Translations under genes and position numbers: made by a program
Shown here: one piece after another, positions 1 through 64,000 of the stretch
Layout of the letters: every line of letters starts with the position of its first letter
How positions within the stretch are numbered: the first letter of the stretch is position 1
DNA from: a virus
Taxonomy: Duplodnaviria; Caudoviricetes
DNA: 64,000 bases
Virus record (IMG/VR): IMGVR_UViG_3300036784_000146
Coordinates: 64,001-128,000 of that record
Direction: 5' to 3' (one strand)
The notes under the pieces: generated by a model
Seen by the model: the letters and a program-made list of their open reading frames with translations, nothing else
The model's database searches: none
Told to the model about the DNA's origin: nothing

Positions 1-542
1 GGATGCTCGGGGACCTCTTCGATTCCACCACCGGCGGCCCGCACCTGATGGACGAGTTCCAGACGCACTTCAATTCGGAGCGCATCGCCGAGCTGGCCCA
101 GATCGCCACCACCCGGTTCAACTACATCGGCTTCCCGGTGACCGACTACGCCTTCGGGGGTACCAGCTCGGGCCAGGGTGGCTTCACCGGCCTGTTGGTG
201 ATCGGCACTTACCTGGAAGTGCTGCGCCACCTTATCCGCAGCTACGTCGAGATCCCGGTGTGGCAGAACATGAACGTCACCTACGAGGACCGCCGCGAGT
301 ACATGGCCCGCTGGAAGCAGGTCTTCGACGACGAGTGGGCCGACTACCAGACGATGGTCAAGATGGCCAAGCGCTCGCTGCTGCAGCTGGGTCGGGGCTC
401 GCTGCTGCTCGGCGGTGGCTACTTCGGCATGAACGGCAGCCGGGGCCTGTTCCTGTTCAGCCCCTACTCGGCTCTCGCTCGGAGCTTCCGCTTCTATCCC
501 GCCGCCCCGGCGATCAGCTTCCCGTCGACGAGGATCCCGTGA
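1..542 (+). CDS. Head-to-tail adaptor-like virion protein (5'-truncated by window edge)
   Basis: Open frame from the window edge with GC3-rich codons; position upstream of the neck/sheath genes; TGATG overlap with the next gene. Confidence 0.55.
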   Translation, partial: MLGDLFDSTTGGPHLMDEFQTHFNSERIAELAQIATTRFNYIGFPVTDYAFGGTSSGQGGFTGLLVIGTYLEVLRHLIRSYVEIPVWQNMNVTYEDRREYMARWKQVFDDEWADYQTMVKMAKRSLLQLGRGSLLLGGGYFGMNGSRGLFLFSPYSALARSFRFYPAAPAISFPSTRIP

Positions 543-1261
543 TGCGCATCCACAGGCAGGCCGAGACTTTTGCCTACCGGCTGGCGACACCCGCCATGCC
601 GGGAGCTTCGCTAAACGTCACCGACAGCGCTCCCCAGAGAAACAGACCCGTCAAGCTGGTGTACGGCGGCGCATTCAACCCGCCGCACGAGGGGCACGTA
701 GGCGCGCTGCGAGACGCGCACAATGCGCTCGCCGGTGCTGGGTACCAAGTAGACGGCACCGTCGTTACGCCTACCGCAGACAAGCTGTTGGCGAAGAAGC
801 AGATGGATCCGCAGTATCAACTGGGCCTGCAGGCTCGCGCCAACGTGAGCCGGGCCGCATTCCCACCCGAGATAAACGGTTCTCCCGTGGAGGTTCACAC
901 CGGGCCGTCCGAGGAGGTCGAGCACTCCGCAGGGAAGCCACGGCGCACCGATCTCGCGAACTGGGTGCAGCGGCAATACCCGAATCACACCATCGTCAAC
1001 GTCACCGGAGAAGACGCCACCGTGCCCGGTGCCCCTGAGGGCGGTCCGCATCCGTCGCTGTACTCCGGCGAGGTCGGCTCCAATCATGCGGGCTACAACT
1101 ATCTCACGCTGCCGCGCGATCCCGTAGAGAGCATGAGTTCAAGCAAGATTCGCGCTGCCGAAGCTGCAGGCCAGCCGCTCCCTGGAATGACGCCAGGGTC
1201 GGAGCGTGCCTATCGCGAAGAGCTGGCAAAGCATCGAGCGAACTTCGCCGGGATTCCGTAA
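542..1261 (+). CDS. HxGH-superfamily nucleotidyltransferase (NadD/NMNAT-like)
   Basis: Start at ATG 542 (overlaps upstream stop) rather than 260; GGAFNPPHEGH, VTGED and MSSSKIR match NadD/CoaD-type motifs. Confidence 0.75.
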   Translation: MRIHRQAETFAYRLATPAMPGASLNVTDSAPQRNRPVKLVYGGAFNPPHEGHVGALRDAHNALAGAGYQVDGTVVTPTADKLLAKKQMDPQYQLGLQARANVSRAAFPPEINGSPVEVHTGPSEEVEHSAGKPRRTDLANWVQRQYPNHTIVNVTGEDATVPGAPEGGPHPSLYSGEVGSNHAGYNYLTLPRDPVESMSSSKIRAAEAAGQPLPGMTPGSERAYREELAKHRANFAGIP

Positions 1262-2226
1262 TGCAGGTCCTTCGGCAGCGCGAGCAGTTCGCCTACCGGC
1301 TGGCGGCGTCGACCAAGCTCTATCGAGGGCTCAATATCGACACGCGCCAGCCTGGGCTTGAGAAGGTGCATTCCATTCTGAATCCACCAGGCACACAGCC
1401 CCTAGAACACCACCCGGGTTGGGATCACCCCGAGGTGGGCACGCACTTACTGAACTGGCTGTCCGACAACAGGAGCGGTCTGGGCAGGCATTGGAGTGAA
1501 GACCCCGCTCAAGCCGAGACGTTCGCCAGGTGGCCCGACGAGACCACCGGACGAGGTGGCAATCTGCAGGCCGTCGTCGAGGGCGACTGGGGTGGGCAGG
1601 GAGCCGATCCCAACCGCACCAACACTCGCGAGTTCAACGACGCCGGAGAGCAGATCCGATCCTTCCCCTGGGAGAAGGAGCACACGCTGTCGCCGGGTGC
1701 CCACCTCAACGTCACCGGCCTGAAGATCCGGCCCTACGACGACGAGTACTGGAATGGCCCTAGCACGGGTGATGAGCCCATCGACGAGAACCACGAGGGG
1801 CCTTGGCATTCGGTGCTCGGTGCCTCGTCGTCGCGAACGGCCGCTGCTGCCGAGCCGTTCATGGTGCCGACCGAGCATTTGGCCCCTCATATCGTCTTCG
1901 ACCGGTCCACCATGATGGAGCAGAGCAAGCCCAACTTCCAGGAGCTGCTGGCGCACATCAAGAAGCACGGGATCCAAGATCCCGTCACCATGGAGACCGA
2001 CGGGCAAACGGGCACCTTGGCCGACGGCAACCACCGGTGGGCGGCCGCCAAGATCCTTGGCCTCCCTCACGTCCCCACTCGGTTCGTTCGAGAGAACACC
2101 AAGTTCTTGCAGCACATCGGTGCTCCGGAACTGCATCCGATGATCCGTCAGCACCTGGCGGCGCACCCGGAGGCCATTCAGGAGGACGTCGAGCGCCAGC
2201 CATCCTGGCAGCAGGGGGAACGATGA
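1261..2226 (+). CDS. ADP-ribosyltransferase-like domain fused to ParB/sulfiredoxin-like domain
   Basis: LYRG...HWSEDP..AETFA...WEKEHTL fits the R-S-ExE ART pattern; C-terminal GIQDPV..DGNHRWAAAKILGLPHVP is a ParB-N signature. Confidence 0.65.
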   Translation: MQVLRQREQFAYRLAASTKLYRGLNIDTRQPGLEKVHSILNPPGTQPLEHHPGWDHPEVGTHLLNWLSDNRSGLGRHWSEDPAQAETFARWPDETTGRGGNLQAVVEGDWGGQGADPNRTNTREFNDAGEQIRSFPWEKEHTLSPGAHLNVTGLKIRPYDDEYWNGPSTGDEPIDENHEGPWHSVLGASSSRTAAAAEPFMVPTEHLAPHIVFDRSTMMEQSKPNFQELLAHIKKHGIQDPVTMETDGQTGTLADGNHRWAAAKILGLPHVPTRFVRENTKFLQHIGAPELHPMIRQHLAAHPEAIQEDVERQPSWQQGER

Positions 2227-2831
2227 CGATCCGAGTCCCCATGCAGTACTCGGTCTACCGGGCCCGTCGGTGGGTCAGGGGATCTCTGCAGGCTCACGGC
2301 GAGCAGTGCATCCTGCTGCCCATCTACCATCCCAGCCGGGATAAGGACGGCACGCGCTGTCCGCGCTGCACCGATGACATCTACACCGGCGGCAAGGCCA
2401 GTTGCTCGATCTGCTACGGCACGGCCTTCGTCGGCGGTCCCCGCACGGCCGCCCGCGTCTGGGCGCTCTTCAGCGATACCAAGCGCCCCGAGCAGTACGG
2501 CCAGCGCGGTGTCTGGGCGGCCGACGCGCGCGAGATCCAGACCGAGGCCTTCCCCGAGCTGCGCGAGCACGATTACGTGGCGCGGATAAAGAGCTGGGAC
2601 GTCACCGGCGCCATCCCGCAGGAGGTGTACGCCATTTACGGCGTCGGCGAGGTCAACCAGGACTCGCTGCGCACCGGCGGCCGGTTCGGCCAGTACCACC
2701 TCGACGTTGTCGGCCAGCGCGCACCGGTCACTAAGCTGGCGCCCAACATCAAGATCTACGACTACCCGCTCGTCGGCCAGACTTTCCCGGGCGTGAGCTG
2801 GGACAACCAGGGGAGGGTGATCGAGGGATGA
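2223..2831 (+). CDS. Head-closure/neck protein with Zn-finger
   Basis: ATGA overlap at 2223; CPRC..CSICYGTAFVGG motif; position between adaptor and sheath. Confidence 0.55.
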   Translation: MTIRVPMQYSVYRARRWVRGSLQAHGEQCILLPIYHPSRDKDGTRCPRCTDDIYTGGKASCSICYGTAFVGGPRTAARVWALFSDTKRPEQYGQRGVWAADAREIQTEAFPELREHDYVARIKSWDVTGAIPQEVYAIYGVGEVNQDSLRTGGRFGQYHLDVVGQRAPVTKLAPNIKIYDYPLVGQTFPGVSWDNQGRVIEG

Positions 2832-3316
2832 GGATTCCGCACCCCAAGAACGGCTGCGTGCGCACCTCCGAGCTGGCCGCCAAGAAGGCCCGTATGTCGG
2901 CGCGCTCGTTCGGCTGGTCGGACAAGACCATCGAGTCGATCGTCCCGGCAGAGCAGGCGCCCGGGAGGGTCGCAATCACCAGCCACCTCAAGTACATCCG
3001 CGTCTATCAAGAGCAAGGCACCCGACCTTTCTTGATGTGGTGGGTGCAGAACCGCACGGTCCCGATCGGCTGCAAGCAGGGCGACGGCCCGCACTTCCGG
3101 CATGGCTCTCACGTCGGCGAGCCCGGCTACGTCAACATCCCGCACGTCGGCCGGGTCTACCGCGAGCAGCGCTGGCGCCACCCCGGTATCAAGCCCAAGC
3201 ACTTCATGCAGCAGGCCATCACCGACGCCATCCTCGAAGACAGGCCCAACCTCAAGATGGACATCATGACCCTGCTGAAGAGCCTGGCCGGTGTAGTGAG
3301 GAGGGGGAGAACATGA
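2828..3316 (+). CDS. Neck/tail-completion protein (HK97 gp10-like)
   Basis: EQGTRPF...HPGIKPKHFM motif; ATGA overlaps on both sides. Confidence 0.55.
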   Translation: MRIPHPKNGCVRTSELAAKKARMSARSFGWSDKTIESIVPAEQAPGRVAITSHLKYIRVYQEQGTRPFLMWWVQNRTVPIGCKQGDGPHFRHGSHVGEPGYVNIPHVGRVYREQRWRHPGIKPKHFMQQAITDAILEDRPNLKMDIMTLLKSLAGVVRRGRT

Positions 3317-4125
3317 CCAACCCGGATGACGGGCCCTATGGTCCCGACGCCTTCATGTCGGACGATCCGCAGAACCTGCTTGAATACGTCAACGAGAAGC
3401 TGCCGGAGGCATCCGAGGGCGGTCCCATCGAGGCCACCAAGCGCGCGATCGTCGCCGCGCTGCGCGACGGTTTCAAGAGCGTCGACATCCGCGTCCAGGG
3501 CAAGCCACCCTATATCGATCTGGAATATCCGCTGGAAGAGACGCAGTATCCGGGTATCTGGGTCCAGTTCACGCTCAGCCAGTTCGTCCCGAGCGGGCTG
3601 GGCAACGAGTATATGGTCCAGACCATCGTCAACGGCAACCCGGTGTGGACGCCTGTCGCGTCCTTCCACTTCGAGGGCGAGCTGTCGCTGTCGCTGGTGG
3701 CGCTGACCAACCTGGACCGTGACCAGATGGCCGACGCCATCTCCACGTCGCTGGTTGCCTCGCGCACGCCGGAGGTGTGGGTCACCCAGGCTGGACAGGA
3801 CACCCAGAAGAACCGTTCGTTCATGGCCGCGCTGATGAGCAACCCGTCTGTGAGTCTGACGCCCAACTTCGGCAGCCTGAAGTCCGGAGGCCAGGGCGCA
3901 GAGATGGGAACCCCCTGGCAGCCCGACATCATGGTCTACACCGACAGCTATTCGTTCGGGCTGATGGGGGAGACTCAGATCAAGTACATGCACGACGGTG
4001 CATACACCCTGTCCCGAGTCGACTACGTGCCCACAGCCGTGGATTCGATCGCCGATGCCTACCCACCTGCACCGGACCCGCTGGGCCGAGGAGAGGTCGG
4101 CTTCCAGACCTCGCGAACGCTGTAA
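3313..4125 (+). CDS. Tail terminator/completion protein
   Basis: RBS GAGGGGGAG plus ATG 3313; IDLEYP..YPGIWVQF; directly upstream of the sheath. Confidence 0.55.
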   Translation: MTNPDDGPYGPDAFMSDDPQNLLEYVNEKLPEASEGGPIEATKRAIVAALRDGFKSVDIRVQGKPPYIDLEYPLEETQYPGIWVQFTLSQFVPSGLGNEYMVQTIVNGNPVWTPVASFHFEGELSLSLVALTNLDRDQMADAISTSLVASRTPEVWVTQAGQDTQKNRSFMAALMSNPSVSLTPNFGSLKSGGQGAEMGTPWQPDIMVYTDSYSFGLMGETQIKYMHDGAYTLSRVDYVPTAVDSIADAYPPAPDPLGRGEVGFQTSRTL

Positions 4126-4145
4126 ACGAACCGCCCGCGCGCAAG

Positions 4146-4158
4146 AAAGGGAGAGAGG
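4146..4158 (+). promoter_or_regulatory. AAAGGGAGAGAGG motif upstream of sheath (candidate late element)
   Basis: Identical 13-mer in the intergenic gap at 24434-24446. Confidence 0.35.
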
Positions 4159-4182
4159 GACGCGTTTTAGCAGGGAGGTTCC

Positions 4183-5748
4183 ATGACCAACCCGTCGTCG
4201 GCCATCGACTTCAGTCGGTACCTGCCGCCCGGTGTGTACGTCAATCCACAGCCTGGGCCGCAGCTGGCTGTCAACTCAAGCCTGCCGACGGCAGTTGGCC
4301 TGTTCGGGGTGGCGATCGGCTTTCGGACTTTCATCGAGTCGGTCATCATCAACCCCGACACCAACGGCACGACACCGGCGGTCAACCGCACGCTAGCCAA
4401 CCAGGGCATCAACACCGCCACCATCCAGGTGACCGACCCCAACACGGGCCAGATCTATGTGTTGGGCACTGATTACACCATCGTTAACGTGGGCGGCACT
4501 GTGGGCACCAGCAATGCGCTGACCACGATCAGCCGGGTGATCGCCGGTGGCCACATCAACGCGGGGTCAACGGTCCAGGTCGCCTATGAGTTCACCGACC
4601 CGACCTACTACGACGCCAAACTCTTCTACACCTACCGCGACATCGTCACCGCCTTCGGCGCCCCGTACAACCTGACCACCGGCGCCATCCAGTCCGAGTT
4701 GACTCTGGCCGCGCAGTTCGCTTTCCTCAACGGCGCCTACCAGATCGTGTGCGCGCCGGTGCACCCAACCACCCCGGGGAATCCCACCACTGGCGACTAC
4801 AACGACGCCTTGGCCAAGCTGGCGGACAACGGCCTGGTCGGCATTATCGTGCCTTGCACCGGCCAGCAGCCGCTGCAGCAGCTGGTCCAGGAGCACGTGG
4901 ACCAACAGTCGGCCAACCGCTTTGAGCGCCGGGCGATCATGGGCATGGACGGCACCGGCACGGCCGTTCCCTCTGGTCAGCGCATGACCAACGCGATGGA
5001 GTTGACCGACCAGCGGATCATGTTGCTCTCGCCAGCAACGTTCACCTACTTCTCGACCGAGCTGAACAACGATGTCACAGTTGGCGCCCAATTCATGGCG
5101 GCCTCACTGGCCGGGATGGCGATGCAGTTGAGCTGGGCGATGCCGCTCACGCGCAAGCTGCCTACCGGCTGGACGGACATCCCCGAGGTCGAGCCCGAAG
5201 CCCAGAAGAATCTGGAAACTGAGAACGGCCTATGCGTCATCGAGAAGACGCGCCGTCAACAGATCCAGGTCCGGCACGGGGTGACCACCGACAACATCGA
5301 CATGTTGCATCGGGAATGGTCGATCATAGGCCAACAGGATGCAATGGTTTATCGTTTGCGGGACTACCTCGAAAACGCAAACTTAATCGGTCAGCCTATT
5401 TACGACTACACGCTCGTGAATGTGAAGGCATCTGCTGAAGCTGCACTTCAGAGCCTTAGACGCGACGGACTAATGGTCGACTATTACGGCCTTGCGGCCC
5501 GACAATTGTTGACCAACCCGGACGTTATCGAGATTAGCTACAGCTGGCTGCCCGCGTTCCCATTGAATTACATTGTGGTCACGTTCAACATCAGCCTGAC
5601 CTCCGGCGACGTCACCCAGCAGGGCACGACCAGCAACATCGCCAACTCGACGAACACTTCGACGACTGGAAGTGCGACCATCACGGCCCCGGCCAGTTCG
5701 TCGACGACCGACTTCGGCGGTCCGTCCAACACGCTGCAGCACACCTAA
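4183..5748 (+). CDS. Contractile tail sheath protein
   Basis: N-terminal YLPPGVY; C-terminal sheath motifs (VRHGVTT..REWSII..FPLNYIVVTF); RBS AGGGAGG. Confidence 0.9.
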   Translation: MTNPSSAIDFSRYLPPGVYVNPQPGPQLAVNSSLPTAVGLFGVAIGFRTFIESVIINPDTNGTTPAVNRTLANQGINTATIQVTDPNTGQIYVLGTDYTIVNVGGTVGTSNALTTISRVIAGGHINAGSTVQVAYEFTDPTYYDAKLFYTYRDIVTAFGAPYNLTTGAIQSELTLAAQFAFLNGAYQIVCAPVHPTTPGNPTTGDYNDALAKLADNGLVGIIVPCTGQQPLQQLVQEHVDQQSANRFERRAIMGMDGTGTAVPSGQRMTNAMELTDQRIMLLSPATFTYFSTELNNDVTVGAQFMAASLAGMAMQLSWAMPLTRKLPTGWTDIPEVEPEAQKNLETENGLCVIEKTRRQQIQVRHGVTTDNIDMLHREWSIIGQQDAMVYRLRDYLENANLIGQPIYDYTLVNVKASAEAALQSLRRDGLMVDYYGLAARQLLTNPDVIEISYSWLPAFPLNYIVVTFNISLTSGDVTQQGTTSNIANSTNTSTTGSATITAPASSSTTDFGGPSNTLQHT

Positions 5749-5760
5749 TAAGGAGGAGAT

Positions 5761-6231
5761 GTGGCTCCATCGTTAACCCGTGTAGGTGGCTCTGGGTTTA
5801 CCACCATGATGTACCAGGGCCTTCGCATGGCGATGCTGCAGGTCATCAACGACACGCAGCCCACTCCGGTGGCGGCCGCCCAAGCCATCCAGCCCATCGA
5901 CGAGTCGGTGCCTATCGAGATCGTGACCGCCCAGGCCGTCGGCGTCGGCACGATGCGAGGAACTTTCTACGAGCTGTGGAACCAGCCGGTCTGGCAGGCG
6001 CTCCCCGGCTTGGCGGGCACCTGGACACTGCTCGACATCCTGCAACGGCAGACCAGCTTGGGCTCGGTCACGATGCAGAAGGTCATCAAGAGCCCGACCG
6101 GCATCATGCGCTCGCTGGTCTACCACGCCACCCAGATCACCGACGTGGATGCGGGCGAGAACATCACGATCGGGACGATGTCCCTGCCGAAGACCATTAC
6201 CTGGCAGTACTGCTACAGCTCGAACGTCTAA
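5761..6231 (+). CDS. Tail tube protein
   Basis: 156 aa directly after the sheath; RBS AAGGAGGAG; beta-rich tube-like sequence. Confidence 0.8.
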   Translation: MAPSLTRVGGSGFTTMMYQGLRMAMLQVINDTQPTPVAAAQAIQPIDESVPIEIVTAQAVGVGTMRGTFYELWNQPVWQALPGLAGTWTLLDILQRQTSLGSVTMQKVIKSPTGIMRSLVYHATQITDVDAGENITIGTMSLPKTITWQYCYSSNV

Positions 6232-6240
6232 GGAGGCACC

Positions 6241-6504
6241 ATGGGACTGGGCATCGTCCGGCAAGCAGATCAATACGGGTTGGATGACGGCGTGCACGCG
6301 CCGGGAGAGTACGAAGCTCCTCCCGAGATCGATCCAGCCGAATCTCGGCGTCCACAGCACCAGCAGCAGCCGTCGTCGCCTTCCCCGTCTCCTGCTCCGT
6401 CGGTGATGGCGCAGCGCATGGGTCCACGCATCCAGGCGGGCACGATGGAGCGTGTTTCACGTGAAACATCGGCACCGATCCTGCCACCTGGTCTGGGGGG
6501 CTGA
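6241..6504 (+). CDS. Small P/Q/S-rich hypothetical protein containing parS (VSRET)
   Basis: RBS AAGGAGG; TGATG overlap with the next gene. Confidence 0.6.
   Translation: MGLGIVRQADQYGLDDGVHAPGEYEAPPEIDPAESRRPQHQQQPSSPSPSPAPSVMAQRMGPRIQAGTMERVSRETSAPILPPGLGG
6453..6468. promoter_or_regulatory. parS centromere-like site, TGTTTCACGTGAAACA
   Basis: Perfect 16-bp palindrome matching the bacterial chromosomal parS consensus. Confidence 0.85.
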
Positions 6505-7241
6505 TGTCTGGTCGTCGTCTACATCCCGACCCAGCTATGGCTCAGCCAATCACCGAGCTGATCGACCCCGCGCTGGCTCAGCCCGTGGCGCCCAGTGGTT
6601 CCCAGATGGGTCCTCCTCCGGGCCAGAACCCTGGCACAGGGCCCCAGATCGGCACGCCGCCCATGGTGCACCCCGCCATGATCCAGGCCCAGCAGGACGC
6701 AGCTGCGGCCGCTCAAGGCATCCCTGGTTTCCAACCGGCCAGCGAACCGTTCATGAAGTTCCACGACGACGACCAGCCCGGGTACGAGGCGGGTGCGGAG
6801 GCGGCACCCCAGCAGGTCGCTGAGCCCGAGCAGATCACCGAGCTGACCCCAGCCGAGCGCCAGGAGTTCTCCGACATCCTCACCATCGGGCGCCGGTCCA
6901 AGCAGATCGATGTCTACGGGCATCCGGTGTTCGTCGAGAACCTCTCCGTCGGAGACGACAAGCTCATCGGCAAGTACTGCAGGGAGTTCCAGGGATCGCC
7001 TCCGGCGGATTCGCGGTCCTACCAGATCGCCGTAGTGGCCTGTGGTGTTCGCACCATCGACGGCCAGGCGCTCTACCAGAGCCTGTCTCCGGACGAGGAC
7101 CCTGACGCCGCCTTCCAGGCGAAGGTGGCCAAGATCGAGAAGCTCTACCCGCCAGTGGTCAGCAAGATCTACCGCGCGATCCAGGACCTCGACCTAGAGT
7201 TCGCCGAGCTGGAAGCCAAACTGGTAAAAGCAAGAGGCTAG
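6504..7241 (+). CDS. Tail assembly chaperone (gpG-like)
   Basis: Lies between tube and tape measure; slippery sequence near the 3' end. Confidence 0.75.
   Translation: MSGRRLHPDPAMAQPITELIDPALAQPVAPSGSQMGPPPGQNPGTGPQIGTPPMVHPAMIQAQQDAAAAAQGIPGFQPASEPFMKFHDDDQPGYEAGAEAAPQQVAEPEQITELTPAERQEFSDILTIGRRSKQIDVYGHPVFVENLSVGDDKLIGKYCREFQGSPPADSRSYQIAVVACGVRTIDGQALYQSLSPDEDPDAAFQAKVAKIEKLYPPVVSKIYRAIQDLDLEFAELEAKLVKARG
7223..7230 (+). other. Candidate programmed -1 frameshift site GGTAAAAG
   Basis: G GTA AAA G three codons before the stop; the -1 frame is open into 7256..7636. Confidence 0.6.
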
Positions 7242-7636
7242 ACGCGGGAGCTGAGTTGGAAGTGCGTCTAGCCTATGAAAAGGGTTTGCTGACTCGGAGA
7301 AACGTCACCAGGATACAGCATTGGGCTTTGCTGTACTGGTTATACATGGAGCGCCGGATTAAGCAGGCGGACCAGCGTGCCTACCTCATCCAGCAAACTC
7401 TCAACCTGAATCCTGACCAGTGGGAAGCGCTGGGCTACCGCGACGAGATGCTGAAGATGCTCGGCATCACCGAGGAGGAGCAGCAGTCCGAGGAGGGCGT
7501 GCCCTTCACTCCCGAGGACGAGGACGCCATCGAGCAGTTCATGCGCCAGCAGGACCAGATTGCGGCCAAGCGCTGGATCTCGGCCGGGATGCTGCCACCG
7601 GACTTCGTCCCTGACACCCAGGGGACGCCCGTCTAA
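7229..7636 (+). CDS. Tail assembly chaperone extension (gpT-like, -1 frame)
   Basis: Only a TTG start at 7256; frame open back to the slip site; TAATG overlap with tape measure. Confidence 0.65.
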   Translation, partial: SKRLDAGAELEVRLAYEKGLLTRRNVTRIQHWALLYWLYMERRIKQADQRAYLIQQTLNLNPDQWEALGYRDEMLKMLGITEEEQQSEEGVPFTPEDEDAIEQFMRQQDQIAAKRWISAGMLPPDFVPDTQGTPV

Positions 7637-10086
7637 TGACCACTGGGGGCAACGAGTTTCTTTCGGCGAGGATCGACTTCGAGATCCCGCAAGAGGCAAT
7701 GAGCCAAATGCGCGAGTTCAACAACGAACTTGAGCGTACGAGAGTCAACTCTGAGTCGGCCGCGCGCGGCGTGGACAGCTTCATGCGCTACATCGACCTG
7801 ATGAACGCCGCGCAGGAGCGCACGATCCAGACCAGCCGCAACCTGGCCGCCAACCTGGAACGGATCCTGCAGATCCAGGAGCGCGCCGGGCAGGCAGAGG
7901 CTGGTACTGCCGTGCCCCAGCAGTACACCGCTCCCTGGTCGGGAGGCGCCGAAGGGATGGGCGGCCCGCACCGCGACGTCCGTCCGCTGCCGACCACCGT
8001 CCCCGCCGTCGGTGGCTCGCAGGCCGAGTTCGACCACCTGATGGCCAACGACCCGCGCGCCTACCTCAACGCCCGAGCGGCGTGGGGTGGTCGCCAGCCC
8101 GGCGAGCAGATGCCTCCTGTGTCGATCTCGGACCAGTCCCTGGACAGGCTGGCACGCACCATCGCTGGCCGCGACCACGACCAGCAGGTGCAGGAGGCCA
8201 AGTCGACGCCTCCCTCTCCGGGCCCGGGCGACGGCGGCCTGGGCGGAGGCCGAGGAGGACCACCTTCTCCGAAGCCCGGCCAAGCCCCCTGGGAGGCCTG
8301 GCGTAACCGTGCCGCGCAGTGGACCGGAGCGGCTGGGACCGTCATGAGCGGCCTGGGGATGGGCGGCAGCATGAGCGGCATGCTCGGCGCGGCCGGACGC
8401 GCCATGCAGGGCTGGGGAGCTGCTCGTCAGCGGCAGGATGGCGCCATCGGCGAAGGTCCCGGTTCGACGGTTCCCCGTCCCCGCAGGGGAGGTAGTGGCG
8501 GCACCTCCCCATCGGTGCCCACCGAGGGGGAGACCGAAGAGGGCGGCAATGCGGGCGAGGATGAGGGCGCAGGCAGCCTGAGCCTGGGTCAAGCTGCGGG
8601 GATGGGTGGTGCTGCCCTGGGCGTCGGCCTGGGTGTCTTCGGCGCCATCCAGAAGGGCGGCCAGGAGGTCCAGCGCTACCGCAATCTGGGCTCGATTCGA
8701 GGCGGTGGCTTCGGCGAGGGCTTCGGCTACGAGATGCAGGCTCGCATGATGGCGATGAACCCGTTTATCACCACCGAGCAGTCGCGCCAGATCATGCAGA
8801 GCGCGCTGACCCAGGGCTACACCGGCAAGGAGTTCGACACCGTCACCCAGTTCATGGCCAACAACCTCAAGGAAATGAACATGTCGGTGGCCGAGTCCTC
8901 CAAACTGCTGCAGAAGTCCGCGCAAAACAGCAACGAATCCATCCAATCGATGGCCGAGAACCTCGAACACAATATGACCTCGATGAAGGACCTTTCCAAG
9001 ACCGGCTACAACACGCTGCCTTACCGCCAAGAGGCTTACGAGCAGGTCTATGGTGCTGCCCTACAGAGTGGGGCTAACCCCCAGGCTGCCGGTCGTGAGG
9101 GCCTTATCGCAGGTCAAGAGTTTTCAGACATGCCCGGAATGAAAGGGGTCGGCCCGGCCCTGGATCAGGCTGCCATCAACAACCCCAACTTCGGCTACAT
9201 GATGATGCAATTCGGGGGCGCCAACGGCGGCCCGATGCGTGTCCCCGGTGCCAATATGGGCGACCCGGGATCCATTGCCGAAGCGTTGCAAAATTCGGGT
9301 CAATTCAACGAGGCGAAATGGCGCACCCTGAAGAGAATTGCGGGAATGTCGCCGAACGTCGGCGTCTTCCAACGTCTGGTGGGGACGATGCTGGGAGTAC
9401 ACCTCGACCGTGCTCAGGCCAAGAACCTCTACCAGGCCGCCAAGGCAGTGGGTACCGGTACCGACTTCGACCCCCTGAAGTCCGCGAAAGACGTTCAGCA
9501 ACAGGACGACAAGGAGGCCAAGAAGCGCCGTCAGGTCTGGGGCGAGGAGCACATGCGAGCCGACATGGGCGGTCCCCTCGGACTGGGGAACGCCTTCGGC
9601 GGTAACGCTCAGATCACTCCCGACCAGGCCGAGAGGTACGCCAAAGAACACGGCTACTCAGGTCGCAGCGAGGGTAGCGAGATCGAAGACCAGGTTATGC
9701 AGGCCTATGGGGGCATGCCCATTGAGGTGGGCTCGGCCGACAAGGGTTGGAAGGCTTTCGATCCCTCCAACCAGGACATGATCCGCGACCTGAAGAGCGG
9801 CAAGATGCGTATCCGCGAACGCGGGGACCAGGGGCCAGGTGACGCGATCTCCGACCTTCCCGGCTCGGGGAAGGGCAAAGGAGGGATGGGTGGCGCCGGT
9901 AACCAGGTGCACGGTCAGCTGCAGATCACCGTGCACCCGGCCAACATGCGCAGCGTGCTTAATGTGCCCTCGTTCATCCCCCTCACCGCCAACGAGCAGG
10001 CCGCTAACTCGGGCTACGGCAACGCCACCAAGAACAACCCGCCGCCGGGCGACGGAATCACCTCGCGTGGGGCCAGGGGTGGCTGA
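7636..10086 (+). CDS. Tape measure protein
   Basis: 816 aa, A/G/Q/M-rich and helical, directly after the chaperones. Confidence 0.75.
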   Translation: MTTGGNEFLSARIDFEIPQEAMSQMREFNNELERTRVNSESAARGVDSFMRYIDLMNAAQERTIQTSRNLAANLERILQIQERAGQAEAGTAVPQQYTAPWSGGAEGMGGPHRDVRPLPTTVPAVGGSQAEFDHLMANDPRAYLNARAAWGGRQPGEQMPPVSISDQSLDRLARTIAGRDHDQQVQEAKSTPPSPGPGDGGLGGGRGGPPSPKPGQAPWEAWRNRAAQWTGAAGTVMSGLGMGGSMSGMLGAAGRAMQGWGAARQRQDGAIGEGPGSTVPRPRRGGSGGTSPSVPTEGETEEGGNAGEDEGAGSLSLGQAAGMGGAALGVGLGVFGAIQKGGQEVQRYRNLGSIRGGGFGEGFGYEMQARMMAMNPFITTEQSRQIMQSALTQGYTGKEFDTVTQFMANNLKEMNMSVAESSKLLQKSAQNSNESIQSMAENLEHNMTSMKDLSKTGYNTLPYRQEAYEQVYGAALQSGANPQAAGREGLIAGQEFSDMPGMKGVGPALDQAAINNPNFGYMMMQFGGANGGPMRVPGANMGDPGSIAEALQNSGQFNEAKWRTLKRIAGMSPNVGVFQRLVGTMLGVHLDRAQAKNLYQAAKAVGTGTDFDPLKSAKDVQQQDDKEAKKRRQVWGEEHMRADMGGPLGLGNAFGGNAQITPDQAERYAKEHGYSGRSEGSEIEDQVMQAYGGMPIEVGSADKGWKAFDPSNQDMIRDLKSGKMRIRERGDQGPGDAISDLPGSGKGKGGMGGAGNQVHGQLQITVHPANMRSVLNVPSFIPLTANEQAANSGYGNATKNNPPPGDGITSRGARGG

Positions 10087-10856
10087 TGGGTAGTCCATTC
10101 CAAAACCCCAGCGTCCTGGGGGCTCAGGCCCAGCCTCTGCTGGCCTTCCCGCAGCTGCCGATGACGGCACCGCACAGCTACTCAAGCAACGAGTTCAGCA
10201 CGGTCTCACGAGGTATCGCTTCGCTGGCCTTCGGTGGCCGTACCTGGCGCTTCCGGACCAACCCCAATTCGGTGCGGTTCTCCTACCAGCTCAACACCCA
10301 CATCGAGCAGACCTTCGGCGGACGGGTGTGCCAAATCCTGTCCTGCAAGATCGAGGACCTGGTTGTGGTGGTCGAGGCCGGAAGTGCGGGCTGGGCCTAC
10401 GCCGCTAACTTGGCGCTGTTCCTTCGTGACTTCTTGGACTACCAGCGCAACCCGTCGGCGCCGCCGGGCAACTTCGTCTACACCACACGCAACTGGAACT
10501 TCCAGGTCTACCAGCTGTCGATTCCGTTCCAGGATCAGGTGCAGGCCACGGTGCGCCCGCTCGAACTGCACTTCAAGGTCCAGGAAGACGTTTCCGGCGT
10601 GGTGTCCGGCGCGATCCTGGACGCCACCCTGGCCGCGCTGCAGGACGGCGTCGGCTGGCGGCGCGACCAGTACAACAGCGGTTCTGCTGCCATCTACGGC
10701 ACGTACAACGGGCCCAACGCCGGTTCGTCCACCCCGGGGCAACCGACCATCCAGAGCGTGGCCAACGGGGCTGCCAGCTCGCTGGGGCTGCCTGGCCTCA
10801 ACAACCTCAACAACGCGCCGTCCTCGTCCACAGCCCCGCCCGTCCTCAGCGCCTAA
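10086..10856 (+). CDS. Baseplate/tail-tube initiator-like minor tail protein
   Basis: FRTNPNSVRFSYQ...QTFGG motif typical of the gene following a myovirus TMP. Confidence 0.6.
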   Translation: MGSPFQNPSVLGAQAQPLLAFPQLPMTAPHSYSSNEFSTVSRGIASLAFGGRTWRFRTNPNSVRFSYQLNTHIEQTFGGRVCQILSCKIEDLVVVVEAGSAGWAYAANLALFLRDFLDYQRNPSAPPGNFVYTTRNWNFQVYQLSIPFQDQVQATVRPLELHFKVQEDVSGVVSGAILDATLAALQDGVGWRRDQYNSGSAAIYGTYNGPNAGSSTPGQPTIQSVANGAASSLGLPGLNNLNNAPSSSTAPPVLSA

Positions 10857-10865
10857 GGAGAGATC

Positions 10866-11036
10866 ATGGCCTACGCATCTAACTGCCCCGTCTCGCGGCC
10901 CAACCCGCTGCCCCATTTTCCGCCGGACGTCGACCTTAACGGCATCGGGTTCAGCTACGACATCGGGCTGTTGTATCCCGTCAACTCCGATGGCTCCGAC
11001 GACAAGTTCGTAGTGCCCGCAGTGCAGCCGCGATGA
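10866..11036 (+). CDS. 56-aa hypothetical tail-region protein (not in ORF track)
   Basis: RBS TAAGGAG; MAYASNCPVSRPNP...; ATGA overlap with 11033. Confidence 0.6.
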   Translation: MAYASNCPVSRPNPLPHFPPDVDLNGIGFSYDIGLLYPVNSDGSDDKFVVPAVQPR

Positions 11037-11572
11037 GCCAGCTCGTCATCACGACCACCTATGCAGGGACGTTCACCATGAACGTCCTGCAGTTCTCTGC
11101 GCCGATGTTCGGCACGATGATGAGCGGGCAGACCAAGAAGAAGATCGTCTACTTCCCGATCAAGGCTCAGCAGCCCCAGCTGGAACTGGAAGTCATCTTT
11201 GCCAGCGTGGCCGACTACAACGGCTTTCAGGCCTTTGTGCGCGCTACCCAGCTCAATGCGCTCACCAACGACATCGAGCCCGGCGTCACGCTGACCTGGC
11301 CCCAGCGCAACATCCTCAACTGGACCGGAGTCATCCGAAACTTCCAGGCCGGTGGAGAGCGCTTTGTCTACGCACCCAAGGCCAGGTTCGTCATCGACCT
11401 CATTGACTGCTTCGTTTCCTCGCGGACGACGATCGCCTCGCAGGCGCCGATCTTCGACACGGTCTACGGCCTGGGCAGCCCCGACGGAGTGATGAAGATA
11501 CCGACCCCTCCGGTGAGCGGCCAACCTGGCACCGTGGTGACACCCCTACCGGGGGCGGTGACGAACGCGTGA
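11033..11572 (+). CDS. Minor tail/baseplate protein
   Basis: Coupled overlaps, codon bias and synteny. Confidence 0.6.
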   Translation: MSQLVITTTYAGTFTMNVLQFSAPMFGTMMSGQTKKKIVYFPIKAQQPQLELEVIFASVADYNGFQAFVRATQLNALTNDIEPGVTLTWPQRNILNWTGVIRNFQAGGERFVYAPKARFVIDLIDCFVSSRTTIASQAPIFDTVYGLGSPDGVMKIPTPPVSGQPGTVVTPLPGAVTNA

Positions 11573-14500
11573 CGATCTTGCCGGGCGACTCCTCGGGCAA
11601 CGGTAGCGGAACCCCCGGTATCTTTTCGCCAGCTGGCGCGGGCGACTACGTCCCGCTGCCCAATGCCCCTGTGAGCCCGTACAACAGCATCTTCCAGCAG
11701 GCCAACCACGTTTCCTCTCCGACCCCGGCCAACAACACGCTGGTCTACTCGCCGGACGTGCGCATCATCATCGCGCACAACTCGGTGCAGTACGACATCA
11801 GCAACGACCTGGTTCGCGGCACGCTGATCCGCAAGGAAAACTCCGCCTCGACGCTGATCTGGCAGTGCCACAACAAGAACCTGCGCTACACCAACAGCCT
11901 GATCAACAACGCGCCGATCTTCTCGCGTATGGACCGGATAGTTTGCTACATGAAGCGCGCCGGGACTTGGGTCCAGGTGTTCTCCGGCTACCTCGACAGC
12001 GTCCCGTACCTGCAGCTCTACCCCAGTATCGTGCAGTTCAAGGCGACCTGCACCCTCAAGCGGCTGTTGTGCTACTGGTGGAATCCCGGGCTGCCGGAAT
12101 CTATCGCCATCTTCAACCAGTTCATGCAGGCCAGCACGGCCACCCAGGGTGACGGACAGGCTCAGCAGGGCACCTCAGGCAAGTATCAGGACACTGGCCT
12201 GGGCAACCTGTTGGCGGCGCTGCTCACCCAGGTGGGTCACTGGGCCCCTCCCACGGTGCACATCCAGAACTTCCCCAGCGGCTTCATGGACCTGCTGCAG
12301 CTTCAGATGCAGAACCAGCAGAAGAACCAGCGGTCCGCGCAGTGGTTCCAGCAGCTCATCGAGGGCAACGTCAGCGGTCCGGCGCCGGGCGCGGCCGCCT
12401 CGTACAACACTGGCGCCGGAGCCCCGGGCCCACAGTCGTCCGTTCCTGTTCCTGGTGGGGTAGGAGCGCCTAGTGCGGGTGGATCCGGTCAGGCCTTCTA
12501 CGTCCAAGAGATCGTGGCTGCCTGTGACGCTCTGGGCATGGGTCCCACCACCCAGAACCTCAACGTCGCGACCGGCTTGTCGCAGGCGGCGACCGTCGGT
12601 GAGGGGTCTCGTGATCAGGCCACTCAAACAGCCTTCCAGCAGACCCAGACGGTGGCCAAGAACTACCAGACCTCCTTGCTGAGTAGCGATGCAGCCATTC
12701 TGGGGGTCGCCACGGCGATCGTGGAGTCTAGCCTGCATAACTGGGCCAACCCAGGGGTTCCGGAGTCTCAGAACATCGCCAGCGACGGAAATCCTCCCAC
12801 CGGCGGCGACGGTCAATCCTGTGGCCTGTTCCAGCAGCAGGCGCAATACGGCTGGGGCACGGTAGCCCAGGAGATGAATCCGCGTCAGGCGGCCACTATG
12901 TTCTTCCAGCATCTGGCCACCTACGACTGGCGCAACCTCGACCCCGGCGTGGCGTGCTGGGATGTACAACGCGCGGCTAATCAAAGCAAGTATCAAGGGC
13001 TGATCGACGCGGCCATCCCGCAGGCCACTCAGCTGGTGCAGCAATACCGCAACGCCACGTCGTCTCCCGGCAGCAGCACCGTGTCCACAGCCACCGGCAG
13101 CCTTCCCACTCAGCAGGCCACGTCGCTGGCCAATACTCTGGGCAACTCTGGCACCGGTGCCATCAACTCGGCGACGGCCAGCCCGGGCCTCAACCCCAGC
13201 GTCATCCTCACCAGCGGCGGCTCTGCAGGCACCGGTGTCGGCGGCGGTCTTGGTGCTCCCACCGTCGGTGGAGCTACCGGCACCCGACCGAATCCCGACT
13301 CCGAGGGTGCCATTGCGTTCGCGGCCGCCCAGATCGGCAAGCCCTACATCTGGGGTGGCACGGGGCCCAACGGGTACGACTGCTCGGGCTTGTTGCAGGC
13401 GGCCTTTGCTTCGATCGGCGTGGCTATCGGCCGTGACACCTTCTCGCAAGCGACTCATGGTCAGCGCATCGCGCCGTCCAACATCCAGCGCGGGGATGCC
13501 ATGCAGTGTGATGGTGGCGGCCACACCATGCTGTGGCTCGGCGATGGCACCATCATCGAGGCCTCCACCGAGGGGGTGCCGATCCACCGGCGCCCCGCCT
13601 ACGTGTCGCCGTCCGGGGCCAGCGGGATCTTCCGGTACTGCCAGAATGGCGGCGCTATCCCGGGAGTCGGCGGGGCCATCACCGGCGCCCCCTACAACAA
13701 CCCGCAGATATCGGGCCCGGGTAATCCGCCATCGATCATTCTGGCTTCGCAAGGTTCGGTGGCCGGTGCGTCTGCCGGGGCGCTCCAAGAGCCGATCGCG
13801 CAGAACTTGTTCGCCTATATTTTCCAGCCGCAGACCTTCATCTCCGATACGGCGTTCATGTACTCGGCGGCCACCCCCGAGAAGGACTTCATCAACGCCC
13901 AGCCGCTGTTCCAGGCCGTTGCCTCGGTTGCTGCAGCCAGTCTCCGCAACTTCGCTAGCGCACCCAACGGGGACTTTATCGCCTACTATCCGGACTTTTT
14001 CGGCATGGATGGCAAACCGGCTGTCTTTTTGCTGGAAGACGTCGAGCTGAAGGATTTGACACTCAACTTCTCCGACGACTCGCTGGCCACTCACGTCTAC
14101 GTCAACGGCGACCTGTCCATGGTCGGCGAGATGGACGCCACCATGGGCTGGCTGCTGACGATGGGCTACGCCACCGTCGAGAACACCGCGCTCTTCCAGC
14201 GGATGCGGCTGGTGAGCCCCGGCGACCTGGAAAACATGACCGGCCAGGCGCTCATGGCGCGCTTCGGTGTGCGTCCCGTCCAGGTCACCCAGGCCATGGC
14301 CGGGACCGCCGAGTTGGAGTTCCTGCTGGCCGTGCGTCTCTTCATGGAGAAGTGGGCGGCCCAGTACCAGTCCTCGGTCGGCATGACCTTCATGCCGGAC
14401 CTCTTCCCGGGCATGAGGGTGCTCTTCGTCAACCACAGCCTGCAGGTCTATGTCCAGGAGGTCACCCACCACTTCGACTTCGAGCAGGGCTTCCAAACCG

Positions 14501-14616
14501 AGTGCGTGGTGACCGCGCCGTCCAACCCGAACGTGCGCAACCTGTGGGCAGGCGCCAACGTCAACATCCCGACCACGACCGGCCAGGTCCCGACGACCAC
14601 CACGATCAGCACATGA
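11569..14616 (+). CDS. Baseplate hub protein with inserted lysozyme-like and NlpC/P60 domains
   Basis: Hub-like termini (..MPDLFPGMRV..YVQEVTHHFD); AIVESS..GLFQQQ..WGT lysozyme-like; GKPYIWGG..YDCSGL..GHTM NlpC/P60. Confidence 0.8.
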   Translation: MTILPGDSSGNGSGTPGIFSPAGAGDYVPLPNAPVSPYNSIFQQANHVSSPTPANNTLVYSPDVRIIIAHNSVQYDISNDLVRGTLIRKENSASTLIWQCHNKNLRYTNSLINNAPIFSRMDRIVCYMKRAGTWVQVFSGYLDSVPYLQLYPSIVQFKATCTLKRLLCYWWNPGLPESIAIFNQFMQASTATQGDGQAQQGTSGKYQDTGLGNLLAALLTQVGHWAPPTVHIQNFPSGFMDLLQLQMQNQQKNQRSAQWFQQLIEGNVSGPAPGAAASYNTGAGAPGPQSSVPVPGGVGAPSAGGSGQAFYVQEIVAACDALGMGPTTQNLNVATGLSQAATVGEGSRDQATQTAFQQTQTVAKNYQTSLLSSDAAILGVATAIVESSLHNWANPGVPESQNIASDGNPPTGGDGQSCGLFQQQAQYGWGTVAQEMNPRQAATMFFQHLATYDWRNLDPGVACWDVQRAANQSKYQGLIDAAIPQATQLVQQYRNATSSPGSSTVSTATGSLPTQQATSLANTLGNSGTGAINSATASPGLNPSVILTSGGSAGTGVGGGLGAPTVGGATGTRPNPDSEGAIAFAAAQIGKPYIWGGTGPNGYDCSGLLQAAFASIGVAIGRDTFSQATHGQRIAPSNIQRGDAMQCDGGGHTMLWLGDGTIIEASTEGVPIHRRPAYVSPSGASGIFRYCQNGGAIPGVGGAITGAPYNNPQISGPGNPPSIILASQGSVAGASAGALQEPIAQNLFAYIFQPQTFISDTAFMYSAATPEKDFINAQPLFQAVASVAAASLRNFASAPNGDFIAYYPDFFGMDGKPAVFLLEDVELKDLTLNFSDDSLATHVYVNGDLSMVGEMDATMGWLLTMGYATVENTALFQRMRLVSPGDLENMTGQALMARFGVRPVQVTQAMAGTAELEFLLAVRLFMEKWAAQYQSSVGMTFMPDLFPGMRVLFVNHSLQVYVQEVTHHFDFEQGFQTECVVTAPSNPNVRNLWAGANVNIPTTTGQVPTTTTIST

Positions 14617-17600
14617 CCAACCCAGGATTCGCTACGGCCCTCGCCCCCGCTTGGCAGAGACAAGCGGTGGCAATCCTGTCCGTCGACGCGGCAAGCAACA
14701 CCGCCCTGGGCTTAACTCGGCGCGAGACCCAGGTCCAGATCGACCTGAGTTACCACGTCGGCTCGGTGCAGGTCACCCCGTCGGTCGGTGAGCAGTGGTA
14801 CATCACGAAGCAGACCCCACCGACGCCCAGGATGGGTATCACTTGGGTGCTCGACGCCAAGATCCCGTTCAACACCCCCGAGATCACCCTCCCGGCCACC
14901 GAGGGCCAGCAGCAGATCGGCACCGGCAAGGGGCCCATCCAGCTGCACGGGACCCAGGTCAACGCCAACGGCCCGCTGAGGCTGGCCAACGCCAACAGCT
15001 CGCTGGCCGACTCGATTGCACGCGCCCGTGACGGACATAAGCGCGCCGCCTCGCTGCCGGGTGCTAGCACCGTCGACGCGGGATCGCTGGTCTACAACGG
15101 GGCGGCCCCGGCCTACTCCAACGGCAGCAACTGGATCCAGCTGGGTACCTACGACCTGCCATCGGGTGGTATCCCTAACAGCCAGCTGGCTGCCGACGTC
15201 CAGGCACTGCTTGCGTTGGCCGGTAGTGCCTTCCAGCTGCCCTCTGGCGGCATCTCCGCGACCGATCTGACCACTGAGGTCCAGAACTTCCTCAGTCTGG
15301 CTGGGACGGCCCTGCAGGATGTCGTCGGATCGGTGGGGCTGGGTAACTTACACACCTCTGGTACGCCCTCTGCCGGGCAATCTCTTCTCGTCGATTCCAG
15401 CGGCACCGGCCTGACCTTCGGCACTCCTTCCACTTCTGGCACCTCCTCCGGCTTGCTGAGCCTGCTGGAAGGAATGACCGGTATCAGCGGCGCCCTTCCT
15501 GCAGATCTGATCGGCTTGTGGACCAGCGTGCTCGGCGACATTACCGGGCTGGCGACCGGCACCTTGACCATTCCCGAGTTGGTCGCTGGCATCGTGCCTC
15601 GTCTGCAGAATCTGTCCCCCAACGGGCTGATCAACTCTCAGGCCCTGGACAACATCGCCGGGTCCATCCTGCGCAACCTTGACGGCACCGGGAAGTTCGA
15701 CGCCGCCCAATTGTTCAACATCAACAACATCCCCAGCATCCCCCAGGAAGCGATCTCTGGGCTGACGTACACCATCAGCCAGCTGCTTCAGGTGGTGGAC
15801 TTCCAGAACCTGCTGCAAGGTCTGTTTGGCACCACCAGCATCGGGTCGTTCTTGGGCGTTCCGGGGTTGCTGTCGGGATTCGGCACCTCGACGAGCATCC
15901 TGACTCAGCTGCTCGGGCTGTTCCCAGGGCTCGCGGGGGGCCTATCTGGCCTTCCTGGGCTAGGAGCGGTCTTCACCGACTTGACGGGCCTCCTTGGGAC
16001 TCCTACGGGTCTGGGTTCTGGATCCCCGACGTTGCCGGGTGTCGGCAGCATTCCCGTCCTGGGTGGTCTCCTGGGCTCCGGCAATCTGTTGGGCGGTGGC
16101 CTTTCCACCGCCAGTCCTATCACCACTCAGCTCCTGGGCTTGTTCCCTGGTCTAGCCACGGGACTCTCCGGCCTCACCGGGTTGGGGTCGGTCTTCACCG
16201 ACCTGACTGGTCTCCTCGGGACCCCAACCCACCTTGGCTCCGGATCGCCTTCGCTGCCAGGGATCGGAAGCATTCCGTTGCTCGGTGGACTGCTGTCGGG
16301 CGGGACGACACTCCTCACCTCGCTGATTCCGGGCCTCGACGCCAGCAAGATAGTCTCCGGAATTTTTGGCACCGGCCTGATTCCCGGCCTCGACGCCAGC
16401 AAGATAGTCTCCGGAATTTTCGGGTCGGGATTCATCCCCGGCTTAGACGCCAGCAAGATCATCTCCGGTGCTTTCCCGTTATCGATGACGCCGCTGGCTT
16501 TGGCCACGAGTCTCTGGAAGACGGGTAAGCAGGGTAATACAAACCTAGTCATCGATCCGCAGTTTGAAGATTCAACAATCACTCACGGCAGTGCTCTCGG
16601 CACGGGCGCATCTTTAGCGTATTCCACGGTGACCGCTCGCAGTGGAACACAGTGCCTCGCGCTGACTACCCAAACCTCGACCACCGGGCAGAACGATTTC
16701 TTCATGTTGGCCCCGGTGCCCACGACGGGTATATGGGAAGCGGCTAGTGGGCTGAAGACCCAACCGGGACAGACGTTTTACTGCGAGTTTTACGTTAAGG
16801 CCAAAGCAACTAATACCGCAACAGTGGGAACGGTGGCGTTCGGCATTAGCTTTGTTGACTCAACCGGCGTCACCGCACAAACCTATGTAGGTTTGGGCAC
16901 CGTTAACATGTCGGGCCTGAGCAGTTCCGCGTGGACGAAAGTGTCTGGCTGGTACACAGTCCCAGCGGGGTATGACACGGCGTTCCCATTCGCATGGACC
17001 AATGCCTGCAACGCCGCCAATCAGGTGTTCTACTTTGACGACGCCCTGGTGCGCGAGGAAACCCGTTCGCAGAGCATCATCTCCAACCTCTGGGGCTCTG
17101 TCGGTAGTCCGCTAACCAACATCCTGGCCGCCGTTGTCCCCGGCCTTGACGCCAGCAAGATCATCAGCGGAATCGTTGGGGTCGCCCAAATACCGTTGCT
17201 CGACGCAGCCAAAATCGTCAGCGGCGTGTTCGGCCAATCGCTCATACCGAGCCTTACGTCTGGCTGGGGTGGCTCGATCCTATCGTCGTTTCTGTCGGGC
17301 ACTCTTGGCACGGGGCTAATCCCCGGCCTCGACGCGAGTAAAATTATTAGTGGGGTCCTGGGCGGCACACTGATCCCGTTGTTACCCGCCAGCCAAATCA
17401 CCAGCGGCACATTCCTAACCAGCCTGATCCCTGGCCTTGATGCCTCCAAGATCATTTCGGGGGCATTTCCCCAGTCGATGATCACGAGTCTGACTAGTGA
17501 TCTCGGTGCTCTGCTGCCTATCAACATCTTCAACCAGCGCACCAACGCTGGCTCAAACTTGGTGATATCACCTAACTTTGACGACTCGACCATCTATCGG

Positions 17601-20600
17601 TCGTGGGGTTCATTTCCTGGTACTGACCGCGCCGGGATCGCGGCGGGCGGTGCCGCCGATCAGTCCTACTCAACAGATGTGGCCCATAGCGGAACGCAGT
17701 CTTGGAAGATGCACATCCACGGCGTCACTGGCGGCGGTTTCACCGGCACCAACTCCGAGGGCTGGTTGTGGTTGCTGCCCAACGTGAATGACATTGAAAA
17801 CGAACCCAACCCACCCACTTCCGCGATCAAAGTCCAACCGGGACAGAAGTTCTATTTGGAGGTTTGGGTCTACGGCGCGGCCACCAACACCCAACCCAAC
17901 CACATGGCTTTAACTGCTCAAATCTGGGACTCCAAAGGCGTTAACCCCCCAAGCAGCATAGATGCTCAGATCATAGCCGGTTACGCCACCACGGGCGCAT
18001 GGACACAACTATCTGGATACGTCACTATCCCAACGGGTTACGACCTGTTCGCGCCGTACGCCGATGCGAACAACTACAACGGCTCGGCTGGCGATAGCAC
18101 CTTTTACTGGGATGACGCCACGATCCGCGAGGAAACCGCTGCCCAGAACATTATCAATTCACTGTTTGGCGGATCGTCCATTCTCGGGTCGGTCTTATCG
18201 AGCGTCATTCCCGGCCTCGATGTGTCCAAAATCATCAGCGGTGTCTTTGGTTCGGGATTCATACCGGGCCTCGACGCAAGCAAGATTATCAGCGGAATTT
18301 TCGGGACCGGGCTGATCCCGGGTCTCGACGTCAGCAAGATCATCTCCGGTGTTTTTGGCTCAGGATTCATCCCGGGCTTAGATGCCTCCAAGATCATCAG
18401 CGGGGCATTCCCATTGTCGATGACGCCGCTAGCTTTGGCTCAAAGCCTTTGGCAGACAGCGCGGATCGGCCAGAGTAGTCTGGTTATCAATGGAGATTTC
18501 AGTGATTCGACCATCAATCGCGGCCCTTTAACCGGCGCGGGTGGCTCGTTCGCTTATACTACGACAACCGCGCATAGCGGCACGCAGTGCATCCAGTTCA
18601 CAGGCGGTACAGCGTCGGGTGCGTCGGAAACATTCGACCTCGGCCCGTACCCAAGCACCGGGCCGTTCACCGCAGTTATCAAAGCCCAACCGGGACAATC
18701 GTTTTACGCCGAAGCCTATATCAAAGCTGGGGCGACCAACACGACGACAGCGGGATCAGTCGGCATAGCAGCGTTCCTGACAGACTCGACTGGCGTCAAT
18801 GCCAACACCATTATTTGGTTCGGCTCTGCCGTTGGAATGAATGTGATTCCCAATTCGTCGTGGACGAAGCTAGGTGGTGTCTATACAATCCCGGCTGGCT
18901 ATGACACGCTTCAACCGTTCGCGTGGATGGTGAGCGCCAATGTCGGCAGTCAGGTTTGGTACTGGGATGACGCTTTAATCCGCGAGGAATCGCGTGTTCA
19001 ACAGGTCATCTCGAATTTATGGGGTGGCGTCGGCAACCCGCTAACCAACATCCTGTCCTCCGTTGTCCCCGGTTTAGACGCAAGCAAAATCATCAGCGGT
19101 CTATTCAGTCAGGTCCAGATCCCCTCCTTGACGAGCGGCTGGGCCGGAACAGTCGACGTCAGCCGTATCCTCGGTCAGCTCGCCCAGACGGCGGTCTCTG
19201 GGGTTCTGGGTGGGGCGACCACGCTGGCCGACGATCTCACCGGCCTGGTGACCAACGCGGTCGGCCTTAGTGGCGGCAGTGGGTTCCCGTGGGCGTTCCC
19301 GATCAGCTTCGGCGGCGGAAATAACAACCTCGCCAGCGTCGGCACCGCAATCGCCGGGTCCACGCAGCTCGCTCAGCAGGTGCTCGACACCATCGTCAAG
19401 ATCAACACCGGGTCGACCGCCACTAACAACTCGTTGTCGCAGTTAGAGGCCGCCCTTCGACAGCAGCCCGGTAGCACCATCGTGTCGCAGCTCCCGCCTG
19501 CAGTGCTGCCCGACATCACGCTGCCGATGTCGACGGCCTTACAGGCAGTACACGCCTCCACCGGCCTCAACACGTCCGACATCAACGACATCGTCTCCTA
19601 CGCCGAACAAGAGAGCGCGGCGGCGCTGGGCACGTTCATCGGAAATACCGGCGGGATCGCCCAGGCCGCCCAGGGATTCGCGGGCGGAGCTGTCGACACC
19701 ATCAACAGTGTGTTGAGTGGCATCCCGGTGGTCGGTAGCGAACTCAGCGACCTGTTCAAGCAGTTCACCGGATTCCTCACCCCGCTGCACAACAACTGGA
19801 CCGGCTCTACGTTGCCCGCCGCCACCTCGACCGATGTGGCCGCCGCCGCGCTGAACTCGGCCACACAGGCCAACCAACAATCCCAGCTGATCTCGTCCAT
19901 CCAGACCCAGCTCCCCAAGTTCTACGGAGGCGGCAACAGCGGTATTTCGTATCAGACCGGGTTCGTCGGAGGTCTGCCAGCGGGGTTCGTGGCGTTCACG
20001 CCGGGCTCGGGCCCGGCCTACAACTGTGCGATCAACACCGCGCAGAAGGCCCAGACCGACACTCAAGCTGTCAGCGGGATTTGGAGCACCGCCGACGGCT
20101 GGGCCAAGGCGCTGATTCTGCGGTCCAACGCTGCCGCAACCTCATTCCATTACGCCGAGTGGTGGCCTGGTGGTGGCGTCATCGGGGTTTGCGTTGCTGG
20201 TGTGTACCACACCCTGCTGTCGTTCGCGGCACCGGCTTTCGTAGCCAACTACGCCTACACGTTTGAGGCTGTCGGCCGTCAACTAACGCTGACCGGCCCC
20301 GGCGGCCTGGACGCAACGGTCACCGACTCCGGCAACGTCGGCACCATCAACTCCAACTGCCGTTACGGCGGATTCGGCACAGATGGTTCCATCATTCAAA
20401 CGCAGGGCTGGGGCGCGGCCGGTGGCTACACCTTCACACCGCCCGGGGGCCTGGTCAACGGCGACCTCTACGACATCTACGGCTACGGAGCAGGTGGCGG
20501 TGGAGGTGGCGGCGTCGACGCCTGGGGCAATGGTGGCGGCGGCGGTGGGTACTCCGAGAACTACGGTATCGGCGGTTCCGGGTCAATCTCGGGGAGCACG

Positions 20601-21587
20601 ATTATCGGCGCGGCGAATGGCCTCTCGGTAGGCCAACAGATCGCCATCACCATCGGCGGCGGCGGTCCGCCCGGGTCCAGCGAATACTATGCGACCGGCG
20701 AGATCACGTACTACTACTACGGCGGCAACAGCGGCCTCAGCAAACCGGTCTACGCCAACTACGGGTCAAGCGGAGCAGCTGGCGGGGCTACCGGCGCGTC
20801 GTGGTCGGGCGCGCTCGGCAGCGGATCGGTGTATTGCCCTGGTGGTGCGGGCGGCGCGGCCTACGGCGGTGCACCGACCGGCGGCGGCTCCTACGGCGCG
20901 GCGCAAGGTGGCGAGGCATTGGTCAACGGCAGCGCGCCCGCCTACAACGGCTATAACGGCAATCAGTGGGGCGGCGGCGGCTCAGGCTGTTATTCGGGCA
21001 GCGGCCAAACTTACGAGCACGATTATTACGGCACACTCGGCAGTCACACCTACGACTACATTTACGGCGTCAACGGTGCGCAGAGTGCTGGGGCTGGCTA
21101 CGACGGTGTGATGTGGATCGACTCGGTCAGCCGCCAATTGCCGGGATCGATCGCCTCGTTCGCATTCTGGGATGCGGCTATTTCTGGCCCGCAGTATGTT
21201 GCGGTGCAGCCAGGCACGTACACGGAAACCACCACGTCAACTACCTGGGCTGATTTGGCGACAACGAGCGATCAACTTACCGTCAACGTCGGCCCAAGCG
21301 GTATGGTCGCTATTTTCATATCGTGCGAGTTCGCTTACAACACAGCGGTCAACGGACAATGCTTTATATCCATTGGCATTACCGGAGCTAATAACATTGG
21401 AACCGGATTTGCGTCGTCTGGTATGCAGACCAGCACTGGCGCGGGCGGGTTGACCGCTGACTCTCTGTTCGGTTTTTACTTGATGACCGGGGGAGCGCAA
21501 GGCGCAACAGTTTTCAAAATGAAATACTTGGTCAATACCGGCACAGGTAATTTCGGGCCGCGATACATGTTGGCTATACCGTTCTAG
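14613..21587 (+). CDS. Giant tail spike/fibre protein: spike-like N-terminus, 18-aa repeats, three CBM-like domains, Gly-rich C-terminus
   Basis: ATGA overlap at 14613; TPSVGEQWYI OB-like start; three NLVI..FED/D...WTKLxG..T[IV]PxGYD..YxDDA modules. Confidence 0.75.
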   Translation: MTNPGFATALAPAWQRQAVAILSVDAASNTALGLTRRETQVQIDLSYHVGSVQVTPSVGEQWYITKQTPPTPRMGITWVLDAKIPFNTPEITLPATEGQQQIGTGKGPIQLHGTQVNANGPLRLANANSSLADSIARARDGHKRAASLPGASTVDAGSLVYNGAAPAYSNGSNWIQLGTYDLPSGGIPNSQLAADVQALLALAGSAFQLPSGGISATDLTTEVQNFLSLAGTALQDVVGSVGLGNLHTSGTPSAGQSLLVDSSGTGLTFGTPSTSGTSSGLLSLLEGMTGISGALPADLIGLWTSVLGDITGLATGTLTIPELVAGIVPRLQNLSPNGLINSQALDNIAGSILRNLDGTGKFDAAQLFNINNIPSIPQEAISGLTYTISQLLQVVDFQNLLQGLFGTTSIGSFLGVPGLLSGFGTSTSILTQLLGLFPGLAGGLSGLPGLGAVFTDLTGLLGTPTGLGSGSPTLPGVGSIPVLGGLLGSGNLLGGGLSTASPITTQLLGLFPGLATGLSGLTGLGSVFTDLTGLLGTPTHLGSGSPSLPGIGSIPLLGGLLSGGTTLLTSLIPGLDASKIVSGIFGTGLIPGLDASKIVSGIFGSGFIPGLDASKIISGAFPLSMTPLALATSLWKTGKQGNTNLVIDPQFEDSTITHGSALGTGASLAYSTVTARSGTQCLALTTQTSTTGQNDFFMLAPVPTTGIWEAASGLKTQPGQTFYCEFYVKAKATNTATVGTVAFGISFVDSTGVTAQTYVGLGTVNMSGLSSSAWTKVSGWYTVPAGYDTAFPFAWTNACNAANQVFYFDDALVREETRSQSIISNLWGSVGSPLTNILAAVVPGLDASKIISGIVGVAQIPLLDAAKIVSGVFGQSLIPSLTSGWGGSILSSFLSGTLGTGLIPGLDASKIISGVLGGTLIPLLPASQITSGTFLTSLIPGLDASKIISGAFPQSMITSLTSDLGALLPINIFNQRTNAGSNLVISPNFDDSTIYRSWGSFPGTDRAGIAAGGAADQSYSTDVAHSGTQSWKMHIHGVTGGGFTGTNSEGWLWLLPNVNDIENEPNPPTSAIKVQPGQKFYLEVWVYGAATNTQPNHMALTAQIWDSKGVNPPSSIDAQIIAGYATTGAWTQLSGYVTIPTGYDLFAPYADANNYNGSAGDSTFYWDDATIREETAAQNIINSLFGGSSILGSVLSSVIPGLDVSKIISGVFGSGFIPGLDASKIISGIFGTGLIPGLDVSKIISGVFGSGFIPGLDASKIISGAFPLSMTPLALAQSLWQTARIGQSSLVINGDFSDSTINRGPLTGAGGSFAYTTTTAHSGTQCIQFTGGTASGASETFDLGPYPSTGPFTAVIKAQPGQSFYAEAYIKAGATNTTTAGSVGIAAFLTDSTGVNANTIIWFGSAVGMNVIPNSSWTKLGGVYTIPAGYDTLQPFAWMVSANVGSQVWYWDDALIREESRVQQVISNLWGGVGNPLTNILSSVVPGLDASKIISGLFSQVQIPSLTSGWAGTVDVSRILGQLAQTAVSGVLGGATTLADDLTGLVTNAVGLSGGSGFPWAFPISFGGGNNNLASVGTAIAGSTQLAQQVLDTIVKINTGSTATNNSLSQLEAALRQQPGSTIVSQLPPAVLPDITLPMSTALQAVHASTGLNTSDINDIVSYAEQESAAALGTFIGNTGGIAQAAQGFAGGAVDTINSVLSGIPVVGSELSDLFKQFTGFLTPLHNNWTGSTLPAATSTDVAAAALNSATQANQQSQLISSIQTQLPKFYGGGNSGISYQTGFVGGLPAGFVAFTPGSGPAYNCAINTAQKAQTDTQAVSGIWSTADGWAKALILRSNAAATSFHYAEWWPGGGVIGVCVAGVYHTLLSFAAPAFVANYAYTFEAVGRQLTLTGPGGLDATVTDSGNVGTINSNCRYGGFGTDGSIIQTQGWGAAGGYTFTPPGGLVNGDLYDIYGYGAGGGGGGGVDAWGNGGGGGGYSENYGIGGSGSISGSTIIGAANGLSVGQQIAITIGGGGPPGSSEYYATGEITYYYYGGNSGLSKPVYANYGSSGAAGGATGASWSGALGSGSVYCPGGAGGAAYGGAPTGGGSYGAAQGGEALVNGSAPAYNGYNGNQWGGGGSGCYSGSGQTYEHDYYGTLGSHTYDYIYGVNGAQSAGAGYDGVMWIDSVSRQLPGSIASFAFWDAAISGPQYVAVQPGTYTETTTSTTWADLATTSDQLTVNVGPSGMVAIFISCEFAYNTAVNGQCFISIGITGANNIGTGFASSGMQTSTGAGGLTADSLFGFYLMTGGAQGATVFKMKYLVNTGTGNFGPRYMLAIPF
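15897..16310 (+). repeat. Tandem duplication of about 74 aa (222-nt period) of a G/L-rich segment
   Basis: TQLLGLFPGLAxGLSGLxGLGxVFTDLTGLLGTPTxLGSGSPxLPGxGSIP occurs twice. Confidence 0.85.
16320..19110 (+). repeat. 18-aa [IV]PGLD[AV]SKI[IV]SG repeats in four blocks
   Basis: 11 close copies plus 2 variants in blocks of 3, 3+2, 4 and 1, separating the CBM-like modules. Confidence 0.9.
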
Positions 21588-21596
21588 GAGGAATCA

Positions 21597-22415
21597 ATGT
21601 CAGATGTTTTGCCGGTCACCCGGCTCACACCTCAAAGCATCCAGGCCGTTCGCATGGAACTTGGGCCGGGCGGTCAGACTGCCGGTAAGATCGCCGCACT
21701 ACTGGCGATGCTGATGAATCCTGCACTTAACCTGGGATACACAACCGAGAGCGCCACCGACCTAGCGCAGTACAACGGTGGCTGGCGAATTAAAATTTTG
21801 CGTGGTGATGACGCTGAACTCATTTCCTACACGGGGGATTGGATTGTTGTCACCGACGCACTCTACGATGACACCAATGGGTGGCGGCTACAGAAGACGA
21901 GCCGTGTCCACATCTACGGCGTATCGGCCGGAATGTCCGGTACCGCAGTCGATTTCGTTAACACATTCAGCGCGAACACTCCATTGATCTGGGATGCGTT
22001 GGCGACCGCACCCGTGGCCACGCCGTTGGATAATCTCTCGGCGCAGCTCACGTTCAAGCAGCCGCTCAGCGCGAACGGCCCGTGGACTTACCAGATCGCC
22101 AGCGGTCCCGGCACAGCCGGAGCCTTCAGCGAGCCCGACGAGCAGGGCAACGTCACCGTGGTCATCACCGGCTTGACCGACCAAGAGCAGTGCGCGTGGA
22201 CGGTCCAGGTCACCGCCTCGCAGTACACCGGAATCACCGGCACGTCGGCAGCAAGCAACACAATCACGGCGGTTACCGTATTGCCGACACCGGCCGTGCA
22301 AGCGGCCGATGTTGTTCCTGACATATCACAATTCAGAGGACCGAACCGGGCACCGCGCGTTGCCCCGCCGACCGCACCGCCCACACCGCCGACCACACCG
22401 ATCATGGTGGTTTAG
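21597..22415 (+). CDS. Hypothetical tail-associated protein, possible Fn3-like domain
   Basis: RBS AGGAGG; VVITGLT..WTVQVTA..SAASNTIT Fn3-like pattern; Pro-rich tail. Confidence 0.55.
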   Translation: MSDVLPVTRLTPQSIQAVRMELGPGGQTAGKIAALLAMLMNPALNLGYTTESATDLAQYNGGWRIKILRGDDAELISYTGDWIVVTDALYDDTNGWRLQKTSRVHIYGVSAGMSGTAVDFVNTFSANTPLIWDALATAPVATPLDNLSAQLTFKQPLSANGPWTYQIASGPGTAGAFSEPDEQGNVTVVITGLTDQEQCAWTVQVTASQYTGITGTSAASNTITAVTVLPTPAVQAADVVPDISQFRGPNRAPRVAPPTAPPTPPTTPIMVV

Positions 22416-22422
22416 GAGAGAC

Positions 22423-23289
22423 ATGCCCGTATGTCCCGCAAGCTGGCTGCCGACCGGCGGCGGCCCGGCCGGTCACGGTGCGCCGGTCGTCGGCAGTCCT
22501 GGCAACTTCTACTACGACGGCGTCAACCAGAACCGGCTAGAAGTCGCAGTCAACTCGGTCCCGTCCAAGCCCTTCGCCAACGTGGTCGCGCAGAGCAACC
22601 AGGTGGGCACCTACAACCAACCCGCCGGAGGCAGCAACGCGGTCGGGGCGACGTTCACCTATACGGCGACCGGGCCCACCGTCATCGACGGGCACACACT
22701 AGGCGCGCTAGAGAAGGTGCTACTCGTCAGCCAGACCGCCCCGGCACAGAACGGCCTGTACGACGTGACGACACCGGGCTCTACGGGCGTGTCGACCATC
22801 CTGACCCGCAACCCGGCACTGAACAGTTCAGCCGACTTCCCGGGCGCATTAGTCACGGTGGGTGGCGATGGCACAACCTACGGCGGCACGGCGTGGCTGT
22901 GTGTGGCGACCGGCTCCCCGGTGATGGGCACCAGCGCGCTGCCCTTTGACGAGTTCTCCCCCACCAGCGTTGTCATCCTCAACACCAGCTCTCCGGCATC
23001 GGTGACGCTGAACCCGCAGACGTTCCAGTGCTACAAGATCACGGGGCTGGCCAATCAGCTCGCGCTCGACTTGACAGGCAGCCCGCCCGATCGCTACCCG
23101 TTCGAGGTGCTCATCACCGACAACAACACGCCGCAGAACCTCATCTGGACGGCGAAGTTCGCGCCGATGGGGGTGGTTGGGGCGCTGCCCAACGTCACGC
23201 CGATGGGCAAACGCATGACGATGAAGTTCATCTACGACGTCGATAACGCAACCGCGATGCTTGCCGCCATTGACGGCGTGGGCTACTAG
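22423..23289 (+). CDS. Tail fibre/decoration protein
   Basis: RBS AGGAGAG plus ATG 22423; IDG..L...KVLLVSQT.PAQNGLY motif seen in phage fibre/decoration proteins. Confidence 0.6.
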   Translation: MPVCPASWLPTGGGPAGHGAPVVGSPGNFYYDGVNQNRLEVAVNSVPSKPFANVVAQSNQVGTYNQPAGGSNAVGATFTYTATGPTVIDGHTLGALEKVLLVSQTAPAQNGLYDVTTPGSTGVSTILTRNPALNSSADFPGALVTVGGDGTTYGGTAWLCVATGSPVMGTSALPFDEFSPTSVVILNTSSPASVTLNPQTFQCYKITGLANQLALDLTGSPPDRYPFEVLITDNNTPQNLIWTAKFAPMGVVGALPNVTPMGKRMTMKFIYDVDNATAMLAAIDGVGY

Positions 23290-23304
23290 GAAAGGGAAAC
23301 ACAA

Positions 23305-23898
23305 ATGTCAGGTGGTAACACAGGGACGTGGGTGGAAACACTCTACACAAGCACAGGTGTCGGTACGGCGAAGAATACATTCGCCGTTGAATCGCAGATC
23401 AACGACGTTGCGGGGATGGGTGTTCAGGCACGCATACCCAAAGACTTCTGGCTGCCAAATAACGCGCAAATTGGTCGCGGCATCAGGATCAAGGCAGCCG
23501 GTATTGTGTCATCGACCGGCACCCCGACTTATACGCTCACTTGTCGGCTCGGCGCACAGGGCAATACGACCACCGCCGCCATTCTGCAGACCCCCGCAAT
23601 GACTACGGTATCTGGTGCGGCGAATGGCTTCTGGGAGTTTGAAGGCGACTTCATTTTAACCGCCATCGGTGGCGTTGGCGCTAATTCAAGCGGTCGCGGC
23701 ATCGGCCATGTTCTTTCTGGCGCTAGTGCTTTTGCGACATCGATCTACCCACTGTTCGGCGGCGGCGCTTCGCCGGGCTCGATCTCCAATCTGGACACGT
23801 CGGTCGATAATTTCGTGAACTTCAACGCCAACTGCTCCACCAGCAACGTCGCCAACCAGATCCAGTTGCTGAAACTTCTCGTGAAGGGGCTGAACTGA
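23305..23898 (+). CDS. Hypothetical structural protein
   Basis: RBS AAAGGGAAA; beta-rich G/T/S composition. Confidence 0.6.
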   Translation: MSGGNTGTWVETLYTSTGVGTAKNTFAVESQINDVAGMGVQARIPKDFWLPNNAQIGRGIRIKAAGIVSSTGTPTYTLTCRLGAQGNTTTAAILQTPAMTTVSGAANGFWEFEGDFILTAIGGVGANSSGRGIGHVLSGASAFATSIYPLFGGGASPGSISNLDTSVDNFVNFNANCSTSNVANQIQLLKLLVKGLN

Positions 23899-24026
23899 TG
23901 CCGAACACCAGTTACCCGACAGCCGATCCTCGCCAAGGTCCGCTAGCACCTATGCCGGGTCCGATACAGCAGGTGTCAGCCCCGACCAAACGGAAGCGCA
24001 ACTTGTTCTTCATGGGCATGAGATAA
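23898..24026 (+). CDS. 42-aa hypothetical protein (not in ORF track)
   Basis: TGATG overlap; MPNTSYPTADPRQGP...NLFFMGMR fills the gap. Confidence 0.4.
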   Translation: MPNTSYPTADPRQGPLAPMPGPIQQVSAPTKRKRNLFFMGMR

Positions 24027-24051
24027 CCGGTCCGGTGATATCGTGCTGACC

Positions 24052-24384
24052 ATGGCTTCAACCCTCAGTAAGGGCACCGCGTTTCGCGGCCCCAACGGAC
24101 AGGTGGCAGTGCGTACCGGCCCGGCGGTCGCTGTCGGTCAATACTTCGTGTTTGACCCCGACAACGGCGGCTATTACGAGAACGCCGACGACAAGGTCGC
24201 CGAGATCGAAGCGTGGGACGAACTCGACGTCAAAGCGTCTACGGCGTCGACCACTACGACTACGCCGACTCCGGCCCCTCCGGCTGCACCGACCCCTCCT
24301 GCAACACCGACCCCGGCCGCTGCTGCCGCACCGCCGCTTCCGCCTAGGCCTCCTACGGCTCCGGCGGCTCCCTCGGGCAAGTGA
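24052..24384 (+). CDS. Hypothetical protein with P/T/A-rich C-terminus
   Basis: Coding bias; start at 24043 or 24052. Confidence 0.55.
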   Translation: MASTLSKGTAFRGPNGQVAVRTGPAVAVGQYFVFDPDNGGYYENADDKVAEIEAWDELDVKASTASTTTTTPTPAPPAAPTPPATPTPAAAAAPPLPPRPPTAPAAPSGK

Positions 24385-24457
24385 GCTACCCATAGCCTCC
24401 TGACGCCCTGTAGGCGTTCACCTCTCCCGCCTTAAAGGGAGAGAGGAGGCTTCGCGG

Positions 24458-24874
24458 ATGACGTTCTCGCTGGCGCTTCAAAACGGCGACTTGGTGCAGC
24501 AGGGGTCCAGCTTGGCGATTGTCTCGGGGACCGCCAAGCTGCAACAGGACATGGGTCTGTGGTTGACCGAGCGCCTCGGGGTCGACCGGTTCCATCCTCG
24601 TTATGGCTCGGAGCTGCCGAACTTCATCGGCGGGGTCGTCGACATGACCACCCAGTCCAAGGTGCAGGGCGAGGTGGACCGGGTGCTGGGGAACTATCAG
24701 GTGATCCAGATGATGGCCTTCCAGAACAGCCCGCAGCTATTCAGCTTCGACGAGCTGCTCCAAACACTGACCGGCGTGCAGGTGGGCCTCAATTTCGACA
24801 CGGTCAGCGTGGCGGTCTCGGTAGCCACCGGCAGCGGTTCCACGGCGATAGCTTCAGCCTCAACGAGCGTCTAG
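24458..24874 (+). CDS. Baseplate wedge protein (gpW/gp25-like)
   Basis: KLQQD..W..E..G.DRFHPRYGS motif; RBS GAGGAGG. Confidence 0.85.
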   Translation: MTFSLALQNGDLVQQGSSLAIVSGTAKLQQDMGLWLTERLGVDRFHPRYGSELPNFIGGVVDMTTQSKVQGEVDRVLGNYQVIQMMAFQNSPQLFSFDELLQTLTGVQVGLNFDTVSVAVSVATGSGSTAIASASTSV

Positions 24875-24883
24875 GGAGTCGGA

Positions 24884-26626
24884 GTGAGCAAGACTCCCGA
24901 TCAGATAGCCCAGCAGATCCTGGCCACCCTGGCCCAGACGATGCCGACGCTGTCGTGTGCGATTGGCACGCCGGAGCGCAAAATCATCGACGCCTGCGCC
25001 GAACAGATCTCGACCGCGTCCATCGACACCTATCTGGTGGGTTCGTTGCTGGACATCGACACCAAGGCCGGGGCCGAACTCGAACAGTTCGTCGGCATCT
25101 TTGGTTACGGCAGGCTGTCGGGCAAGCCAGCTCAGGGCACCGTGCGGGTCACCCTCACGGTGGCCTCGACCTCCGACTACACCATCAGCCAGGGCGTCAC
25201 CTTCTACACCGGGACCGGCGTGTCGGGGCTGACCACCCAGTTGTACTACTCGGCCAACCAGAGCGTGGTATTGCCAGCCGGTGACTATTCGGTAGACGTC
25301 CCGGTCACCTGCACCACCGTCGGCGTGGCTGGCAACGTGCCGCCGGGCTCGATCACCAACCTGTCTTCGGCGATCGGCTCCTCTGCGGTCACCAACCTGC
25401 AGGCCATGACCGACGGTACCGACCCCGAGAGCGACGATCAGCTGCGCCAGCGGTTCAAGGACACCTTCCTGCGCAACGTCGCGGGCACCGCCGACTGGTA
25501 TATCGCGCTGTGCCAGCAGAACAACGCGGTCACTCGGGTCGTGGTCTTCGGGCCCACCGCGCTTTACACCACCCAGATCGCGGCGCCCTCCACCACGCTG
25601 GCGTTGCCGGTCGACCAGGACGTCAAGTACGTGTGGCCCGACCAGACGAGCTGCTTCATCAACCTGGGCCAGCCGACCGAGACCTTCTACGCCGAGAACG
25701 ACGACTACGTCTTGTCGACCGGCATCTCGCCGGTGTTCACCACCGTGTCCTCCGGTGCGATCAGCCCCGGCGACATCGTCGACTTGGAGTTCCAGTACAC
25801 CCCGGTGTGCTCGCGCAACGACCCGGCCAACGGGATCGCCAACAAGGTCGACGTCTTCTGCGACGGCATCGCGCCCTTCACGGTCACCGAGCGCAGCGTC
25901 ATCGACGGCACCGAGCTGTCTTCGGAGTCCGGCGACCCGTTCTACACCGGCAACTTCATGCGCCTGGGATCTACGGGTAGCCCAGTGGCCACCAACCGCT
26001 ACACCCGGCTGGGCAACGTCCCGCTGGTCACCTTCCCGCCGACGCTGACCGTGGGCGGCGAGATCTATACCCTGGGCACCCACTACTTCGTGATCCAGGA
26101 CATCACGCTGTTGCAGGGCTCGCGACTGGAAGCCACCGGCATCGAGTGGGATTCGTCCGGCCCGGCCACCGGCGCCGAGCTGACCTTGGAATACGTCTAC
26201 AACCAGGTGCCCGAGGTGCTCGACAACGTGATGACCACCTCCAAGCAGCTGACCACCGACGTGATGGTGCACCAGGCCCAGTACGTCTACCTGCAGCCCT
26301 GCCTGAACATCGAGTACGACCGCAGCTACTCCCCGGCCACCGTCAATGCCGCTGTGGCCACCCGGCTGCAGAGCTACATCGCCGGGCTGCCGTTCGGTTC
26401 GCAGATCAAGTTCTCGGTGCTGTGCTCGGTGATCGGCCAGGTGTTGGGTGTGGTCGACGTCAAGGTCACCAGCAGCACCGATAACCCCGACGTCTACGGG
26501 ATCCAGGTGTTCGCCAACTCCGAAGACATCGCCCCCCTCAGCGTGCAGGCCACCGACTTCAAGCTCGACGACAACCAGGTCGCTTACTTCCTGGGCTCCA
26601 TCATCACCCGGACGGCGGCGCCGTAA
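24884..26626 (+). CDS. Baseplate J-like protein
   Basis: GNVPPGSIT..VTN...GTDPESDDQLRQRF..GT..Y motif. Confidence 0.9.
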   Translation: MSKTPDQIAQQILATLAQTMPTLSCAIGTPERKIIDACAEQISTASIDTYLVGSLLDIDTKAGAELEQFVGIFGYGRLSGKPAQGTVRVTLTVASTSDYTISQGVTFYTGTGVSGLTTQLYYSANQSVVLPAGDYSVDVPVTCTTVGVAGNVPPGSITNLSSAIGSSAVTNLQAMTDGTDPESDDQLRQRFKDTFLRNVAGTADWYIALCQQNNAVTRVVVFGPTALYTTQIAAPSTTLALPVDQDVKYVWPDQTSCFINLGQPTETFYAENDDYVLSTGISPVFTTVSSGAISPGDIVDLEFQYTPVCSRNDPANGIANKVDVFCDGIAPFTVTERSVIDGTELSSESGDPFYTGNFMRLGSTGSPVATNRYTRLGNVPLVTFPPTLTVGGEIYTLGTHYFVIQDITLLQGSRLEATGIEWDSSGPATGAELTLEYVYNQVPEVLDNVMTTSKQLTTDVMVHQAQYVYLQPCLNIEYDRSYSPATVNAAVATRLQSYIAGLPFGSQIKFSVLCSVIGQVLGVVDVKVTSSTDNPDVYGIQVFANSEDIAPLSVQATDFKLDDNQVAYFLGSIITRTAAP

Positions 26627-29553
26627 TGGGGGTGTTGAACAGCCCGTGGCCGTGGATGCCACCCAAGAGCACCGAGCTGCTCTTAATGCACTGCGACGAC
26701 ACCGCGTACACGGCCACACCGGACACCGCCATGTACAAGCTGGTGGACGCGATCTGCGGCACCACCGGCGCCGGGGCATTGGTCAACCAGGTCTTCATCG
26801 CGCGGCTGGCCGGGGCTATGGAGACGATCTACTACGGCGACCTCGACTCGGTCTTCTCCAACATGCACTTCCTGGCGCGCGCGCCCGAGGAGTCCTACCC
26901 CTACAACCCCCTGACCGACATGCTCACCGCTAACCAGTGGAACGAGGTCAGAGTCAAAGACGCGTGGTACCGCGCGCGGGTGCGCGACCACTTCGTCGCG
27001 TGCGGGCTGGGCTCGACCGTCGAGGGCGTGCGGATGTGCGTGCAGGCCGCACTGTCGGTGGACTGCTATGTCTATGAGATCTGGCGCTACATGGACAATT
27101 TCGGGATCACCGCAGACCTGGGGCGCTCGCCGGTCAGCGTGCGCAACGAGCTGGTGATCCAGCCGCACAAGACGTCGCTGGCCCCCGACGAGATGCGGCT
27201 CGCGCGCGACATGCTCGCGATGTTCATGTCCCTGGACATCATCGTCACGATCAACGTCAACGGCATCCCGGTGCAGATCCCGGTCCCGATCACGGCGGCC
27301 GCCTCCGACTCGACCTACTACGAGGTCCAGAAGGTGGTCACCAACACCCCGTTGATAAGCCAGCTGCCGCCGCCGGAGCTGCTACCCATCGACCTGCTGC
27401 CGACCCAGACCTGGATGTACTCCAAGGACCCGACGCTGGCCCCCTACGCGGCGTTCAATATCTCGCAGGAGTATGGCTACTACTATCTGACCGGCGGGGG
27501 CGCGCGTTCGCCGATCGACTCGGTCTCTTACGGCACGATCAACACCTCGACGCCGGTGAAGGTCGCAGTCTTCGAGCTGTCGGGCACCTTCAATCTCGTG
27601 GGCAGCATTCCCGAGCCCGGGGCCGTGGTCACCAACTCGTGGTTCTCCACTCTTGACGGTGACTTCTTCCAGTGGATCCCGGTCAATTACTCCGCTGATC
27701 TCTACCCCATGAACACCAGCGTGGCTCAGGGCGTCACCAATCTGACGAATGCCATTAACGCCTGGACGGGCCCGTTTATCATCGTGGGCTACAGCCAGGG
27801 CGCAATCGTCGTCAGCAACGTCTACGACGAGATCCGAACCGGCTCGTTGCAAAATCGGCGGACCGATCTGCTGGCCGGGCTGGCCTACGGCAATCCCCGG
27901 CGTCAGGCCGGGCAGATCTTCCCCGGCGGGACCGACCCTGGCGGACACGGCATCATGAACTGGGCCCTGCTGGCCAACACCGAGCCCCTGTGGTGGGAGT
28001 TCGCCAACCCAGGTGACATCTCCTGCAACGTCTACGATGACCAGGCTGGCCAGGACCTCAGTACCTTGTTCGGGCTGATCTATGAGCACTACAACGGCAT
28101 TCTGTCGGTGATCGTCTCCCTGATCACTAGCGGCATTGCAGGAGCTGAGGCTCTGATCCAGAGCCTGCTGGACCTCTTCTACTTCGCGGAGCCCGGCGGT
28201 ACACATCCGCATGGGCAGTACCAAAACCCCGCCTACCAGCCGGTGGCCGGGGACTCGCGCGACCAGGTGCAGATCGGCCGCGACTACATCAACAGCCTGG
28301 CGTTGCCCAACTTGACCGCATTGAGCACCCTCGTGGCCTCCACCGCCACGGCGGTCACCGTCTACGAGGTCGACGAGATCACCACCGGCACACCGTCGAG
28401 CTGGTTCTCTGCCAATCTCGACCCTCGCATCCGCTACGTGTGGGTGCCCTACCCCTCGAACACCGAGCTGCCGTTGCAGGACGCGATCGACGCAGGTGTG
28501 TCTGCCCTTGTCACCATGATCAACAACAGCCCCGGCAAGTTCATCCTGCTGGGCACCGGCGAGGGCGCCATCGTCACCTCCAACGTCTACGACGAGCTGC
28601 GCACCGGCTACATGCAGCACCGAGATACCGATCTGCTGGCCGGTATCGCCATAGGCAACCCTCGTCGCGAGGCGGGTGTCATCGCGCCAGGCTGTACCGA
28701 CCCCGGCGGCCATGGCATCAGCGCCAACCGGCTGGCTGCCACCGACTCGTATTGGTGGGAGTTCGCCAATCCGGGCGACGTCCTGGCCACTACGGGTGAT
28801 GACGACAACGGAATTTGGACGACAACCCTGTTCGACGCGATAGTGGCCAGCTACGCGGGCGGGGACCCGAGCCCGATCACCAATGCCTATCCCAGTGCCG
28901 ACGTCAACATCTCGTTGATCATGCAGACCATCCTCAGCGTCGTCGTCAGCCAGGTCGGCTCGGCTCACACCACTTACCAGAGCAGCACCCCAATCGCTGG
29001 GGACAACCGCACCAGCTTCCAGATAGCGCGCGACTACATCAACACCTTCGCGGTGTTGTCGACGGCGTACGCGGCCGCCCCGGCCGATCCCATGCAGACC
29101 TACCTGCCTGCGCAGGACTTCGAGTCCTACGTCAACAACTCGCAGTTCGGGGCCTGGCAAACCTACGAGATCGTGGACAGCCCGGACAACTACCCGGGTG
29201 GCAAGTTCGGCAAGACCCCCAACGCCGCGCCGCCGATCAATCCCGACGGCACGCCGTACAACTTCCCTTGGCCGAGCCAGCAGGCCTACATCACCGCCAA
29301 GATGAACCAGGTGATATCGCTGGGCGGACAGGCCGACAACTACCACTACCGGATCCCGGTGGGTCAGGCCAGCATCACCAAGGAGGTCTTCCTGCCCGAA
29401 TACGCCATCGCCGCGACGGAGCCCACGATGGACTCCACCCTCTCGATGTCGCTGACGATGCTGCGACCTTCTCCCACGAGCCAGACCGGCTGGAATCAGG
29501 TCTTCGCCACCAGCGCGGCTGCACCGGCCGGGGCGGCGGGGAGCAGCGGCTGA
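26626..29553 (+). CDS. Baseplate wedge (gpI-like) protein with two inserted cutinase/LysB-like domains
   Basis: DAWYRARV..GSTVEGVRM gpI-like N-terminus; GYSQG..YGNPRR..PGD..H domain, then a GTGEG..IGNPRR..PGD..H copy. Confidence 0.8.
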   Translation: MGVLNSPWPWMPPKSTELLLMHCDDTAYTATPDTAMYKLVDAICGTTGAGALVNQVFIARLAGAMETIYYGDLDSVFSNMHFLARAPEESYPYNPLTDMLTANQWNEVRVKDAWYRARVRDHFVACGLGSTVEGVRMCVQAALSVDCYVYEIWRYMDNFGITADLGRSPVSVRNELVIQPHKTSLAPDEMRLARDMLAMFMSLDIIVTINVNGIPVQIPVPITAAASDSTYYEVQKVVTNTPLISQLPPPELLPIDLLPTQTWMYSKDPTLAPYAAFNISQEYGYYYLTGGGARSPIDSVSYGTINTSTPVKVAVFELSGTFNLVGSIPEPGAVVTNSWFSTLDGDFFQWIPVNYSADLYPMNTSVAQGVTNLTNAINAWTGPFIIVGYSQGAIVVSNVYDEIRTGSLQNRRTDLLAGLAYGNPRRQAGQIFPGGTDPGGHGIMNWALLANTEPLWWEFANPGDISCNVYDDQAGQDLSTLFGLIYEHYNGILSVIVSLITSGIAGAEALIQSLLDLFYFAEPGGTHPHGQYQNPAYQPVAGDSRDQVQIGRDYINSLALPNLTALSTLVASTATAVTVYEVDEITTGTPSSWFSANLDPRIRYVWVPYPSNTELPLQDAIDAGVSALVTMINNSPGKFILLGTGEGAIVTSNVYDELRTGYMQHRDTDLLAGIAIGNPRREAGVIAPGCTDPGGHGISANRLAATDSYWWEFANPGDVLATTGDDDNGIWTTTLFDAIVASYAGGDPSPITNAYPSADVNISLIMQTILSVVVSQVGSAHTTYQSSTPIAGDNRTSFQIARDYINTFAVLSTAYAAAPADPMQTYLPAQDFESYVNNSQFGAWQTYEIVDSPDNYPGGKFGKTPNAAPPINPDGTPYNFPWPSQQAYITAKMNQVISLGGQADNYHYRIPVGQASITKEVFLPEYAIAATEPTMDSTLSMSLTMLRPSPTSQTGWNQVFATSAAAPAGAAGSSG

Positions 29554-32500
29554 TGGCTGCCTCACCCCTACAGGGGATGTTCCTCAACTTCCACTGGCCG
29601 CTACCGCTGGTGAACCTGGTCCAGGACCTGATCGGCAAGCAGCAGTCGGCGCCCAATACCCCGCAGATCACCACCAGCGCGGCGGGCAGCGCATCGTCGG
29701 CACCTCAGGTCTGGTTCTCTCAGCCCCGCTCGGCCACCGACCCGACCATCGAGGTGCTGACCGTCAATTTCAAACTCCCACTCTCGATCGGCGAGTTCTC
29801 CATCGAGATCCTGCGCGTCTCGTGCACCTTCCAAGTCTGGTACCAGGACCGCAACAACAACTGGATCCAGATGCGCGACGAGAGCTACCAGCCGATGCAG
29901 ATCACGCTGTCCTCGTCTCAGGAGGTGAGCTGGTACAAGTACCACGTCTATACCTATCAGATCGTCGCGAAGGCGGTGCAGTTCCGCATCTCGCGCAACC
30001 CCGACCTCATATTGGGCAACCAGCCGTTCAACATCGGTCTGCAGAACGGGCTGATCCGGCGCAACATCTATGCCCTGTCCGACGGCACTCAGGCCATGGA
30101 GCCCGAGCAGGACGCGTTGGGAAACGTCATCGCCAAGTACATCCAGGACTGGGGCGCCTCCGACGCGATCGACGACGAGCCCTTCACCTTCTGGCGCAGC
30201 GCTCCCCAGCCTGACCCGCAGGCCGTGGTGTCGCTCTACCTGGACCTGCGTAACCCCGACGGCACGCCGCAGCTGATTGACACGCTCTATATCGACCCGG
30301 TCTACATCAACCAGAACCTCAACCTCTACTACTCGGTCGACGACACCGTGGGGACCCGTAACCTGTCGCCGGTCAGCCTGCCTCCCGACATCGACGAGAA
30401 CACCCAGTGGACGGCCGGATCGGGTCTCTCCGACATCTCTGCGACCGGGGGCACCAGTCTCTATCAGATAGCGCTGGCGATCGGCCCACAGCTGTCTCAG
30501 CCCGTCTGGATGGGTATCCAATGGGCGCCCGACTTCGACGTGCTTACTGGTGCACCGCCGAACAACCCCATCCTGTTCGGGGTGTCTCCGGGGCTGAACG
30601 CCGTGCAGACCATCTCCATCGTGGGGGACGCCGTCGGCGGGTCCTTCGAGCTGAGTCTGGACGGCACCAACTACAGCGCCTCGATCGCTAACAACGCGAC
30701 CGGTGACGCCATGCAGACCGCGCTGGCAGCGCTCGCGGCGATCGGTACCGGTAATGTGTTGGTGGCCGGAGACCCAGGTGGCCCGTGGACGGTGAACTTC
30801 CAGAACCAGCTGGGTCAGCAGGCGGTGCCCGACCTGCAGGTGGTCAACTCCCTGACCGGCGCCCCGCAGCCCAAGGTCAACGTACAGACCACCACCGCCG
30901 GGTACTCGCCGCCCAACGCCGGGGGGAGTCAGTACTGGCCCCGGGTGTACTTCGATGCCGGTGCCTCTGAGATCGCGCTCGAACTGACCAACGGCCAGGA
31001 CACGCAGCTCTTTACGGTGCCGCTGTCCCCGCTGCCCACTCAGTACACCCCGATGCGCATCGTGGTCGGCTGGGTCTACGAGCCCACCCCGCAGGTCTTC
31101 CTGTCGGTCACGCGGCCCGACGGACAGCTCATGGCCGACTCCACCCAGAGCGCGCCCCATCTGCCCACCCAGATCACGCTGGACGGCGAGGTAGGCTACC
31201 AGGACTTCCGAGGCAACATGACTGCGCTCGTGGTCAAGCTCGGCAACTGGGCCAACGGGTACCGGGCGTTTCAGGCCAACCCGGCGATGTACGTCAACCC
31301 CGACCCGGTGCAACCTGACCCCAACACCGGTATCGTGCCGTCGACCACGCTCGACGATGCGGTGCTGGCGGTCGACTGGACGCTGCAGGACACACCGATC
31401 GGCGGCGGGCACGCCAGCTTCTACACCTCCAAGATCTGGACGCCGATCTTCGCCAACTATGTCACCCAGAAGGGCAAGTTCTACTTCCCCAAGCCGGTGA
31501 TGGTGAAGTACCTGCAGCTAGAGTTCTCCAACCTCACCCAGGAGAGCTACCCGGTCTACGACTCGGGCATCAAGGTGATGTACCAGGTCTTCCCGATCTC
31601 GGTGAGCCAGACCCAGACCAAGCCGACGCTGGGCAGCATCATCAACGGTCTGGTATCGATCGGCGGCCAGATCCTCACCGGTGGCATCGGCAGCGTCAAC
31701 TGGCTCAACCCCTCGACGATCACTGCTGCGGTCAACTCAGTGTTCGGTCAGACAGTGTCGCCGATCAGCGTGCAGGTGGGTCCGGGCTATACCACGAGCA
31801 CCGCACCGGCCATTCCCAACACGCTGGGCTCCTCGGCCTCAGACATCGTTCCTGAGATATCCAGCCCGTGGGTCTACCGGCGTCAGCTGCCCAACGTGGC
31901 CGTGCTGGCCGCCCAGCAGCTCGGTGGCTTCCTGAACAACGTCGGCGCCCAGGTGGTCAACCCGTTGATCAACGGCATCGCCTCGACGATCGCGGGGGCC
32001 TTCAGCCCGCTGATTAACTTCTCGCCGTCCTCGACGTCGCTGCCGCTGCAGGGCTCGGACTTCTGGGTGGTCCCGGGTCAGACCCTGGCGATAGCGGCCA
32101 CCGTCATGCAGGGGCTCACCCAGGTCACCAGCACGCTGCTGAACCCCACGCCGGACACCACCACCCGGCTGCGGTTCACCACGACCAGCGTGCACGAGTA
32201 CCAGATCAAGACGGCGATACGTGATGCCGCCATCGCCTACTTCGCCGGGATCCGCGAGGTGCAGGCGTTCCGCACCACCTACATCTCCACCCAGGATCCA
32301 CCGAACTTCCAGTTCAACCCGTACGACCCAAATCAGTTCATCTACAACAACATTCGGCAGCTGACCAGCGGGCCCATCTCCACGGCCGGGATCACCTACG
32401 AGATCCAGAATCCGTTGTTCGACACCACGCTGGACGAGTGGGACCAGGCCCAGGGCAGCTGGTCGGTCGACCCGGCGATGGGCCGCTACCACTACGGCTC

Positions 32501-33734
32501 GGCCAAGGTCACCGCCGCCGGGACCGAGAAGGAGTTGCTCTCCGCCCTGATCACCGCGTGGCCGAACGTCACGCCGGGCGCCAATTTCGGGGCCAGCGTG
32601 TGGGTGCAGTGGCAGGGCGCAGTCACCAATGCCTCCACGCAGTCGGTGCAGCTGCAGGCCAACTTCTATGACGCCGACGGCAACTTCCTGTCCCAGCAGA
32701 TCGCGAGCATGGACGCGCCGGGCACCACGAACATGTGGGACGTCACAGGTGAAGGCGGGGCACAGCTCACCGGCACCTTCCAGGTCCCCACTCTGGGCGC
32801 CCAGATCAAGCTCGGGCTGGTGGTCACCCCCGACATGACCGCCGGGCAGGTGTGGTTCGACACGGTGCTGATCTACTCCACCGACCAGGTGGAGGGCACC
32901 ACTTTCATCGACCTGATTACCCAGTCCACCTTCGTCAAGGTCGACTGCCAGTTCAACGATTCGGGCACGGTGCGCTCTGACGACATGTGGGCCGACGCCG
33001 ACCCGCTCAACACCAACATCAGCTCGACCGCACTGGCCTGGTACACCGACACCATCCCGCCGCGTAGCGGGCTTCCCGGGGGCACCTGGGCCTCGGACAA
33101 CACGATGTGGGCCGACCCGACCACCGTCTGGGGAGAGCCGTTCGCCGAGGTGGCGATCAACGTCGACCCGAACATGACCTACCAGGGCAAGCGGGTCCTG
33201 CACATCACGCGCGCGGCCGGATACGGCGAGGCCGGGATCGCGGTCCGGCAGGTCACCGGCTTCGTACCCAATGGCCTCTTCCGGCTGAACCTGATCTACC
33301 AGAAGCCGGTCGCTGACAGCGACCAGATCATCCTGCGGCTGCGCCGGGTGAGCGACGGCGTCTACATCTACGAGTACACCTTCAACCCCAACACTCACCC
33401 CGGCGCCACGGGCTTCTGGTACGAGCTGCAGACCGACTTCCAGGAGCTGCCGGACGTCAACGACCAGATCTACACGCTGGAAGCGGTGGTCAGCGGGGAC
33501 GCGGGCGGGGACTTCTACATCAACGATGCCTGGGTCGAGGTGGCCCAAATCCGCTACTTCTGCAGGCTCGGTGGCGAGAGCCAGTTCCTGCACGACGTGA
33601 CCGCGCTGCGGTACACAGACACGGCCATCGTGTCGGCCACCCAGCCGGTGAACGAGGTCACCATGCAGTCGGCGATCCTCAGCCCCACAGCCTGGGCCTA
33701 CTCTGCGGTCCTTACGCCCAACTACCTGAAGTGA
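29553..33734 (+). CDS. Large minor tail/baseplate protein with carbohydrate-binding-like domains
   Basis: TGATG overlap at 29553; beta-rich; NPLFD...VWFDTV CBM-like module; last gene of the virion operon. Confidence 0.7.
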   Translation: MAASPLQGMFLNFHWPLPLVNLVQDLIGKQQSAPNTPQITTSAAGSASSAPQVWFSQPRSATDPTIEVLTVNFKLPLSIGEFSIEILRVSCTFQVWYQDRNNNWIQMRDESYQPMQITLSSSQEVSWYKYHVYTYQIVAKAVQFRISRNPDLILGNQPFNIGLQNGLIRRNIYALSDGTQAMEPEQDALGNVIAKYIQDWGASDAIDDEPFTFWRSAPQPDPQAVVSLYLDLRNPDGTPQLIDTLYIDPVYINQNLNLYYSVDDTVGTRNLSPVSLPPDIDENTQWTAGSGLSDISATGGTSLYQIALAIGPQLSQPVWMGIQWAPDFDVLTGAPPNNPILFGVSPGLNAVQTISIVGDAVGGSFELSLDGTNYSASIANNATGDAMQTALAALAAIGTGNVLVAGDPGGPWTVNFQNQLGQQAVPDLQVVNSLTGAPQPKVNVQTTTAGYSPPNAGGSQYWPRVYFDAGASEIALELTNGQDTQLFTVPLSPLPTQYTPMRIVVGWVYEPTPQVFLSVTRPDGQLMADSTQSAPHLPTQITLDGEVGYQDFRGNMTALVVKLGNWANGYRAFQANPAMYVNPDPVQPDPNTGIVPSTTLDDAVLAVDWTLQDTPIGGGHASFYTSKIWTPIFANYVTQKGKFYFPKPVMVKYLQLEFSNLTQESYPVYDSGIKVMYQVFPISVSQTQTKPTLGSIINGLVSIGGQILTGGIGSVNWLNPSTITAAVNSVFGQTVSPISVQVGPGYTTSTAPAIPNTLGSSASDIVPEISSPWVYRRQLPNVAVLAAQQLGGFLNNVGAQVVNPLINGIASTIAGAFSPLINFSPSSTSLPLQGSDFWVVPGQTLAIAATVMQGLTQVTSTLLNPTPDTTTRLRFTTTSVHEYQIKTAIRDAAIAYFAGIREVQAFRTTYISTQDPPNFQFNPYDPNQFIYNNIRQLTSGPISTAGITYEIQNPLFDTTLDEWDQAQGSWSVDPAMGRYHYGSAKVTAAGTEKELLSALITAWPNVTPGANFGASVWVQWQGAVTNASTQSVQLQANFYDADGNFLSQQIASMDAPGTTNMWDVTGEGGAQLTGTFQVPTLGAQIKLGLVVTPDMTAGQVWFDTVLIYSTDQVEGTTFIDLITQSTFVKVDCQFNDSGTVRSDDMWADADPLNTNISSTALAWYTDTIPPRSGLPGGTWASDNTMWADPTTVWGEPFAEVAINVDPNMTYQGKRVLHITRAAGYGEAGIAVRQVTGFVPNGLFRLNLIYQKPVADSDQIILRLRRVSDGVYIYEYTFNPNTHPGATGFWYELQTDFQELPDVNDQIYTLEAVVSGDAGGDFYINDAWVEVAQIRYFCRLGGESQFLHDVTALRYTDTAIVSATQPVNEVTMQSAILSPTAWAYSAVLTPNYLK

Positions 33735-33738
33735 TGCG

Positions 33739-33954
33739 CTAGTCCCGATCGGGATAGAACACCCACTCCCCGGGATCGTCAGGATCTAAGACGTCCACGG
33801 TGAGGTCGTTGTCGGCCGGACCTTTCGTTCCGTAGGTGAAGGTGAGCAGGGTGCGGTCGTCCCCAAGGGGCTCGGTCTTGGTGACCGTGGCGTAGCCGAC
33901 TCTCATCCGGATCCGGTCCCCAGGTTTCAATTCATCCGCGCGTTTGAGGGCCAT
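33739..33954 (-). CDS. Small SH3/KOW-like beta protein, probably leaderless
   Basis: ADELKPGDRI motif; TAGGCT -10 hexamer 6 nt before ATG. Confidence 0.65.
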   Translation of the reverse strand: MALKRADELKPGDRIRMRVGYATVTKTEPLGDDRTLLTFTYGTKGPADNDLTVDVLDPDDPGEWVFYPDRD

Positions 33955-33962
33955 CCCTCTAG

Positions 33963-34010
33963 CCTAGGAATATACCTGTCAGGTACACTGTTCCTGTACG
34001 TGGAAGGGAG
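33963..34010 (+). promoter_or_regulatory. 48-bp promoter/operator/RBS repeat, copy 1
   Basis: 45/48 identical to 35768-35815; palindrome TACCTG-T-CAGGTA overlapping TACACT. Confidence 0.8.
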
Positions 34011-34018
34011 GTGCGGGC

Positions 34019-34213
34019 ATGAAGTTCATCAGGGAAGCGCCCGGCCAGTACGTCTGTGGCGAGTATCGACTCAACCGGACACGCGAAGGCAGCCTCTACT
34101 CCAACGAGATCATGTGGACGGTCCGTTGCGGCGAGGAGCATCTCGCCAACGTCGGCACGCTGAAAGAGGCCAAGGTCGTTGCGGCCGCGTTTGAGCAAGG
34201 AGTCAGGCAATGA
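34019..34213 (+). CDS. Hypothetical protein
   Basis: RBS GGAAGGGAGG; ATGA overlap downstream. Confidence 0.65.
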   Translation: MKFIREAPGQYVCGEYRLNRTREGSLYSNEIMWTVRCGEEHLANVGTLKEAKVVAAAFEQGVRQ

Positions 34214-34371
34214 AGATGATGGGCCGCGCCCACCAGAACAGCAGGAACACCAAGGTTGAGTGCAACTGCGGCCGCCGGATGTGCTCCCGGCTGCGGGCCT
34301 TTTACCGACGGGAGCAACGACGCATCGAGCGCCAAGGGGTGGCGCGTGAGATCAGGGAGGCACAACGATGA
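34210..34371 (+). CDS. 53-aa basic Cys-containing protein (not in ORF track)
   Basis: ATGA overlaps at both ends; RBS AAGGAG. Confidence 0.6.
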   Translation: MKMMGRAHQNSRNTKVECNCGRRMCSRLRAFYRREQRRIERQGVAREIREAQR

Positions 34372-34829
34372 AAGACCAACTACGTGAGCTTGGAGCCCGC
34401 AAGGCTGTCGCCGAGTTGCATCCCGAGCTGCACGCCGAGTTCCGCGCCGCCTGGGCGGCTGGCATGAGCAAGGCCGAGGCCTCCGACTGGGCCTACCGTC
34501 TGGGCCGTTTGCCGGATGCCGAGTCCAGCACCTACACCTTGGGCCTGCGTGAGGCCCGAGAGAAGGGTTGGGGCGATGACCTCGCTGGCATGCACCCCCG
34601 TCAAGCGCAAGTCCTGGTCGAGGTCCCCTCTGAGGATCGAGCTGCCGTGGCGTCCAGCGCGCATCTGATGCAGAACCTGACCGGCGGCATCTTCTCGGGT
34701 TGCCTGCAGAGTTGCGTGGCCGAGTACAAGCGGGTGGGGGCCGAACAGATGGCTCGCCAAGACCGTCTCACCAACGCCCGGCTGATGGGCTGGAACGTGG
34801 ACGAGGAAGGGCGTCGGATCGACGCGTGA
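34368..34829 (+). CDS. Hypothetical protein
   Basis: RBS AGGGAGG; overlap. Confidence 0.65.
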   Translation: MKDQLRELGARKAVAELHPELHAEFRAAWAAGMSKAEASDWAYRLGRLPDAESSTYTLGLREAREKGWGDDLAGMHPRQAQVLVEVPSEDRAAVASSAHLMQNLTGGIFSGCLQSCVAEYKRVGAEQMARQDRLTNARLMGWNVDEEGRRIDA

Positions 34830-34840
34830 GAGGAGGAGCG

Positions 34841-34990
34841 ATGCCAAAGCTGAGCGCGGCCGAGCTGGCCCACAAGGAGCGTGTGCGCCGGTGGGTCGAG
34901 GTCCGGCCGAAGTCCAAGAGGATGCCCGCCGGGCGTCCCGACAAGCACCCCGGAAAGGGGAATCGCAACCGATGGAAGGAGATGCGATGA
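34841..34990 (+). CDS. 49-aa basic protein
   Basis: RBS AGGAGGAG; ATGA overlap. Confidence 0.6.
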   Translation: MPKLSAAELAHKERVRRWVEVRPKSKRMPAGRPDKHPGKGNRNRWKEMR

Positions 34991-35229
34991 CCAAAGTTCT
35001 CAACATCAAGAAGACCGGTGGCATCGCGGGCCAGATCCGCTACACCGCCGTCGTCCAGTACCCCGGTGAGGACAGCTCGACGGTGTCCTTCGTCGGCAGC
35101 GTCTACGGCGGGCCCGTGGTGATGGTCACCGAGGGCTGGCCGGACGGCATCTTCGTCACCGAGCCCGGCCAGTACGGCAAGTTCGGGCCGAGCTGGGTCC
35201 GCAACTTCTTCGGAAAAGAGCGACCGTGA
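34987..35229 (+). CDS. Hypothetical protein
   Basis: RBS AAGGAG; overlaps. Confidence 0.65.
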   Translation: MTKVLNIKKTGGIAGQIRYTAVVQYPGEDSSTVSFVGSVYGGPVVMVTEGWPDGIFVTEPGQYGKFGPSWVRNFFGKERP

Positions 35230-35528
35230 GGCGAGTAGTGCAGGGGGTTCCCCTGGTGCGCCGGGACGGGATGTGGCATACCGAAGACGGCCGCTACACC
35301 GTCAGCATGGACTACGCGGCCACCACATACTGCGATGCCCCGCATCCGGTACGCACCGGCCGGGGGCGGGGATACCAATGCCCCGGCGACGAGGAACACG
35401 CTCACCCACTCTGGAACGTGTGGGACAACCAGTCGGATGACCACGCCTTCGGCGCCGTCTACGAAACGATGCGCGAGGCCGTCCATGTCTTGGCCGAACA
35501 CCTGAAGGGAGAGGTCGTCAGTAATTGA
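35226..35528 (+). CDS. Hypothetical protein
   Basis: GTGA overlap; codon bias. Confidence 0.6.
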   Translation: MRRVVQGVPLVRRDGMWHTEDGRYTVSMDYAATTYCDAPHPVRTGRGRGYQCPGDEEHAHPLWNVWDNQSDDHAFGAVYETMREAVHVLAEHLKGEVVSN

Positions 35529-35554
35529 CTCCTGTTGAATACCGGTGTTAACTT
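35525..35554 (+). promoter_or_regulatory. SigA-like promoter TTGACT-N18-TAACTT
   Basis: Near-consensus hexamers; ATG 6 nt after the -10. Confidence 0.55.
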
Positions 35555-35560
35555 CTGATC

Positions 35561-35671
35561 ATGATCGTTGGTCTGGACTTCCTTGCTGTCGCAATCCTTG
35601 TGGCCGTAGTGATCTACCTCGACCGTCGTGTGGCGCGATCGGTGCAAGCCGACCGCAACCCCGTCGCCTGA
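35561..35671 (+). CDS. 36-aa single-TM peptide, leaderless (not in ORF track)
   Basis: MIVGLDFLAVAILVAVVIYLDRRVARSVQADRNPVA. Confidence 0.55.
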   Translation: MIVGLDFLAVAILVAVVIYLDRRVARSVQADRNPVA

Positions 35672-35699
35672 CTCGTCGAGTAGCGCGCGTCTCACGCCG

Positions 35700-35730
35700 C
35701 GACCGGGGCTGCCGGTCGATCTCTCTTTTT
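35700..35730 (+). terminator. Intrinsic terminator
   Basis: CGACCGG-ggctg-CCGGTCG followed by atctctcTTTTT. Confidence 0.55.
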
Positions 35731-35767
35731 CCCAAACCCAGCTGAAACCCTGGCGTCTTGGGGCTTC

Positions 35768-35819
35768 CCTAGGAATATACCTGTGAGGTAAACTGTTCCT
35801 GTAAGTGGAAGGGAGACAC
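35768..35819 (+). promoter_or_regulatory. 48-bp promoter/operator/RBS repeat, copy 2
   Basis: CCTAGGAATATACCTGTGAGGTAAACTGTTCCTGTAAGTGGAAGGGAG followed by ACAC. Confidence 0.8.
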
Positions 35820-35824
35820 ACGCC

Positions 35825-36655
35825 ATGACCACCACAATGAAGTACGCCCCCAACGGCAAGACCTACGAGCTTCACCAGTACGAGGACCCGTACCCCGACA
35901 AGGGCGCGCGCGACCGTATTCACCGGCGCGATGACTGCGGGCGCTGCGGCGGCTCGGGCATCTACCGCTGGCACACCTACTACGGCGAGGCGTCCGGCGG
36001 CTGCTTCGGCTGCTGGGGCACCGGCAAGATCGAGCGCAGCTCGGCCGTGTCGACGCTGCGCAAGCACGCCAAGCAGGAGGCCTTGTGGGCCGAGTACGGC
36101 GACGAGCTGCGGGCCTACCACGACGAGCAGGGCGAGATCGCCCGGGCCGCCCAGAGGGCCGCCGAGTTCGCCGAGCACTGGGACGAGGCGCACGCCGAGC
36201 AGGACCGCCGAGCCGCTCTGGTCCAGGGCTTCCTGGGTGAGATCGGCGAGAAGGTCGCCAACATCCCGGTGACCATCCGGTTCGCCAAGTACAACGAGGG
36301 TGCCTGGAACCGCTCGGCCACCATGTTCATCATCGCCGAGACCGACTCGGGTCAGATCATCAAGATCTCGGGATCCAGCCAGAGCCTGTTCGGCTTGGAG
36401 CGGGGCCAGGAGACGGTGATCCTGAGCGCCAAGGTCAAGGACCACGGCGAGTACCAGGGCCAGCAGCAAACCATCCTGTTCCACGTGAAGATCGACGACT
36501 TCGACAAGCGCGCGGCGCGCTGCATGGCCTACGGCATCACCGAGTGGGAGGACGCCGTCGACCGCGAGATGCGGCCCGAGGAGCGCGAGCGTTTCGAGGC
36601 CTACGTCGAGGCGCAACGGGCCGAGTACGAGGACGAGCTGTTGGGAGCGTCATGA
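35825..36655 (+). CDS. Zn-finger (CxxCxGxG x2) plus OB-fold-like protein
   Basis: CGRCGGSG..CFGCWGTG; FLGEIGEKV...AKVKDHGEYQGQQQT OB-like C-terminus. Confidence 0.65.
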   Translation: MTTTMKYAPNGKTYELHQYEDPYPDKGARDRIHRRDDCGRCGGSGIYRWHTYYGEASGGCFGCWGTGKIERSSAVSTLRKHAKQEALWAEYGDELRAYHDEQGEIARAAQRAAEFAEHWDEAHAEQDRRAALVQGFLGEIGEKVANIPVTIRFAKYNEGAWNRSATMFIIAETDSGQIIKISGSSQSLFGLERGQETVILSAKVKDHGEYQGQQQTILFHVKIDDFDKRAARCMAYGITEWEDAVDREMRPEERERFEAYVEAQRAEYEDELLGAS

Positions 36656-36876
36656 TCACACCGCGCAAGCCCGAGCACGCCAACAAGCACGAGCACGTCG
36701 GCAAGGGCTACATGATCGAGCGCAGGCTGATGGGCTATTCCTATCCGCGCAACGGCAACGTGCACAACGCCACCCCTCAGTATCACTGGGTGCTCTATCT
36801 CAACGGCAAGCAAGTGGATTCCGACCCCCGGCGCACCCCGCTGCGTCGGGCCGCACGAAGGGACGATTACCGATGA
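36652..36876 (+). CDS. Hypothetical protein
   Basis: ATGA overlaps. Confidence 0.6.
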   Translation: MITPRKPEHANKHEHVGKGYMIERRLMGYSYPRNGNVHNATPQYHWVLYLNGKQVDSDPRRTPLRRAARRDDYR

Positions 36877-37187
36877 CACCAACCAAGGAGAGCCGCTTCG
36901 AGCTGCTCTACCGCACCAAGGACTCAGCCTTGCGGTACTGGGGAGTCCAGCTGCGGATCGACAAGAACAAGCTGCCCATCGAGCTGGGCACCGACCACAC
37001 TGCAGGCCTGGATTGGCTGCACGACAACGGGTTCACCGAGACCCACTGGAACTGGGAGGACCGCCGGTACTTGGGCGGCAACAACGTGTGGGGCAAGACC
37101 CAGGAGTTCTGGGTCTCGGTGGCCTTCCGCAATCCCGAGACTGGGCAGTCGGCCTGGCTCGACTACAAGAGCGAGGAGAAACGCTAG
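36873..37187 (+). CDS. Hypothetical protein
   Basis: ATGA overlap; codon bias. Confidence 0.65.
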   Translation: MTPTKESRFELLYRTKDSALRYWGVQLRIDKNKLPIELGTDHTAGLDWLHDNGFTETHWNWEDRRYLGGNNVWGKTQEFWVSVAFRNPETGQSAWLDYKSEEKR

Positions 37188-37507
37188 TGAAGAAAGTCCT
37201 TCTGGCGCTGGCCGGGCCGATCATTGCCCTGCTGCTGGCGCCGACAGCCCACGCTGACGTCTTCGACGTCTGCCCCGGCGGTCACGCCGGTGTCGTCGGC
37301 GGCCATACCAGCTGTACGTTCGCCAACATCGTCAGCCAGGTCTACTTCGCCACCCGGTCCAGTCAGTTCGTTGCCTACTCGCCGGTCACCAACCAGAGCT
37401 ATGTGATGACCTGCGTGGGCAGCTACCCGGCCTACTTCACCGACGGCAGCGAACGCATCTCGACACGCTGCTACGGCGGGGATGGTGCCGAGGTGGTGCT
37501 TTGGTAG
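37187..37507 (+). CDS. Secreted four-Cys protein
   Basis: Signal peptide MKKVLLALAG..PTAHA; TSCTFA..V...YSPVT.QSY.MTC..C.GG motif of mycobacterial exported proteins. Confidence 0.7.
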   Translation: MKKVLLALAGPIIALLLAPTAHADVFDVCPGGHAGVVGGHTSCTFANIVSQVYFATRSSQFVAYSPVTNQSYVMTCVGSYPAYFTDGSERISTRCYGGDGAEVVLW

Positions 37508-37512
37508 GCGAT

Positions 37513-37552
37513 TAACCTATCAGGTAAACTTATAACTGGAAGGGAGACACAC
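37513..37552 (+). promoter_or_regulatory. Degenerate copy of the promoter/RBS motif
   Basis: AACCTATCAGGTAAACT...TGGAAGGGAGACACAC. Confidence 0.7.
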
Positions 37553-37759
37553 ATGAGCGACATCCAGATCCAGAGTCATGACACAGGGAAGGAGCCTCAA
37601 GGTCCCACCTGGACCACCGACGAGGCCACCCGTGATTTCGAGTTCATCGGGTTCTTGGCCCCCTTCGTGATGGTCAAGCGCCGCTCCGACGGCAAGCGCG
37701 GCTCGTTGGAGTTCAAGCACAGTCCGCGCGTCTACTTCGACTTCAAAGAGGAGGAATGA
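37553..37759 (+). CDS. Hypothetical protein
   Basis: Strong RBS motif. Confidence 0.7.
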   Translation: MSDIQIQSHDTGKEPQGPTWTTDEATRDFEFIGFLAPFVMVKRRSDGKRGSLEFKHSPRVYFDFKEEE

Positions 37760-38148
37760 TCATGAAAGTGCTTGTCGCCACCAACATCCCGGGGGTGACT
37801 GAGTTCTGCTACGTGCCCGAAGGTGAGATCTGCTACGAACAAGCGCTCATCTGCTCAGCGGGCCCGGCCTGTGGGTGTGAGCGTTCGATATCAGGAACCG
37901 ACACCTCGCGCGCGACGACGACAGTGAAAGTCGCCGAGGTCGAGCTGGATCACCACGACCTGTTCGACCTGGCCGCGAAGGTTGGCCGAGCGTCCGGCTG
38001 GGGCGGGGACATCGTGCTGGCTGGGTTGCAGTCGGCTGTCAAGGTGGCCGAGGGGTTCGACGTCGGCACCGTGCTGGTGATCGACTTCGACTACGACAAA
38101 GGGGAGCGCCTGTACAAGCCCATGAGCCCGGAGGTGGTGGGCGCGTGA
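37756..38148 (+). CDS. Hypothetical protein (CGCERS motif)
   Basis: RBS GAGGAGG; overlaps. Confidence 0.65.
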   Translation: MIMKVLVATNIPGVTEFCYVPEGEICYEQALICSAGPACGCERSISGTDTSRATTTVKVAEVELDHHDLFDLAAKVGRASGWGGDIVLAGLQSAVKVAEGFDVGTVLVIDFDYDKGERLYKPMSPEVVGA

Positions 38149-38477
38149 GCATCCCGATAAAACACCTTCTGCTGCTGATACTGCCGGGGATCTTCGTCCT
38201 GGCCGCTCCGGTAGCCCATGCCAACCCCATTCTGCATCCCGTCGGCCGCTCCGGTGACCACAGTGTCGCCAACGTGCGCATCGACATCTCTACGATCGAC
38301 GACCGGTACGCCTACTCCATGCCTGACGACGCGCCGTCGACGATCTGTGAAGGGCTGCGTCAGGGGCTGGGCGAGACTCATGTGGTCTCGATCGCGGAGA
38401 ACTCCGGTTTCCCCCACCTGGTGGCTCAGGCTGCGGTGTTCTCCTCGGAGTTCCACTTCTGCCCGGAGTACTACTAG
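38145..38477 (+). CDS. Secreted DUF732-like protein
   Basis: Signal peptide ending PVAHA; ICEGLRQG...FCPEY. Confidence 0.6.
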   Translation: MSIPIKHLLLLILPGIFVLAAPVAHANPILHPVGRSGDHSVANVRIDISTIDDRYAYSMPDDAPSTICEGLRQGLGETHVVSIAENSGFPHLVAQAAVFSSEFHFCPEYY

Positions 38478-38854
38478 CCGTCGGCTAGGCTGTCCTCCGG
38501 AGCCCGTGCGCCTTCCTCGCCCCCCGGGGAGCTGGCGCCGGGCTCTTCAGCTTGCGGCGGGTTCAGAATCGCAGCCAGCTCGGGCCCGATTTGAAACTTC
38601 ATCCGGCGCTTGCGGCCGAACCGACGGTGCGTGATCGTCACCGGCAGCTTCTGGATTCCCAGCTCGATCGCGACGTGGATGCGCCGATGTCCCTCTTCGA
38701 CCACTACGTGCACACCGTCGGTGGCCAGCTCGATCGGCTCTTTGATCTCGCCGTCCTCCTCGACCCGGCGCAGCAGGTTGCGGTAGACGTGCAGGTCCTG
38801 GCAGGTGCGGTGCGCACGGTAGCGGTACAGTTCGATGGTCGAGATCTCAGGCAT
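38474..38854 (-). CDS. Stand-alone ParB/Srx-like domain protein
   Basis: IKEPIEL..EGHRRIHVAIELGIQKLPV. Confidence 0.7.
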   Translation of the reverse strand: MPEISTIELYRYRAHRTCQDLHVYRNLLRRVEEDGEIKEPIELATDGVHVVVEEGHRRIHVAIELGIQKLPVTITHRRFGRKRRMKFQIGPELAAILNPPQAEEPGASSPGGEEGARAPEDSLADG

Positions 38855-39279
38855 TAGGTACTCCTTGGAAAGCGGCGCAGGACATCGTCAACATGGTCCA
38901 ATCCTCGCAGGTGGATTCGTAAAATCATCTGCTCTTCGGCGCCGGGGACCGGAATCCGAAAAGTTGCCAACACGCCGTGACGATATACCGGCTCCAAATA
39001 ACCGAAGTCACGCCACAACTCAGAGTGACGCTTCCAGTAGCAAGCCTTGGATGTGCCTCCGTTGCAGGGCACAGGAAGGTTCGCGGCTATCGCGCATTGG
39101 TCAGCGCTCAGTCCGTCGTAGAGAGGGTCACGATTACCCACCCGGGCATGGGCAAGCAGAAGGGCAAAACGCTGGCCGTTTCGGTATCGCTGATTGATCC
39201 GGGCCGACTTCCAGCTAGTCAGCGGATCGTTCCTCCGAGCGGGCCAAGAGTCCTCCGGAAAGAGCGAATGTACGGTCAT
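38854..39279 (-). CDS. Putative winged-HTH DNA-binding protein
   Basis: ATGA overlap with the helicase stop; ARRNDPLTS..A N-terminus and KRHSEL, typical of phage wHTH proteins. Confidence 0.55.
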   Translation of the reverse strand: MTVHSLFPEDSWPARRNDPLTSWKSARINQRYRNGQRFALLLAHARVGNRDPLYDGLSADQCAIAANLPVPCNGGTSKACYWKRHSELWRDFGYLEPVYRHGVLATFRIPVPGAEEQMILRIHLRGLDHVDDVLRRFPRST

Positions 39280-41228
39280 GGGGCCTCCTTCAGTCGGTTC
39301 CAAAAATCCCGATCGTCACCAAAGATCAAATACTCACCATTGTTGTCCTCGCTGGGCCGGGCGAAGTCGGGTAGTGCCACTACCTCGCTGGTCCCCAACG
39401 TGGCCTCAGCCAGCTGGCGCCGGTACTCGCAGACCCCGGCGATGCGCTCCTCGATCGAGTCCTCGGTGACGTAGGTGTAGGCCGTCAGCCCGGCCATCTC
39501 CGAGTCGCTGCGGTGGATCCGGTTGATCCGCTGCTGGTAGTCGTCGTAGCTATAGGGGCACTCGTACTGGATGCAGTAGCGGGCCTCCTGCATGTTCAGG
39601 CAGTATGCCCCGGCGTCCGAGGACAGGAACAGCGTGATGCGGGCGTCCCGCTTGAAACGATCTTGAGCCTGTTGGGACTCCTTCTCGGACTGGCCGGTGC
39701 CGTAGTGCACGACGTGGCTGATCTTGCGCTTGTCCAGCTCGCGCGACAGGATCAGCAGCCCCAGGTTCGTCCACTTGCTGAACGCGATGACCTTGTCCCC
39801 GGCGTCGGCGATCGACTCCACCTGGTCGAGGAAGTACTCCACCTTCGCCGAGTGCCGCGAGGTGATCAGCGATGGGAACTCCGCGCACAGGAACCGGGCT
39901 ATCGGCGAGGTGGAGTGCATCAGGGCTTCGGGGGTGTTGCACACGTAGCGCTGCACCAGTGCGTAGGGCGCCATCGGCTCCTTGGCGCGCTTGGCCTCCC
40001 GAGCAAGGTATTCGATGGCCCCAAGCAGCTCGCGGTCCTGGTCGCTCATCTGGATCGGCACATACTCGACGTCCAGGGGCGGGAAGTATTCGCGCATGCC
40101 GGGGTCGCCCTTGCGGACGTTCTGAACGCGGTCGGCTACCCGGTGACGCACCTCGTGCAGTGCGGCGAGGTCCCAGTCGTACTCGACGGTGGTGAACTCC
40201 CCGCCCGCGCGGGTGTTGCGCCGGTAGGTGCGCTTCTTGATTGCGCCGAACTGGTCGCGCTCGACGTAGCGGTTCTCGAAGTCCTCCACGGTGCCCAGCG
40301 GGTTGTCGCGGGTCTGAGTCAGCGCGAACAGGCTGCGGTAGCGCAGCGGGTTGGATCCCACGATCGAGGCGGTCATCGGCCAGATGGTGGCGTGACACTC
40401 TTTGATCAGGGCGTCTAGCGCCTTGCGGGCCTGGGTCTTGGCCGAGCCGGTCAGCACCTGCTGCACCTCGTCGAGCACGAACAGCACCTTGTTGCCTCGG
40501 GTGATCTGGGAAACTTCCTCGTAGTCGAAGCGGGGCTTCTCGTAGTTCATGACGAACACGTCGGTGTCCCCACCGGCGGTCTTGGCCGTCCAGTATCCGT
40601 TGCGGCGTTTGGCCTTGGTGCCGTCGTTGACGAACGCTTGAAGGTGGGTGGTGTCGGTGAAGAAGTTGCGCAGGTTGATCTTGTGCCGGGGCATGGTGAA
40701 CGCCAGCACCAAGTCGATCTCGCCTCTGTTGACCAGCTCCTGAGCCCCTGCGCAGGCGAACAGGGACTTACCCGCCCCGGCACACCACCCGGGCACGGTG
40801 AGGCGCTCAGAGGCCTTCTGAGCCCGATTCCGTTCGAGCGCACGCTGCAGACCGAACTGCTGATAGGGCCGCAGCTCCTTGCCGTGCGGGCAGGTGAAGC
40901 CGTCAATCTTCAGCTCTTGCTCCCACCGGGCGTATCCATCCAGTACCTCCATGGCGCCGGACCCGTACACGGTGATCCACCCATCGCCATGCAGCTGCTC
41001 CATGAAGGAGGCGAAGAGATGGTGTTCGTTGAGGACCATGAACCGGCTGACCCAGTTGTCCTCGATGCCGTAGCGCTCGAAGAAGGACTGCCGGTCGTCG
41101 TCGAAGGGCTGGAACACCAGGGTGCCCGGGAAAGACTTGGACTGCTCGATGATGACGATGGTGTCGAGGTCAATGAGGGGATCAGCCGCCAGCAGCTCGA
41201 TCTCCGCCTCAAGACTGGTGTGTGTCAC
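39276..41228 (-). CDS. SNF2-like SF2 helicase
   Basis: LRPYQ, GAGKS, DEVQ, MTAS, SSDAG..LNMQEA, QRINRIHR. Confidence 0.9.
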   Translation of the reverse strand: MTHTSLEAEIELLAADPLIDLDTIVIIEQSKSFPGTLVFQPFDDDRQSFFERYGIEDNWVSRFMVLNEHHLFASFMEQLHGDGWITVYGSGAMEVLDGYARWEQELKIDGFTCPHGKELRPYQQFGLQRALERNRAQKASERLTVPGWCAGAGKSLFACAGAQELVNRGEIDLVLAFTMPRHKINLRNFFTDTTHLQAFVNDGTKAKRRNGYWTAKTAGGDTDVFVMNYEKPRFDYEEVSQITRGNKVLFVLDEVQQVLTGSAKTQARKALDALIKECHATIWPMTASIVGSNPLRYRSLFALTQTRDNPLGTVEDFENRYVERDQFGAIKKRTYRRNTRAGGEFTTVEYDWDLAALHEVRHRVADRVQNVRKGDPGMREYFPPLDVEYVPIQMSDQDRELLGAIEYLAREAKRAKEPMAPYALVQRYVCNTPEALMHSTSPIARFLCAEFPSLITSRHSAKVEYFLDQVESIADAGDKVIAFSKWTNLGLLILSRELDKRKISHVVHYGTGQSEKESQQAQDRFKRDARITLFLSSDAGAYCLNMQEARYCIQYECPYSYDDYQQRINRIHRSDSEMAGLTAYTYVTEDSIEERIAGVCEYRRQLAEATLGTSEVVALPDFARPSEDNNGEYLIFGDDRDFWNRLKEAP

Positions 41229-41234
41229 CCAGCC

Positions 41235-41240
41235 ATTATA
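41235..41240 (-). promoter_or_regulatory. TATAAT -10 element, leaderless start of the SNF2 operon
   Basis: Perfect -10 located 6 nt before GTG 41228; no RBS. Confidence 0.65.
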
Positions 41241-41261
41241 GGTAACTTAGGGCAAGAGGAA

Positions 41262-41298
41262 AGCCCCGGGGTTGTACATCCCCCAGGGCTCTCTCTTT
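41262..41298. terminator. GC-rich hairpin with pyrimidine tails on both strands
   Basis: AGCCCcGGGG...CCCCaGGGCT followed by CTCTCTTT. Confidence 0.45.
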
Positions 41299-41338
41299 CA
41301 CCCAACCACCACACCGAGGTCAACAGACTACCAATCCA

Positions 41339-41373
41339 CATCTTGTGGTGTCCACGGGTTTTACCACAAGATG
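41339..41373. repeat. Perfect 11-bp inverted repeat
   Basis: CATCTTGTGGT-N13-ACCACAAGATG. Confidence 0.8.
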
Positions 41374-41417
41374 CAGGTGAGGGTTGCAAATGCGTAATTA
41401 CAGGCGTAGAACAAATG

Positions 41418-41456
41418 ACTGAAGCCCCCGACCCGGAAAGATCTGGGGGCTTCAGT
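41418..41456. repeat. Perfect 12-bp inverted repeat (terminator-like)
   Basis: ACTGAAGCCCCC-N15-GGGGGCTTCAGT. Confidence 0.8.
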
Positions 41457-41829
41457 ACACGCTTTGGACGCAGCGCCGAGTATATCTCAGGCCTGCCCGA
41501 TTCTGAAAGGGCACCCCCGGCGCTTTCTTGGGCAAGTTCCGCCATCTAAACCGAACCGCTCAACAACCGGCCTGATAACTGCAGCATTCAGACCATCCCG
41601 CTCCACCTCGTGTCTATTCGGACCCGGGGCTACCGGTGCTGCTGTGGGATCGCTTTTTGCCCATTTCAAGCCGCCACCGCGTGGGGGAGGAGGGGGGTTT
41701 GGGGGGAGGAGGGGGCGTGGCGGGGCGCGGAGCACAATGAGGGATTGCTTTTAGACGACCGGAGTCGTCAGACCCTCAAGATAGGGTCTCCCACCAGGCA
41801 GCAAACCCCCAGCAAACAGGCTGGCTTTA

Positions 41830-41874
41830 GACCTCCATTAGGTGTAAATTAGAGGTCGGAAGGAGACACACACT
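41830..41874 (+). promoter_or_regulatory. Promoter/RBS motif for the UvrD operon
   Basis: GACCTC-N16-GAGGTC flanking TAAATT; GGAAGGAGACACAC. Confidence 0.6.
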
Positions 41875-43404
41875 ATGGAGTTCACCCCCACAGCAGAGCA
41901 GCAGGCGGTCATCGATGCCGCACAGACCGGGGCCAACCTGGTCATCCAGGCCGGGGCAGGAACCGGCAAGACCTCAACCCTGCAGATGGTCGCCGAGGCA
42001 CGCCCGCGCGTGAGCCTCTACGTGGCCTATAACAAGTCGATCGCCACCGACGCGGCCACCAAGTTCCCCTCGCTGGTGAAGTGCAAGACCTCCCACTCGC
42101 TGGCGTTCGGCGCGGTGGGGCGCAAGTTCAGCCACCGACTCAACAGCGCGCGGCGCCCGTCGTGGGAGCTGGCCAAGGACATGGGTCTGGGCTGGCTGAA
42201 GCTGGGCCGTGACATCCGGGTGGCACCACACCAGCAGGCCCGCATCGCGGGCGACACGGTGCGCCGGTTCTGCTACTCGGCCGACGACGAATTGGGAGCG
42301 GCCCACGTCCCGTTCCAGAACGGCATCGCCGGGCGCAACCACAACGACCTGGTTGCCCGGATCCTGCCGCTGGCCCGCGACTGGTGGAACGACGTCAACA
42401 GCATCGATGGCACGATGCCCTTCGAGCACGATCACTACCTGAAGATGTGGGCCTTGGAGGATCCCGACCTGTTCGTGGACATCGTGTTCCTCGACGAGGC
42501 GCAGGACTCCAACCCGGTGCTGGCCAAGCTGATCGCCGCCCAGGAAGCCCAGCAGATCGTGGTGGGGGACTCCTGCCAGCAGATGTACGCCTGGCGGGGC
42601 GCGGTGGATGCCCTCTCCGGCTGGAAGGACTCCAAGGAGCTGTTCCTCAAGCAGTCCTGGCGGTTCGGGGAGGCCATCGCCGATGAGGCCAACAAGTGGC
42701 TGGCCCAGCTGCCCACTCCGTTGGAGCTGATCGGCAACCCGCACCTGGACTCGACGCTGGACGAGCTGGAAGACCCGGCCGCCATCCTGTGCCGGACCAA
42801 CGCCGGGGCGATGGGCGCCGTGCTGGGATCCATGGAGGCCAACAAGAACGTCTCGCTGGTGGGTGGCGGGGAGCAGCTGGCCCGCCTCGCCAAGGCATGC
42901 GCGGACCTGCGGGCGGGCAAGAAGACCTCCCACCCCGAGCTGTTCGCCTTCGACTCCTGGGACGAGGTGGCCCGCTACGCCAAAGAGGAGGCTTCCGGAT
43001 CCGACCTGCGCCCGCTGGTGAACCTGATCGACGAGCACGGCACCGACAAGATCATCGAGGCCACCCAGAAGCTGGTGAGCGAGGCCAACGCCGACGTGGT
43101 GGTGTCGACGGTCCACAAGGCCAAGGGCCGCGAGTGGGACACGGTGGCCGTGGCCGGGGACTTCTTCGAGCCGCGTTCGGTGGAGGGGGCCGACCCGGTT
43201 ATCGGCGAGTCCGAGGCGATGGTGGGCTACGTGGCGGTGACCCGGGCCAAGATGGTGCTGGACCGCTCCAACCTGGCCTGGATCGACGACTTCGTCGACC
43301 CGCCGGAGGTCGACCCGGTGGCCGAGGACGACTACGACGAGGGCATCGATCCCCAGGTCCTCGACGAGATCTACGCCCTTCCCTCCGCCGAGAAGGAGGA
43401 CTGA
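41875..43404 (+). CDS. UvrD-like SF1 helicase
   Basis: AGAGTGKT, DEAQD, VGD..Q.MYAWRGA, SWRFG, STVHKAKGREW, YVAVTRAK. Confidence 0.93.
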   Translation: MEFTPTAEQQAVIDAAQTGANLVIQAGAGTGKTSTLQMVAEARPRVSLYVAYNKSIATDAATKFPSLVKCKTSHSLAFGAVGRKFSHRLNSARRPSWELAKDMGLGWLKLGRDIRVAPHQQARIAGDTVRRFCYSADDELGAAHVPFQNGIAGRNHNDLVARILPLARDWWNDVNSIDGTMPFEHDHYLKMWALEDPDLFVDIVFLDEAQDSNPVLAKLIAAQEAQQIVVGDSCQQMYAWRGAVDALSGWKDSKELFLKQSWRFGEAIADEANKWLAQLPTPLELIGNPHLDSTLDELEDPAAILCRTNAGAMGAVLGSMEANKNVSLVGGGEQLARLAKACADLRAGKKTSHPELFAFDSWDEVARYAKEEASGSDLRPLVNLIDEHGTDKIIEATQKLVSEANADVVVSTVHKAKGREWDTVAVAGDFFEPRSVEGADPVIGESEAMVGYVAVTRAKMVLDRSNLAWIDDFVDPPEVDPVAEDDYDEGIDPQVLDEIYALPSAEKED

Positions 43405-43658
43405 TGGGGATCTGCAAGCTGGAATCGTTTCGCTACGAGTGCGACCGCTGCGGGGATGTCGCCGAGCATCCCGATCACAAGGCTGCCGTCGAGCGGGGCT
43501 GGATGCAGTTTCCGCCCATCGACGGTCTGCGGGTTCGGGTGTTGTGTCCCACCGACGCCACGAAGCTGGACCGGTTCCTGCAGGGCAATAAGACCCCGTG
43601 CAGCATCAACTTCAACGACAACGAGGAATCACGCTGGCTTCGGAGCTGTGGTCAATAG
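43404..43658 (+). CDS. Small Zn-binding hypothetical protein
   Basis: TGATG overlap; CDRC..GW..LCP. Confidence 0.6.
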   Translation: MGICKLESFRYECDRCGDVAEHPDHKAAVERGWMQFPPIDGLRVRVLCPTDATKLDRFLQGNKTPCSINFNDNEESRWLRSCGQ

Positions 43659-43667
43659 CGTCTGGCG

Positions 43668-43698
43668 TTAGAGACAAATTAGAGGTAAATTAGAGCCC
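43668..43698 (+). promoter_or_regulatory. Three TTAGAG repeats at 11-bp period around a TAAATT -10
   Basis: TTAGAGACAAA TTAGAGGTAAA TTAGAGCCC followed by ATG. Confidence 0.6.
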
Positions 43699-44157
43699 AT
43701 GACTGAGACACACACACGACCCGCGCACGGGGGCCTTGGGCCCCCTCCCACCTGGTTCATGGTGCGCAAGATCGACACCATGTACCGGGAGGGCTACGAG
43801 GTCAGCTACCGGACTCTTGACGTTTTGCATCGACACAAGTCCCGCCACGTGTTCGAGGACTTCTCCACCCGGGAAGCCGCCGTCGACCACGGCCTCGCCC
43901 AGGGCTGGGTTCATGTCAAGACTTGGAAGGAAGCCCGAGAGCTGGCCCAGCCCTGGATTGATGCTGGTGCCGCCGAGCGTGACCGGCGCAAGCTGGCCAG
44001 GGAGAACACCACCAGCGTCGTGATCGGCACCCACGAGACGCGGCGGTTCTACGTCGACACCCAGCTGGCCGACCAGTTGCGCAAGCTGCTGTCCGACGCG
44101 GCAGACTCCGACGGCGTGGTCCGTGATTTCGGCGACGGCCGGGTGTGGACCGGCTGA
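43699..44157 (+). CDS. Hypothetical protein, probably leaderless
   Basis: ATG 7 nt after the -10; codon bias. Confidence 0.65.
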   Translation: MTETHTRPAHGGLGPPPTWFMVRKIDTMYREGYEVSYRTLDVLHRHKSRHVFEDFSTREAAVDHGLAQGWVHVKTWKEARELAQPWIDAGAAERDRRKLARENTTSVVIGTHETRRFYVDTQLADQLRKLLSDAADSDGVVRDFGDGRVWTG

Positions 44158-44375
44158 TGGCACTCAAGGCATACCGGATGGGCACCGATGACGAGGTGTT
44201 TCCTGGCGATCAGGTGGAGAACCCTAACAGTGGCCGCATCGGGATTTTGGTCAACTGCCGAAGGGCCGCCCGACCGGGTAGGGACGGGTCGGTGTTTGTT
44301 TACTGGCCCGACGACGGCAGCTCACGGCGGTACTACGACCACGTGTTCGGTCTCGATGTCCAGGAGGCGAGCTGA
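44157..44375 (+). CDS. Hypothetical SH3-like protein
   Basis: TGATG overlaps. Confidence 0.6.
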   Translation: MALKAYRMGTDDEVFPGDQVENPNSGRIGILVNCRRAARPGRDGSVFVYWPDDGSSRRYYDHVFGLDVQEAS

Positions 44376-44584
44376 TGATTCGAGTAACGCTTCAACAGGA
44401 GGCGATAACCAGGCGGATTATCTGCCGGGTGAACGACAGTCCCCGCAACATCTCGATGTTGTCCCTGCGCGGTGCACAGCGTGAGATTACCGGCGCTCTC
44501 ATCTCTGAAGGATGCTCTCCGACAGGATTGTGGCAGCGTGTTGAGTCGGACAGCGGTCAAATAGAACGCTGGTTCGACTCGTGA
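44375..44584 (+). CDS. Hypothetical protein
   Basis: RBS AGGAGG; overlaps. Confidence 0.55.
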   Translation: MIRVTLQQEAITRRIICRVNDSPRNISMLSLRGAQREITGALISEGCSPTGLWQRVESDSGQIERWFDS

Positions 44585-44778
44585 CCAACTCAGACAAGGT
44601 CATCGAGAATCGCATCCGGCGCAAGCTGGCTCGACGTCATGGCTGGACCTTGCACAAGAATCCCCGGCGCGATCCGCTGGCTTCCGACTACGGCAGCTAC
44701 GTCATTCGCGACGAGCACGGTGCCATAGTGGATACCTACGTCGACCTCTTTGCGTTGGCAGTGTGGGAGAACCAGTGA
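44581..44778 (+). CDS. Hypothetical protein
   Basis: GTGA overlap; RRDPLASDYGSY motif. Confidence 0.6.
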   Translation: MTNSDKVIENRIRRKLARRHGWTLHKNPRRDPLASDYGSYVIRDEHGAIVDTYVDLFALAVWENQ

Positions 44779-44960
44779 TGGCGCCCAACTTCTGCTCGAA
44801 TTGCGGGCATCGGATCTACCAGCACAACGCGGACGGGTGCGAGCACGTCGACATCACCGAGGCCGAGGGCGAAGGTCCTCTTCAGCGCCAGATGGTCACC
44901 GTGCGCACCCCGTGCGACTGCAAGCAACCTCACCCGTTGATGATCGGAGCCGACACATGA
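44778..44960 (+). CDS. Cys/His-rich Zn-binding small protein
   Basis: CSNCGH..H..GC..CDC. Confidence 0.6.
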   Translation: MAPNFCSNCGHRIYQHNADGCEHVDITEAEGEGPLQRQMVTVRTPCDCKQPHPLMIGADT

Positions 44961-45175
44961 TGTACCGCAACTACGAGACCCCCGTCTACGCCCGTCCGCT
45001 GTTTGAGTCGGAGTCGGTGCGCGTCGTCTACGTGCCGGTGCCGATGCAGGCCCCCACCCGCTCCCCGAACAACGTGGTGCGCTTCATGGCCTGGCTGCTG
45101 GCAGCTGGTCTGGCGTCCTTCGTCATCACCATGGCGATCATGATGTTGATCGCGTTCTCCGGAGGGTTCGGCTGA
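44957..45175 (+). CDS. Small membrane protein
   Basis: C-terminal hydrophobic helix; overlaps. Confidence 0.6.
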   Translation: MMYRNYETPVYARPLFESESVRVVYVPVPMQAPTRSPNNVVRFMAWLLAAGLASFVITMAIMMLIAFSGGFG

Positions 45176-45381
45176 TGTGGTACGAGAACCACGCCACCCT
45201 GGTGGCGTTCGGCCGGGTTATGACCAAGGTCGACGGCTGGGGCGCCGAGGAGGTGCTTGACTACTTCGAGGAGCCCTGGAAGTGGGAGCCCGAGCACACC
45301 GACTGGTCGCACAGGGGGCGCCCGCACGGGCCCGAGGACGACGGCTGGGAACTGTTCGTTAAGGCGATGGAGAAGCTATGA
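45175..45381 (+). CDS. Hypothetical protein
   Basis: TGATG overlap; YFEEPWKWE motif. Confidence 0.65.
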   Translation: MWYENHATLVAFGRVMTKVDGWGAEEVLDYFEEPWKWEPEHTDWSHRGRPHGPEDDGWELFVKAMEKL

Positions 45382-45695
45382 CCGTCAAGACGACCACGAC
45401 GCACACACTGGTGTGCGACCGCTGTCCGCGTGAGCAGCCGGTTGACTTCGACCCGATGCACACCGATCTGTCCAACGGCTGGCAGTGGTGGACGCGCCGA
45501 GGAGTTGAGGGGTGCTTCGGCACCACCCAGCGTCTGCTTTGCCCGGATTGCACAGAACGTCTGACATTGTTCTTGGAGGGCCACACGACCGCGCGCGGCC
45601 GCGTGTTCAACCGTGAGGAGGCCGATCGTCGTTACCGGGCGCATCGGGCCCAAGAAAAGCACGACGAAGACGAAAGGTACGCGCCGTGGAACTGA
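45378..45695 (+). CDS. Zn-ribbon protein
   Basis: CDRC..GW..LCPDC, same pattern as 43404..43658. Confidence 0.6.
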   Translation: MTVKTTTTHTLVCDRCPREQPVDFDPMHTDLSNGWQWWTRRGVEGCFGTTQRLLCPDCTERLTLFLEGHTTARGRVFNREEADRRYRAHRAQEKHDEDERYAPWN

Positions 45696-45711
45696 TCAAG
45701 GGGGAGACATA

Positions 45712-45930
45712 ATGCCAGCAGGATTCGGGAGAGCCCACGGGCGGCGCAGCCGCGGCAACCTGGCCCACACCGGTGGCAGCGAGCACAAGCACGTCACCGT
45801 CACGAGCCACCGCGACACCCCCGACGGGTCCTGCTGGGGCTGCTACTACCACAAGCGGGAGCCTTGGGAGCACGAGCCCGGCCAATGCCCGGTGTGGTAC
45901 GCCCGCGCTTCGGACTTCAGCGGTGCCTGA
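45712..45930 (+). CDS. Hypothetical protein
   Basis: RBS GGGGGAGAC. Confidence 0.55.
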   Translation: MPAGFGRAHGRRSRGNLAHTGGSEHKHVTVTSHRDTPDGSCWGCYYHKREPWEHEPGQCPVWYARASDFSGA

Positions 45931-46178
45931 TGCGCGTCGAGTGGAAGTGCATGACGATGGGCTGCTCCAAGGGCATCCACGTCGGCACAGTCTGGAAGCC
46001 CAGCCGGGAGGCCAAGAAAGCCAACCCGGGGGCGACCGAGTACATGATCGCCGTGCAGCTGGGTCTGTGCACCGATCCGCTGCCGCTAGACCGCAGCCAC
46101 TTCGCCCTGGTGGCTATGGATGACCGGCCCGGGGTGCTACAGGTGCATCCCTGGACGGAACTGAAGGTAATCGATTAA
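45930..46178 (+). CDS. Hypothetical protein
   Basis: TGATG overlap. Confidence 0.55.
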   Translation: MRVEWKCMTMGCSKGIHVGTVWKPSREAKKANPGATEYMIAVQLGLCTDPLPLDRSHFALVAMDDRPGVLQVHPWTELKVID

Positions 46179-46191
46179 GGAGACACACACC

Positions 46192-46401
46192 ATGAGAAAA
46201 GTCCTACTGGGGGTGATGGCGGCCCTCTCGATATCGGGATGCGCCAAGACGACACCGGCCGCCCCACCGGCCCCACACGACGGCGGCAATTTCTTCAAGT
46301 ACTACGAGTACGTGCTGACGAGTCCCCATCCCGACGACACCTCCTGCCAGCCCAAGGATCTACACGACCTACTGATCGCGCCTTGCGACGGGCAGCCGTG
46401 A
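46192..46401 (+). CDS. Small lipoprotein
   Basis: MRKVLLGVMAALSISGC lipobox; RBS AAGGAGACACAC. Confidence 0.7.
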   Translation: MRKVLLGVMAALSISGCAKTTPAAPPAPHDGGNFFKYYEYVLTSPHPDDTSCQPKDLHDLLIAPCDGQP

Positions 46402-46760
46402 GGGTCCGCGACGAGGCGGCCTGGCAGGAACGCCGGGCGGCGCTGACCGAGGACGGCGAGATCGGCCAGGAGTTCCTGAAGTTCGTCGAGGACTGGGCCG
46501 ACACGGCCGAAAGAGACTACGACGACCAGACGAGCACCACCGACTGGATCCGCCAGGCGTTACCCAAAGTCGAGGAGAGGCACGGCCGAGTGGACTTCAT
46601 GTTCCTCGGCCAGATGCTGGCGGTGCTGGCCGAGCACTGGGAATACGGCCCCCAGCTGATGAGGGGTCTCACCCCCATCGAGCGCCGCCTGGTGGAAGAC
46701 CTGACCTTGTTGAAGGTCGCAGTGGAACAGAAGAAAGCAGAGACACATGGAAACCTTTGA
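46398..46760 (+). CDS. Hypothetical protein
   Basis: GTGA overlap; codon bias. Confidence 0.65.
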   Translation: MRVRDEAAWQERRAALTEDGEIGQEFLKFVEDWADTAERDYDDQTSTTDWIRQALPKVEERHGRVDFMFLGQMLAVLAEHWEYGPQLMRGLTPIERRLVEDLTLLKVAVEQKKAETHGNL

Positions 46761-46932
46761 GACCCTGGCGGTCAGCGTGCTGCTGATCGTCTGGGCGGTC
46801 ACCGTCTTCCTGATGGTGCACTGGCGCCACGTGCTGGACGACCCCAACTACTACTGGCGCCTGAAGCAGGAAGAGCGCGACTGGTTCGCCTGGACGATTG
46901 CGGTAAAGGGCACGGTGTCCGCCAATGACTAG
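46747..46932 (+). CDS. Small membrane protein
   Basis: N-terminal TM helix. Confidence 0.6.
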   Translation: METFETLAVSVLLIVWAVTVFLMVHWRHVLDDPNYYWRLKQEERDWFAWTIAVKGTVSAND

Positions 46933-47224
46933 CGTGCCCCAGATCCCCCAAGACCTGCCCGCTCGGCTGGACAGCTTCGAGCTGACTATCAGGATGGATG
47001 CGACCCTGACCGTAAACGGTGACCAATGGTTCAAGCCTGGCGCCGAGGGCTCCATGAAGTGGAAGGGCTACGAGTGGTCCGGTCAGTGGGTCGACCCGAT
47101 CCCCACCGAGGCCGAGCTGCGCACGGCCTACCAGCTGATCCAGTCCGGCATCCTGGCGCCGGTGCTCCAAGAGGTGATCACCGCCGCGCAGGCCCGGATC
47201 TCGGAGGCGAGGAAGGGCGCCTGA
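46925..47224 (+). CDS. Hypothetical protein
   Basis: Codon bias; overlap. Confidence 0.65.
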   Translation: MTSVPQIPQDLPARLDSFELTIRMDATLTVNGDQWFKPGAEGSMKWKGYEWSGQWVDPIPTEAELRTAYQLIQSGILAPVLQEVITAAQARISEARKGA

Positions 47225-47230
47225 TCAGTA

Positions 47231-47292
47231 CATTAGGTATGTCTTAGGGGTAAGTTATAGTAAGATTGTAGGAACGAGAGGAGACACACGAA
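47231..47292 (+). promoter_or_regulatory. AT-rich promoter region plus GGAGACACAC RBS heading the replication operon
   Basis: GGTAAGTT, TATAGT and TAAGAT -10 candidates. Confidence 0.6.
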
Positions 47293-48018
47293 ATGCCTGA
47301 GCAAAGCGAGGTCGTGTTAGCGGCCGTAAGCGAGCTGGTCAAGGCGTCTGGCGGCGATGCCGTCGTGGCGCTGCAGGCCTTACTCGAACAAACACAGCGC
47401 GATCTGGTCGTCGCCGAGAAGTCGACGGTGGCCGGTCGCAAAGCAAAATACCGCAAGATGTGGGAGGACTTCGAGTCCGACACCAACGTCGAGGATCTGG
47501 TCGGGACGGCCGAGAAGTTCAACGGCCTGATCGACCGCATCGCCAAGAACCACTTGGCGATGCCCGACGGGATCATGACGGCGCCGCAGGCTCAGGGCTT
47601 CATGGAGGAGCACCTGGAATCCCGCGACGTCACCGAGGTCCTGGATGCCCGCAAGGAGCTGCGTAAGGCCGCTGTGTTCGCCCATATCGATGCGGTGCTG
47701 GAAGCGCAAGGGGTCGCCGACCCCGGCAACGCTAACGGCGAGCTGGAAGTCCCCGAGTGCGGCATGAAGTTCTCGCGCGAGGGGGCCGGGCTCGGAGATC
47801 CCGAGCTGGACGAAGGCAAGTTGCGCGTGGCGTTGGGCGAGGCGGTCTGGGCACAGATCAGCGATAAGGAGATCATTCCGGCTCGCGTGGAGCTGTTGCT
47901 GAACAAGACTCGGCTGCTCGACCTGGCTAACCGGGATCCACAGATCCTGGAAAAGCTGCGCGACTGCCTGATCCCCGGCAAGCCCAAGTCACCGCGTCTC
48001 AACGTCCGGAAGTTGTGA
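47293..48018 (+). CDS. Coiled-coil protein (weakly Gam/Gp157-like)
   Basis: Helical N-terminus, G.KFSR..LDE.KL C-terminus; function uncertain. Confidence 0.55.
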   Translation: MPEQSEVVLAAVSELVKASGGDAVVALQALLEQTQRDLVVAEKSTVAGRKAKYRKMWEDFESDTNVEDLVGTAEKFNGLIDRIAKNHLAMPDGIMTAPQAQGFMEEHLESRDVTEVLDARKELRKAAVFAHIDAVLEAQGVADPGNANGELEVPECGMKFSREGAGLGDPELDEGKLRVALGEAVWAQISDKEIIPARVELLLNKTRLLDLANRDPQILEKLRDCLIPGKPKSPRLNVRKL

Positions 48019-48033
48019 TTTTGGGAGCGGTGA

Positions 48034-48606
48034 ATGCAGGAAAACACAGAGGAGGACTGGGCGCTCGTAGCAGCGCGCCAGTTTTCTGAATCAGCCAGCG
48101 GGATGGGCCTGAAGGTCCCGATCGAGGCCGTGGCCGAGGTCTTTCGTCAGATCGAGACGATTGACATCGACCTGGCCGGGGTCGAACGCGTCTACAACAC
48201 CGAGGAGACAGCGCAGTTCCTCGGCAAGAGTTCGCAATGGATGTACTGGGCGCTCAAGCTCCGCGAGGATAACGGCGGCGACCAGTTCTACCGGCCGAAG
48301 GTGGATTCCGACACCAAGGAGCCGGTGTTCGACGAGCAGGGTAATCCGGTGCTGGAACGCATCGAACCCGAGCGCATCGGCAAGAAAGGCATCCGTCGCT
48401 ACACGCTGAAGATGATCCAGGAGATGGGCGTGTCGATGCATCGCAACGCCACCATCGACTTCGACGAGCTGAAGGGGGTCGTCCGGCGTGTACAGATGGC
48501 CCGGATGGGCAGATGGCATCCGGCCGTGAAGAAGAAGCCCAAACGCAAACGCAAGACCAGCAAAGCAGAGGCATCACGTGGACCAGAAGAGCAAGGAGCT
48601 GATTGA
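48034..48606 (+). CDS. MerR-like HTH DNA-binding protein
   Basis: YNTEETAQFLGKSSQWMYW...GIRRYTLKMI; K/R-rich tail. Confidence 0.7.
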   Translation: MQENTEEDWALVAARQFSESASGMGLKVPIEAVAEVFRQIETIDIDLAGVERVYNTEETAQFLGKSSQWMYWALKLREDNGGDQFYRPKVDSDTKEPVFDEQGNPVLERIEPERIGKKGIRRYTLKMIQEMGVSMHRNATIDFDELKGVVRRVQMARMGRWHPAVKKKPKRKRKTSKAEASRGPEEQGAD

Positions 48607-49639
48607 CGGCTTCGTCAAGGAAGGACGCACCCGGGCGCTGACCTACCTGGCTGGGATCACTCCGGCATCAGAGCTGTACCCGCTAGGGCGTGGCTCCGGT
48701 GCTGACGTCTACGACGAGTACGGGGCTGTCTTCCTGGACTTCGCCATAGGCACCCAGCTGCTGTTCGGTCATCGCGATCCGGCAGTCGCCGAGCGGATTC
48801 TGGTCCAGATCCAGCACCACACCTGGCAGGGCGGTTACGGCCAGTACCAGGACCGGCTGGTGAGCGAGTTCGCCGAGCAGCTGTCGTCGCGGTTCCCCGC
48901 CGATCAGGGCACTCCCAAGCAGGTGTGCTTCGTGTCCAGCGTCTACGAGGCGCGCACGGTGGCCGCCAACATCTGCCTGCCGCCAGCGGCCGGGGGTGCG
49001 TACTTCCTGACCCTGCTGGATCCCCAAGGCAATCCCCGCGAGGGTGGCGAGATCCAGGACGATGTGCATCGGGCCCGCGCCCAAGGGCTGAAGATTGTCG
49101 CCGACGAGGTCGACACCGGCTGGGGGCGCACCGGCACGTTCTGCTTCTACGAGCAGTACCACACGGTGCCCGACGTGGTGATCCTGGACAGTGCCGGGAT
49201 GGCCGGGATCCCGTCGGCGGCGGTGATCGCCGGACGCCATTTGTTTGAGGGGCCCGCATTTCTTACGGTGCGTAAGCACATCGAGCTGGTGCCCAACCCG
49301 TTGGCGTGTGCAGCCGGATCGTCACTGCTGGAACGGATCACGCCGGAGTTGATGAAGCATGTCGAAACGTTGGGGGCGGTGCTGCGTTCCGAATTAGACT
49401 CGGTGTGTGGCCAGTTTGGCCACGTCCTGACTGGTTCCTCGGGAGCCGGTCTGGTGCGGACGATCAGGCTTGCCGTCCCCTCCCGGGCCGACGAGTTCCG
49501 AGCATTCTGCCGCAACGCAGGGTTACTGATCCAGCCGAACCTCCGGCTAACCCCACCACTGACGGTGACCGAGAAACAGGTCAGGGGCGCGGTGGACGCC
49601 GTTGCAGCGGCGTGCATCGACATGGGTGGTGTGTTGTGA
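48578..49639 (+). CDS. Class III aminotransferase homologue, degenerate
   Basis: RGSGADVYDEYG..LDF..GH.DP, ADEVDTGWGRTG, NPLACAAG, LRLTPPLTV; PLP lysine absent. Confidence 0.8.
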   Translation: MDQKSKELIDGFVKEGRTRALTYLAGITPASELYPLGRGSGADVYDEYGAVFLDFAIGTQLLFGHRDPAVAERILVQIQHHTWQGGYGQYQDRLVSEFAEQLSSRFPADQGTPKQVCFVSSVYEARTVAANICLPPAAGGAYFLTLLDPQGNPREGGEIQDDVHRARAQGLKIVADEVDTGWGRTGTFCFYEQYHTVPDVVILDSAGMAGIPSAAVIAGRHLFEGPAFLTVRKHIELVPNPLACAAGSSLLERITPELMKHVETLGAVLRSELDSVCGQFGHVLTGSSGAGLVRTIRLAVPSRADEFRAFCRNAGLLIQPNLRLTPPLTVTEKQVRGAVDAVAAACIDMGGVL

Positions 49640-49648
49640 GGGGGAGGG

Positions 49649-49753
49649 ATGATGAACACCGGAGAGCCGGACGAGATACATACCAAGACCGAGGTGGCGA
49701 TGATCATCGTGGGGCTGGGGATCATGGCGATCTTTCTGATGATCGTCCTCTGA
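49649..49753 (+). CDS. 34-aa membrane peptide (not in ORF track)
   Basis: RBS GGGGAGG; VAMIIVGLGIMAIFLMIVL. Confidence 0.5.
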   Translation: MMNTGEPDEIHTKTEVAMIIVGLGIMAIFLMIVL

Positions 49754-50100
49754 AGATCGACCAGATCTACGCCGGTCAGCTTGACGCGGTCTACGACGCG
49801 TGGTCCAAGCTGGATAAGGCGCGTGAGGCCTACATGCGTCAGCTGTATGCCGATATCGCCGACTTCCGCAGTGCCCACTGGTCTGATCCCATGAGGCTGT
49901 TGGTGGCCGAACAGGACTGGGACATCGTGGTGGCCGGGACCTATCACTACCCCGCCGACGCGAAATACTCGCACGAAAAGGTGTGGCATAACCCGGCCAA
50001 TCACCCCGGGGAAGGGACAATTCTGGGTATCCCGGCCCGCAAGGATGCCACCGTTACCCCCGGCCGAGCCCGGTTGATTGGCGTAGGAGGTCAGCGATGA
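49750..50100 (+). CDS. Hypothetical protein, start uncertain
   Basis: Coding-like from CTG 49750 (CTGA overlap); alternatives are GTG 49636 or ATG 49834. Confidence 0.45.
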   Translation: MKIDQIYAGQLDAVYDAWSKLDKAREAYMRQLYADIADFRSAHWSDPMRLLVAEQDWDIVVAGTYHYPADAKYSHEKVWHNPANHPGEGTILGIPARKDATVTPGRARLIGVGGQR

Positions 50101-50267
50101 TCAATCCGCCGTGCCCGAAGCCGAACAAGAAGGCCTATGACCGGCTGTCGGCTGCACTCAAGGCCGCCGACAAGGTCACCCGCTTTGATGCCCGGCCCTA
50201 CCAATGTGAGTGTGGGAGATGGCATCTGACCAGCATCAAGATGGCAGAGAAGGAGCGCCGACGGTGA
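50097..50267 (+). CDS. 56-aa Zn-binding protein (not in ORF track)
   Basis: RBS AGGAGG; C..K..Y...YQCECGRWHLTS; overlaps at both ends. Confidence 0.65.
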   Translation: MINPPCPKPNKKAYDRLSAALKAADKVTRFDARPYQCECGRWHLTSIKMAEKERRR

Positions 50268-51061
50268 CCGCCCCGATCGACGACGTTGCGTCCGACTCCT
50301 TGTCCGACAAGGAGGCCGCGCGCGTTTACGAGCGCTTCCCTGACCTGCGCAAGCAGTGCCCGACCTGCAAGGGCCGAGGGTCCTATTGCTGGGAGGGCAA
50401 GGAGTACGAATGCGATTGCGCGCGCCAGATCTCGCTGGCCAAGCACTACACCGCCGCCGGGATCGGTCGGGACTTCCAGCGTATGGACTGGTCGGACTGG
50501 CAGGGCAGCGAAGCGGCGTTCCGTCAGATTCACGACTATCTGCTCAGGTATGAGGCCTACCTGGATCGTGGTGTGGGGTTGGTGTTGTGGGGTGAGGTCG
50601 GCACAGGTAAGACCTTCTTGGCCAACATGATCGCCAAGGAACTGGTCCGGCGTCGGGTCACCACCTACGCATCCACCGCCTCCAACATGGTGGAAGCCTT
50701 CACTGCGAGCTGGGGCGGTTCGGAGGAGGCAGGGATTCAAAAGGCGTGGTTCGCGCGTAAATTCATGTACTCCGACGCGCTGGTCATCGATGACATCGGC
50801 AAGGAGTTCAAATCCAACAACCGGCTGTCGCCAACCACTTTCGACATGATCTTGCGCACTCGTGACCAGGACAGCCGGGCCACATTCATCGCTACCAACC
50901 TGGCTGGTCAGCAATTGTCGTTCGGCTACGGCGCGTCGGTCCTGAGTATGGTGCAGGGTCGCAATATCTTGGTCGAGGTCGTCGGGGTGGATTATCGACT
51001 GAGCAGTGGTCATATCCGACGCAGGGAGATCGACCAGGGCGAAACGCGCCCGATCGTGTGA
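50264..51061 (+). CDS. DnaC/IstB-like helicase loader
   Basis: CPTC..CDC, GEVGTGKT, LVIDDIGKE, IATNL, GVDYR. Confidence 0.88.
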   Translation: MTAPIDDVASDSLSDKEAARVYERFPDLRKQCPTCKGRGSYCWEGKEYECDCARQISLAKHYTAAGIGRDFQRMDWSDWQGSEAAFRQIHDYLLRYEAYLDRGVGLVLWGEVGTGKTFLANMIAKELVRRRVTTYASTASNMVEAFTASWGGSEEAGIQKAWFARKFMYSDALVIDDIGKEFKSNNRLSPTTFDMILRTRDQDSRATFIATNLAGQQLSFGYGASVLSMVQGRNILVEVVGVDYRLSSGHIRRREIDQGETRPIV

Positions 51062-51075
51062 GAGGGGGAGTTCTA

Positions 51076-51357
51076 ATGAGTGTCCATCGTCCCAAGGTCC
51101 AGCAGGGGCGCAAGTGCACACGCATCAAACCGGCGCTGCACATTCCCGACCATGCCACCAACCACCACAAACGCATCGACAGAGTCCTTGGCGAGATCGT
51201 CTATGACCACGAGAAGCCGATCGGTCCTCCTAAGCCTCCGACCGAACCCAGTACTCACAGACATAAGTACAAGAAGCTATTGCGGGTGAACCCCGAGAAT
51301 GGTAATCGCGTGATGGGCTGCAACTGCGGGGATTACACGGTGGTGCCAGTGCCATGA
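51076..51357 (+). CDS. Hypothetical His/Cys protein
   Basis: RBS GAGGGGGAG. Confidence 0.5.
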   Translation: MSVHRPKVQQGRKCTRIKPALHIPDHATNHHKRIDRVLGEIVYDHEKPIGPPKPPTEPSTHRHKYKKLLRVNPENGNRVMGCNCGDYTVVPVP

Positions 51358-51411
51358 GGGACCTGTTGCACCGGCTGTGGCTGAAGATCCTACGAACGAT
51401 CGGATTGGGCG

Positions 51412-51570
51412 ATGAGTGAGCCCGAGCCCACCATCGGCAAAGTGGTCAAGAAGGCCGAGGAGGTAAGCCCGGCGGCTCTGCGTGTCGGCGGCATGTTCTT
51501 CAGATGGGAGGCCACAATCGATATCTCTGAGGGCCCCGACAACTGGAAGGTGGTGTCCCAGCGTGTCTGA
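51412..51570 (+). CDS. 52-aa hypothetical protein (not in ORF track)
   Basis: MSEPEPTIGKVVKKAEE...; fills the gap before DnaB. Confidence 0.45.
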   Translation: MSEPEPTIGKVVKKAEEVSPAALRVGGMFFRWEATIDISEGPDNWKVVSQRV

Positions 51571-52825
51571 GCTGGAACGGCGGCTGCTGGCCAACCTCAC
51601 CACCTCCGACGAGATGGCGGTGGCCTGGGACCTGGGCCTGTCCTCGTCGGCGTTCACCGAGCCCGTCTGCGCGGCGATCTTCAACTTTATGGTCGGCTAC
51701 TGGCAGCAGGAGCATCAACGGCTGGCCCCCACGCTCAATGTGGTGGCCAATCAGTTCCCCGGAGTGTTCCTGCCTACCGACGAGGCGATCTCGACCACCT
51801 GGGCCGCCGAGAAGCTCAAGAACGACTTCGCGGCACTGAACATCCAGGAGAAGATGCTCGAAGCTGCCAAGATCGCCATGGTGGATCCGCAGGGCGCGGT
51901 GAAGTACCTGCGCGCGGAGTCTCACGCGATGGCCGAGGACATCACGCCGCGCCATTCGCGCTCCAACATGGCCACCAACATCGACGAGCGCCGACAGCGC
52001 TACTTGGAACGCACCCAGGGTGACGGGCAGGGTGTCACGCTGGGCATCCCCGAGTTGGATGCCTGGACCAACGGGCTGCTGCCGTCCGAGCTGGCGGTGA
52101 TCGGTGCTTACTCCAAGACCGGTAAGACCATGTTCTTGGCCAATTGTGCGGTGGCTGCCCGCAACGCCGGGCTGAAGCCGATCTTCTTCTCCCTGGAAAT
52201 GCCCAAGGGGGAGATCGAGGACCGCATCGACGCGATGTACTCCCGATTGTCCTACGATCGGCTCTCGCACAGCCGCCTGACCATCGAGGAGATGCAGGTT
52301 CTGCACGAGAAACAGGCCGAATTGGCCGCGTTGGGGGATCTGCTGATCGAGCAACCCGAGGGCGATGACCGCCAGGCGGCCTCGTTGGTCAACCGGGCCC
52401 GCCATGTCGGTGCCGATCTGATCATCATTGACCAGCTCTCTGAGATGGAGCCCGGTCGCAAGACCAAGGACCTCAAGGAGCACCACTCGGTGTGCATGAA
52501 GCAGCTCAAGACCGAGTTGGGTCGGGGGTCGGCCGGGCGGTTACCGGCCTTGCTGGCCGTGCAGCTCAACCGGGACAGCCAGACCCGCCGAGAGGGCATC
52601 GGGCTGGACTCCTTCGCCAACGCCACCGAGATCGAGGCGATTTGCGACTTGGCGTTGGGCCTGTGGCGCACCGATGAGATGCGCCAGCAGAACGGCATGC
52701 GGCTGAAGATCCTCGGCGCGCGCCGGTCTGGTCTGCGCGAGTGGTCGCTGCACTGGCATCTGGTTATGCGCACCGAGATCCGGGTCGACAAGGTGATCGA
52801 CGACAATCCGCTGGCCACGTCGTGA
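51563..52825 (+). CDS. dnaB: DnaB-like replicative helicase
   Basis: GAYSKTGKT, FFSLEM, IIIDQL, VQLNR. Confidence 0.9.
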   Translation: MSELERRLLANLTTSDEMAVAWDLGLSSSAFTEPVCAAIFNFMVGYWQQEHQRLAPTLNVVANQFPGVFLPTDEAISTTWAAEKLKNDFAALNIQEKMLEAAKIAMVDPQGAVKYLRAESHAMAEDITPRHSRSNMATNIDERRQRYLERTQGDGQGVTLGIPELDAWTNGLLPSELAVIGAYSKTGKTMFLANCAVAARNAGLKPIFFSLEMPKGEIEDRIDAMYSRLSYDRLSHSRLTIEEMQVLHEKQAELAALGDLLIEQPEGDDRQAASLVNRARHVGADLIIIDQLSEMEPGRKTKDLKEHHSVCMKQLKTELGRGSAGRLPALLAVQLNRDSQTRREGIGLDSFANATEIEAICDLALGLWRTDEMRQQNGMRLKILGARRSGLREWSLHWHLVMRTEIRVDKVIDDNPLATS

Positions 52826-53913
52826 CAGACGTCGGCATGCAGTCGCTCTCCGAGCGCCGTTGGTATTACCGCTACCTCAACGCGTTGGACGCGCGCGAGG
52901 TGCTCGACCACTACGGCGCCGAGAACATCACCGAGATGCCCGGCGGGGAGGGCACCACCGAGCTGGTGCACAGCTGCTTGCTGGACCGGGTGGATCCGCA
53001 CCACAAGAACGGGGACGCCCACCCCAGTGCGTCGGTCAACGTCGAGAAGCGCAAGTTCATCTGCTACGCCAGCAAGTGGCGCGGAGACCTGTTCCACCTG
53101 GTGATGAAGATGGAGGGCAAGGAGTCCTTCTCCGATGCCCTACTGGCCGTCTCCGATCTGATCCACGCCGGGCCCGACGACGAGCAGGGCTTCAGGGCCA
53201 AGCTCACTCGGACGATGTCGAAGCCGGGCATGTACGCCATCGCGCCTCCGGACTACGGGCTGAGCATCCTCAACCCGTGGCGCCAGTGGTCGATGCCGCA
53301 TCCCTACCTCAGCTCGCGCGGCATCACCGAGGAGGCGGTCGAGCTACTGCAGCTGGGCTGGGACGACCAGGACAATCGCATCGTGTTCCCGCACTTTTTC
53401 GAGGGCAAGCTGGTCGGCTTCCAGAAGCGGGCCATTCCCGCCGGTCCGACCTGGCCGCCGACGGCCGAGCCGGAACCCAAGTACCGCAGCAGCCTGGGCT
53501 TCCCGAAGGCTGAGACGCTCTACGGCTACGACCGGGCTCGCAACGCCAAGCTGGGCAACGTGATCGTGGTCGAGTCGCCGTTCAGCGTGGCCAAGGCCCA
53601 CAGCCTGGGTCTTCCTCTCCCTGTGGTGGCGACGTTCGGGGCCAAGGTCACCGACAACCAGCTGGCGCTGCTCAACAACTTCGATCTCGTCAGGGTGTGG
53701 TTCGACGACGATCCGGCCGGACGTTCCGGGGAGCGGCACATCGTCGAGAACTTGGGAATGAACAAGGTCCTAGTCGTCGAGCCGGACCCGGGAATGGATC
53801 TGGCCGACTACGATACGAAAGAGCACGTCCAAGCAAAGCTCGCGCAGGCCGTACCCGCGTTCATGAAGCGGGCGCAGTACGACACCGTGGGCCTTCGAAG
53901 GAGCATGAAATAA
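52822..53913 (+). CDS. DNA primase (Zn-binding plus TOPRIM)
   Basis: C..H..D.HPSASVN..C, YLSSRGI, RIVFP, PKY, VVES, WFDDDPAG, DLAD. Confidence 0.88.
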   Translation: MTDVGMQSLSERRWYYRYLNALDAREVLDHYGAENITEMPGGEGTTELVHSCLLDRVDPHHKNGDAHPSASVNVEKRKFICYASKWRGDLFHLVMKMEGKESFSDALLAVSDLIHAGPDDEQGFRAKLTRTMSKPGMYAIAPPDYGLSILNPWRQWSMPHPYLSSRGITEEAVELLQLGWDDQDNRIVFPHFFEGKLVGFQKRAIPAGPTWPPTAEPEPKYRSSLGFPKAETLYGYDRARNAKLGNVIVVESPFSVAKAHSLGLPLPVVATFGAKVTDNQLALLNNFDLVRVWFDDDPAGRSGERHIVENLGMNKVLVVEPDPGMDLADYDTKEHVQAKLAQAVPAFMKRAQYDTVGLRRSMK

Positions 53914-54077
53914 TGGATCCAGCCACGTTGCACGCAATTCTCGTCTTCAGCGTTCTAGCCATCGCCATCGTTCAGGTGGCGTCGTTCATCTTGCGGGTCG
54001 CCCCGTGGGGTGGTCCTGCGACTCCTCCCACCTACGGCGGCAACCCGGTCGTCACCGGCGTCCAAACCCGGCCGTAA
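53913..54077 (+). CDS. Small membrane protein
   Basis: TAATG overlap; single TM. Confidence 0.6.
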   Translation: MDPATLHAILVFSVLAIAIVQVASFILRVAPWGGPATPPTYGGNPVVTGVQTRP

Positions 54078-54320
54078 ATGGGGGATAAGCGGCCCAGCGT
54101 CCGTACGCTGCCCGACGGCTACCGGGTGACTCACCATCCGAGTGGCAAGCAGGTCTTGCTGCCCGGGCAGAGTCGCCTGCGTCAACGGATGCTGGCCGCC
54201 CATCCCGCGCACCGCAAGGCACGACAGCAGCAGCACGATCGACATCACGAGCTGGTAGACCGTAAGCGAGCCAGCCTGGCCGCCCATCCCGCCGTCCCAC
54301 CCAGCAAGAGGTGCTGTTAG
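54078..54320 (+). CDS. Basic hypothetical protein
   Basis: Abuts neighbours at both ends. Confidence 0.5.
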   Translation: MGDKRPSVRTLPDGYRVTHHPSGKQVLLPGQSRLRQRMLAAHPAHRKARQQQHDRHHELVDRKRASLAAHPAVPPSKRCC

Positions 54321-55339
54321 TGACCCGTCCCAGAAACATTCGTTCGATTCTGGGCACTGACGCGGGGGACAAGTTCTTGAGCCACCCCGCCAGCGCCAAC
54401 GACCTGTATCGCTCGCTGGTGGGTCATCCGATGCGCGACAGCATCGACATTGCGTGCGGCGGCGAACGCACACCGGAGAAGCCCTGGGACGTCTTCGACC
54501 CCATGCCCGAGATCGAGTCGAGCATGACCTACGTCAAGAGCGAACGGGTCGGCCGCCAGGTCGTCGACGACGATGACTTCTTCGACTCGCGCGACTTCAC
54601 CCCCGGCGTGGGCTACCCCAGCTGCTGCCGGGCGCTGGCCCGCATCGCCAAGATCTGCTTCGACGTCAACGGCTACTACCGACGGCTGGGGCTGCAGCCG
54701 TCGGCCACCAAGCAACAGATCCGGCGCGCGTTGGCCACGCTGTACCGGCGCTATCACCCCGACACCGGCTGGTCGCGCGACACCGAGGAGTTCCAGTACC
54801 TGCGCGAGATCGCGGCCGTGCTGCTCAACGAGAGGCGGCGCGAGCGCTACGACAAGCTGGCGCGCGGCGAGAAGTGGCTGGACTCCCGGGTGCGTTCGCA
54901 GCTGAACATGAACGACCCGATCGTGGTCGACCACATCCAGAAGTGCGACGAGCAGCAGGCGCGCATGGCGGCCGCCAACAAGTTCTCCCGGGTGCGCATC
55001 GACGAGGAGGAGATCGTCAAGGAGGGTCATCTCGGGGACGGCGGGATCTTCCGCTCCGATCGCCAGCAGGCGATGAAGGGTGCCGACGTCGACTCCGGCA
55101 ACGACCACTACGACTGGTTCTCCGACGGCGAGCGCTACGGCGACCGGGCCCGTGCTCAACTCTGGTACCACTACATCGTGAAGGTGGCCCCGATCTTCCG
55201 CTTCACCAGGCCGATGCGGGTATGGCTGACCGAGGGCGAGCCCGAGTGGTCCGAGATTGGCGGCATCCTAAGAATCCCAAGAAGCTGGCCGATTGGCAGC
55301 GCGGAGGCTTTCGCTCTCTTTACCTGCGTGGTAGTGTGA
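54320..55339 (+). CDS. J-domain (DnaJ-like) protein
   Basis: YYRRLGL...IRRA...YHPD...F..L....VL....R..YD. Confidence 0.85.
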   Translation: MTRPRNIRSILGTDAGDKFLSHPASANDLYRSLVGHPMRDSIDIACGGERTPEKPWDVFDPMPEIESSMTYVKSERVGRQVVDDDDFFDSRDFTPGVGYPSCCRALARIAKICFDVNGYYRRLGLQPSATKQQIRRALATLYRRYHPDTGWSRDTEEFQYLREIAAVLLNERRRERYDKLARGEKWLDSRVRSQLNMNDPIVVDHIQKCDEQQARMAAANKFSRVRIDEEEIVKEGHLGDGGIFRSDRQQAMKGADVDSGNDHYDWFSDGERYGDRARAQLWYHYIVKVAPIFRFTRPMRVWLTEGEPEWSEIGGILRIPRSWPIGSAEAFALFTCVVV

Positions 55340-55426
55340 CCTCTCAGCCGGGGATCTTACCCACAACAACTTCAACGCTATTGATTCTCCCGGCAGCCCG
55401 AGAAAACTGACAAAAGGAAAACGAAA

Positions 55427-56584
55427 ATGCTGACCGGTTTCGGCGCGCTTCAAGACGTCATGAAAGACACTGCTTCCCGAGGTAATTTCGGAGGCAAGCT
55501 CGATTACTTCAACATCGATGACGGCGAGCGTGTTGTCGTCCGCTTTTTGACCGACGACATTATCACCGCAGATTTCGCCGAGCGTGTTCGTACCGCTGAC
55601 GGCAAATTCCAGGACTTCGTCATTCCCGACCCGTCCAACAACCTGGTGACCCGCTATATGCAGCCCGGCGCCTGGGACGGCAAGCTGAAGAAAAAGACCA
55701 TCGGCGTGGCCGTAGTCCGCGAGCAGCAGCTGGTTCCCTCGCAGGACCTCACCGACCCCAACGCCCGACCGACCTACAACGTGGTCGACAAGATCGTCAC
55801 CCGCGACGACGGCCTGCAGGCCCGCATCTTCTTGTGCGTCAAGCAGGCCCACCAGAACTTCTGGGACCAGCTGGTCGGCTTCTTCGGGCTCTACAACACC
55901 ATCACTGACCGTGACTACGTCATCGTGCGCCAAGGCAAGCGACTGGACACCAAGTATCGCATCGGCCCGCTGGACCCCGCCCCCAACGACCCGCTGCGCG
56001 ACCCCAAGGTCGTCGCTCAGACCTACGGCTACGGGCGCCCGTGGGACAACGAGGCCCAGGATCGGTTCATGTGGTGCCCTAAGACGCTCAAGGAGTGGTA
56101 CGACGACTACGGCTCGGAGAGCCGCATTCAGCACTTCCTGGTGGGTACGCCTCAAGCGCAGGGCCAGGCTCAACCGGCCGCCCAGGCTCCGCAGCAGCAG
56201 TGGGCTCAGGCACCCGTGGCACCTCCTCAGGGCTATGCTCCGCCGCAACCGGCGGCGTCGGGTTACGGTCCGGCGTTCTCCGCCGGTGTGCCCCAACAGG
56301 CGCCTCCGCCGCAGCAACCGCCCGCCCAGTACAACGTCACGGCGGCCAGCCAGGGCCAGGACCCGTGGGGCACTCCCGGTCAGGCTCCGGCCCAACCGGC
56401 CCCCAACGGACCCATCGGTGAGTTCCATCCGGCCACCACGCAGAACCCGGTCCAGCCTCCGGCTGTCCCGCCCGTTGCTCCGCCGCCCGCACAAGCTCAG
56501 GTGGCACCGGCCGAGGACAGCGACTTCTCGGCGCTGCGTGCACGCATGCAGGGCTACGCGCGTCCGGATCAGCAGACCACCTAA
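55427..56584 (+). CDS. ssDNA-binding protein (gp32-like) with P/Q/A-rich tail
   Basis: VVRFLTD..RDYVIVRQG..DTKY; located before the polymerase. Confidence 0.7.
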   Translation: MLTGFGALQDVMKDTASRGNFGGKLDYFNIDDGERVVVRFLTDDIITADFAERVRTADGKFQDFVIPDPSNNLVTRYMQPGAWDGKLKKKTIGVAVVREQQLVPSQDLTDPNARPTYNVVDKIVTRDDGLQARIFLCVKQAHQNFWDQLVGFFGLYNTITDRDYVIVRQGKRLDTKYRIGPLDPAPNDPLRDPKVVAQTYGYGRPWDNEAQDRFMWCPKTLKEWYDDYGSESRIQHFLVGTPQAQGQAQPAAQAPQQQWAQAPVAPPQGYAPPQPAASGYGPAFSAGVPQQAPPPQQPPAQYNVTAASQGQDPWGTPGQAPAQPAPNGPIGEFHPATTQNPVQPPAVPPVAPPPAQAQVAPAEDSDFSALRARMQGYARPDQQTT

Positions 56585-56599
56585 TTCCGCTTTCCCCAC

Positions 56600-59500
56600 A
56601 TGGAAATGGTGGCGGACCCCCGGGCGTTTGGGGAAGCGCCTGGGGCATCCGCAAGCAATCAGTGTGGTTTCCATAACCACAGCGAAGGTTCCTTCCTCGA
56701 CGGCTTTTCTCGGGTGGCTCAGATCGCCCGGCGGGCCAAGGAGCTGGGTCAAAGCGCGGTCGCACTGACCGATCACGGCGAGGTCAACCAGCACTTGGCG
56801 TTCCAGAAAGCCTGCCAGGCCGAGGGCGTCAAGCCGATCTTCGGGATGGAGGGGTATTGGGCGGCCGACATCCAGGCGGCGAGAGACCAGAGCCTGCTGC
56901 AGCGCGACTTCATGAGCCACATTTGCCTGATCGCCCAGAACGACGTGGGCCTGAAAAACCTGTGGGCGCTCTCCTCCACCGCCTACGATCCGAAGTACTT
57001 CTACCGCAAGCCTTTAGCGGACTTGGACCTGCTACGGCAGCATTCCGAAGGGCTGTACGCGAGCGACGGCTGCATCATGACCATGCTCGGCAAGGCGGTG
57101 AAGTCCGGCGATGACGACGCCGCCCGGCAATATCTGGCCAGCTTGCACTCCGTCTACGGCGACAGGTTCTATGTCGAGCTGCACACCTGGCAGTACATGG
57201 AGCGCGGCGACGAAGAGGTGATGTGGGAGGGCCAGCCGATCACCACCGCGCAGGCCAGCCAGCTGATGACCGACCTCAATCAGGCCAAAGTCAGATTCGC
57301 CACCGAGATGGGCATTCCCATGGTGGTGGTCAACGACGCCCACCACGCCTATCCGCAGCACTGGCGCTACAAGGAGCTGGTCTGGGGCTTCAAGAGCGAG
57401 TCCAATCCCGACCAGGCCGAGGGTAAGGGCCAAAAGGCCGACCACATGATGGGCGACGACGAGCTGGTCTTCTGGATGGACCGGCACGGCATCTCTGCCG
57501 ACGTGGTGCGCACGGCCATCGACTACTCCGGCCAGGTGGCCGACACCTGTGACGTCGAGATCAAACCCATGCTGGGCATGCCGCTGTTTGGCAAATCGGA
57601 GGCCGATGACTTCTCGCTCTTTCTGGACCTTGTGGAACGAGGGTTCAAAGACAAAGTTGAGCGAGGTGGACTCAACCGGGAAACCTACTTCGCCCGTATG
57701 GAGTCTGAAGTCTCCCTCATCGCCGAGAAGCGATTCGCCGGTTATTTCCTCATCGTGCACGATTACGTCCAGGCGGCACGGCAAGGCACGTGGGCCCAGT
57801 ACGTCACCGGAGGACCCCCCGAGCCGATGTTGATCGGGCCCGGCCGAGGAAGCGCCGGAGGCTCCCTGGTGGCCTGGCTGCTGGGTATCACCAGCATCGA
57901 TCCGATCAAGTATGGGCTGTTGTTCGAGCGCTTCCTGATCCGCGAGCGCAAGGGCTTCCCCGACATCGACATCGACTTCCCGCGCTCCAAGCGCGCGGGC
58001 ATCAAGGAGTATGTCAAGCACCGCTGGGGCCACGACCATGTGTGCTCGATCTGCACGATGAGCCGCAACCGGGCCCGAGGCACTATCAAGGACCTGGGCC
58101 GGATGCTTGACATCGAGTACAAGGACCTCGAAACGATCGGGAAGCTGGTCGAGCGGTTCGTGGCTGCCGAGGTCGAGGAGGAGGAGTCGGCCGAGGACAG
58201 CGACGAGAGGCCTTGGGCCGAGATTGTCGCCGATCACAGCAAGGAGCTGGCGCCGCACGTGGCCAAGCACCCTGAGCTGTTCCGCGATGCGAACGATCTG
58301 ATCGGCGTCATCCGCCAGACCGGCGTGCACGCGGCGGCCGTGCTGATCACCCCGAAGGACAAGCCGCTGCGCGACGTGCTGCCGACGCGGATCAAGAACG
58401 GCACCCTGACCACCCAGTTCGACATGTACGACGTCGAGGACCTGGGCGGACTGAAGGGCGACTTCCTGGCGCTGCGCCACCTCGACGCGCTGCAGATCGC
58501 CGCTGACGCGATCAAAGAGCGTCATGGCGTGGTGCTCGACTATGAGAACTTCAGCGAGATTCACTACGAGGACCCGGCCATCTGGGCCCAGATCGATGAA
58601 GGGCAGACCGTTGGCATCTTCCAGCTTGGTACTCCTGGTGGTACCGACTCGGCAATCGAGTTCCGGCCACGCTCTATGGTTGACGTCGCCGACCTCATCT
58701 CCATCAACCGCCCAGGCGTCCGAGATGCTGGCCTCTATCACGCGTATCTGCGCCGACGCGCTGGCGTTGAGGAGGTCACTTACCAGCACCCGATGATGGA
58801 GTCGATCACCAAGGACACCTTCGGAATTTTGGTCTATCAGGAGCAGCTGATGCAGACCGCCGTCGAGCTGGCGGGCTTTACCCTCTCGGAGTCTGATGCG
58901 CTGCGTAAGGCGGTCGGCAAGAAGATCATGGCCGACGTGCTGGCCATGAAGGACAAGTTCGTCCAGGGTTGTATGGCCTCGCAGGCTTATATGTCGGCGT
59001 TGGTCGTGAAACCCTCGGCCGCGAAAGAAATTGCCGAAACGATCTGGGCGTCGATCGAGGCGTCCGGCCGGTACTGCTTCAACAAGAGCCACGCCATCGG
59101 CTACGCGCTGATCTCCACCCAGGAGATCTGGGTCAAGCACTACTACCCGGCCGAGTTCCTACTGGGCTGCCTGCAGGTCGACGAAGCCAAACGCAACCGC
59201 TTCATCCGCGATGCGCGCCGCCGGGGCATCGAGATCCTGCCGCCGGACATCAACCTCAGCGGCATGACGTTCAGCCTGCACGGCAACACCATCCGCTACG
59301 GCCTGGACTCGGTGATGAAAGTCGGCGGGGTGGCGGCCGAGGCGATCGTGGCCGCGCAGCCCTACACCTCCCTCGACGACTACCTGAACCGGGCCAAGAA
59401 GGGGGCCTACAAGGCCTCAGCGGTCAACCTGGCGATGATCGGGGCCCTGGACTGCTTGGGAGACCGTGGGTGGATCCTGAAGCAGATGGAGCGGCACTGG

Positions 59501-60028
59501 ATCATCAAGGAGGTCGCACCTCGCAAGCGGGCCACCCTCACCGACGCCCAGAAAGACGAGATCGTCGCCGCCAAGCTGGCCAATTCCGAGAAGTTCCACA
59601 TCCCGGTGCCCGACTTCTCCGACGAGGACGTGCTCTACGGGATCGAGCAGGAGCTGGTCGGTTCGTTCGTCACCATCGATCCGATGGGCAAGTACGTGCG
59701 GGCCATCGAGGGCGAGGCCATCAAGAACCCGGCCGCGCTGCGCCGGTACCTCCCCGGCCAGAAGCTGGTCATCGGCGGGGAGATCATTAAGGCGCGCGCG
59801 CACGTGGTCAAGAAGGGCCGCAACGCCGGGGCTCTGATGGCGTTCCTGGGCGTGGAGTGGCAGGGCGACGTCTACGACATCGTGGTGTTCCCCCGGGCCT
59901 TCGAGCAGTACAAGGACTACCTGGACGTCGGCAAGCCGGTGCTGGCGGTCTGCGAGCGCCTCGACGACGGTGTGTGCCTGAGCAAGTTATTCCGGCTGGA
60001 CCGGATCTGGAACGAATATGGCAACTAG
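56600..60028 (+). CDS. dnaE: DNA polymerase III alpha subunit
   Basis: HNHSEGSFLDG and LTDHG (PHP), GPGRGSAGGS, PDIDIDF, YQEQLM, FNKSHA, C-terminal OB-fold; no intein seen. Confidence 0.97.
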   Translation: MEMVADPRAFGEAPGASASNQCGFHNHSEGSFLDGFSRVAQIARRAKELGQSAVALTDHGEVNQHLAFQKACQAEGVKPIFGMEGYWAADIQAARDQSLLQRDFMSHICLIAQNDVGLKNLWALSSTAYDPKYFYRKPLADLDLLRQHSEGLYASDGCIMTMLGKAVKSGDDDAARQYLASLHSVYGDRFYVELHTWQYMERGDEEVMWEGQPITTAQASQLMTDLNQAKVRFATEMGIPMVVVNDAHHAYPQHWRYKELVWGFKSESNPDQAEGKGQKADHMMGDDELVFWMDRHGISADVVRTAIDYSGQVADTCDVEIKPMLGMPLFGKSEADDFSLFLDLVERGFKDKVERGGLNRETYFARMESEVSLIAEKRFAGYFLIVHDYVQAARQGTWAQYVTGGPPEPMLIGPGRGSAGGSLVAWLLGITSIDPIKYGLLFERFLIRERKGFPDIDIDFPRSKRAGIKEYVKHRWGHDHVCSICTMSRNRARGTIKDLGRMLDIEYKDLETIGKLVERFVAAEVEEEESAEDSDERPWAEIVADHSKELAPHVAKHPELFRDANDLIGVIRQTGVHAAAVLITPKDKPLRDVLPTRIKNGTLTTQFDMYDVEDLGGLKGDFLALRHLDALQIAADAIKERHGVVLDYENFSEIHYEDPAIWAQIDEGQTVGIFQLGTPGGTDSAIEFRPRSMVDVADLISINRPGVRDAGLYHAYLRRRAGVEEVTYQHPMMESITKDTFGILVYQEQLMQTAVELAGFTLSESDALRKAVGKKIMADVLAMKDKFVQGCMASQAYMSALVVKPSAAKEIAETIWASIEASGRYCFNKSHAIGYALISTQEIWVKHYYPAEFLLGCLQVDEAKRNRFIRDARRRGIEILPPDINLSGMTFSLHGNTIRYGLDSVMKVGGVAAEAIVAAQPYTSLDDYLNRAKKGAYKASAVNLAMIGALDCLGDRGWILKQMERHWIIKEVAPRKRATLTDAQKDEIVAAKLANSEKFHIPVPDFSDEDVLYGIEQELVGSFVTIDPMGKYVRAIEGEAIKNPAALRRYLPGQKLVIGGEIIKARAHVVKKGRNAGALMAFLGVEWQGDVYDIVVFPRAFEQYKDYLDVGKPVLAVCERLDDGVCLSKLFRLDRIWNEYGN

Positions 60029-60206
60029 GGCAGAAGTGCAGGCGTTGGGAATCGTGTTGTCGGATGCCGTACTGAATACGACAGGATTTCAGCCTTCCAC
60101 TCAAACGTGCAACGAATTTGCGATGAAGATATTGGCCGAAGCTAAAGTGGCAAGGGAAGAGATTGTCTTTAGAATAGGAGACACGCGTGCCGAAAACACC
60201 GGCTGA
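60018..60206 (+). CDS. Hypothetical protein
   Basis: Fills the gap with overlaps; lower GC. Confidence 0.5.
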   Translation: MATRAEVQALGIVLSDAVLNTTGFQPSTQTCNEFAMKILAEAKVAREEIVFRIGDTRAENTG

Positions 60207-61296
60207 GAAATTGGCCGAAAGAATGCAGGAGAAGTTCGGCCAAAAGTCAGTAATGATGGCGGCACAGATGCCGCGTTACCCCAAGATCTCTACCGGCTCG
60301 TTGGCCTTGGACTTCGCCACCGGCGTGGGCGGCTGGCCGAGTGACCGCTATGTCGAAGTGTTCGGAGCGGAGTCCTGCGGCAAAACCACGCTGGGCCTGA
60401 TCGGCATGAAGAACTTCCTCGACGCCCAACCCAAGCGCGGCGCGGTCATCCTGGACACCGAGCACAAGATGGACCTCGACTGGGCTCGGGTCATCACCGG
60501 CGCCGACCACATGTCCAAGCGGATCATCTACTTGCAGCCCGACTCCATCGAGGACGCCACCGAGATGTACAAGGAGTGCGTCTCCGACGGGTCGATCGCC
60601 TACGTGCTCTTCGACTCGATCGCCTCGGCGCAGACCCGCAAGAGCGTGACCACCGAGAAAGACGAGATGACCGGCAACGCCAAGGCGATGGCCCGGTTCG
60701 CTCCGATCATGGCCAGCTTCTCCGCCAAGTACCAGTGCTGCACGTTCGCGGTCAACCAGACCCGAGACGACATCGAGGGCTTCCACCGAATCATCACGCC
60801 GGGCGGCCGGGCCCCCAAGCACGCCGCGATCATGCGGGTGTACCTGAAGAAGGCCAAGGGCGAGGTGTACGAGACGCTCAACGGCGAGAAGGTCAAGATC
60901 GGCCACACCGTGGCGGCCAAGGTCGTCAAGAACCAGGCCGGGGGCATCGAGGGGCGCACCTGCCAGTACTGGTTCTTCAACGTCCACACCGAGCAATGGG
61001 GCTTCGGTGTCGACCAGGTCGAGGAGATCGCCCGGCTGTCGGCATTGACCGGCGCCATCGAGCGCAAGGGCGCCTGGTACTACCACGAGCAGCTGCCGGA
61101 CGGAAAGATCTGCGGTGCCGACCAGTTCGCCGTCTACGTCAAGCAGAACGAGGTGCTGCGCACCGAGCTGACCACCGCGATCATGGCCCGGCTCAAGGAC
61201 CACGGCAACGAGGTGGCCCCGATCGGCAACCCCGAGGAACTCGACGACATGCCCGTCGGCGAGCTGTTCCGACAATCGGTATTTCAGGAGGGCTGA
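60187..61296 (+). CDS. recA: RecA-like recombinase
   Basis: ISTGSLALD, GAESCGKTT, DSIA, NQTR, TPGGRA, KVVKN, GAWY. Confidence 0.95.
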   Translation: MPKTPAEKLAERMQEKFGQKSVMMAAQMPRYPKISTGSLALDFATGVGGWPSDRYVEVFGAESCGKTTLGLIGMKNFLDAQPKRGAVILDTEHKMDLDWARVITGADHMSKRIIYLQPDSIEDATEMYKECVSDGSIAYVLFDSIASAQTRKSVTTEKDEMTGNAKAMARFAPIMASFSAKYQCCTFAVNQTRDDIEGFHRIITPGGRAPKHAAIMRVYLKKAKGEVYETLNGEKVKIGHTVAAKVVKNQAGGIEGRTCQYWFFNVHTEQWGFGVDQVEEIARLSALTGAIERKGAWYYHEQLPDGKICGADQFAVYVKQNEVLRTELTTAIMARLKDHGNEVAPIGNPEELDDMPVGELFRQSVFQEG

Positions 61297-61775
61297 TGGA
61301 GGCATGGCAAGAGTTCGAGCGCGACATACAGCACCGGCTGGGGCTGGACTCCACCCCGGCCAGCGGGTCGCAGTTCTACGCGCCGGGGGACGCCGTCGAC
61401 AATCGGCACCTGCGCCAGTCACGGTTCGCCCTGCTGGCCGACTGCAAGGTCACCGAGAAGGGCTCCTTCACCCTTAACCGCCAGTTCCTGGCTCACCAGG
61501 TGGAGGGTGCCATCGAGCTGGGCAAGCGGTTCATCCTGCCACTGCGGTTCTGGCATCACGGCGCCGTGCGGCCAGAGGACTACGTGCTGTCCACCCTCGA
61601 CGACTTCGACGAGCTGGTGGAGAACCGGCGCACCAGTCACGCCCACCAGCTGGCTGATATCGATCAGGTCATCACCGAGATCGAGATGGGTTTCCCGATG
61701 GAGGGCCTGGACACCGTGCAGGACATGGCCCGGGTGATCCGTTCGATCCTCAACGACTACAAGGTCTCGGCGTGA
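61296..61775 (+). CDS. PD-(D/E)xK nuclease, Holliday-junction-resolvase-like
   Basis: FER..TPASGS..GDAVD..ADCK.T. Confidence 0.65.
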   Translation: MEAWQEFERDIQHRLGLDSTPASGSQFYAPGDAVDNRHLRQSRFALLADCKVTEKGSFTLNRQFLAHQVEGAIELGKRFILPLRFWHHGAVRPEDYVLSTLDDFDELVENRRTSHAHQLADIDQVITEIEMGFPMEGLDTVQDMARVIRSILNDYKVSA

Positions 61776-62146
61776 CGCACGTACTGCTGGTGACCGGCTC
61801 GCGAGAGTGGACAGATCGTCGTCGGCTGGTTTCGGTATTGATTCGGGAGCGTGCGGAGCATCCCGATCTGGTGGTGCGTCACGGCAAGGCCAAGCGCGGC
61901 GCCGACGATATGACCCGGCAGTGGTGCGAGGACAACGGCGTTCCGCAGGATCCCATGCCTGCCGACTGGAACCGTGGCCTGGCTGCCGGGTTCGCGCGCA
62001 ATACCGACATGGTCGAGAAGGAACCGCAGCCCTACCGCTGTCACGCGTTCATCGTTGTCAACCGCTCGCCAGGCACTATGGACTGCGCCAAGAAGGCGGG
62101 GAGGGCCGGGATCTATGTGCAGAGGCACAAAGTGAAGTGCCCGTGA
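61772..62146 (+). CDS. SLOG-family protein (DUF2493/YspA-like)
   Basis: LLVTGSREW..HG.AKRGAD..PADW..AG..RN..M..SPGT. Confidence 0.85.
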   Translation: MTHVLLVTGSREWTDRRRLVSVLIRERAEHPDLVVRHGKAKRGADDMTRQWCEDNGVPQDPMPADWNRGLAAGFARNTDMVEKEPQPYRCHAFIVVNRSPGTMDCAKKAGRAGIYVQRHKVKCP

Positions 62147-62325
62147 GCAATATTGTTTGGCCCCGGCGTCCCGATCTATGCAACAAGGATGGCAGGGACT
62201 GTCGCAAGCTAGAGGACCATCGGTTTCGGTTCACCGACGCCGACGGCAACGAGATCGGCTGGCTGTTCGTCACCGGCGACTACGGCTTCATGCTCAAGGG
62301 CATCGACGTGGAGGAAGTGACGTGA
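62143..62325 (+). CDS. Hypothetical protein
   Basis: GTGA overlaps. Confidence 0.55.
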   Translation: MSNIVWPRRPDLCNKDGRDCRKLEDHRFRFTDADGNEIGWLFVTGDYGFMLKGIDVEEVT

Positions 62326-63047
62326 CGGCGTTCGACAACATCCTCAACAGCCTGGCCCGCCAGGACCTCATCCTGCCGTACTTCGAGAACGCGATGCGCA
62401 GCGCCGAGGATCCCTACTACGGCCGGGGCGACGGATACTTCCATCCGTCGACGCATCCGCTGATGGACGAGCGTTTGCTCTACTACCTGTTCCACCCGCG
62501 CACCCAGAAGTGGCTCGTCGACGAGCAGTACGACCTGCAGCGCGAGATGACGGTTTCGGTTGGCCACAGCCTTCACGAGGTGGTGCAGCGCCAGATGCTG
62601 GGAACTGGGCTGGTGAAGGAGGAGAACATCGAGAAGCTCTTCACCATGCCCGAGCACAACGTGCGCGGCAAGATTGACATGATTGTCGATCACCCGGTCC
62701 GGGGGCCGATCGTGGTGGAGATCAAGACGCGTACGCACTACAAGTTTGGCAAGACCAACGAGCCGCTGCCGGAGTGGGACGCCCAGCTTTCGATCCAGCT
62801 AGACAGCCAGGGTTTGGAGTTGGGTGTGGTGCTGATGGTGGAGACCGGCTATCCGTTTCGGGTCAAGGAGCTTCAGGTCCAGCGCAACGATGCGCTACTG
62901 AGTGAGATCTACGCCAAGTTCGACCGGGTGAGGGCGGATATCGCGCTCAACCGTCTACCGATCCCGTGCTGTGCACCCAACAGCGCCCGCGTCACCGGCT
63001 GCCCGGCCCGCTTCGCTTGCTGGCACAACCCCGAGGGCCCGCAGTGA
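62322..63047 (+). CDS. Cas4/RecB-like exonuclease
   Basis: G.SLHE, RGKID, VEIKT, QL, C-terminal Cys cluster. Confidence 0.8.
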   Translation: MTAFDNILNSLARQDLILPYFENAMRSAEDPYYGRGDGYFHPSTHPLMDERLLYYLFHPRTQKWLVDEQYDLQREMTVSVGHSLHEVVQRQMLGTGLVKEENIEKLFTMPEHNVRGKIDMIVDHPVRGPIVVEIKTRTHYKFGKTNEPLPEWDAQLSIQLDSQGLELGVVLMVETGYPFRVKELQVQRNDALLSEIYAKFDRVRADIALNRLPIPCCAPNSARVTGCPARFACWHNPEGPQ

Positions 63048-63421
63048 GCTGGACTATCCCGGCCGGGCGCCGGGACAAATTGGGCAATCCGCTGCTGCAC
63101 GAACAGACCCTTACCATTTGGCCAAACGGTATCTGGGTGGATACCGAATTGGCCGAATTGTTGACGCTCTTGTGGGACCAAGGCCTGAAGACCCGGCTGT
63201 CGTGTCAGGGTGAGGACGAGCCCCACCCGGTGCACGGCCGGATCCCGGCCTACATCGTGTTCGCCGACGAGGACAGTGCTCAACGATTCCTCGACGGTAG
63301 TGATGTGGGGCCTACCATTGTGGTGGTTAACCGGTGCGGTGAGTTCAGAGCCGAGTGGTTACCACAAGACACCCAGGCGATCACCCAGGCGTGGAAGGAC
63401 CGCAGTGAGCAACCCCAGTAA
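63044..63421 (+). CDS. Hypothetical protein (T..SCQG family)
   Basis: VD..LA.LL..LW..G.KT..SCQG..AYIVF. Confidence 0.6.
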   Translation: MSWTIPAGRRDKLGNPLLHEQTLTIWPNGIWVDTELAELLTLLWDQGLKTRLSCQGEDEPHPVHGRIPAYIVFADEDSAQRFLDGSDVGPTIVVVNRCGEFRAEWLPQDTQAITQAWKDRSEQPQ

Positions 63422-63773
63422 AAGGAAGGGCACCGCCTTCGAGGTCGTGGTTTCCAACGGACTCAACGAAGAGTGGGACGACAGGATTGAGCGCCGGGCG
63501 CTCGCGGGTATCAAGGATCGGGGCGACGTCTCCAACTTCCGCGTCGGCGCCCAGCGGGTAGTCGTCGAGTGCAAGGCCGAGCGTGCGATCGATCTTGCCG
63601 GGTGGGTGACCGAGGCCGAGAAAGAGGCTGCTAACGACGGTGCGCTGTGCGGTATCGTGGTGGCCAAGCGTCGGGGGAAGGCTACCTTCGGAGACCAGTA
63701 CGCGATCATGACGGTGAGCACTTTGCTCAAACTGTTACGTGCCGCCGGACAAGATATACCCCTCCCTTCATGA
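63405..63773 (+). CDS. Holliday junction resolvase (Hjc-like)
   Basis: SKRKGTAFE..DRGD..VVECKAE..W..EA..EA. Confidence 0.82.
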   Translation: MSNPSKRKGTAFEVVVSNGLNEEWDDRIERRALAGIKDRGDVSNFRVGAQRVVVECKAERAIDLAGWVTEAEKEAANDGALCGIVVAKRRGKATFGDQYAIMTVSTLLKLLRAAGQDIPLPS

Positions 63774-63833
63774 CAAGCGTGTTATCTTGAGCAGTATCAG
63801 CAACTAGGGCCCGGGGGCGGAAGGTTACAGGGT

Positions 63834-64000
63834 GTGAGCGAGGGATCCAGCAACCTCACCAATGCGGTGGTTGACCAACTGATCGCCCCGCTCACCGATT
63901 CTTTGCCTCAAGAGCCCACCGAGATCGACGACCTCGAAACCGAGCAGCGTAAGTCGATCTTCGAGAAGATCCGCTTCAACTGGCGCCCTGAGGATCAGAC
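63834..64000 (+). CDS. Hypothetical protein, 3'-truncated by window edge
   Basis: GTG 63834, frame open to the edge, GC3-rich. Confidence 0.55.
   Translation, partial: MSEGSSNLTNAVVDQLIAPLTDSLPQEPTEIDDLETEQRKSIFEKIRFNWRPEDQ

Follow-up and report, generated by a model that had tools for sequence, protein, structure and literature searches.

A short peptide is shared by the N-termini of unrelated enzymes encoded in the virion operons of a mycobacteriophage-like virus with a genome of 143.6 kb. This peptide is a real tag: it is selected as a peptide, stands strictly at the N-terminus, occurs once per polypeptide and is modular. With moderate confidence, and by analogy with other phage systems, we propose that it serves as a portable address tag that would dock enzymes onto the assembling particle, and thereby carry them into the virion and on into the host.

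Two adjacent genes with a common leader

The window, which is the whole stretch of DNA analyzed (64,000 nucleotides), opens with the C-terminal part of the gene for a neck or head-completion protein of ~330 aa in full (positions 3..542; PHROG 2791, 6.6e-70 against phrog_2791), and all features of the window described here lie on the plus strand. The stop codon of this gene overlaps the start of ORF A (542..1261, 239 aa), which is followed by ORF B (1261..2226, 321 aa) and by a 202-aa zinc-ribbon virion gene (2223..2831; PHROG 2806, 1.1e-56 against phrog_2806). The first-pass annotation of this DNA had described ORF A and ORF B as translationally coupled enzymes of the virion operon that begin with one leader and then diverge into different folds, and the present analysis agrees on each of these points. 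At each of the three junctions the stop codon of one gene overlaps the start codon of the next (TGATG at 540–544, TAATG at 1259–1263, and ATGA at 2223–2226). The two proteins are identical at 10 of their first 15 residues; after the leader the sequences part, ORF A continuing into a NadD/NMNAT fold and ORF B into ART-like and ParB_N-like domains.

The leader occupies positions 542..592 in ORF A (MRIHRQAETFAYRLA-TP) and 1261..1311 in ORF B (MQVLRQREQFAYRLA-AS), and both DNA copies contain GCCTACCGGCTGGCG, at 572–586 and 1291–1305. The consensus over the first 15–17 residues is M-[RHEK]-I-[LQ]-[RK]-Q-x-[ED]-x-F-A-[YW]-R-[LI]-A-[MA]-P. Over the 143.6-kb genome the leader HMM finds exactly five strong copies, which score 31–35 bits, and the next match scores 7.5 bits; because of this gap, and because a six-frame translation of the window contains FAYRLA at no more than two places, the likeness of ORF A and ORF B is not due to chance. 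The leader is predicted to form an amphipathic helix. In the structure model of ORF A residues 1–21 have pLDDT below 50 and are detached from the fold, and in ORF B a helix is predicted at residues 2–15 with low confidence. Homologues of both ORFs retain the leader, including P0020–P0024 in the case of ORF B.

Beyond its leader, ORF A is a NadD/NMNAT-like nucleotidyltransferase. An HxGH motif is present as PPHEGH from nucleotide 680, within GGAFNPPHEGH, and a C-terminal ISSTxxR-like motif as SSSKIR from nucleotide 1136. Both are kept across 18 homologues, with PPH-x-GH and an S-S...R core in the full-length ones. The match to Pfam CTP_transf_like scores 20.6 bits (cut-off 21), and no usable match came from sequence searches of solved structures for ORF A, for the protease region, or for the upstream neck protein. 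The structure model has a pLDDT of 82, and its part beyond the leader fits NadD/NMNAT structures, to which all of the best Foldseek matches belong (E of 1.6e-6 and above, TM 0.5–0.67). As modeled, ORF A has a Rossmann-like NMNAT fold, and the synthesis of NAD or NaAD from NMN or NaMN is its predicted activity. Neither Nampt nor NAPRTase was found in the genome, which contains no complete NAD salvage pathway.

ORF B matches phrog_3147 at 3.5e-18 and consists of the leader, an ART-like domain (residues ~17–188), a linker, and a ParB_N-like domain (residues 222–281). In the N-terminal domain LYRG stands at residue 20, HWS at 77, and EKE at 138; [YH]RG, HW[ST], and E-x-E are conserved in the alignment of this domain, and E140 is invariant. 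Structural matches to the domain, which is modeled with a pLDDT of ~75, are dominated by ART and ART-toxin folds but are weak (Z 3.0–5.3), and neither the domain nor its paralogue at genome position 15848 has a Pfam match. The three motifs are candidates for the R-S-E catalytic positions, an assignment made through this weak structural match. The C-terminal domain, with DGNHR at residue 255, scores 22 bits against Pfam ParB_N (cut-off 26.3), matches several PHROG ParB families at 1e-4 to 6e-8, and matches a ParB structure in the PDB at E 0.0024, the model being of low confidence in that part. The linker SSSRTAAAA (residues 189–197, nucleotides 1825–1851), where the first-pass annotation had placed an SSRTAAAA element between two domains, is a true module boundary, because four of five homologues of the N-terminal domain stop there without a ParB domain. 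In one relative, L030, a NadD-like domain is placed after SSSRMAAA, the equivalent of this linker.

Occurrence of the leader on other proteins

Scanning of the genome and of related phages with a profile of the leader, as had been suggested with the initial annotation, places the leader on a variable set of enzymes among head, neck, and tail genes. The three further bearers in the genome are a 94-aa protein that comprises little beyond the leader, a second ART-like protein (genome position 15848), and a zeta-toxin kinase. The second bearer cluster of the genome is flanked by minor-tail and lysis genes and not by head genes. Relatives of the source phage were found by a distant-mode search of a phage collection, in which a near-identity DNA search gave no match. 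Among 1.84 billion representative proteins, a search with the leader yields 19 clusters at E ≤ 0.001, all with the motif at residue 1; the best match is at residue 1 in 18 of them, and the other cluster is also headed by the leader and carries a second copy after an internal Met. Among the cargoes in these clusters are GNAT acetyltransferases, zeta kinase, and ART-like domains, as well as proteins of unknown nature. A back-translated leader pattern found none in IMG/VR and 21 stretches in JGI/ENA metagenomes, ~10 of which are real leader ORFs and the rest short chance ORFs. The variety of cargoes, together with the conservation of the leader in homologues, therefore gives good support to the earlier suggestion that the leader is a modular, portable N-terminal tag.

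The leader is maintained in contigs of 53–65% GC and in phages with capsid proteins 74–96% identical to that of the source phage. At positions where leader copies carry the same residue, 47 of 75 codons are identical compared with 40.7 expected, and the codons for Arg, Phe, Tyr, and Ala vary. Selection is on the peptide, since synonymous codons vary between the copies. Recent duplication or gene conversion was considered as the cause of the likeness and was rejected on the same codon comparison.

In the window ORF A and ORF B fill a slot between two conserved neck genes, a fixed place with variable cargo. Orthologues of the PHROG 2791 neck gene are present in all relatives (its protein gave only weak leads in the ESM Atlas, to the neck proteins Mu gp36 and T4 gp13), and the PHROG 2806 gene, which closes the slot in the window, also bounds it in L006, L012, L030, L031, L036, Phrappuccino, and Phabba. 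The cargo is NadD and ART-ParB in the window, a fusion protein in L006 and L030, a homing endonuclease and an ART protein in L012, a 178-aa protein in L036, an NlpC/P60-like protein without leader and a 97-aa protein with leader in L037, and gp67 and gp68 in Phrappuccino. Insertion of the homing endonuclease in L012 has left the end of the gene before it in duplicate. Tagged genes have an NlpC/P60-like gene as a neighbor in two separate contexts. The ORFs adjacent to the bearer in contig L021 match none of the structural proteins of the source phage.

Elsewhere in the window, between the tail tube and tail-chaperone genes, an 87-aa ORF (6241..6504) has the leader-like N-terminus MGLGIVRQADQYGL and is possibly a sixth, weaker bearer of the motif. 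Its orthologues in L006, L012, Phrappuccino (gp75), Phabba, and IkeLoa start with I-x-RQ-[AS]-[ED]-x-[FY], and this post-tube family matches the leader HMM with E of 0.01–0.02 in small search spaces.

Fused relatives show how the leader behaves when cargo genes are joined. In L006 (818 aa) and L030/L031 (866 aa) a single N-terminal leader precedes a fusion of NadD-like and ART-like domains with a zincin or with GNAT domains, and in the L030 fusion the alignment of the NadD-like part with ORF A begins at residue 23. Where leaders once stood at internal fusion junctions, the remnants are truncated (KHRAS-MAYRFGS) or degenerate (VIRAATFCLAMP). The motif R-[LVT]-A-(M/A)-P is found repeatedly where modules join, and R-[LI]-A-[MA]-P both at the end of the leader and at internal junctions. 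Multi-domain polypeptides are encoded beside virion or packaging genes, with two domains in ORF B and more in L006, L030, L017 (~900–1000 aa), and L035 (1325 aa).

Other leaders occur in comparable positions. A sister leader, TAREQ..L.PW (type 1b), is found on proteins encoded downstream of the capsid gene in Bixzunavirus, Myrnavirus, and Phrappuccino; in L035, L036, and IkeLoa (gp98/gp99) it heads the two to three consecutive genes that immediately follow this gene, and it is also present on Phabba gp212. In two siphovirus-like contigs, L009 and L011, genes for NadD-like, zeta-toxin, and DUF7178 proteins follow the portal and VG15 genes. These cargo genes share a different leader, GNP[YN]HDxLG[RK]F; in L009 they precede scaffold-like and capsid genes, and L011 ends before any such genes.

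Proposed role of the leader and alternatives

Bearers of the leader sit with virion genes, in the neck slot, the post-capsid slot, and the cluster beside tail genes. We propose that actinobacteriophage myoviruses related to Phrappuccino, Myrna, and Bxz1 tag a set of unrelated putative effector enzymes, comprising NadD/NMNAT-like, ART-like, and ParB-like domains, zeta-toxin kinase, and GNAT acetyltransferases. The tag would dock each separately translated enzyme to a component of the assembling particle, the docked enzymes would be enclosed in the virion, and the packaged enzymes would enter the host with the DNA, as with the T4 capsid-targeting sequence and the P1 DarB N-terminus. A maturation protease might remove the tag, and cleavage at R-x-A is a speculative extension of this idea, with circumstantial support from the three occurrences of RRTA in the protease-scaffold polyprotein and from R-[LVT]-A-(M/A)-P where modules join. 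To the repeated motif RRTA(D/E) of this polyprotein the tag bears no obvious likeness, so that cleavage by its protease does not follow. Complex prediction for the leader, taken as the first 40 residues, together with the major capsid protein and the conserved C-terminal segment of the protease-scaffold polyprotein gave values of 0.00, 0.49, and 0.06, which argue neither for nor against binding. The placement of the second bearer cluster away from head genes and the neighborhood of the L021 bearer count against the proposed role. The literature on virion proteomics of Myrna and Bixzunavirus yielded nothing on tag bearers or on N-terminal processing.

Several cargoes are toxin-type domains, and the tag might accordingly dock a shared partner unconnected with packaging, such as an inhibitor or chaperone that silences toxic enzymes (ART, zeta kinase), a modifying enzyme, a host factor, or a secretion route. 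The 94-aa protein that is nearly all leader could then serve as a decoy or regulator, and the NlpC/P60-like gene beside tagged genes in two contexts also fits such a partnership. However, no gene that could encode such a partner was seen to accompany the tag at every locus, the tagged genes belong to virion operons in which start and stop codons overlap, and in other phages the same cargo set stands beside the portal under a different leader. We regard a non-packaging partner as unlikely. Loading into the tail instead of the head, whether into the tube lumen, the tape-measure complex, or the baseplate, would suit the small post-tube protein, which starts with a similar motif in every relative examined, even those without other type-1a tags, and would suit the location of the window cluster among neck genes and of the second cluster beside minor-tail genes. 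Yet that similarity is weak (E 0.01–0.02), the sister leader stands directly after the capsid gene, and enzymes of 25–100 kDa or polyvalent proteins of 800–1300 aa would presumably be unlikely to lie inside the tail lumen; tail loading is in our view improbable. The leader-like sequence of the post-tube protein could indicate that the partner of the tag is tail-associated or non-structural rather than the capsid.

Two further explanations would deprive the peptide of a function. That the shared N-terminus is a recombination seam or the inherited 5' end of a cassette draws on the nature of the slot as a hot spot of insertion and fusion, including the L012 endonuclease with its duplicated gene end, and on the 15-nt stretch identical in ORF A and ORF B (P ~0.01 given the same amino acids). 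We consider it very improbable: the peptide is conserved while synonymous change is free, the tag is kept over the range of GC content and capsid divergence given above, and it is N-terminal in 19 of 19 clusters and decays when internal. The bearers are all translationally coupled or closely spaced, as would be expected of a 5' RNA or DNA signal for translation initiation or coupling to which the peptide is incidental, but the upstream sequences differ, each with its own Shine-Dalgarno-like stretch, the same residues are specified by different codons between copies, and the motif survives very different GC content. A 5' RNA element was rejected on the differences in upstream sequence and codons, and we give this explanation scarcely any credence.

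Loading into the particle, the reading we prefer, can be extended to a more doubtful conjecture. In mycobacteriophages and relatives of clusters C and AA, lineage-specific tags (1a, RQxExFAYRLA; 1b, TAREQxxLxPW) might load arbitrary enzymes into the particle and inject them ahead of phage gene expression, and an NAD-synthesizing NadD/NMNAT, paired or fused with an NAD-using ART, might supply or restore NAD at entry and pre-empt NAD-depleting host immunity. A virion-loading role, if confirmed, would make the leader the first such signal defined for actinobacteriophages, and one that is unusual in its clear consensus over many cargoes and several genera. It would then mark which unknown genes of the widely used Bxz1-like, Myrna, and Phrappuccino phages are delivered effectors, point to new counter-defense enzymes (for example injected NAD synthase plus ART, zeta kinase, and acetyltransferases), and provide an easy means of loading proteins of choice into phages of laboratory mycobacterial strains. 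Should the packaging hypothesis fail, a selected 15-residue peptide on ~20 unrelated protein clusters would still need explaining.

Comparison with known delivery systems

The cargo-loading peptides of encapsulins are likewise short, terminal, lineage-specific, and portable, and they direct a range of enzymes into the interior of an HK97-fold shell; their usual place is the C-terminus, and neither DNA nor injection is involved. Among phage systems, the T4 capsid-targeting sequence (on IPI-III and Alt) resembles the tag as a short N-terminal peptide on unrelated proteins of one phage. To our knowledge the two have no evident sequence likeness. Packaging and protease removal are proven for the T4 sequence and hypothetical for the tag; the tag belongs to phages of actinobacteria, is longer, and extends over several phage genera with sister variants. 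In both cases the genes lie among virion genes, presumably late ones for the tag, and the cargo includes an ART-type enzyme, Alt in T4 (PMC5512222); the T4 signal is in principle portable (PMC9024508 on Mullaney and Black).

The domains that occur as cargo are the ones known from 'polyvalent proteins', for which PMC5512222 predicts packaging and injection. These polyvalent or MuF-fused effectors have the same repertoire of ART, ParB, HExxH metallopeptidase, and 2H domains and the same virion-gene context (Iyer, Burroughs, Anand, de Souza & Aravind, 2017; PMC5512222). True multi-domain versions are encoded in the relatives L006, L030, L017, and L035, whereas the window distributes the domains over separate genes, and each of these genes has a leader of its own. 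The passages of PMC5512222 considered here contain no common short leader and no NadD/NMNAT or zeta kinase cargo.

N-terminal capsid-targeting signals are proven for P1 DarB as well as for T4 IPIII (PMC9024508). The DarB signal, like the proposed function of the tag, sends an enzyme, in this case a large anti-defense one, into a myovirus head, and its first 30 residues suffice for capsid localization (PMC9024508). P1 also packages DdrB, a ParB-domain protein (PMC9024508 and PMC5512222). The N-termini of the P1 Dar proteins yielded no consensus (PMC9024508), whereas a single consensus extends here over many cargoes.

The leader and the genes that carry it

The window covers bases 64001–128000 of a virus record (143,610 bp, ∼96% complete) that has 66–69% DNA identity over aligned parts to the Mycobacterium phages Phrappuccino, Phabba/Myrna, and members of Bixzunavirus, and its major capsid protein matches more than 1000 database proteins at 73–96% identity, the Bixzunavirus capsid protein among them. 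ORF A (542–1261, plus strand, 239 aa) and ORF B (1261–2226, plus strand, 321 aa) are flanked by a conserved neck-type gene of ∼330 aa (PHROG 2791, plus strand), whose last base is 542, and by a zinc-ribbon virion gene, also conserved (PHROG 2806, plus strand), whose first base is 2223. Downstream come more neck genes, the tail sheath gene (4183–5748), and the tail tube gene (5761–6231). Stop and start codons overlap at all three junctions around the two ORFs, in agreement with the translational coupling within a virion operon claimed in the first-pass annotation. The common leader described there is likewise present: 10 of the first 15 residues are identical, the quoted 15-nt DNA string occurs in both genes, and the proteins then continue into different folds. 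Very long ORFs also occupy 14352–21587 (2411 aa) and 28815–33734 (1639 aa) in the tail region.

In the predicted structure of ORF A (overall pLDDT 82), residues 1–21 are unstructured with low confidence, and the remainder resembles NaMN/NMN adenylyltransferases, the top Foldseek matches all being NadD/NMNAT; the HxGH and SSxxIR motifs are kept in 18 homologues. The ORF B leader is predicted, with low confidence, to be helical. Residues ∼17–188 give weak structural matches (Z 3–5) in a list dominated by ADP-ribosyltransferase (ART) folds, with positions [YH]RG, HW[ST], and E-x-E conserved in the homologue alignment. The C-terminal part is a ParB-N-like domain, sub-threshold in Pfam and matching several PHROG and PDB ParB entries; it has no obvious DNA-binding HTH accompanying it. 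All homologues of the N-domain bear the leader, and four of five lack the ParB domain and terminate at the SSSRTA-type linker. Separately, an 87-aa ORF located 3′ of the tail tube gene (6241–6504) holds a perfect 16-bp parS-type palindrome, TGTTTCACGTGAAACA (6453–6468), found once in the whole genome where none is expected by chance; its 14-bp core occupies the same position in related contigs L006 and L012.

A small leader HMM run, as had been proposed, against the full genome translated in six frames returned five matches at 31–35 bits, the next best scoring 7.5 bits. Besides those of ORFs A and B, three copies cluster beyond the window at genome 14998–17679, flanked by minor-tail and endolysin genes, on a 94-aa protein, a 202-aa paralogue of the ORF B ART-like domain, and a 408-aa zeta-toxin-type kinase (Pfam 4e-17). 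The gene after the 94-aa gene (L004:5279–5851, genome 15279–15851) is leaderless; its match to NlpC/P60 is weak, and it also hits an endolysin in PHROG. A leaderless NlpC/P60-like gene adjoins leader-bearing genes in two genomic contexts, here and in related contig L037 (19081–19629), and may encode a virion-borne wall hydrolase or be functionally tied to the tag.

Cargo variation among relatives

When 1.84 billion representative proteins were searched with a leader profile, 19 clusters reached E ≤ 0.001, with the best leader match at residue 1 in 18; the nineteenth also opens with the leader, which recurs once behind an internal Met. Pfam assigns GNAT or zeta-toxin domains to some clusters and nothing to most. 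Scanning with a back-translated leader pattern recovered real leader ORFs in metagenome contigs of 53–64% GC, adding GNAT acetyltransferases and unknown proteins of 297–575 aa as cargoes. The extended consensus terminates in R-[LI]-A-[MA]-P. A sister form, M-x-R-I-V-T-A-R-E-Q-x-E-x-L-S-P-W, heads three consecutive genes immediately 3′ of the capsid gene in contig L035, a DUF7178 gene after the capsid gene in L036, gp98 and gp99 of Bixzunavirus IkeLoa, gp212 and one further ORF of Phabba, and, weakly, gp57 of Phrappuccino. Both forms occur in a single 53% GC contig (L017), where three consecutive polyvalent-type ORFs of 1004, 297, and 901 aa (43–6717) have domain boundaries marked by a recurring (A/G)QRFW(A)M motif. 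Neither Pfam nor PHROG yielded a model that covers the leader, and the literature searched contained no description of it, although an earlier one is possible.

The variable enzyme cargoes sought in relatives were found both in these contigs and in the slot between the PHROG 2791 and PHROG 2806 genes. The slot holds a homing endonuclease and a leader-ART gene in L012, a leader-bearing 178-aa protein in L036, an NlpC/P60-like gene and a leader-bearing 97-aa protein in L037, and gp67 and gp68, both with the leader, in Phrappuccino. Elsewhere it is filled by one fused protein, of 818 aa in L006 (leader, NadD-like, HExxH domain, ART-like, one more domain) or 866 aa in L030/L031 (leader, ART-like, NadD-like, two GNAT domains). 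The fusions have a single, N-terminal leader; the alignment of the L030 NadD-like part to ORF A begins at residue 23, and the former internal leader sites are truncated in L006 (KHRAS-MAYRFGS) and degenerate in L030 (VIRAATFCLAMP), indicating that only a leader at the start of a polypeptide is retained. At its C-terminus, the L012 endonuclease-like insert after the neck gene (9062–10000; 312 aa, cysteine-rich) repeats the final 13 residues encoded by the neck gene, AAPAISFPSTRIP, the outcome to be expected when homing restores the target's end.

Metagenomic homologues of ORF A group by N-terminus, the enzyme part being common to all: P0002 and P0003 have the leader found here, P0006 has the sister form, and eight start with the very different NPYHDxxGRF. 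In siphovirus-like contigs L009 (3490–5810) and L011 (7162–10771), unrelated NadD-like, zeta-toxin, and DUF7178 proteins encoded just after the portal and VG15 genes share GNP[YN]HDxLG[RK]F within each contig, ∼30 residues being near-identical between two such proteins in L009. In L009, scaffold-like and capsid genes come after this set; the L011 contig stops before reaching any such gene. The same enzyme pool, always in the head-gene region, thus bears an N-terminal peptide specific to each of the different phage lineages, and these contigs provide an independent replicate of the shared-leader principle.

Nature and proposed role of the leader

Codons for identical residues vary among the five genomic copies (Arg CGC/AGA/AGG/CGG, Phe TTT/TTC, Tyr TAC/TAT, Ala GCC/GCG), and same-residue positions use the identical codon in 47 of 75 cases against 40.7 expected from genome codon usage. 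The regions 5′ of the copies are unrelated, and the helical hydrophobic moment of the consensus is equalled by only 0.3% of shuffles. Judged from these sequences, the leader is a peptide under selection rather than a repeated DNA element. Given this codon usage, its confinement to N-termini, and the way internal copies have decayed, it is unlikely to be a mere recombination seam or an RNA signal.

Packaging and injection have been predicted for the ART, ParB, metallopeptidase, and 2H domains of polyvalent proteins (PMC5512222). A 2H phosphoesterase (LigT/Acb1-like; Pfam 2_5_RNA_ligase2 2.3e-7) opens the head module here (L005:2166–2807, genome 48166–48807) and has a further match, to part of a PHROG family carrying the annotation head maturation protease. 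In our proposal, made by analogy with the T4 capsid-targeting sequence and the P1 DarB N-terminus, the leader would dock each separately translated enzyme onto a component of the assembling particle, and the enzymes would accompany the DNA thereafter. Since NadD-like and ART-like domains are fused in relatives, the two may act jointly on NAD at entry. We give about even odds to the leader being a signal for virion loading in general. The receptor could be a tail or assembly factor, since a small protein encoded between the tail tube and tail-chaperone genes starts with the similar motif I-x-RQ-[AS]-[ED]-x-[FY] in every relative examined; alternatively, the partner may be an inhibitor, chaperone, or modifying enzyme common to the tagged proteins.

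The proposal that the leader is cleaved at an R-x-A site by the maturation protease is a hypothesis that we consider improbable. In its favor, both the leader end and internal junctions within fusions repeatedly show R-[LVT]-A-(M/A)-P, and RRTA is repeated in the protease-scaffold polyprotein encoded upstream of the window (1120 aa; L005:6921–10280, genome 52921–56280), which has three RRTA and one RRRAED; RRTA totals only five in ∼45,000 residues of predicted proteins. The polyprotein's RRTA copies precede K, D, and E, and both motifs are set in acidic or basic low-complexity linkers, and these may be maturation cleavage sites. Against cleavage, the leader-end and RRTA motifs differ, and the search identified no protease family in the polyprotein.

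N-terminal capsid-targeting tags are known as a kind. The leader would add a new tag from a new phage group, and it would stand out for the clarity of its consensus and for its unusual NadD/NMNAT-like cargo.

Follow-up and report, generated by a model that had tools for sequence, protein, structure and literature searches.

The window considered here is a 64-kb stretch corresponding to bases 64,001-128,000 of a 143,610-bp viral contig from IMG/VR, which is estimated to be 96% complete. It carries a block of tail genes in which the sheath and tube genes are followed by a small gene, a tail assembly chaperone with a downstream reading frame, and the tape measure gene (Table 1). The two pieces of the chaperone are annotated as joined in the Mycobacterium phage Phrappuccino and in Myrna. 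A megablast search with the locus against cultured phages returned no match and the phage was placed by protein-level searches, in which all good matches were to phages of Mycobacterium, Gordonia and Rhodococcus. By the measure of these matches it is an uncultured 144-kb myovirus akin to the myophages of these three genera, and its host is predicted to be an actinobacterium of a mycobacteria-like type.

Table 1. Genes and sites of the tail gene block and its surroundings (coordinates are those of the window)
Feature	Position	Strand	Basis or remark
ParB_N-like (ParB/sulfiredoxin-fold) domain protein	1261..2226	+	domain at residues ~200-285 of 321
Leader of the ParB_N-like protein	1261..1305		also found on the small 87-aa protein
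Tail sheath	4183..5748	+	58.7% identical in amino acids to the tail sheath annotated in Mycobacterium phage Phrappuccino
Tail tube (virion structural protein)	5761..6231	+	phrog_2756, E 6e-66
Small 87-aa gene with parS in codons RVSRET	6241..6504	+	homologues: Phrappuccino gp75, Myrna gp125
Leader of the small protein	6241..6290		IVRQADQYGL
parS TGTTTCACGTGAAACA	6453..6468	.	14-bp core at 6454-6467
Tail assembly chaperone	6504..7241	+	phrog_2792 and phrog_2992; ATG overlapping the small gene's stop codon
Inverted repeat, two arms	7235..7245 / 7264..7274		perfect, 11 bp, 18-nt loop
Tail assembly chaperone, downstream frame (frameshift extension)	7256..7636	+	phrog_2992 positions 184-273
Tape measure protein	7636..10086	+	phrog_2836, E 6e-85

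The small gene contains the palindrome TGTTTCACGTGAAACA, which agrees at 16 of 16 positions with the consensus of chromosomal-type parS sites (TGTTNCACGTGAAACA, with the core GTTTCACGTGAAAC), and whose 14-bp core is the parS sequence of M. smegmatis and M. tuberculosis (PMC7022226, PMC3527565). The preliminary description of this DNA had recognized here a perfect AT-rich 16-bp palindrome in GC-rich DNA and equated it with the chromosomal parS consensus; both statements hold, with 10 of the 16 bases being A or T against ~63% G+C in the surrounding DNA. No other perfect 16-bp palindrome occurs in the window, and the site is the sole match to its own sequence at up to three mismatches in the window and at up to two mismatches in the whole 143,610-bp record, which answers the earlier call for a copy count over the full genome with a single site. 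Using the mono- and dinucleotide frequencies of the window, the chance expectation is 6e-6 to 1e-5 copies per genome. The site is read in frame through the codons GTT TCA CGT GAA ACA as VSRET, and the open reading frames together with the PHROG matches of the neighbors confirm its previously reported position in an 87-aa ORF between tail tube and chaperone. An RNA hairpin, a terminator and a promoter were each considered as candidates at this position and rejected, the local fold giving z = -1.5 and a search for consensus promoter and terminator sites giving none.

The 87-aa ORF is preceded by an AAGGAGG ribosome site, its TGA overlaps the chaperone start codon, and all relatives examined, the two cultured phages among them, have a homologue at this position, which together mark it as a real gene; its product has no Pfam or PHROG family match. 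Two sequence elements recur in this family, a leader at the N terminus, I-x-RQA(D/E)x(Y/F)GL, and, further inside the protein, the motif LL-x-GP-x-I-x-AG-x-(L/M), which in the window protein takes the form GPRIQAGTM just before parS. The parS codons, (R)VSRET, come straight after this motif and are followed by a fast-diverging tail, and at the equivalent position other family members display RTEDTE, TRTAWR, VRDEGD or QRQAVD. Given that VSRET varies across the wider family and that the coding sequence diverges wholly just 3' of the site, the constraint on it looks to be exerted at the level of the DNA rather than that of the protein. The leader is itself portable, in that it also heads unrelated proteins of the same phage, such as the ParB_N-like protein, which starts MQVLRQREQFAYRLA; further family loci with this element are L132:5557-5730, L133:5659-6387 and L009:4697-5481, and L009 has the small gene in two tandem copies. 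As this leader is shared, the small gene may code for another such tagged protein, perhaps one targeted to the virion.

Relatives were collected both with the tube protein, from IMG/VR and metagenomes, and with the small protein itself. parS is present at the orthologous codons in three lineages, namely the window phage, a type comprising L002, L137, L170 and L171 in which the last base of the site is C, and a type comprising L134 and L160-L169 in which the first base is C. Variation is thus confined to bases 1 and 16, both of which lie outside the 14-bp mycobacterial core and change synonymously (CGT to CGC and ACA to ACC), and the core itself is invariant in all three lineages. Between the window phage and the other two lineages 17-18% of the sheath residues differ, as do ~40-50% of the codons for identical residues; many codons around parS likewise differ among the three, and the coding divergence is complete immediately after the site. 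The third codon positions of the phage are 82% G+C, and the core codons are accordingly rare choices within their synonymous sets (GTT 0.09, TCA 0.045, CGT 0.14 and GAA 0.19), with a joint probability of 1.1e-4 for these four codons given the peptide VSRE. The null was supplied by the sheath, tube and chaperone genes of these lineages: among 118 conserved residues with an A/T-ending codon, that codon is retained throughout the three in 29. Against these flanking genes, the retention of four A/T-ending core codons in a row has an approximate p of 0.004, in a test of limited size, which draws on four codons and, L002 and L160 being close (72-85% identical codons), on effectively two deep comparisons. 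Within this small sample, parS looks to be kept by selection on the DNA rather than on the encoded peptide. The check on synonymous positions proposed in the preliminary description therefore has a positive outcome, the three lineages sharing one core in spite of its rare codons and differing within the site only in the drifting outermost bases.

The phyletic spread of the site is nevertheless restricted. In a tree of sheath and tube proteins the window phage, L003 and the L002/L160 group constitute one fully supported clade, the internal order of which is not resolved. parS was not found at up to two mismatches in the next relative, L003/G002, the record of which is only 48% complete, nor at the same threshold in two 100%-complete records, in one 84%-complete record and in Phrappuccino and Myrna, both of which are complete genomes. 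A search for further parS copies in seven related viral records and these two cultured phages likewise gave none. The expectation that relatives would share the site is consequently borne out for three lineages, which hold the core, and fails for the next relatives and the cultured ones, so that its presence is not general.

The sister lineage also offers a natural allele that lacks the site. L135 and L138 are identical to L160 over 811 nt upstream and ~830 nt downstream, with one difference, and in them a 31-nt segment that begins at base 2 of parS, ends at the start of the chaperone gene and takes in parS and the tail of the small ORF is replaced by a 396-nt cassette encoding a 119-aa endonuclease with HNH_3 and NUMOD4 domains (L135:3340-3699). 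Between L160 and L138, which represent the sister lineage rather than the window phage, an endonuclease is therefore absent or present exactly at the site in otherwise identical alleles, as is expected of a homing target. The HNH-bearing proteins were recovered on ~80 contigs, as against 14 for the parS-bearing proteins of the same lineage, and the HNH-bearing alleles have no replacement parS within 10 kb. The existence of a near-identical sister allele that is devoid of parS and commoner in metagenomes implies that any function of the site is dispensable: either the phage lives without it, or the homing drive outweighs the benefit it confers. The interval between tube and chaperone is, across the relatives, a hot spot for mobile genes (L135:3340-3699; L007:4549-5247 and 5201-6079; L002:4533-5198; L004:4538-5257; L010:4459-5091), which variously holds the HNH_3+NUMOD4 gene, an HNH gene, a Mom-like ORF that scores below the cut-off, and a recurrent ORF of ~220-240 aa that has no Pfam match and looks like a free-standing endonuclease.

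To place the phage site in a wider context we looked for the same 16-mer in viral contigs at large and recovered perfect copies in at least 119 IMG/VR contigs (L012-L130, e.g. L050 on a 122-kb contig, L088 and L044). Among these listed contigs, the site is single in 93 and repeated in 26, with up to five copies in ~1 kb. The reversed palindrome ACAAAGTGCACTTTGT, which has the same composition and served as a control, was found in 2 contigs. This excess of at least 60-fold over the control implies that chance accounts for very few of the parS copies in viral contigs, and part of the contigs bearing them are surely plasmid-like or host fragments. Among the listed contigs, 14 have a G+C content of at least 58%, and tblastn detected no relatives of the window phage in this set.

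Which protein might read the site was addressed by profile searches of the phage genome, which gave no match to ParA (PF13614), tyrosine integrase (PF00589) or HTH_ParB (PF17762) and no full-length match to canonical ParB (TIGR00180). The single protein with any resemblance to ParB is the ParB_N-like product encoded upstream of the sheath gene. It scores 22-24 bits with PF02195, which is below the cut-off, and 24.7 bits with TIGR00180 against a cut-off of 58.45, aligning only with profile positions 4-79; its matches in PDB (ParB, Noc and sulfiredoxin) cover the N-terminal fold only. In place of the GERR box of ParB it has the sequence DGNHR in box II, and it shows neither an HTH nor room for one after the domain. 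The preliminary description had spoken of two phage ParB-like domains lacking an HTH and of a missing ParA: the latter is upheld for the whole genome as regards family PF13614, and so is the want of an HTH in the one domain that was found, whereas a second domain was not recovered anywhere in the genome. Since these searches gave no sequence-specific ParB and no ParA for the phage, the only known reader of parS in the infected actinobacterial cell would be the host ParB. On balance, we favor the interpretation that the palindrome is a genuine chromosomal-type parS, kept by selection on the DNA of this phage lineage, and that it probably serves as a docking site for host ParB.

The most substantial alternative is that the palindrome is a chance product of a fast-evolving coding tail of low complexity and is shared by the three lineages merely through common descent, with no role related to ParB. 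This would fit a single site per 144 kb that is limited to one sub-clade and that has been lost, with no visible compensation, in the commoner HNH-bearing allele; the closeness of L002 and L160 points the same way, and by our own arithmetic ~250,000 windows could yield about one perfect site by chance. The conservation in relatives is, however, independent of this last expectation, and in an individual genome the expected number is only 1e-5. Descent alone would also have had to preserve four rare codons in the face of change at the synonymous sites on either side and in the codons around them, and the at least 60-fold excess of parS over the control palindrome in viral contigs runs against a chance origin. 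Taken together, these points lead us to regard such an accident as unlikely.

A role in a DNA transaction of the phage itself, with the palindrome being kept as the homing site of the HNH endonuclease or as the site of another phage DNA-binding protein, is suggested by the HNH_3+NUMOD4 cassette, which begins at base 2 of parS and eliminates the site entirely between otherwise identical flanks in the manner of endonuclease-plus and endonuclease-minus alleles, and also by the other mobile endonuclease genes in the same interval of relatives. Such a role leaves the exact ParB consensus unexplained, and neither the window phage nor the L002 lineage has an HNH gene of this kind at the site. Moreover, a homing target could have been exploited because it was already conserved, which is compatible with a ParB role; as an explanation in its own right we consider this improbable. 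Finally, the five consecutive rare codons placed 36 nt before the stop/start overlap, and the pairing of the palindrome in the predicted fold, raise the prospect of an RNA or translation element, i.e. a hairpin or a rare-codon pause that tunes the small gene and the coupled chaperone gene. Yet the local fold is no better than those of shuffled sequences (z = -1.5), the stem is short and A/U-rich, and neither a pause nor a hairpin would need the exact letters of parS, making this explanation very improbable.

If the site indeed recruits host ParB, the closest known parallel is the Bacillus phage phi29, which, in the account of Meijer et al. 2005 given in PMC2731898, carries the host parS at five sites and employs Spo0J for the entry of its genome into the spore. 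The use of host ParB by a phage, as put forward in the preliminary description, is to that extent already a known idea and not a novel one. As in phi29, a virulent-type phage that lacks its own sequence-specific ParB carries the host consensus parS, which host ParB/Spo0J could handle. The differences are that phi29 has its five sites on 19 kb, whereas the present phage has, at up to two mismatches, one site on 143.6 kb rather than several spread over the genome, and this in a gene of the late structural region; and that the phi29 case involves a sporulating Firmicute and has experimental support, whereas the predicted host of the present phage is a mycobacteria-like actinobacterium that does not sporulate. 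With the chromosomal parS sites of actinobacteria, of which M. smegmatis has three, M. tuberculosis two and C. glutamicum ten (PMC7022226, PMC3527565), the phage site shares identical DNA, both the core and the 16-bp form matching the M. tuberculosis site, and a location in coding sequence like that of many chromosomal copies. Chromosomal sites usually lie proximal to the origin near parAB; in contrast, the phage copy is a single orphan in a tail gene block, away from an origin and from parAB, and not on a chromosome. A different use of partition machinery in phages of Mycobacterium-type hosts is provided by the extrachromosomal prophages of actinobacteriophages, which according to Dedrick et al. 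2016 (PMC4998052), as cited in PMC12704722, have their own ParA, ParB and arrays of parS repeats. The present phage, unlike these, shows neither a ParA of family PF13614 nor a canonical ParB and has no flanking repeat arrays, and carries instead one copy of the host consensus. In the literature on host-type parS in actino- and mycobacteriophages we found only such phage-encoded parABS systems and the phi29 case. What is added here is synonymous-site evidence that fits the 14-bp mycobacterial core exactly, a natural parS-minus allele generated by a homing endonuclease, and the coding location of the site in a tail block.

One parS is enough to nucleate CTP-dependent ParB clamps, and these spread by sliding over the adjoining DNA and interact with ParA and SMC. 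The mycobacterial ParA links the ParB complex to the polar protein DivIVA (PMC7022226). We infer that host ParB would nucleate at the phage parS, load as CTP clamps onto the flanking phage DNA, and thereby couple this DNA to ParA/DivIVA and to SMC. The most likely pay-off would be an accessory one, in which the phage genome, on infection or during replication, stays with the host origin region and is positioned and passed on together with it while lytic growth is delayed. The setting for this might be a carrier state in slow or dormant cells, a non-sporulating counterpart of the Spo0J/parS-dependent entrapment of phi29 in the spore. By analogy with phi29 we favor, among the potential outcomes, that the phage genome would be retained and passed on to daughter cells when the lytic cycle comes to a halt. 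Titration of ParB from the two or three parS sites of the host, or the loading of SMC, are possible outcomes of the same binding. With only two or three sites in mycobacteria, replicating phage DNA would soon outnumber them; yet titration of host ParB holds no clear benefit for the phage. In its most extended form the proposal would be that a virulent-type mycobacteriophage lineage rides the host ParABS/DivIVA system by means of a single parS in a late structural-region gene, for genome retention in slow or dormant cells (a carrier state), and that a mobile HNH endonuclease has come to home to this conserved centromere, giving rise to natural parS-minus phages in the same soil populations; as a complete scenario this is speculative, and we would not expect all of its parts to hold.

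Should host ParB load on the phage DNA, the strategy of phi29, i.e. that of a lytic phage borrowing the chromosome segregation apparatus of its host, would extend to actinobacterial and probably mycobacterial phages. It would then come with a simple experimental handle, a single 16-bp site that is naturally present in some alleles of one population and absent from others, both on how large lytic phages persist in slow-growing hosts and on the effects of ParB/SMC loading on foreign DNA in mycobacteria, whose own parS sites number only two or three. Should there be no binding, the locus would exemplify how a perfect motif match combined with modest conservation can mislead.

Two further features of the tail region merit mention. 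The perfect 11-bp inverted repeat listed in Table 1 spans the chaperone stop codon and the start of the downstream frame, and may represent a structure tied to programmed frameshifting at this junction. In a relative of the L134/L135 type, the tail region codes for a 1246-aa protein (L174:15961-19701) that has precomputed domain matches of two kinds, intein splicing and NlpC/P60 peptidase, and may be a cell-wall hydrolase broken by an intein.
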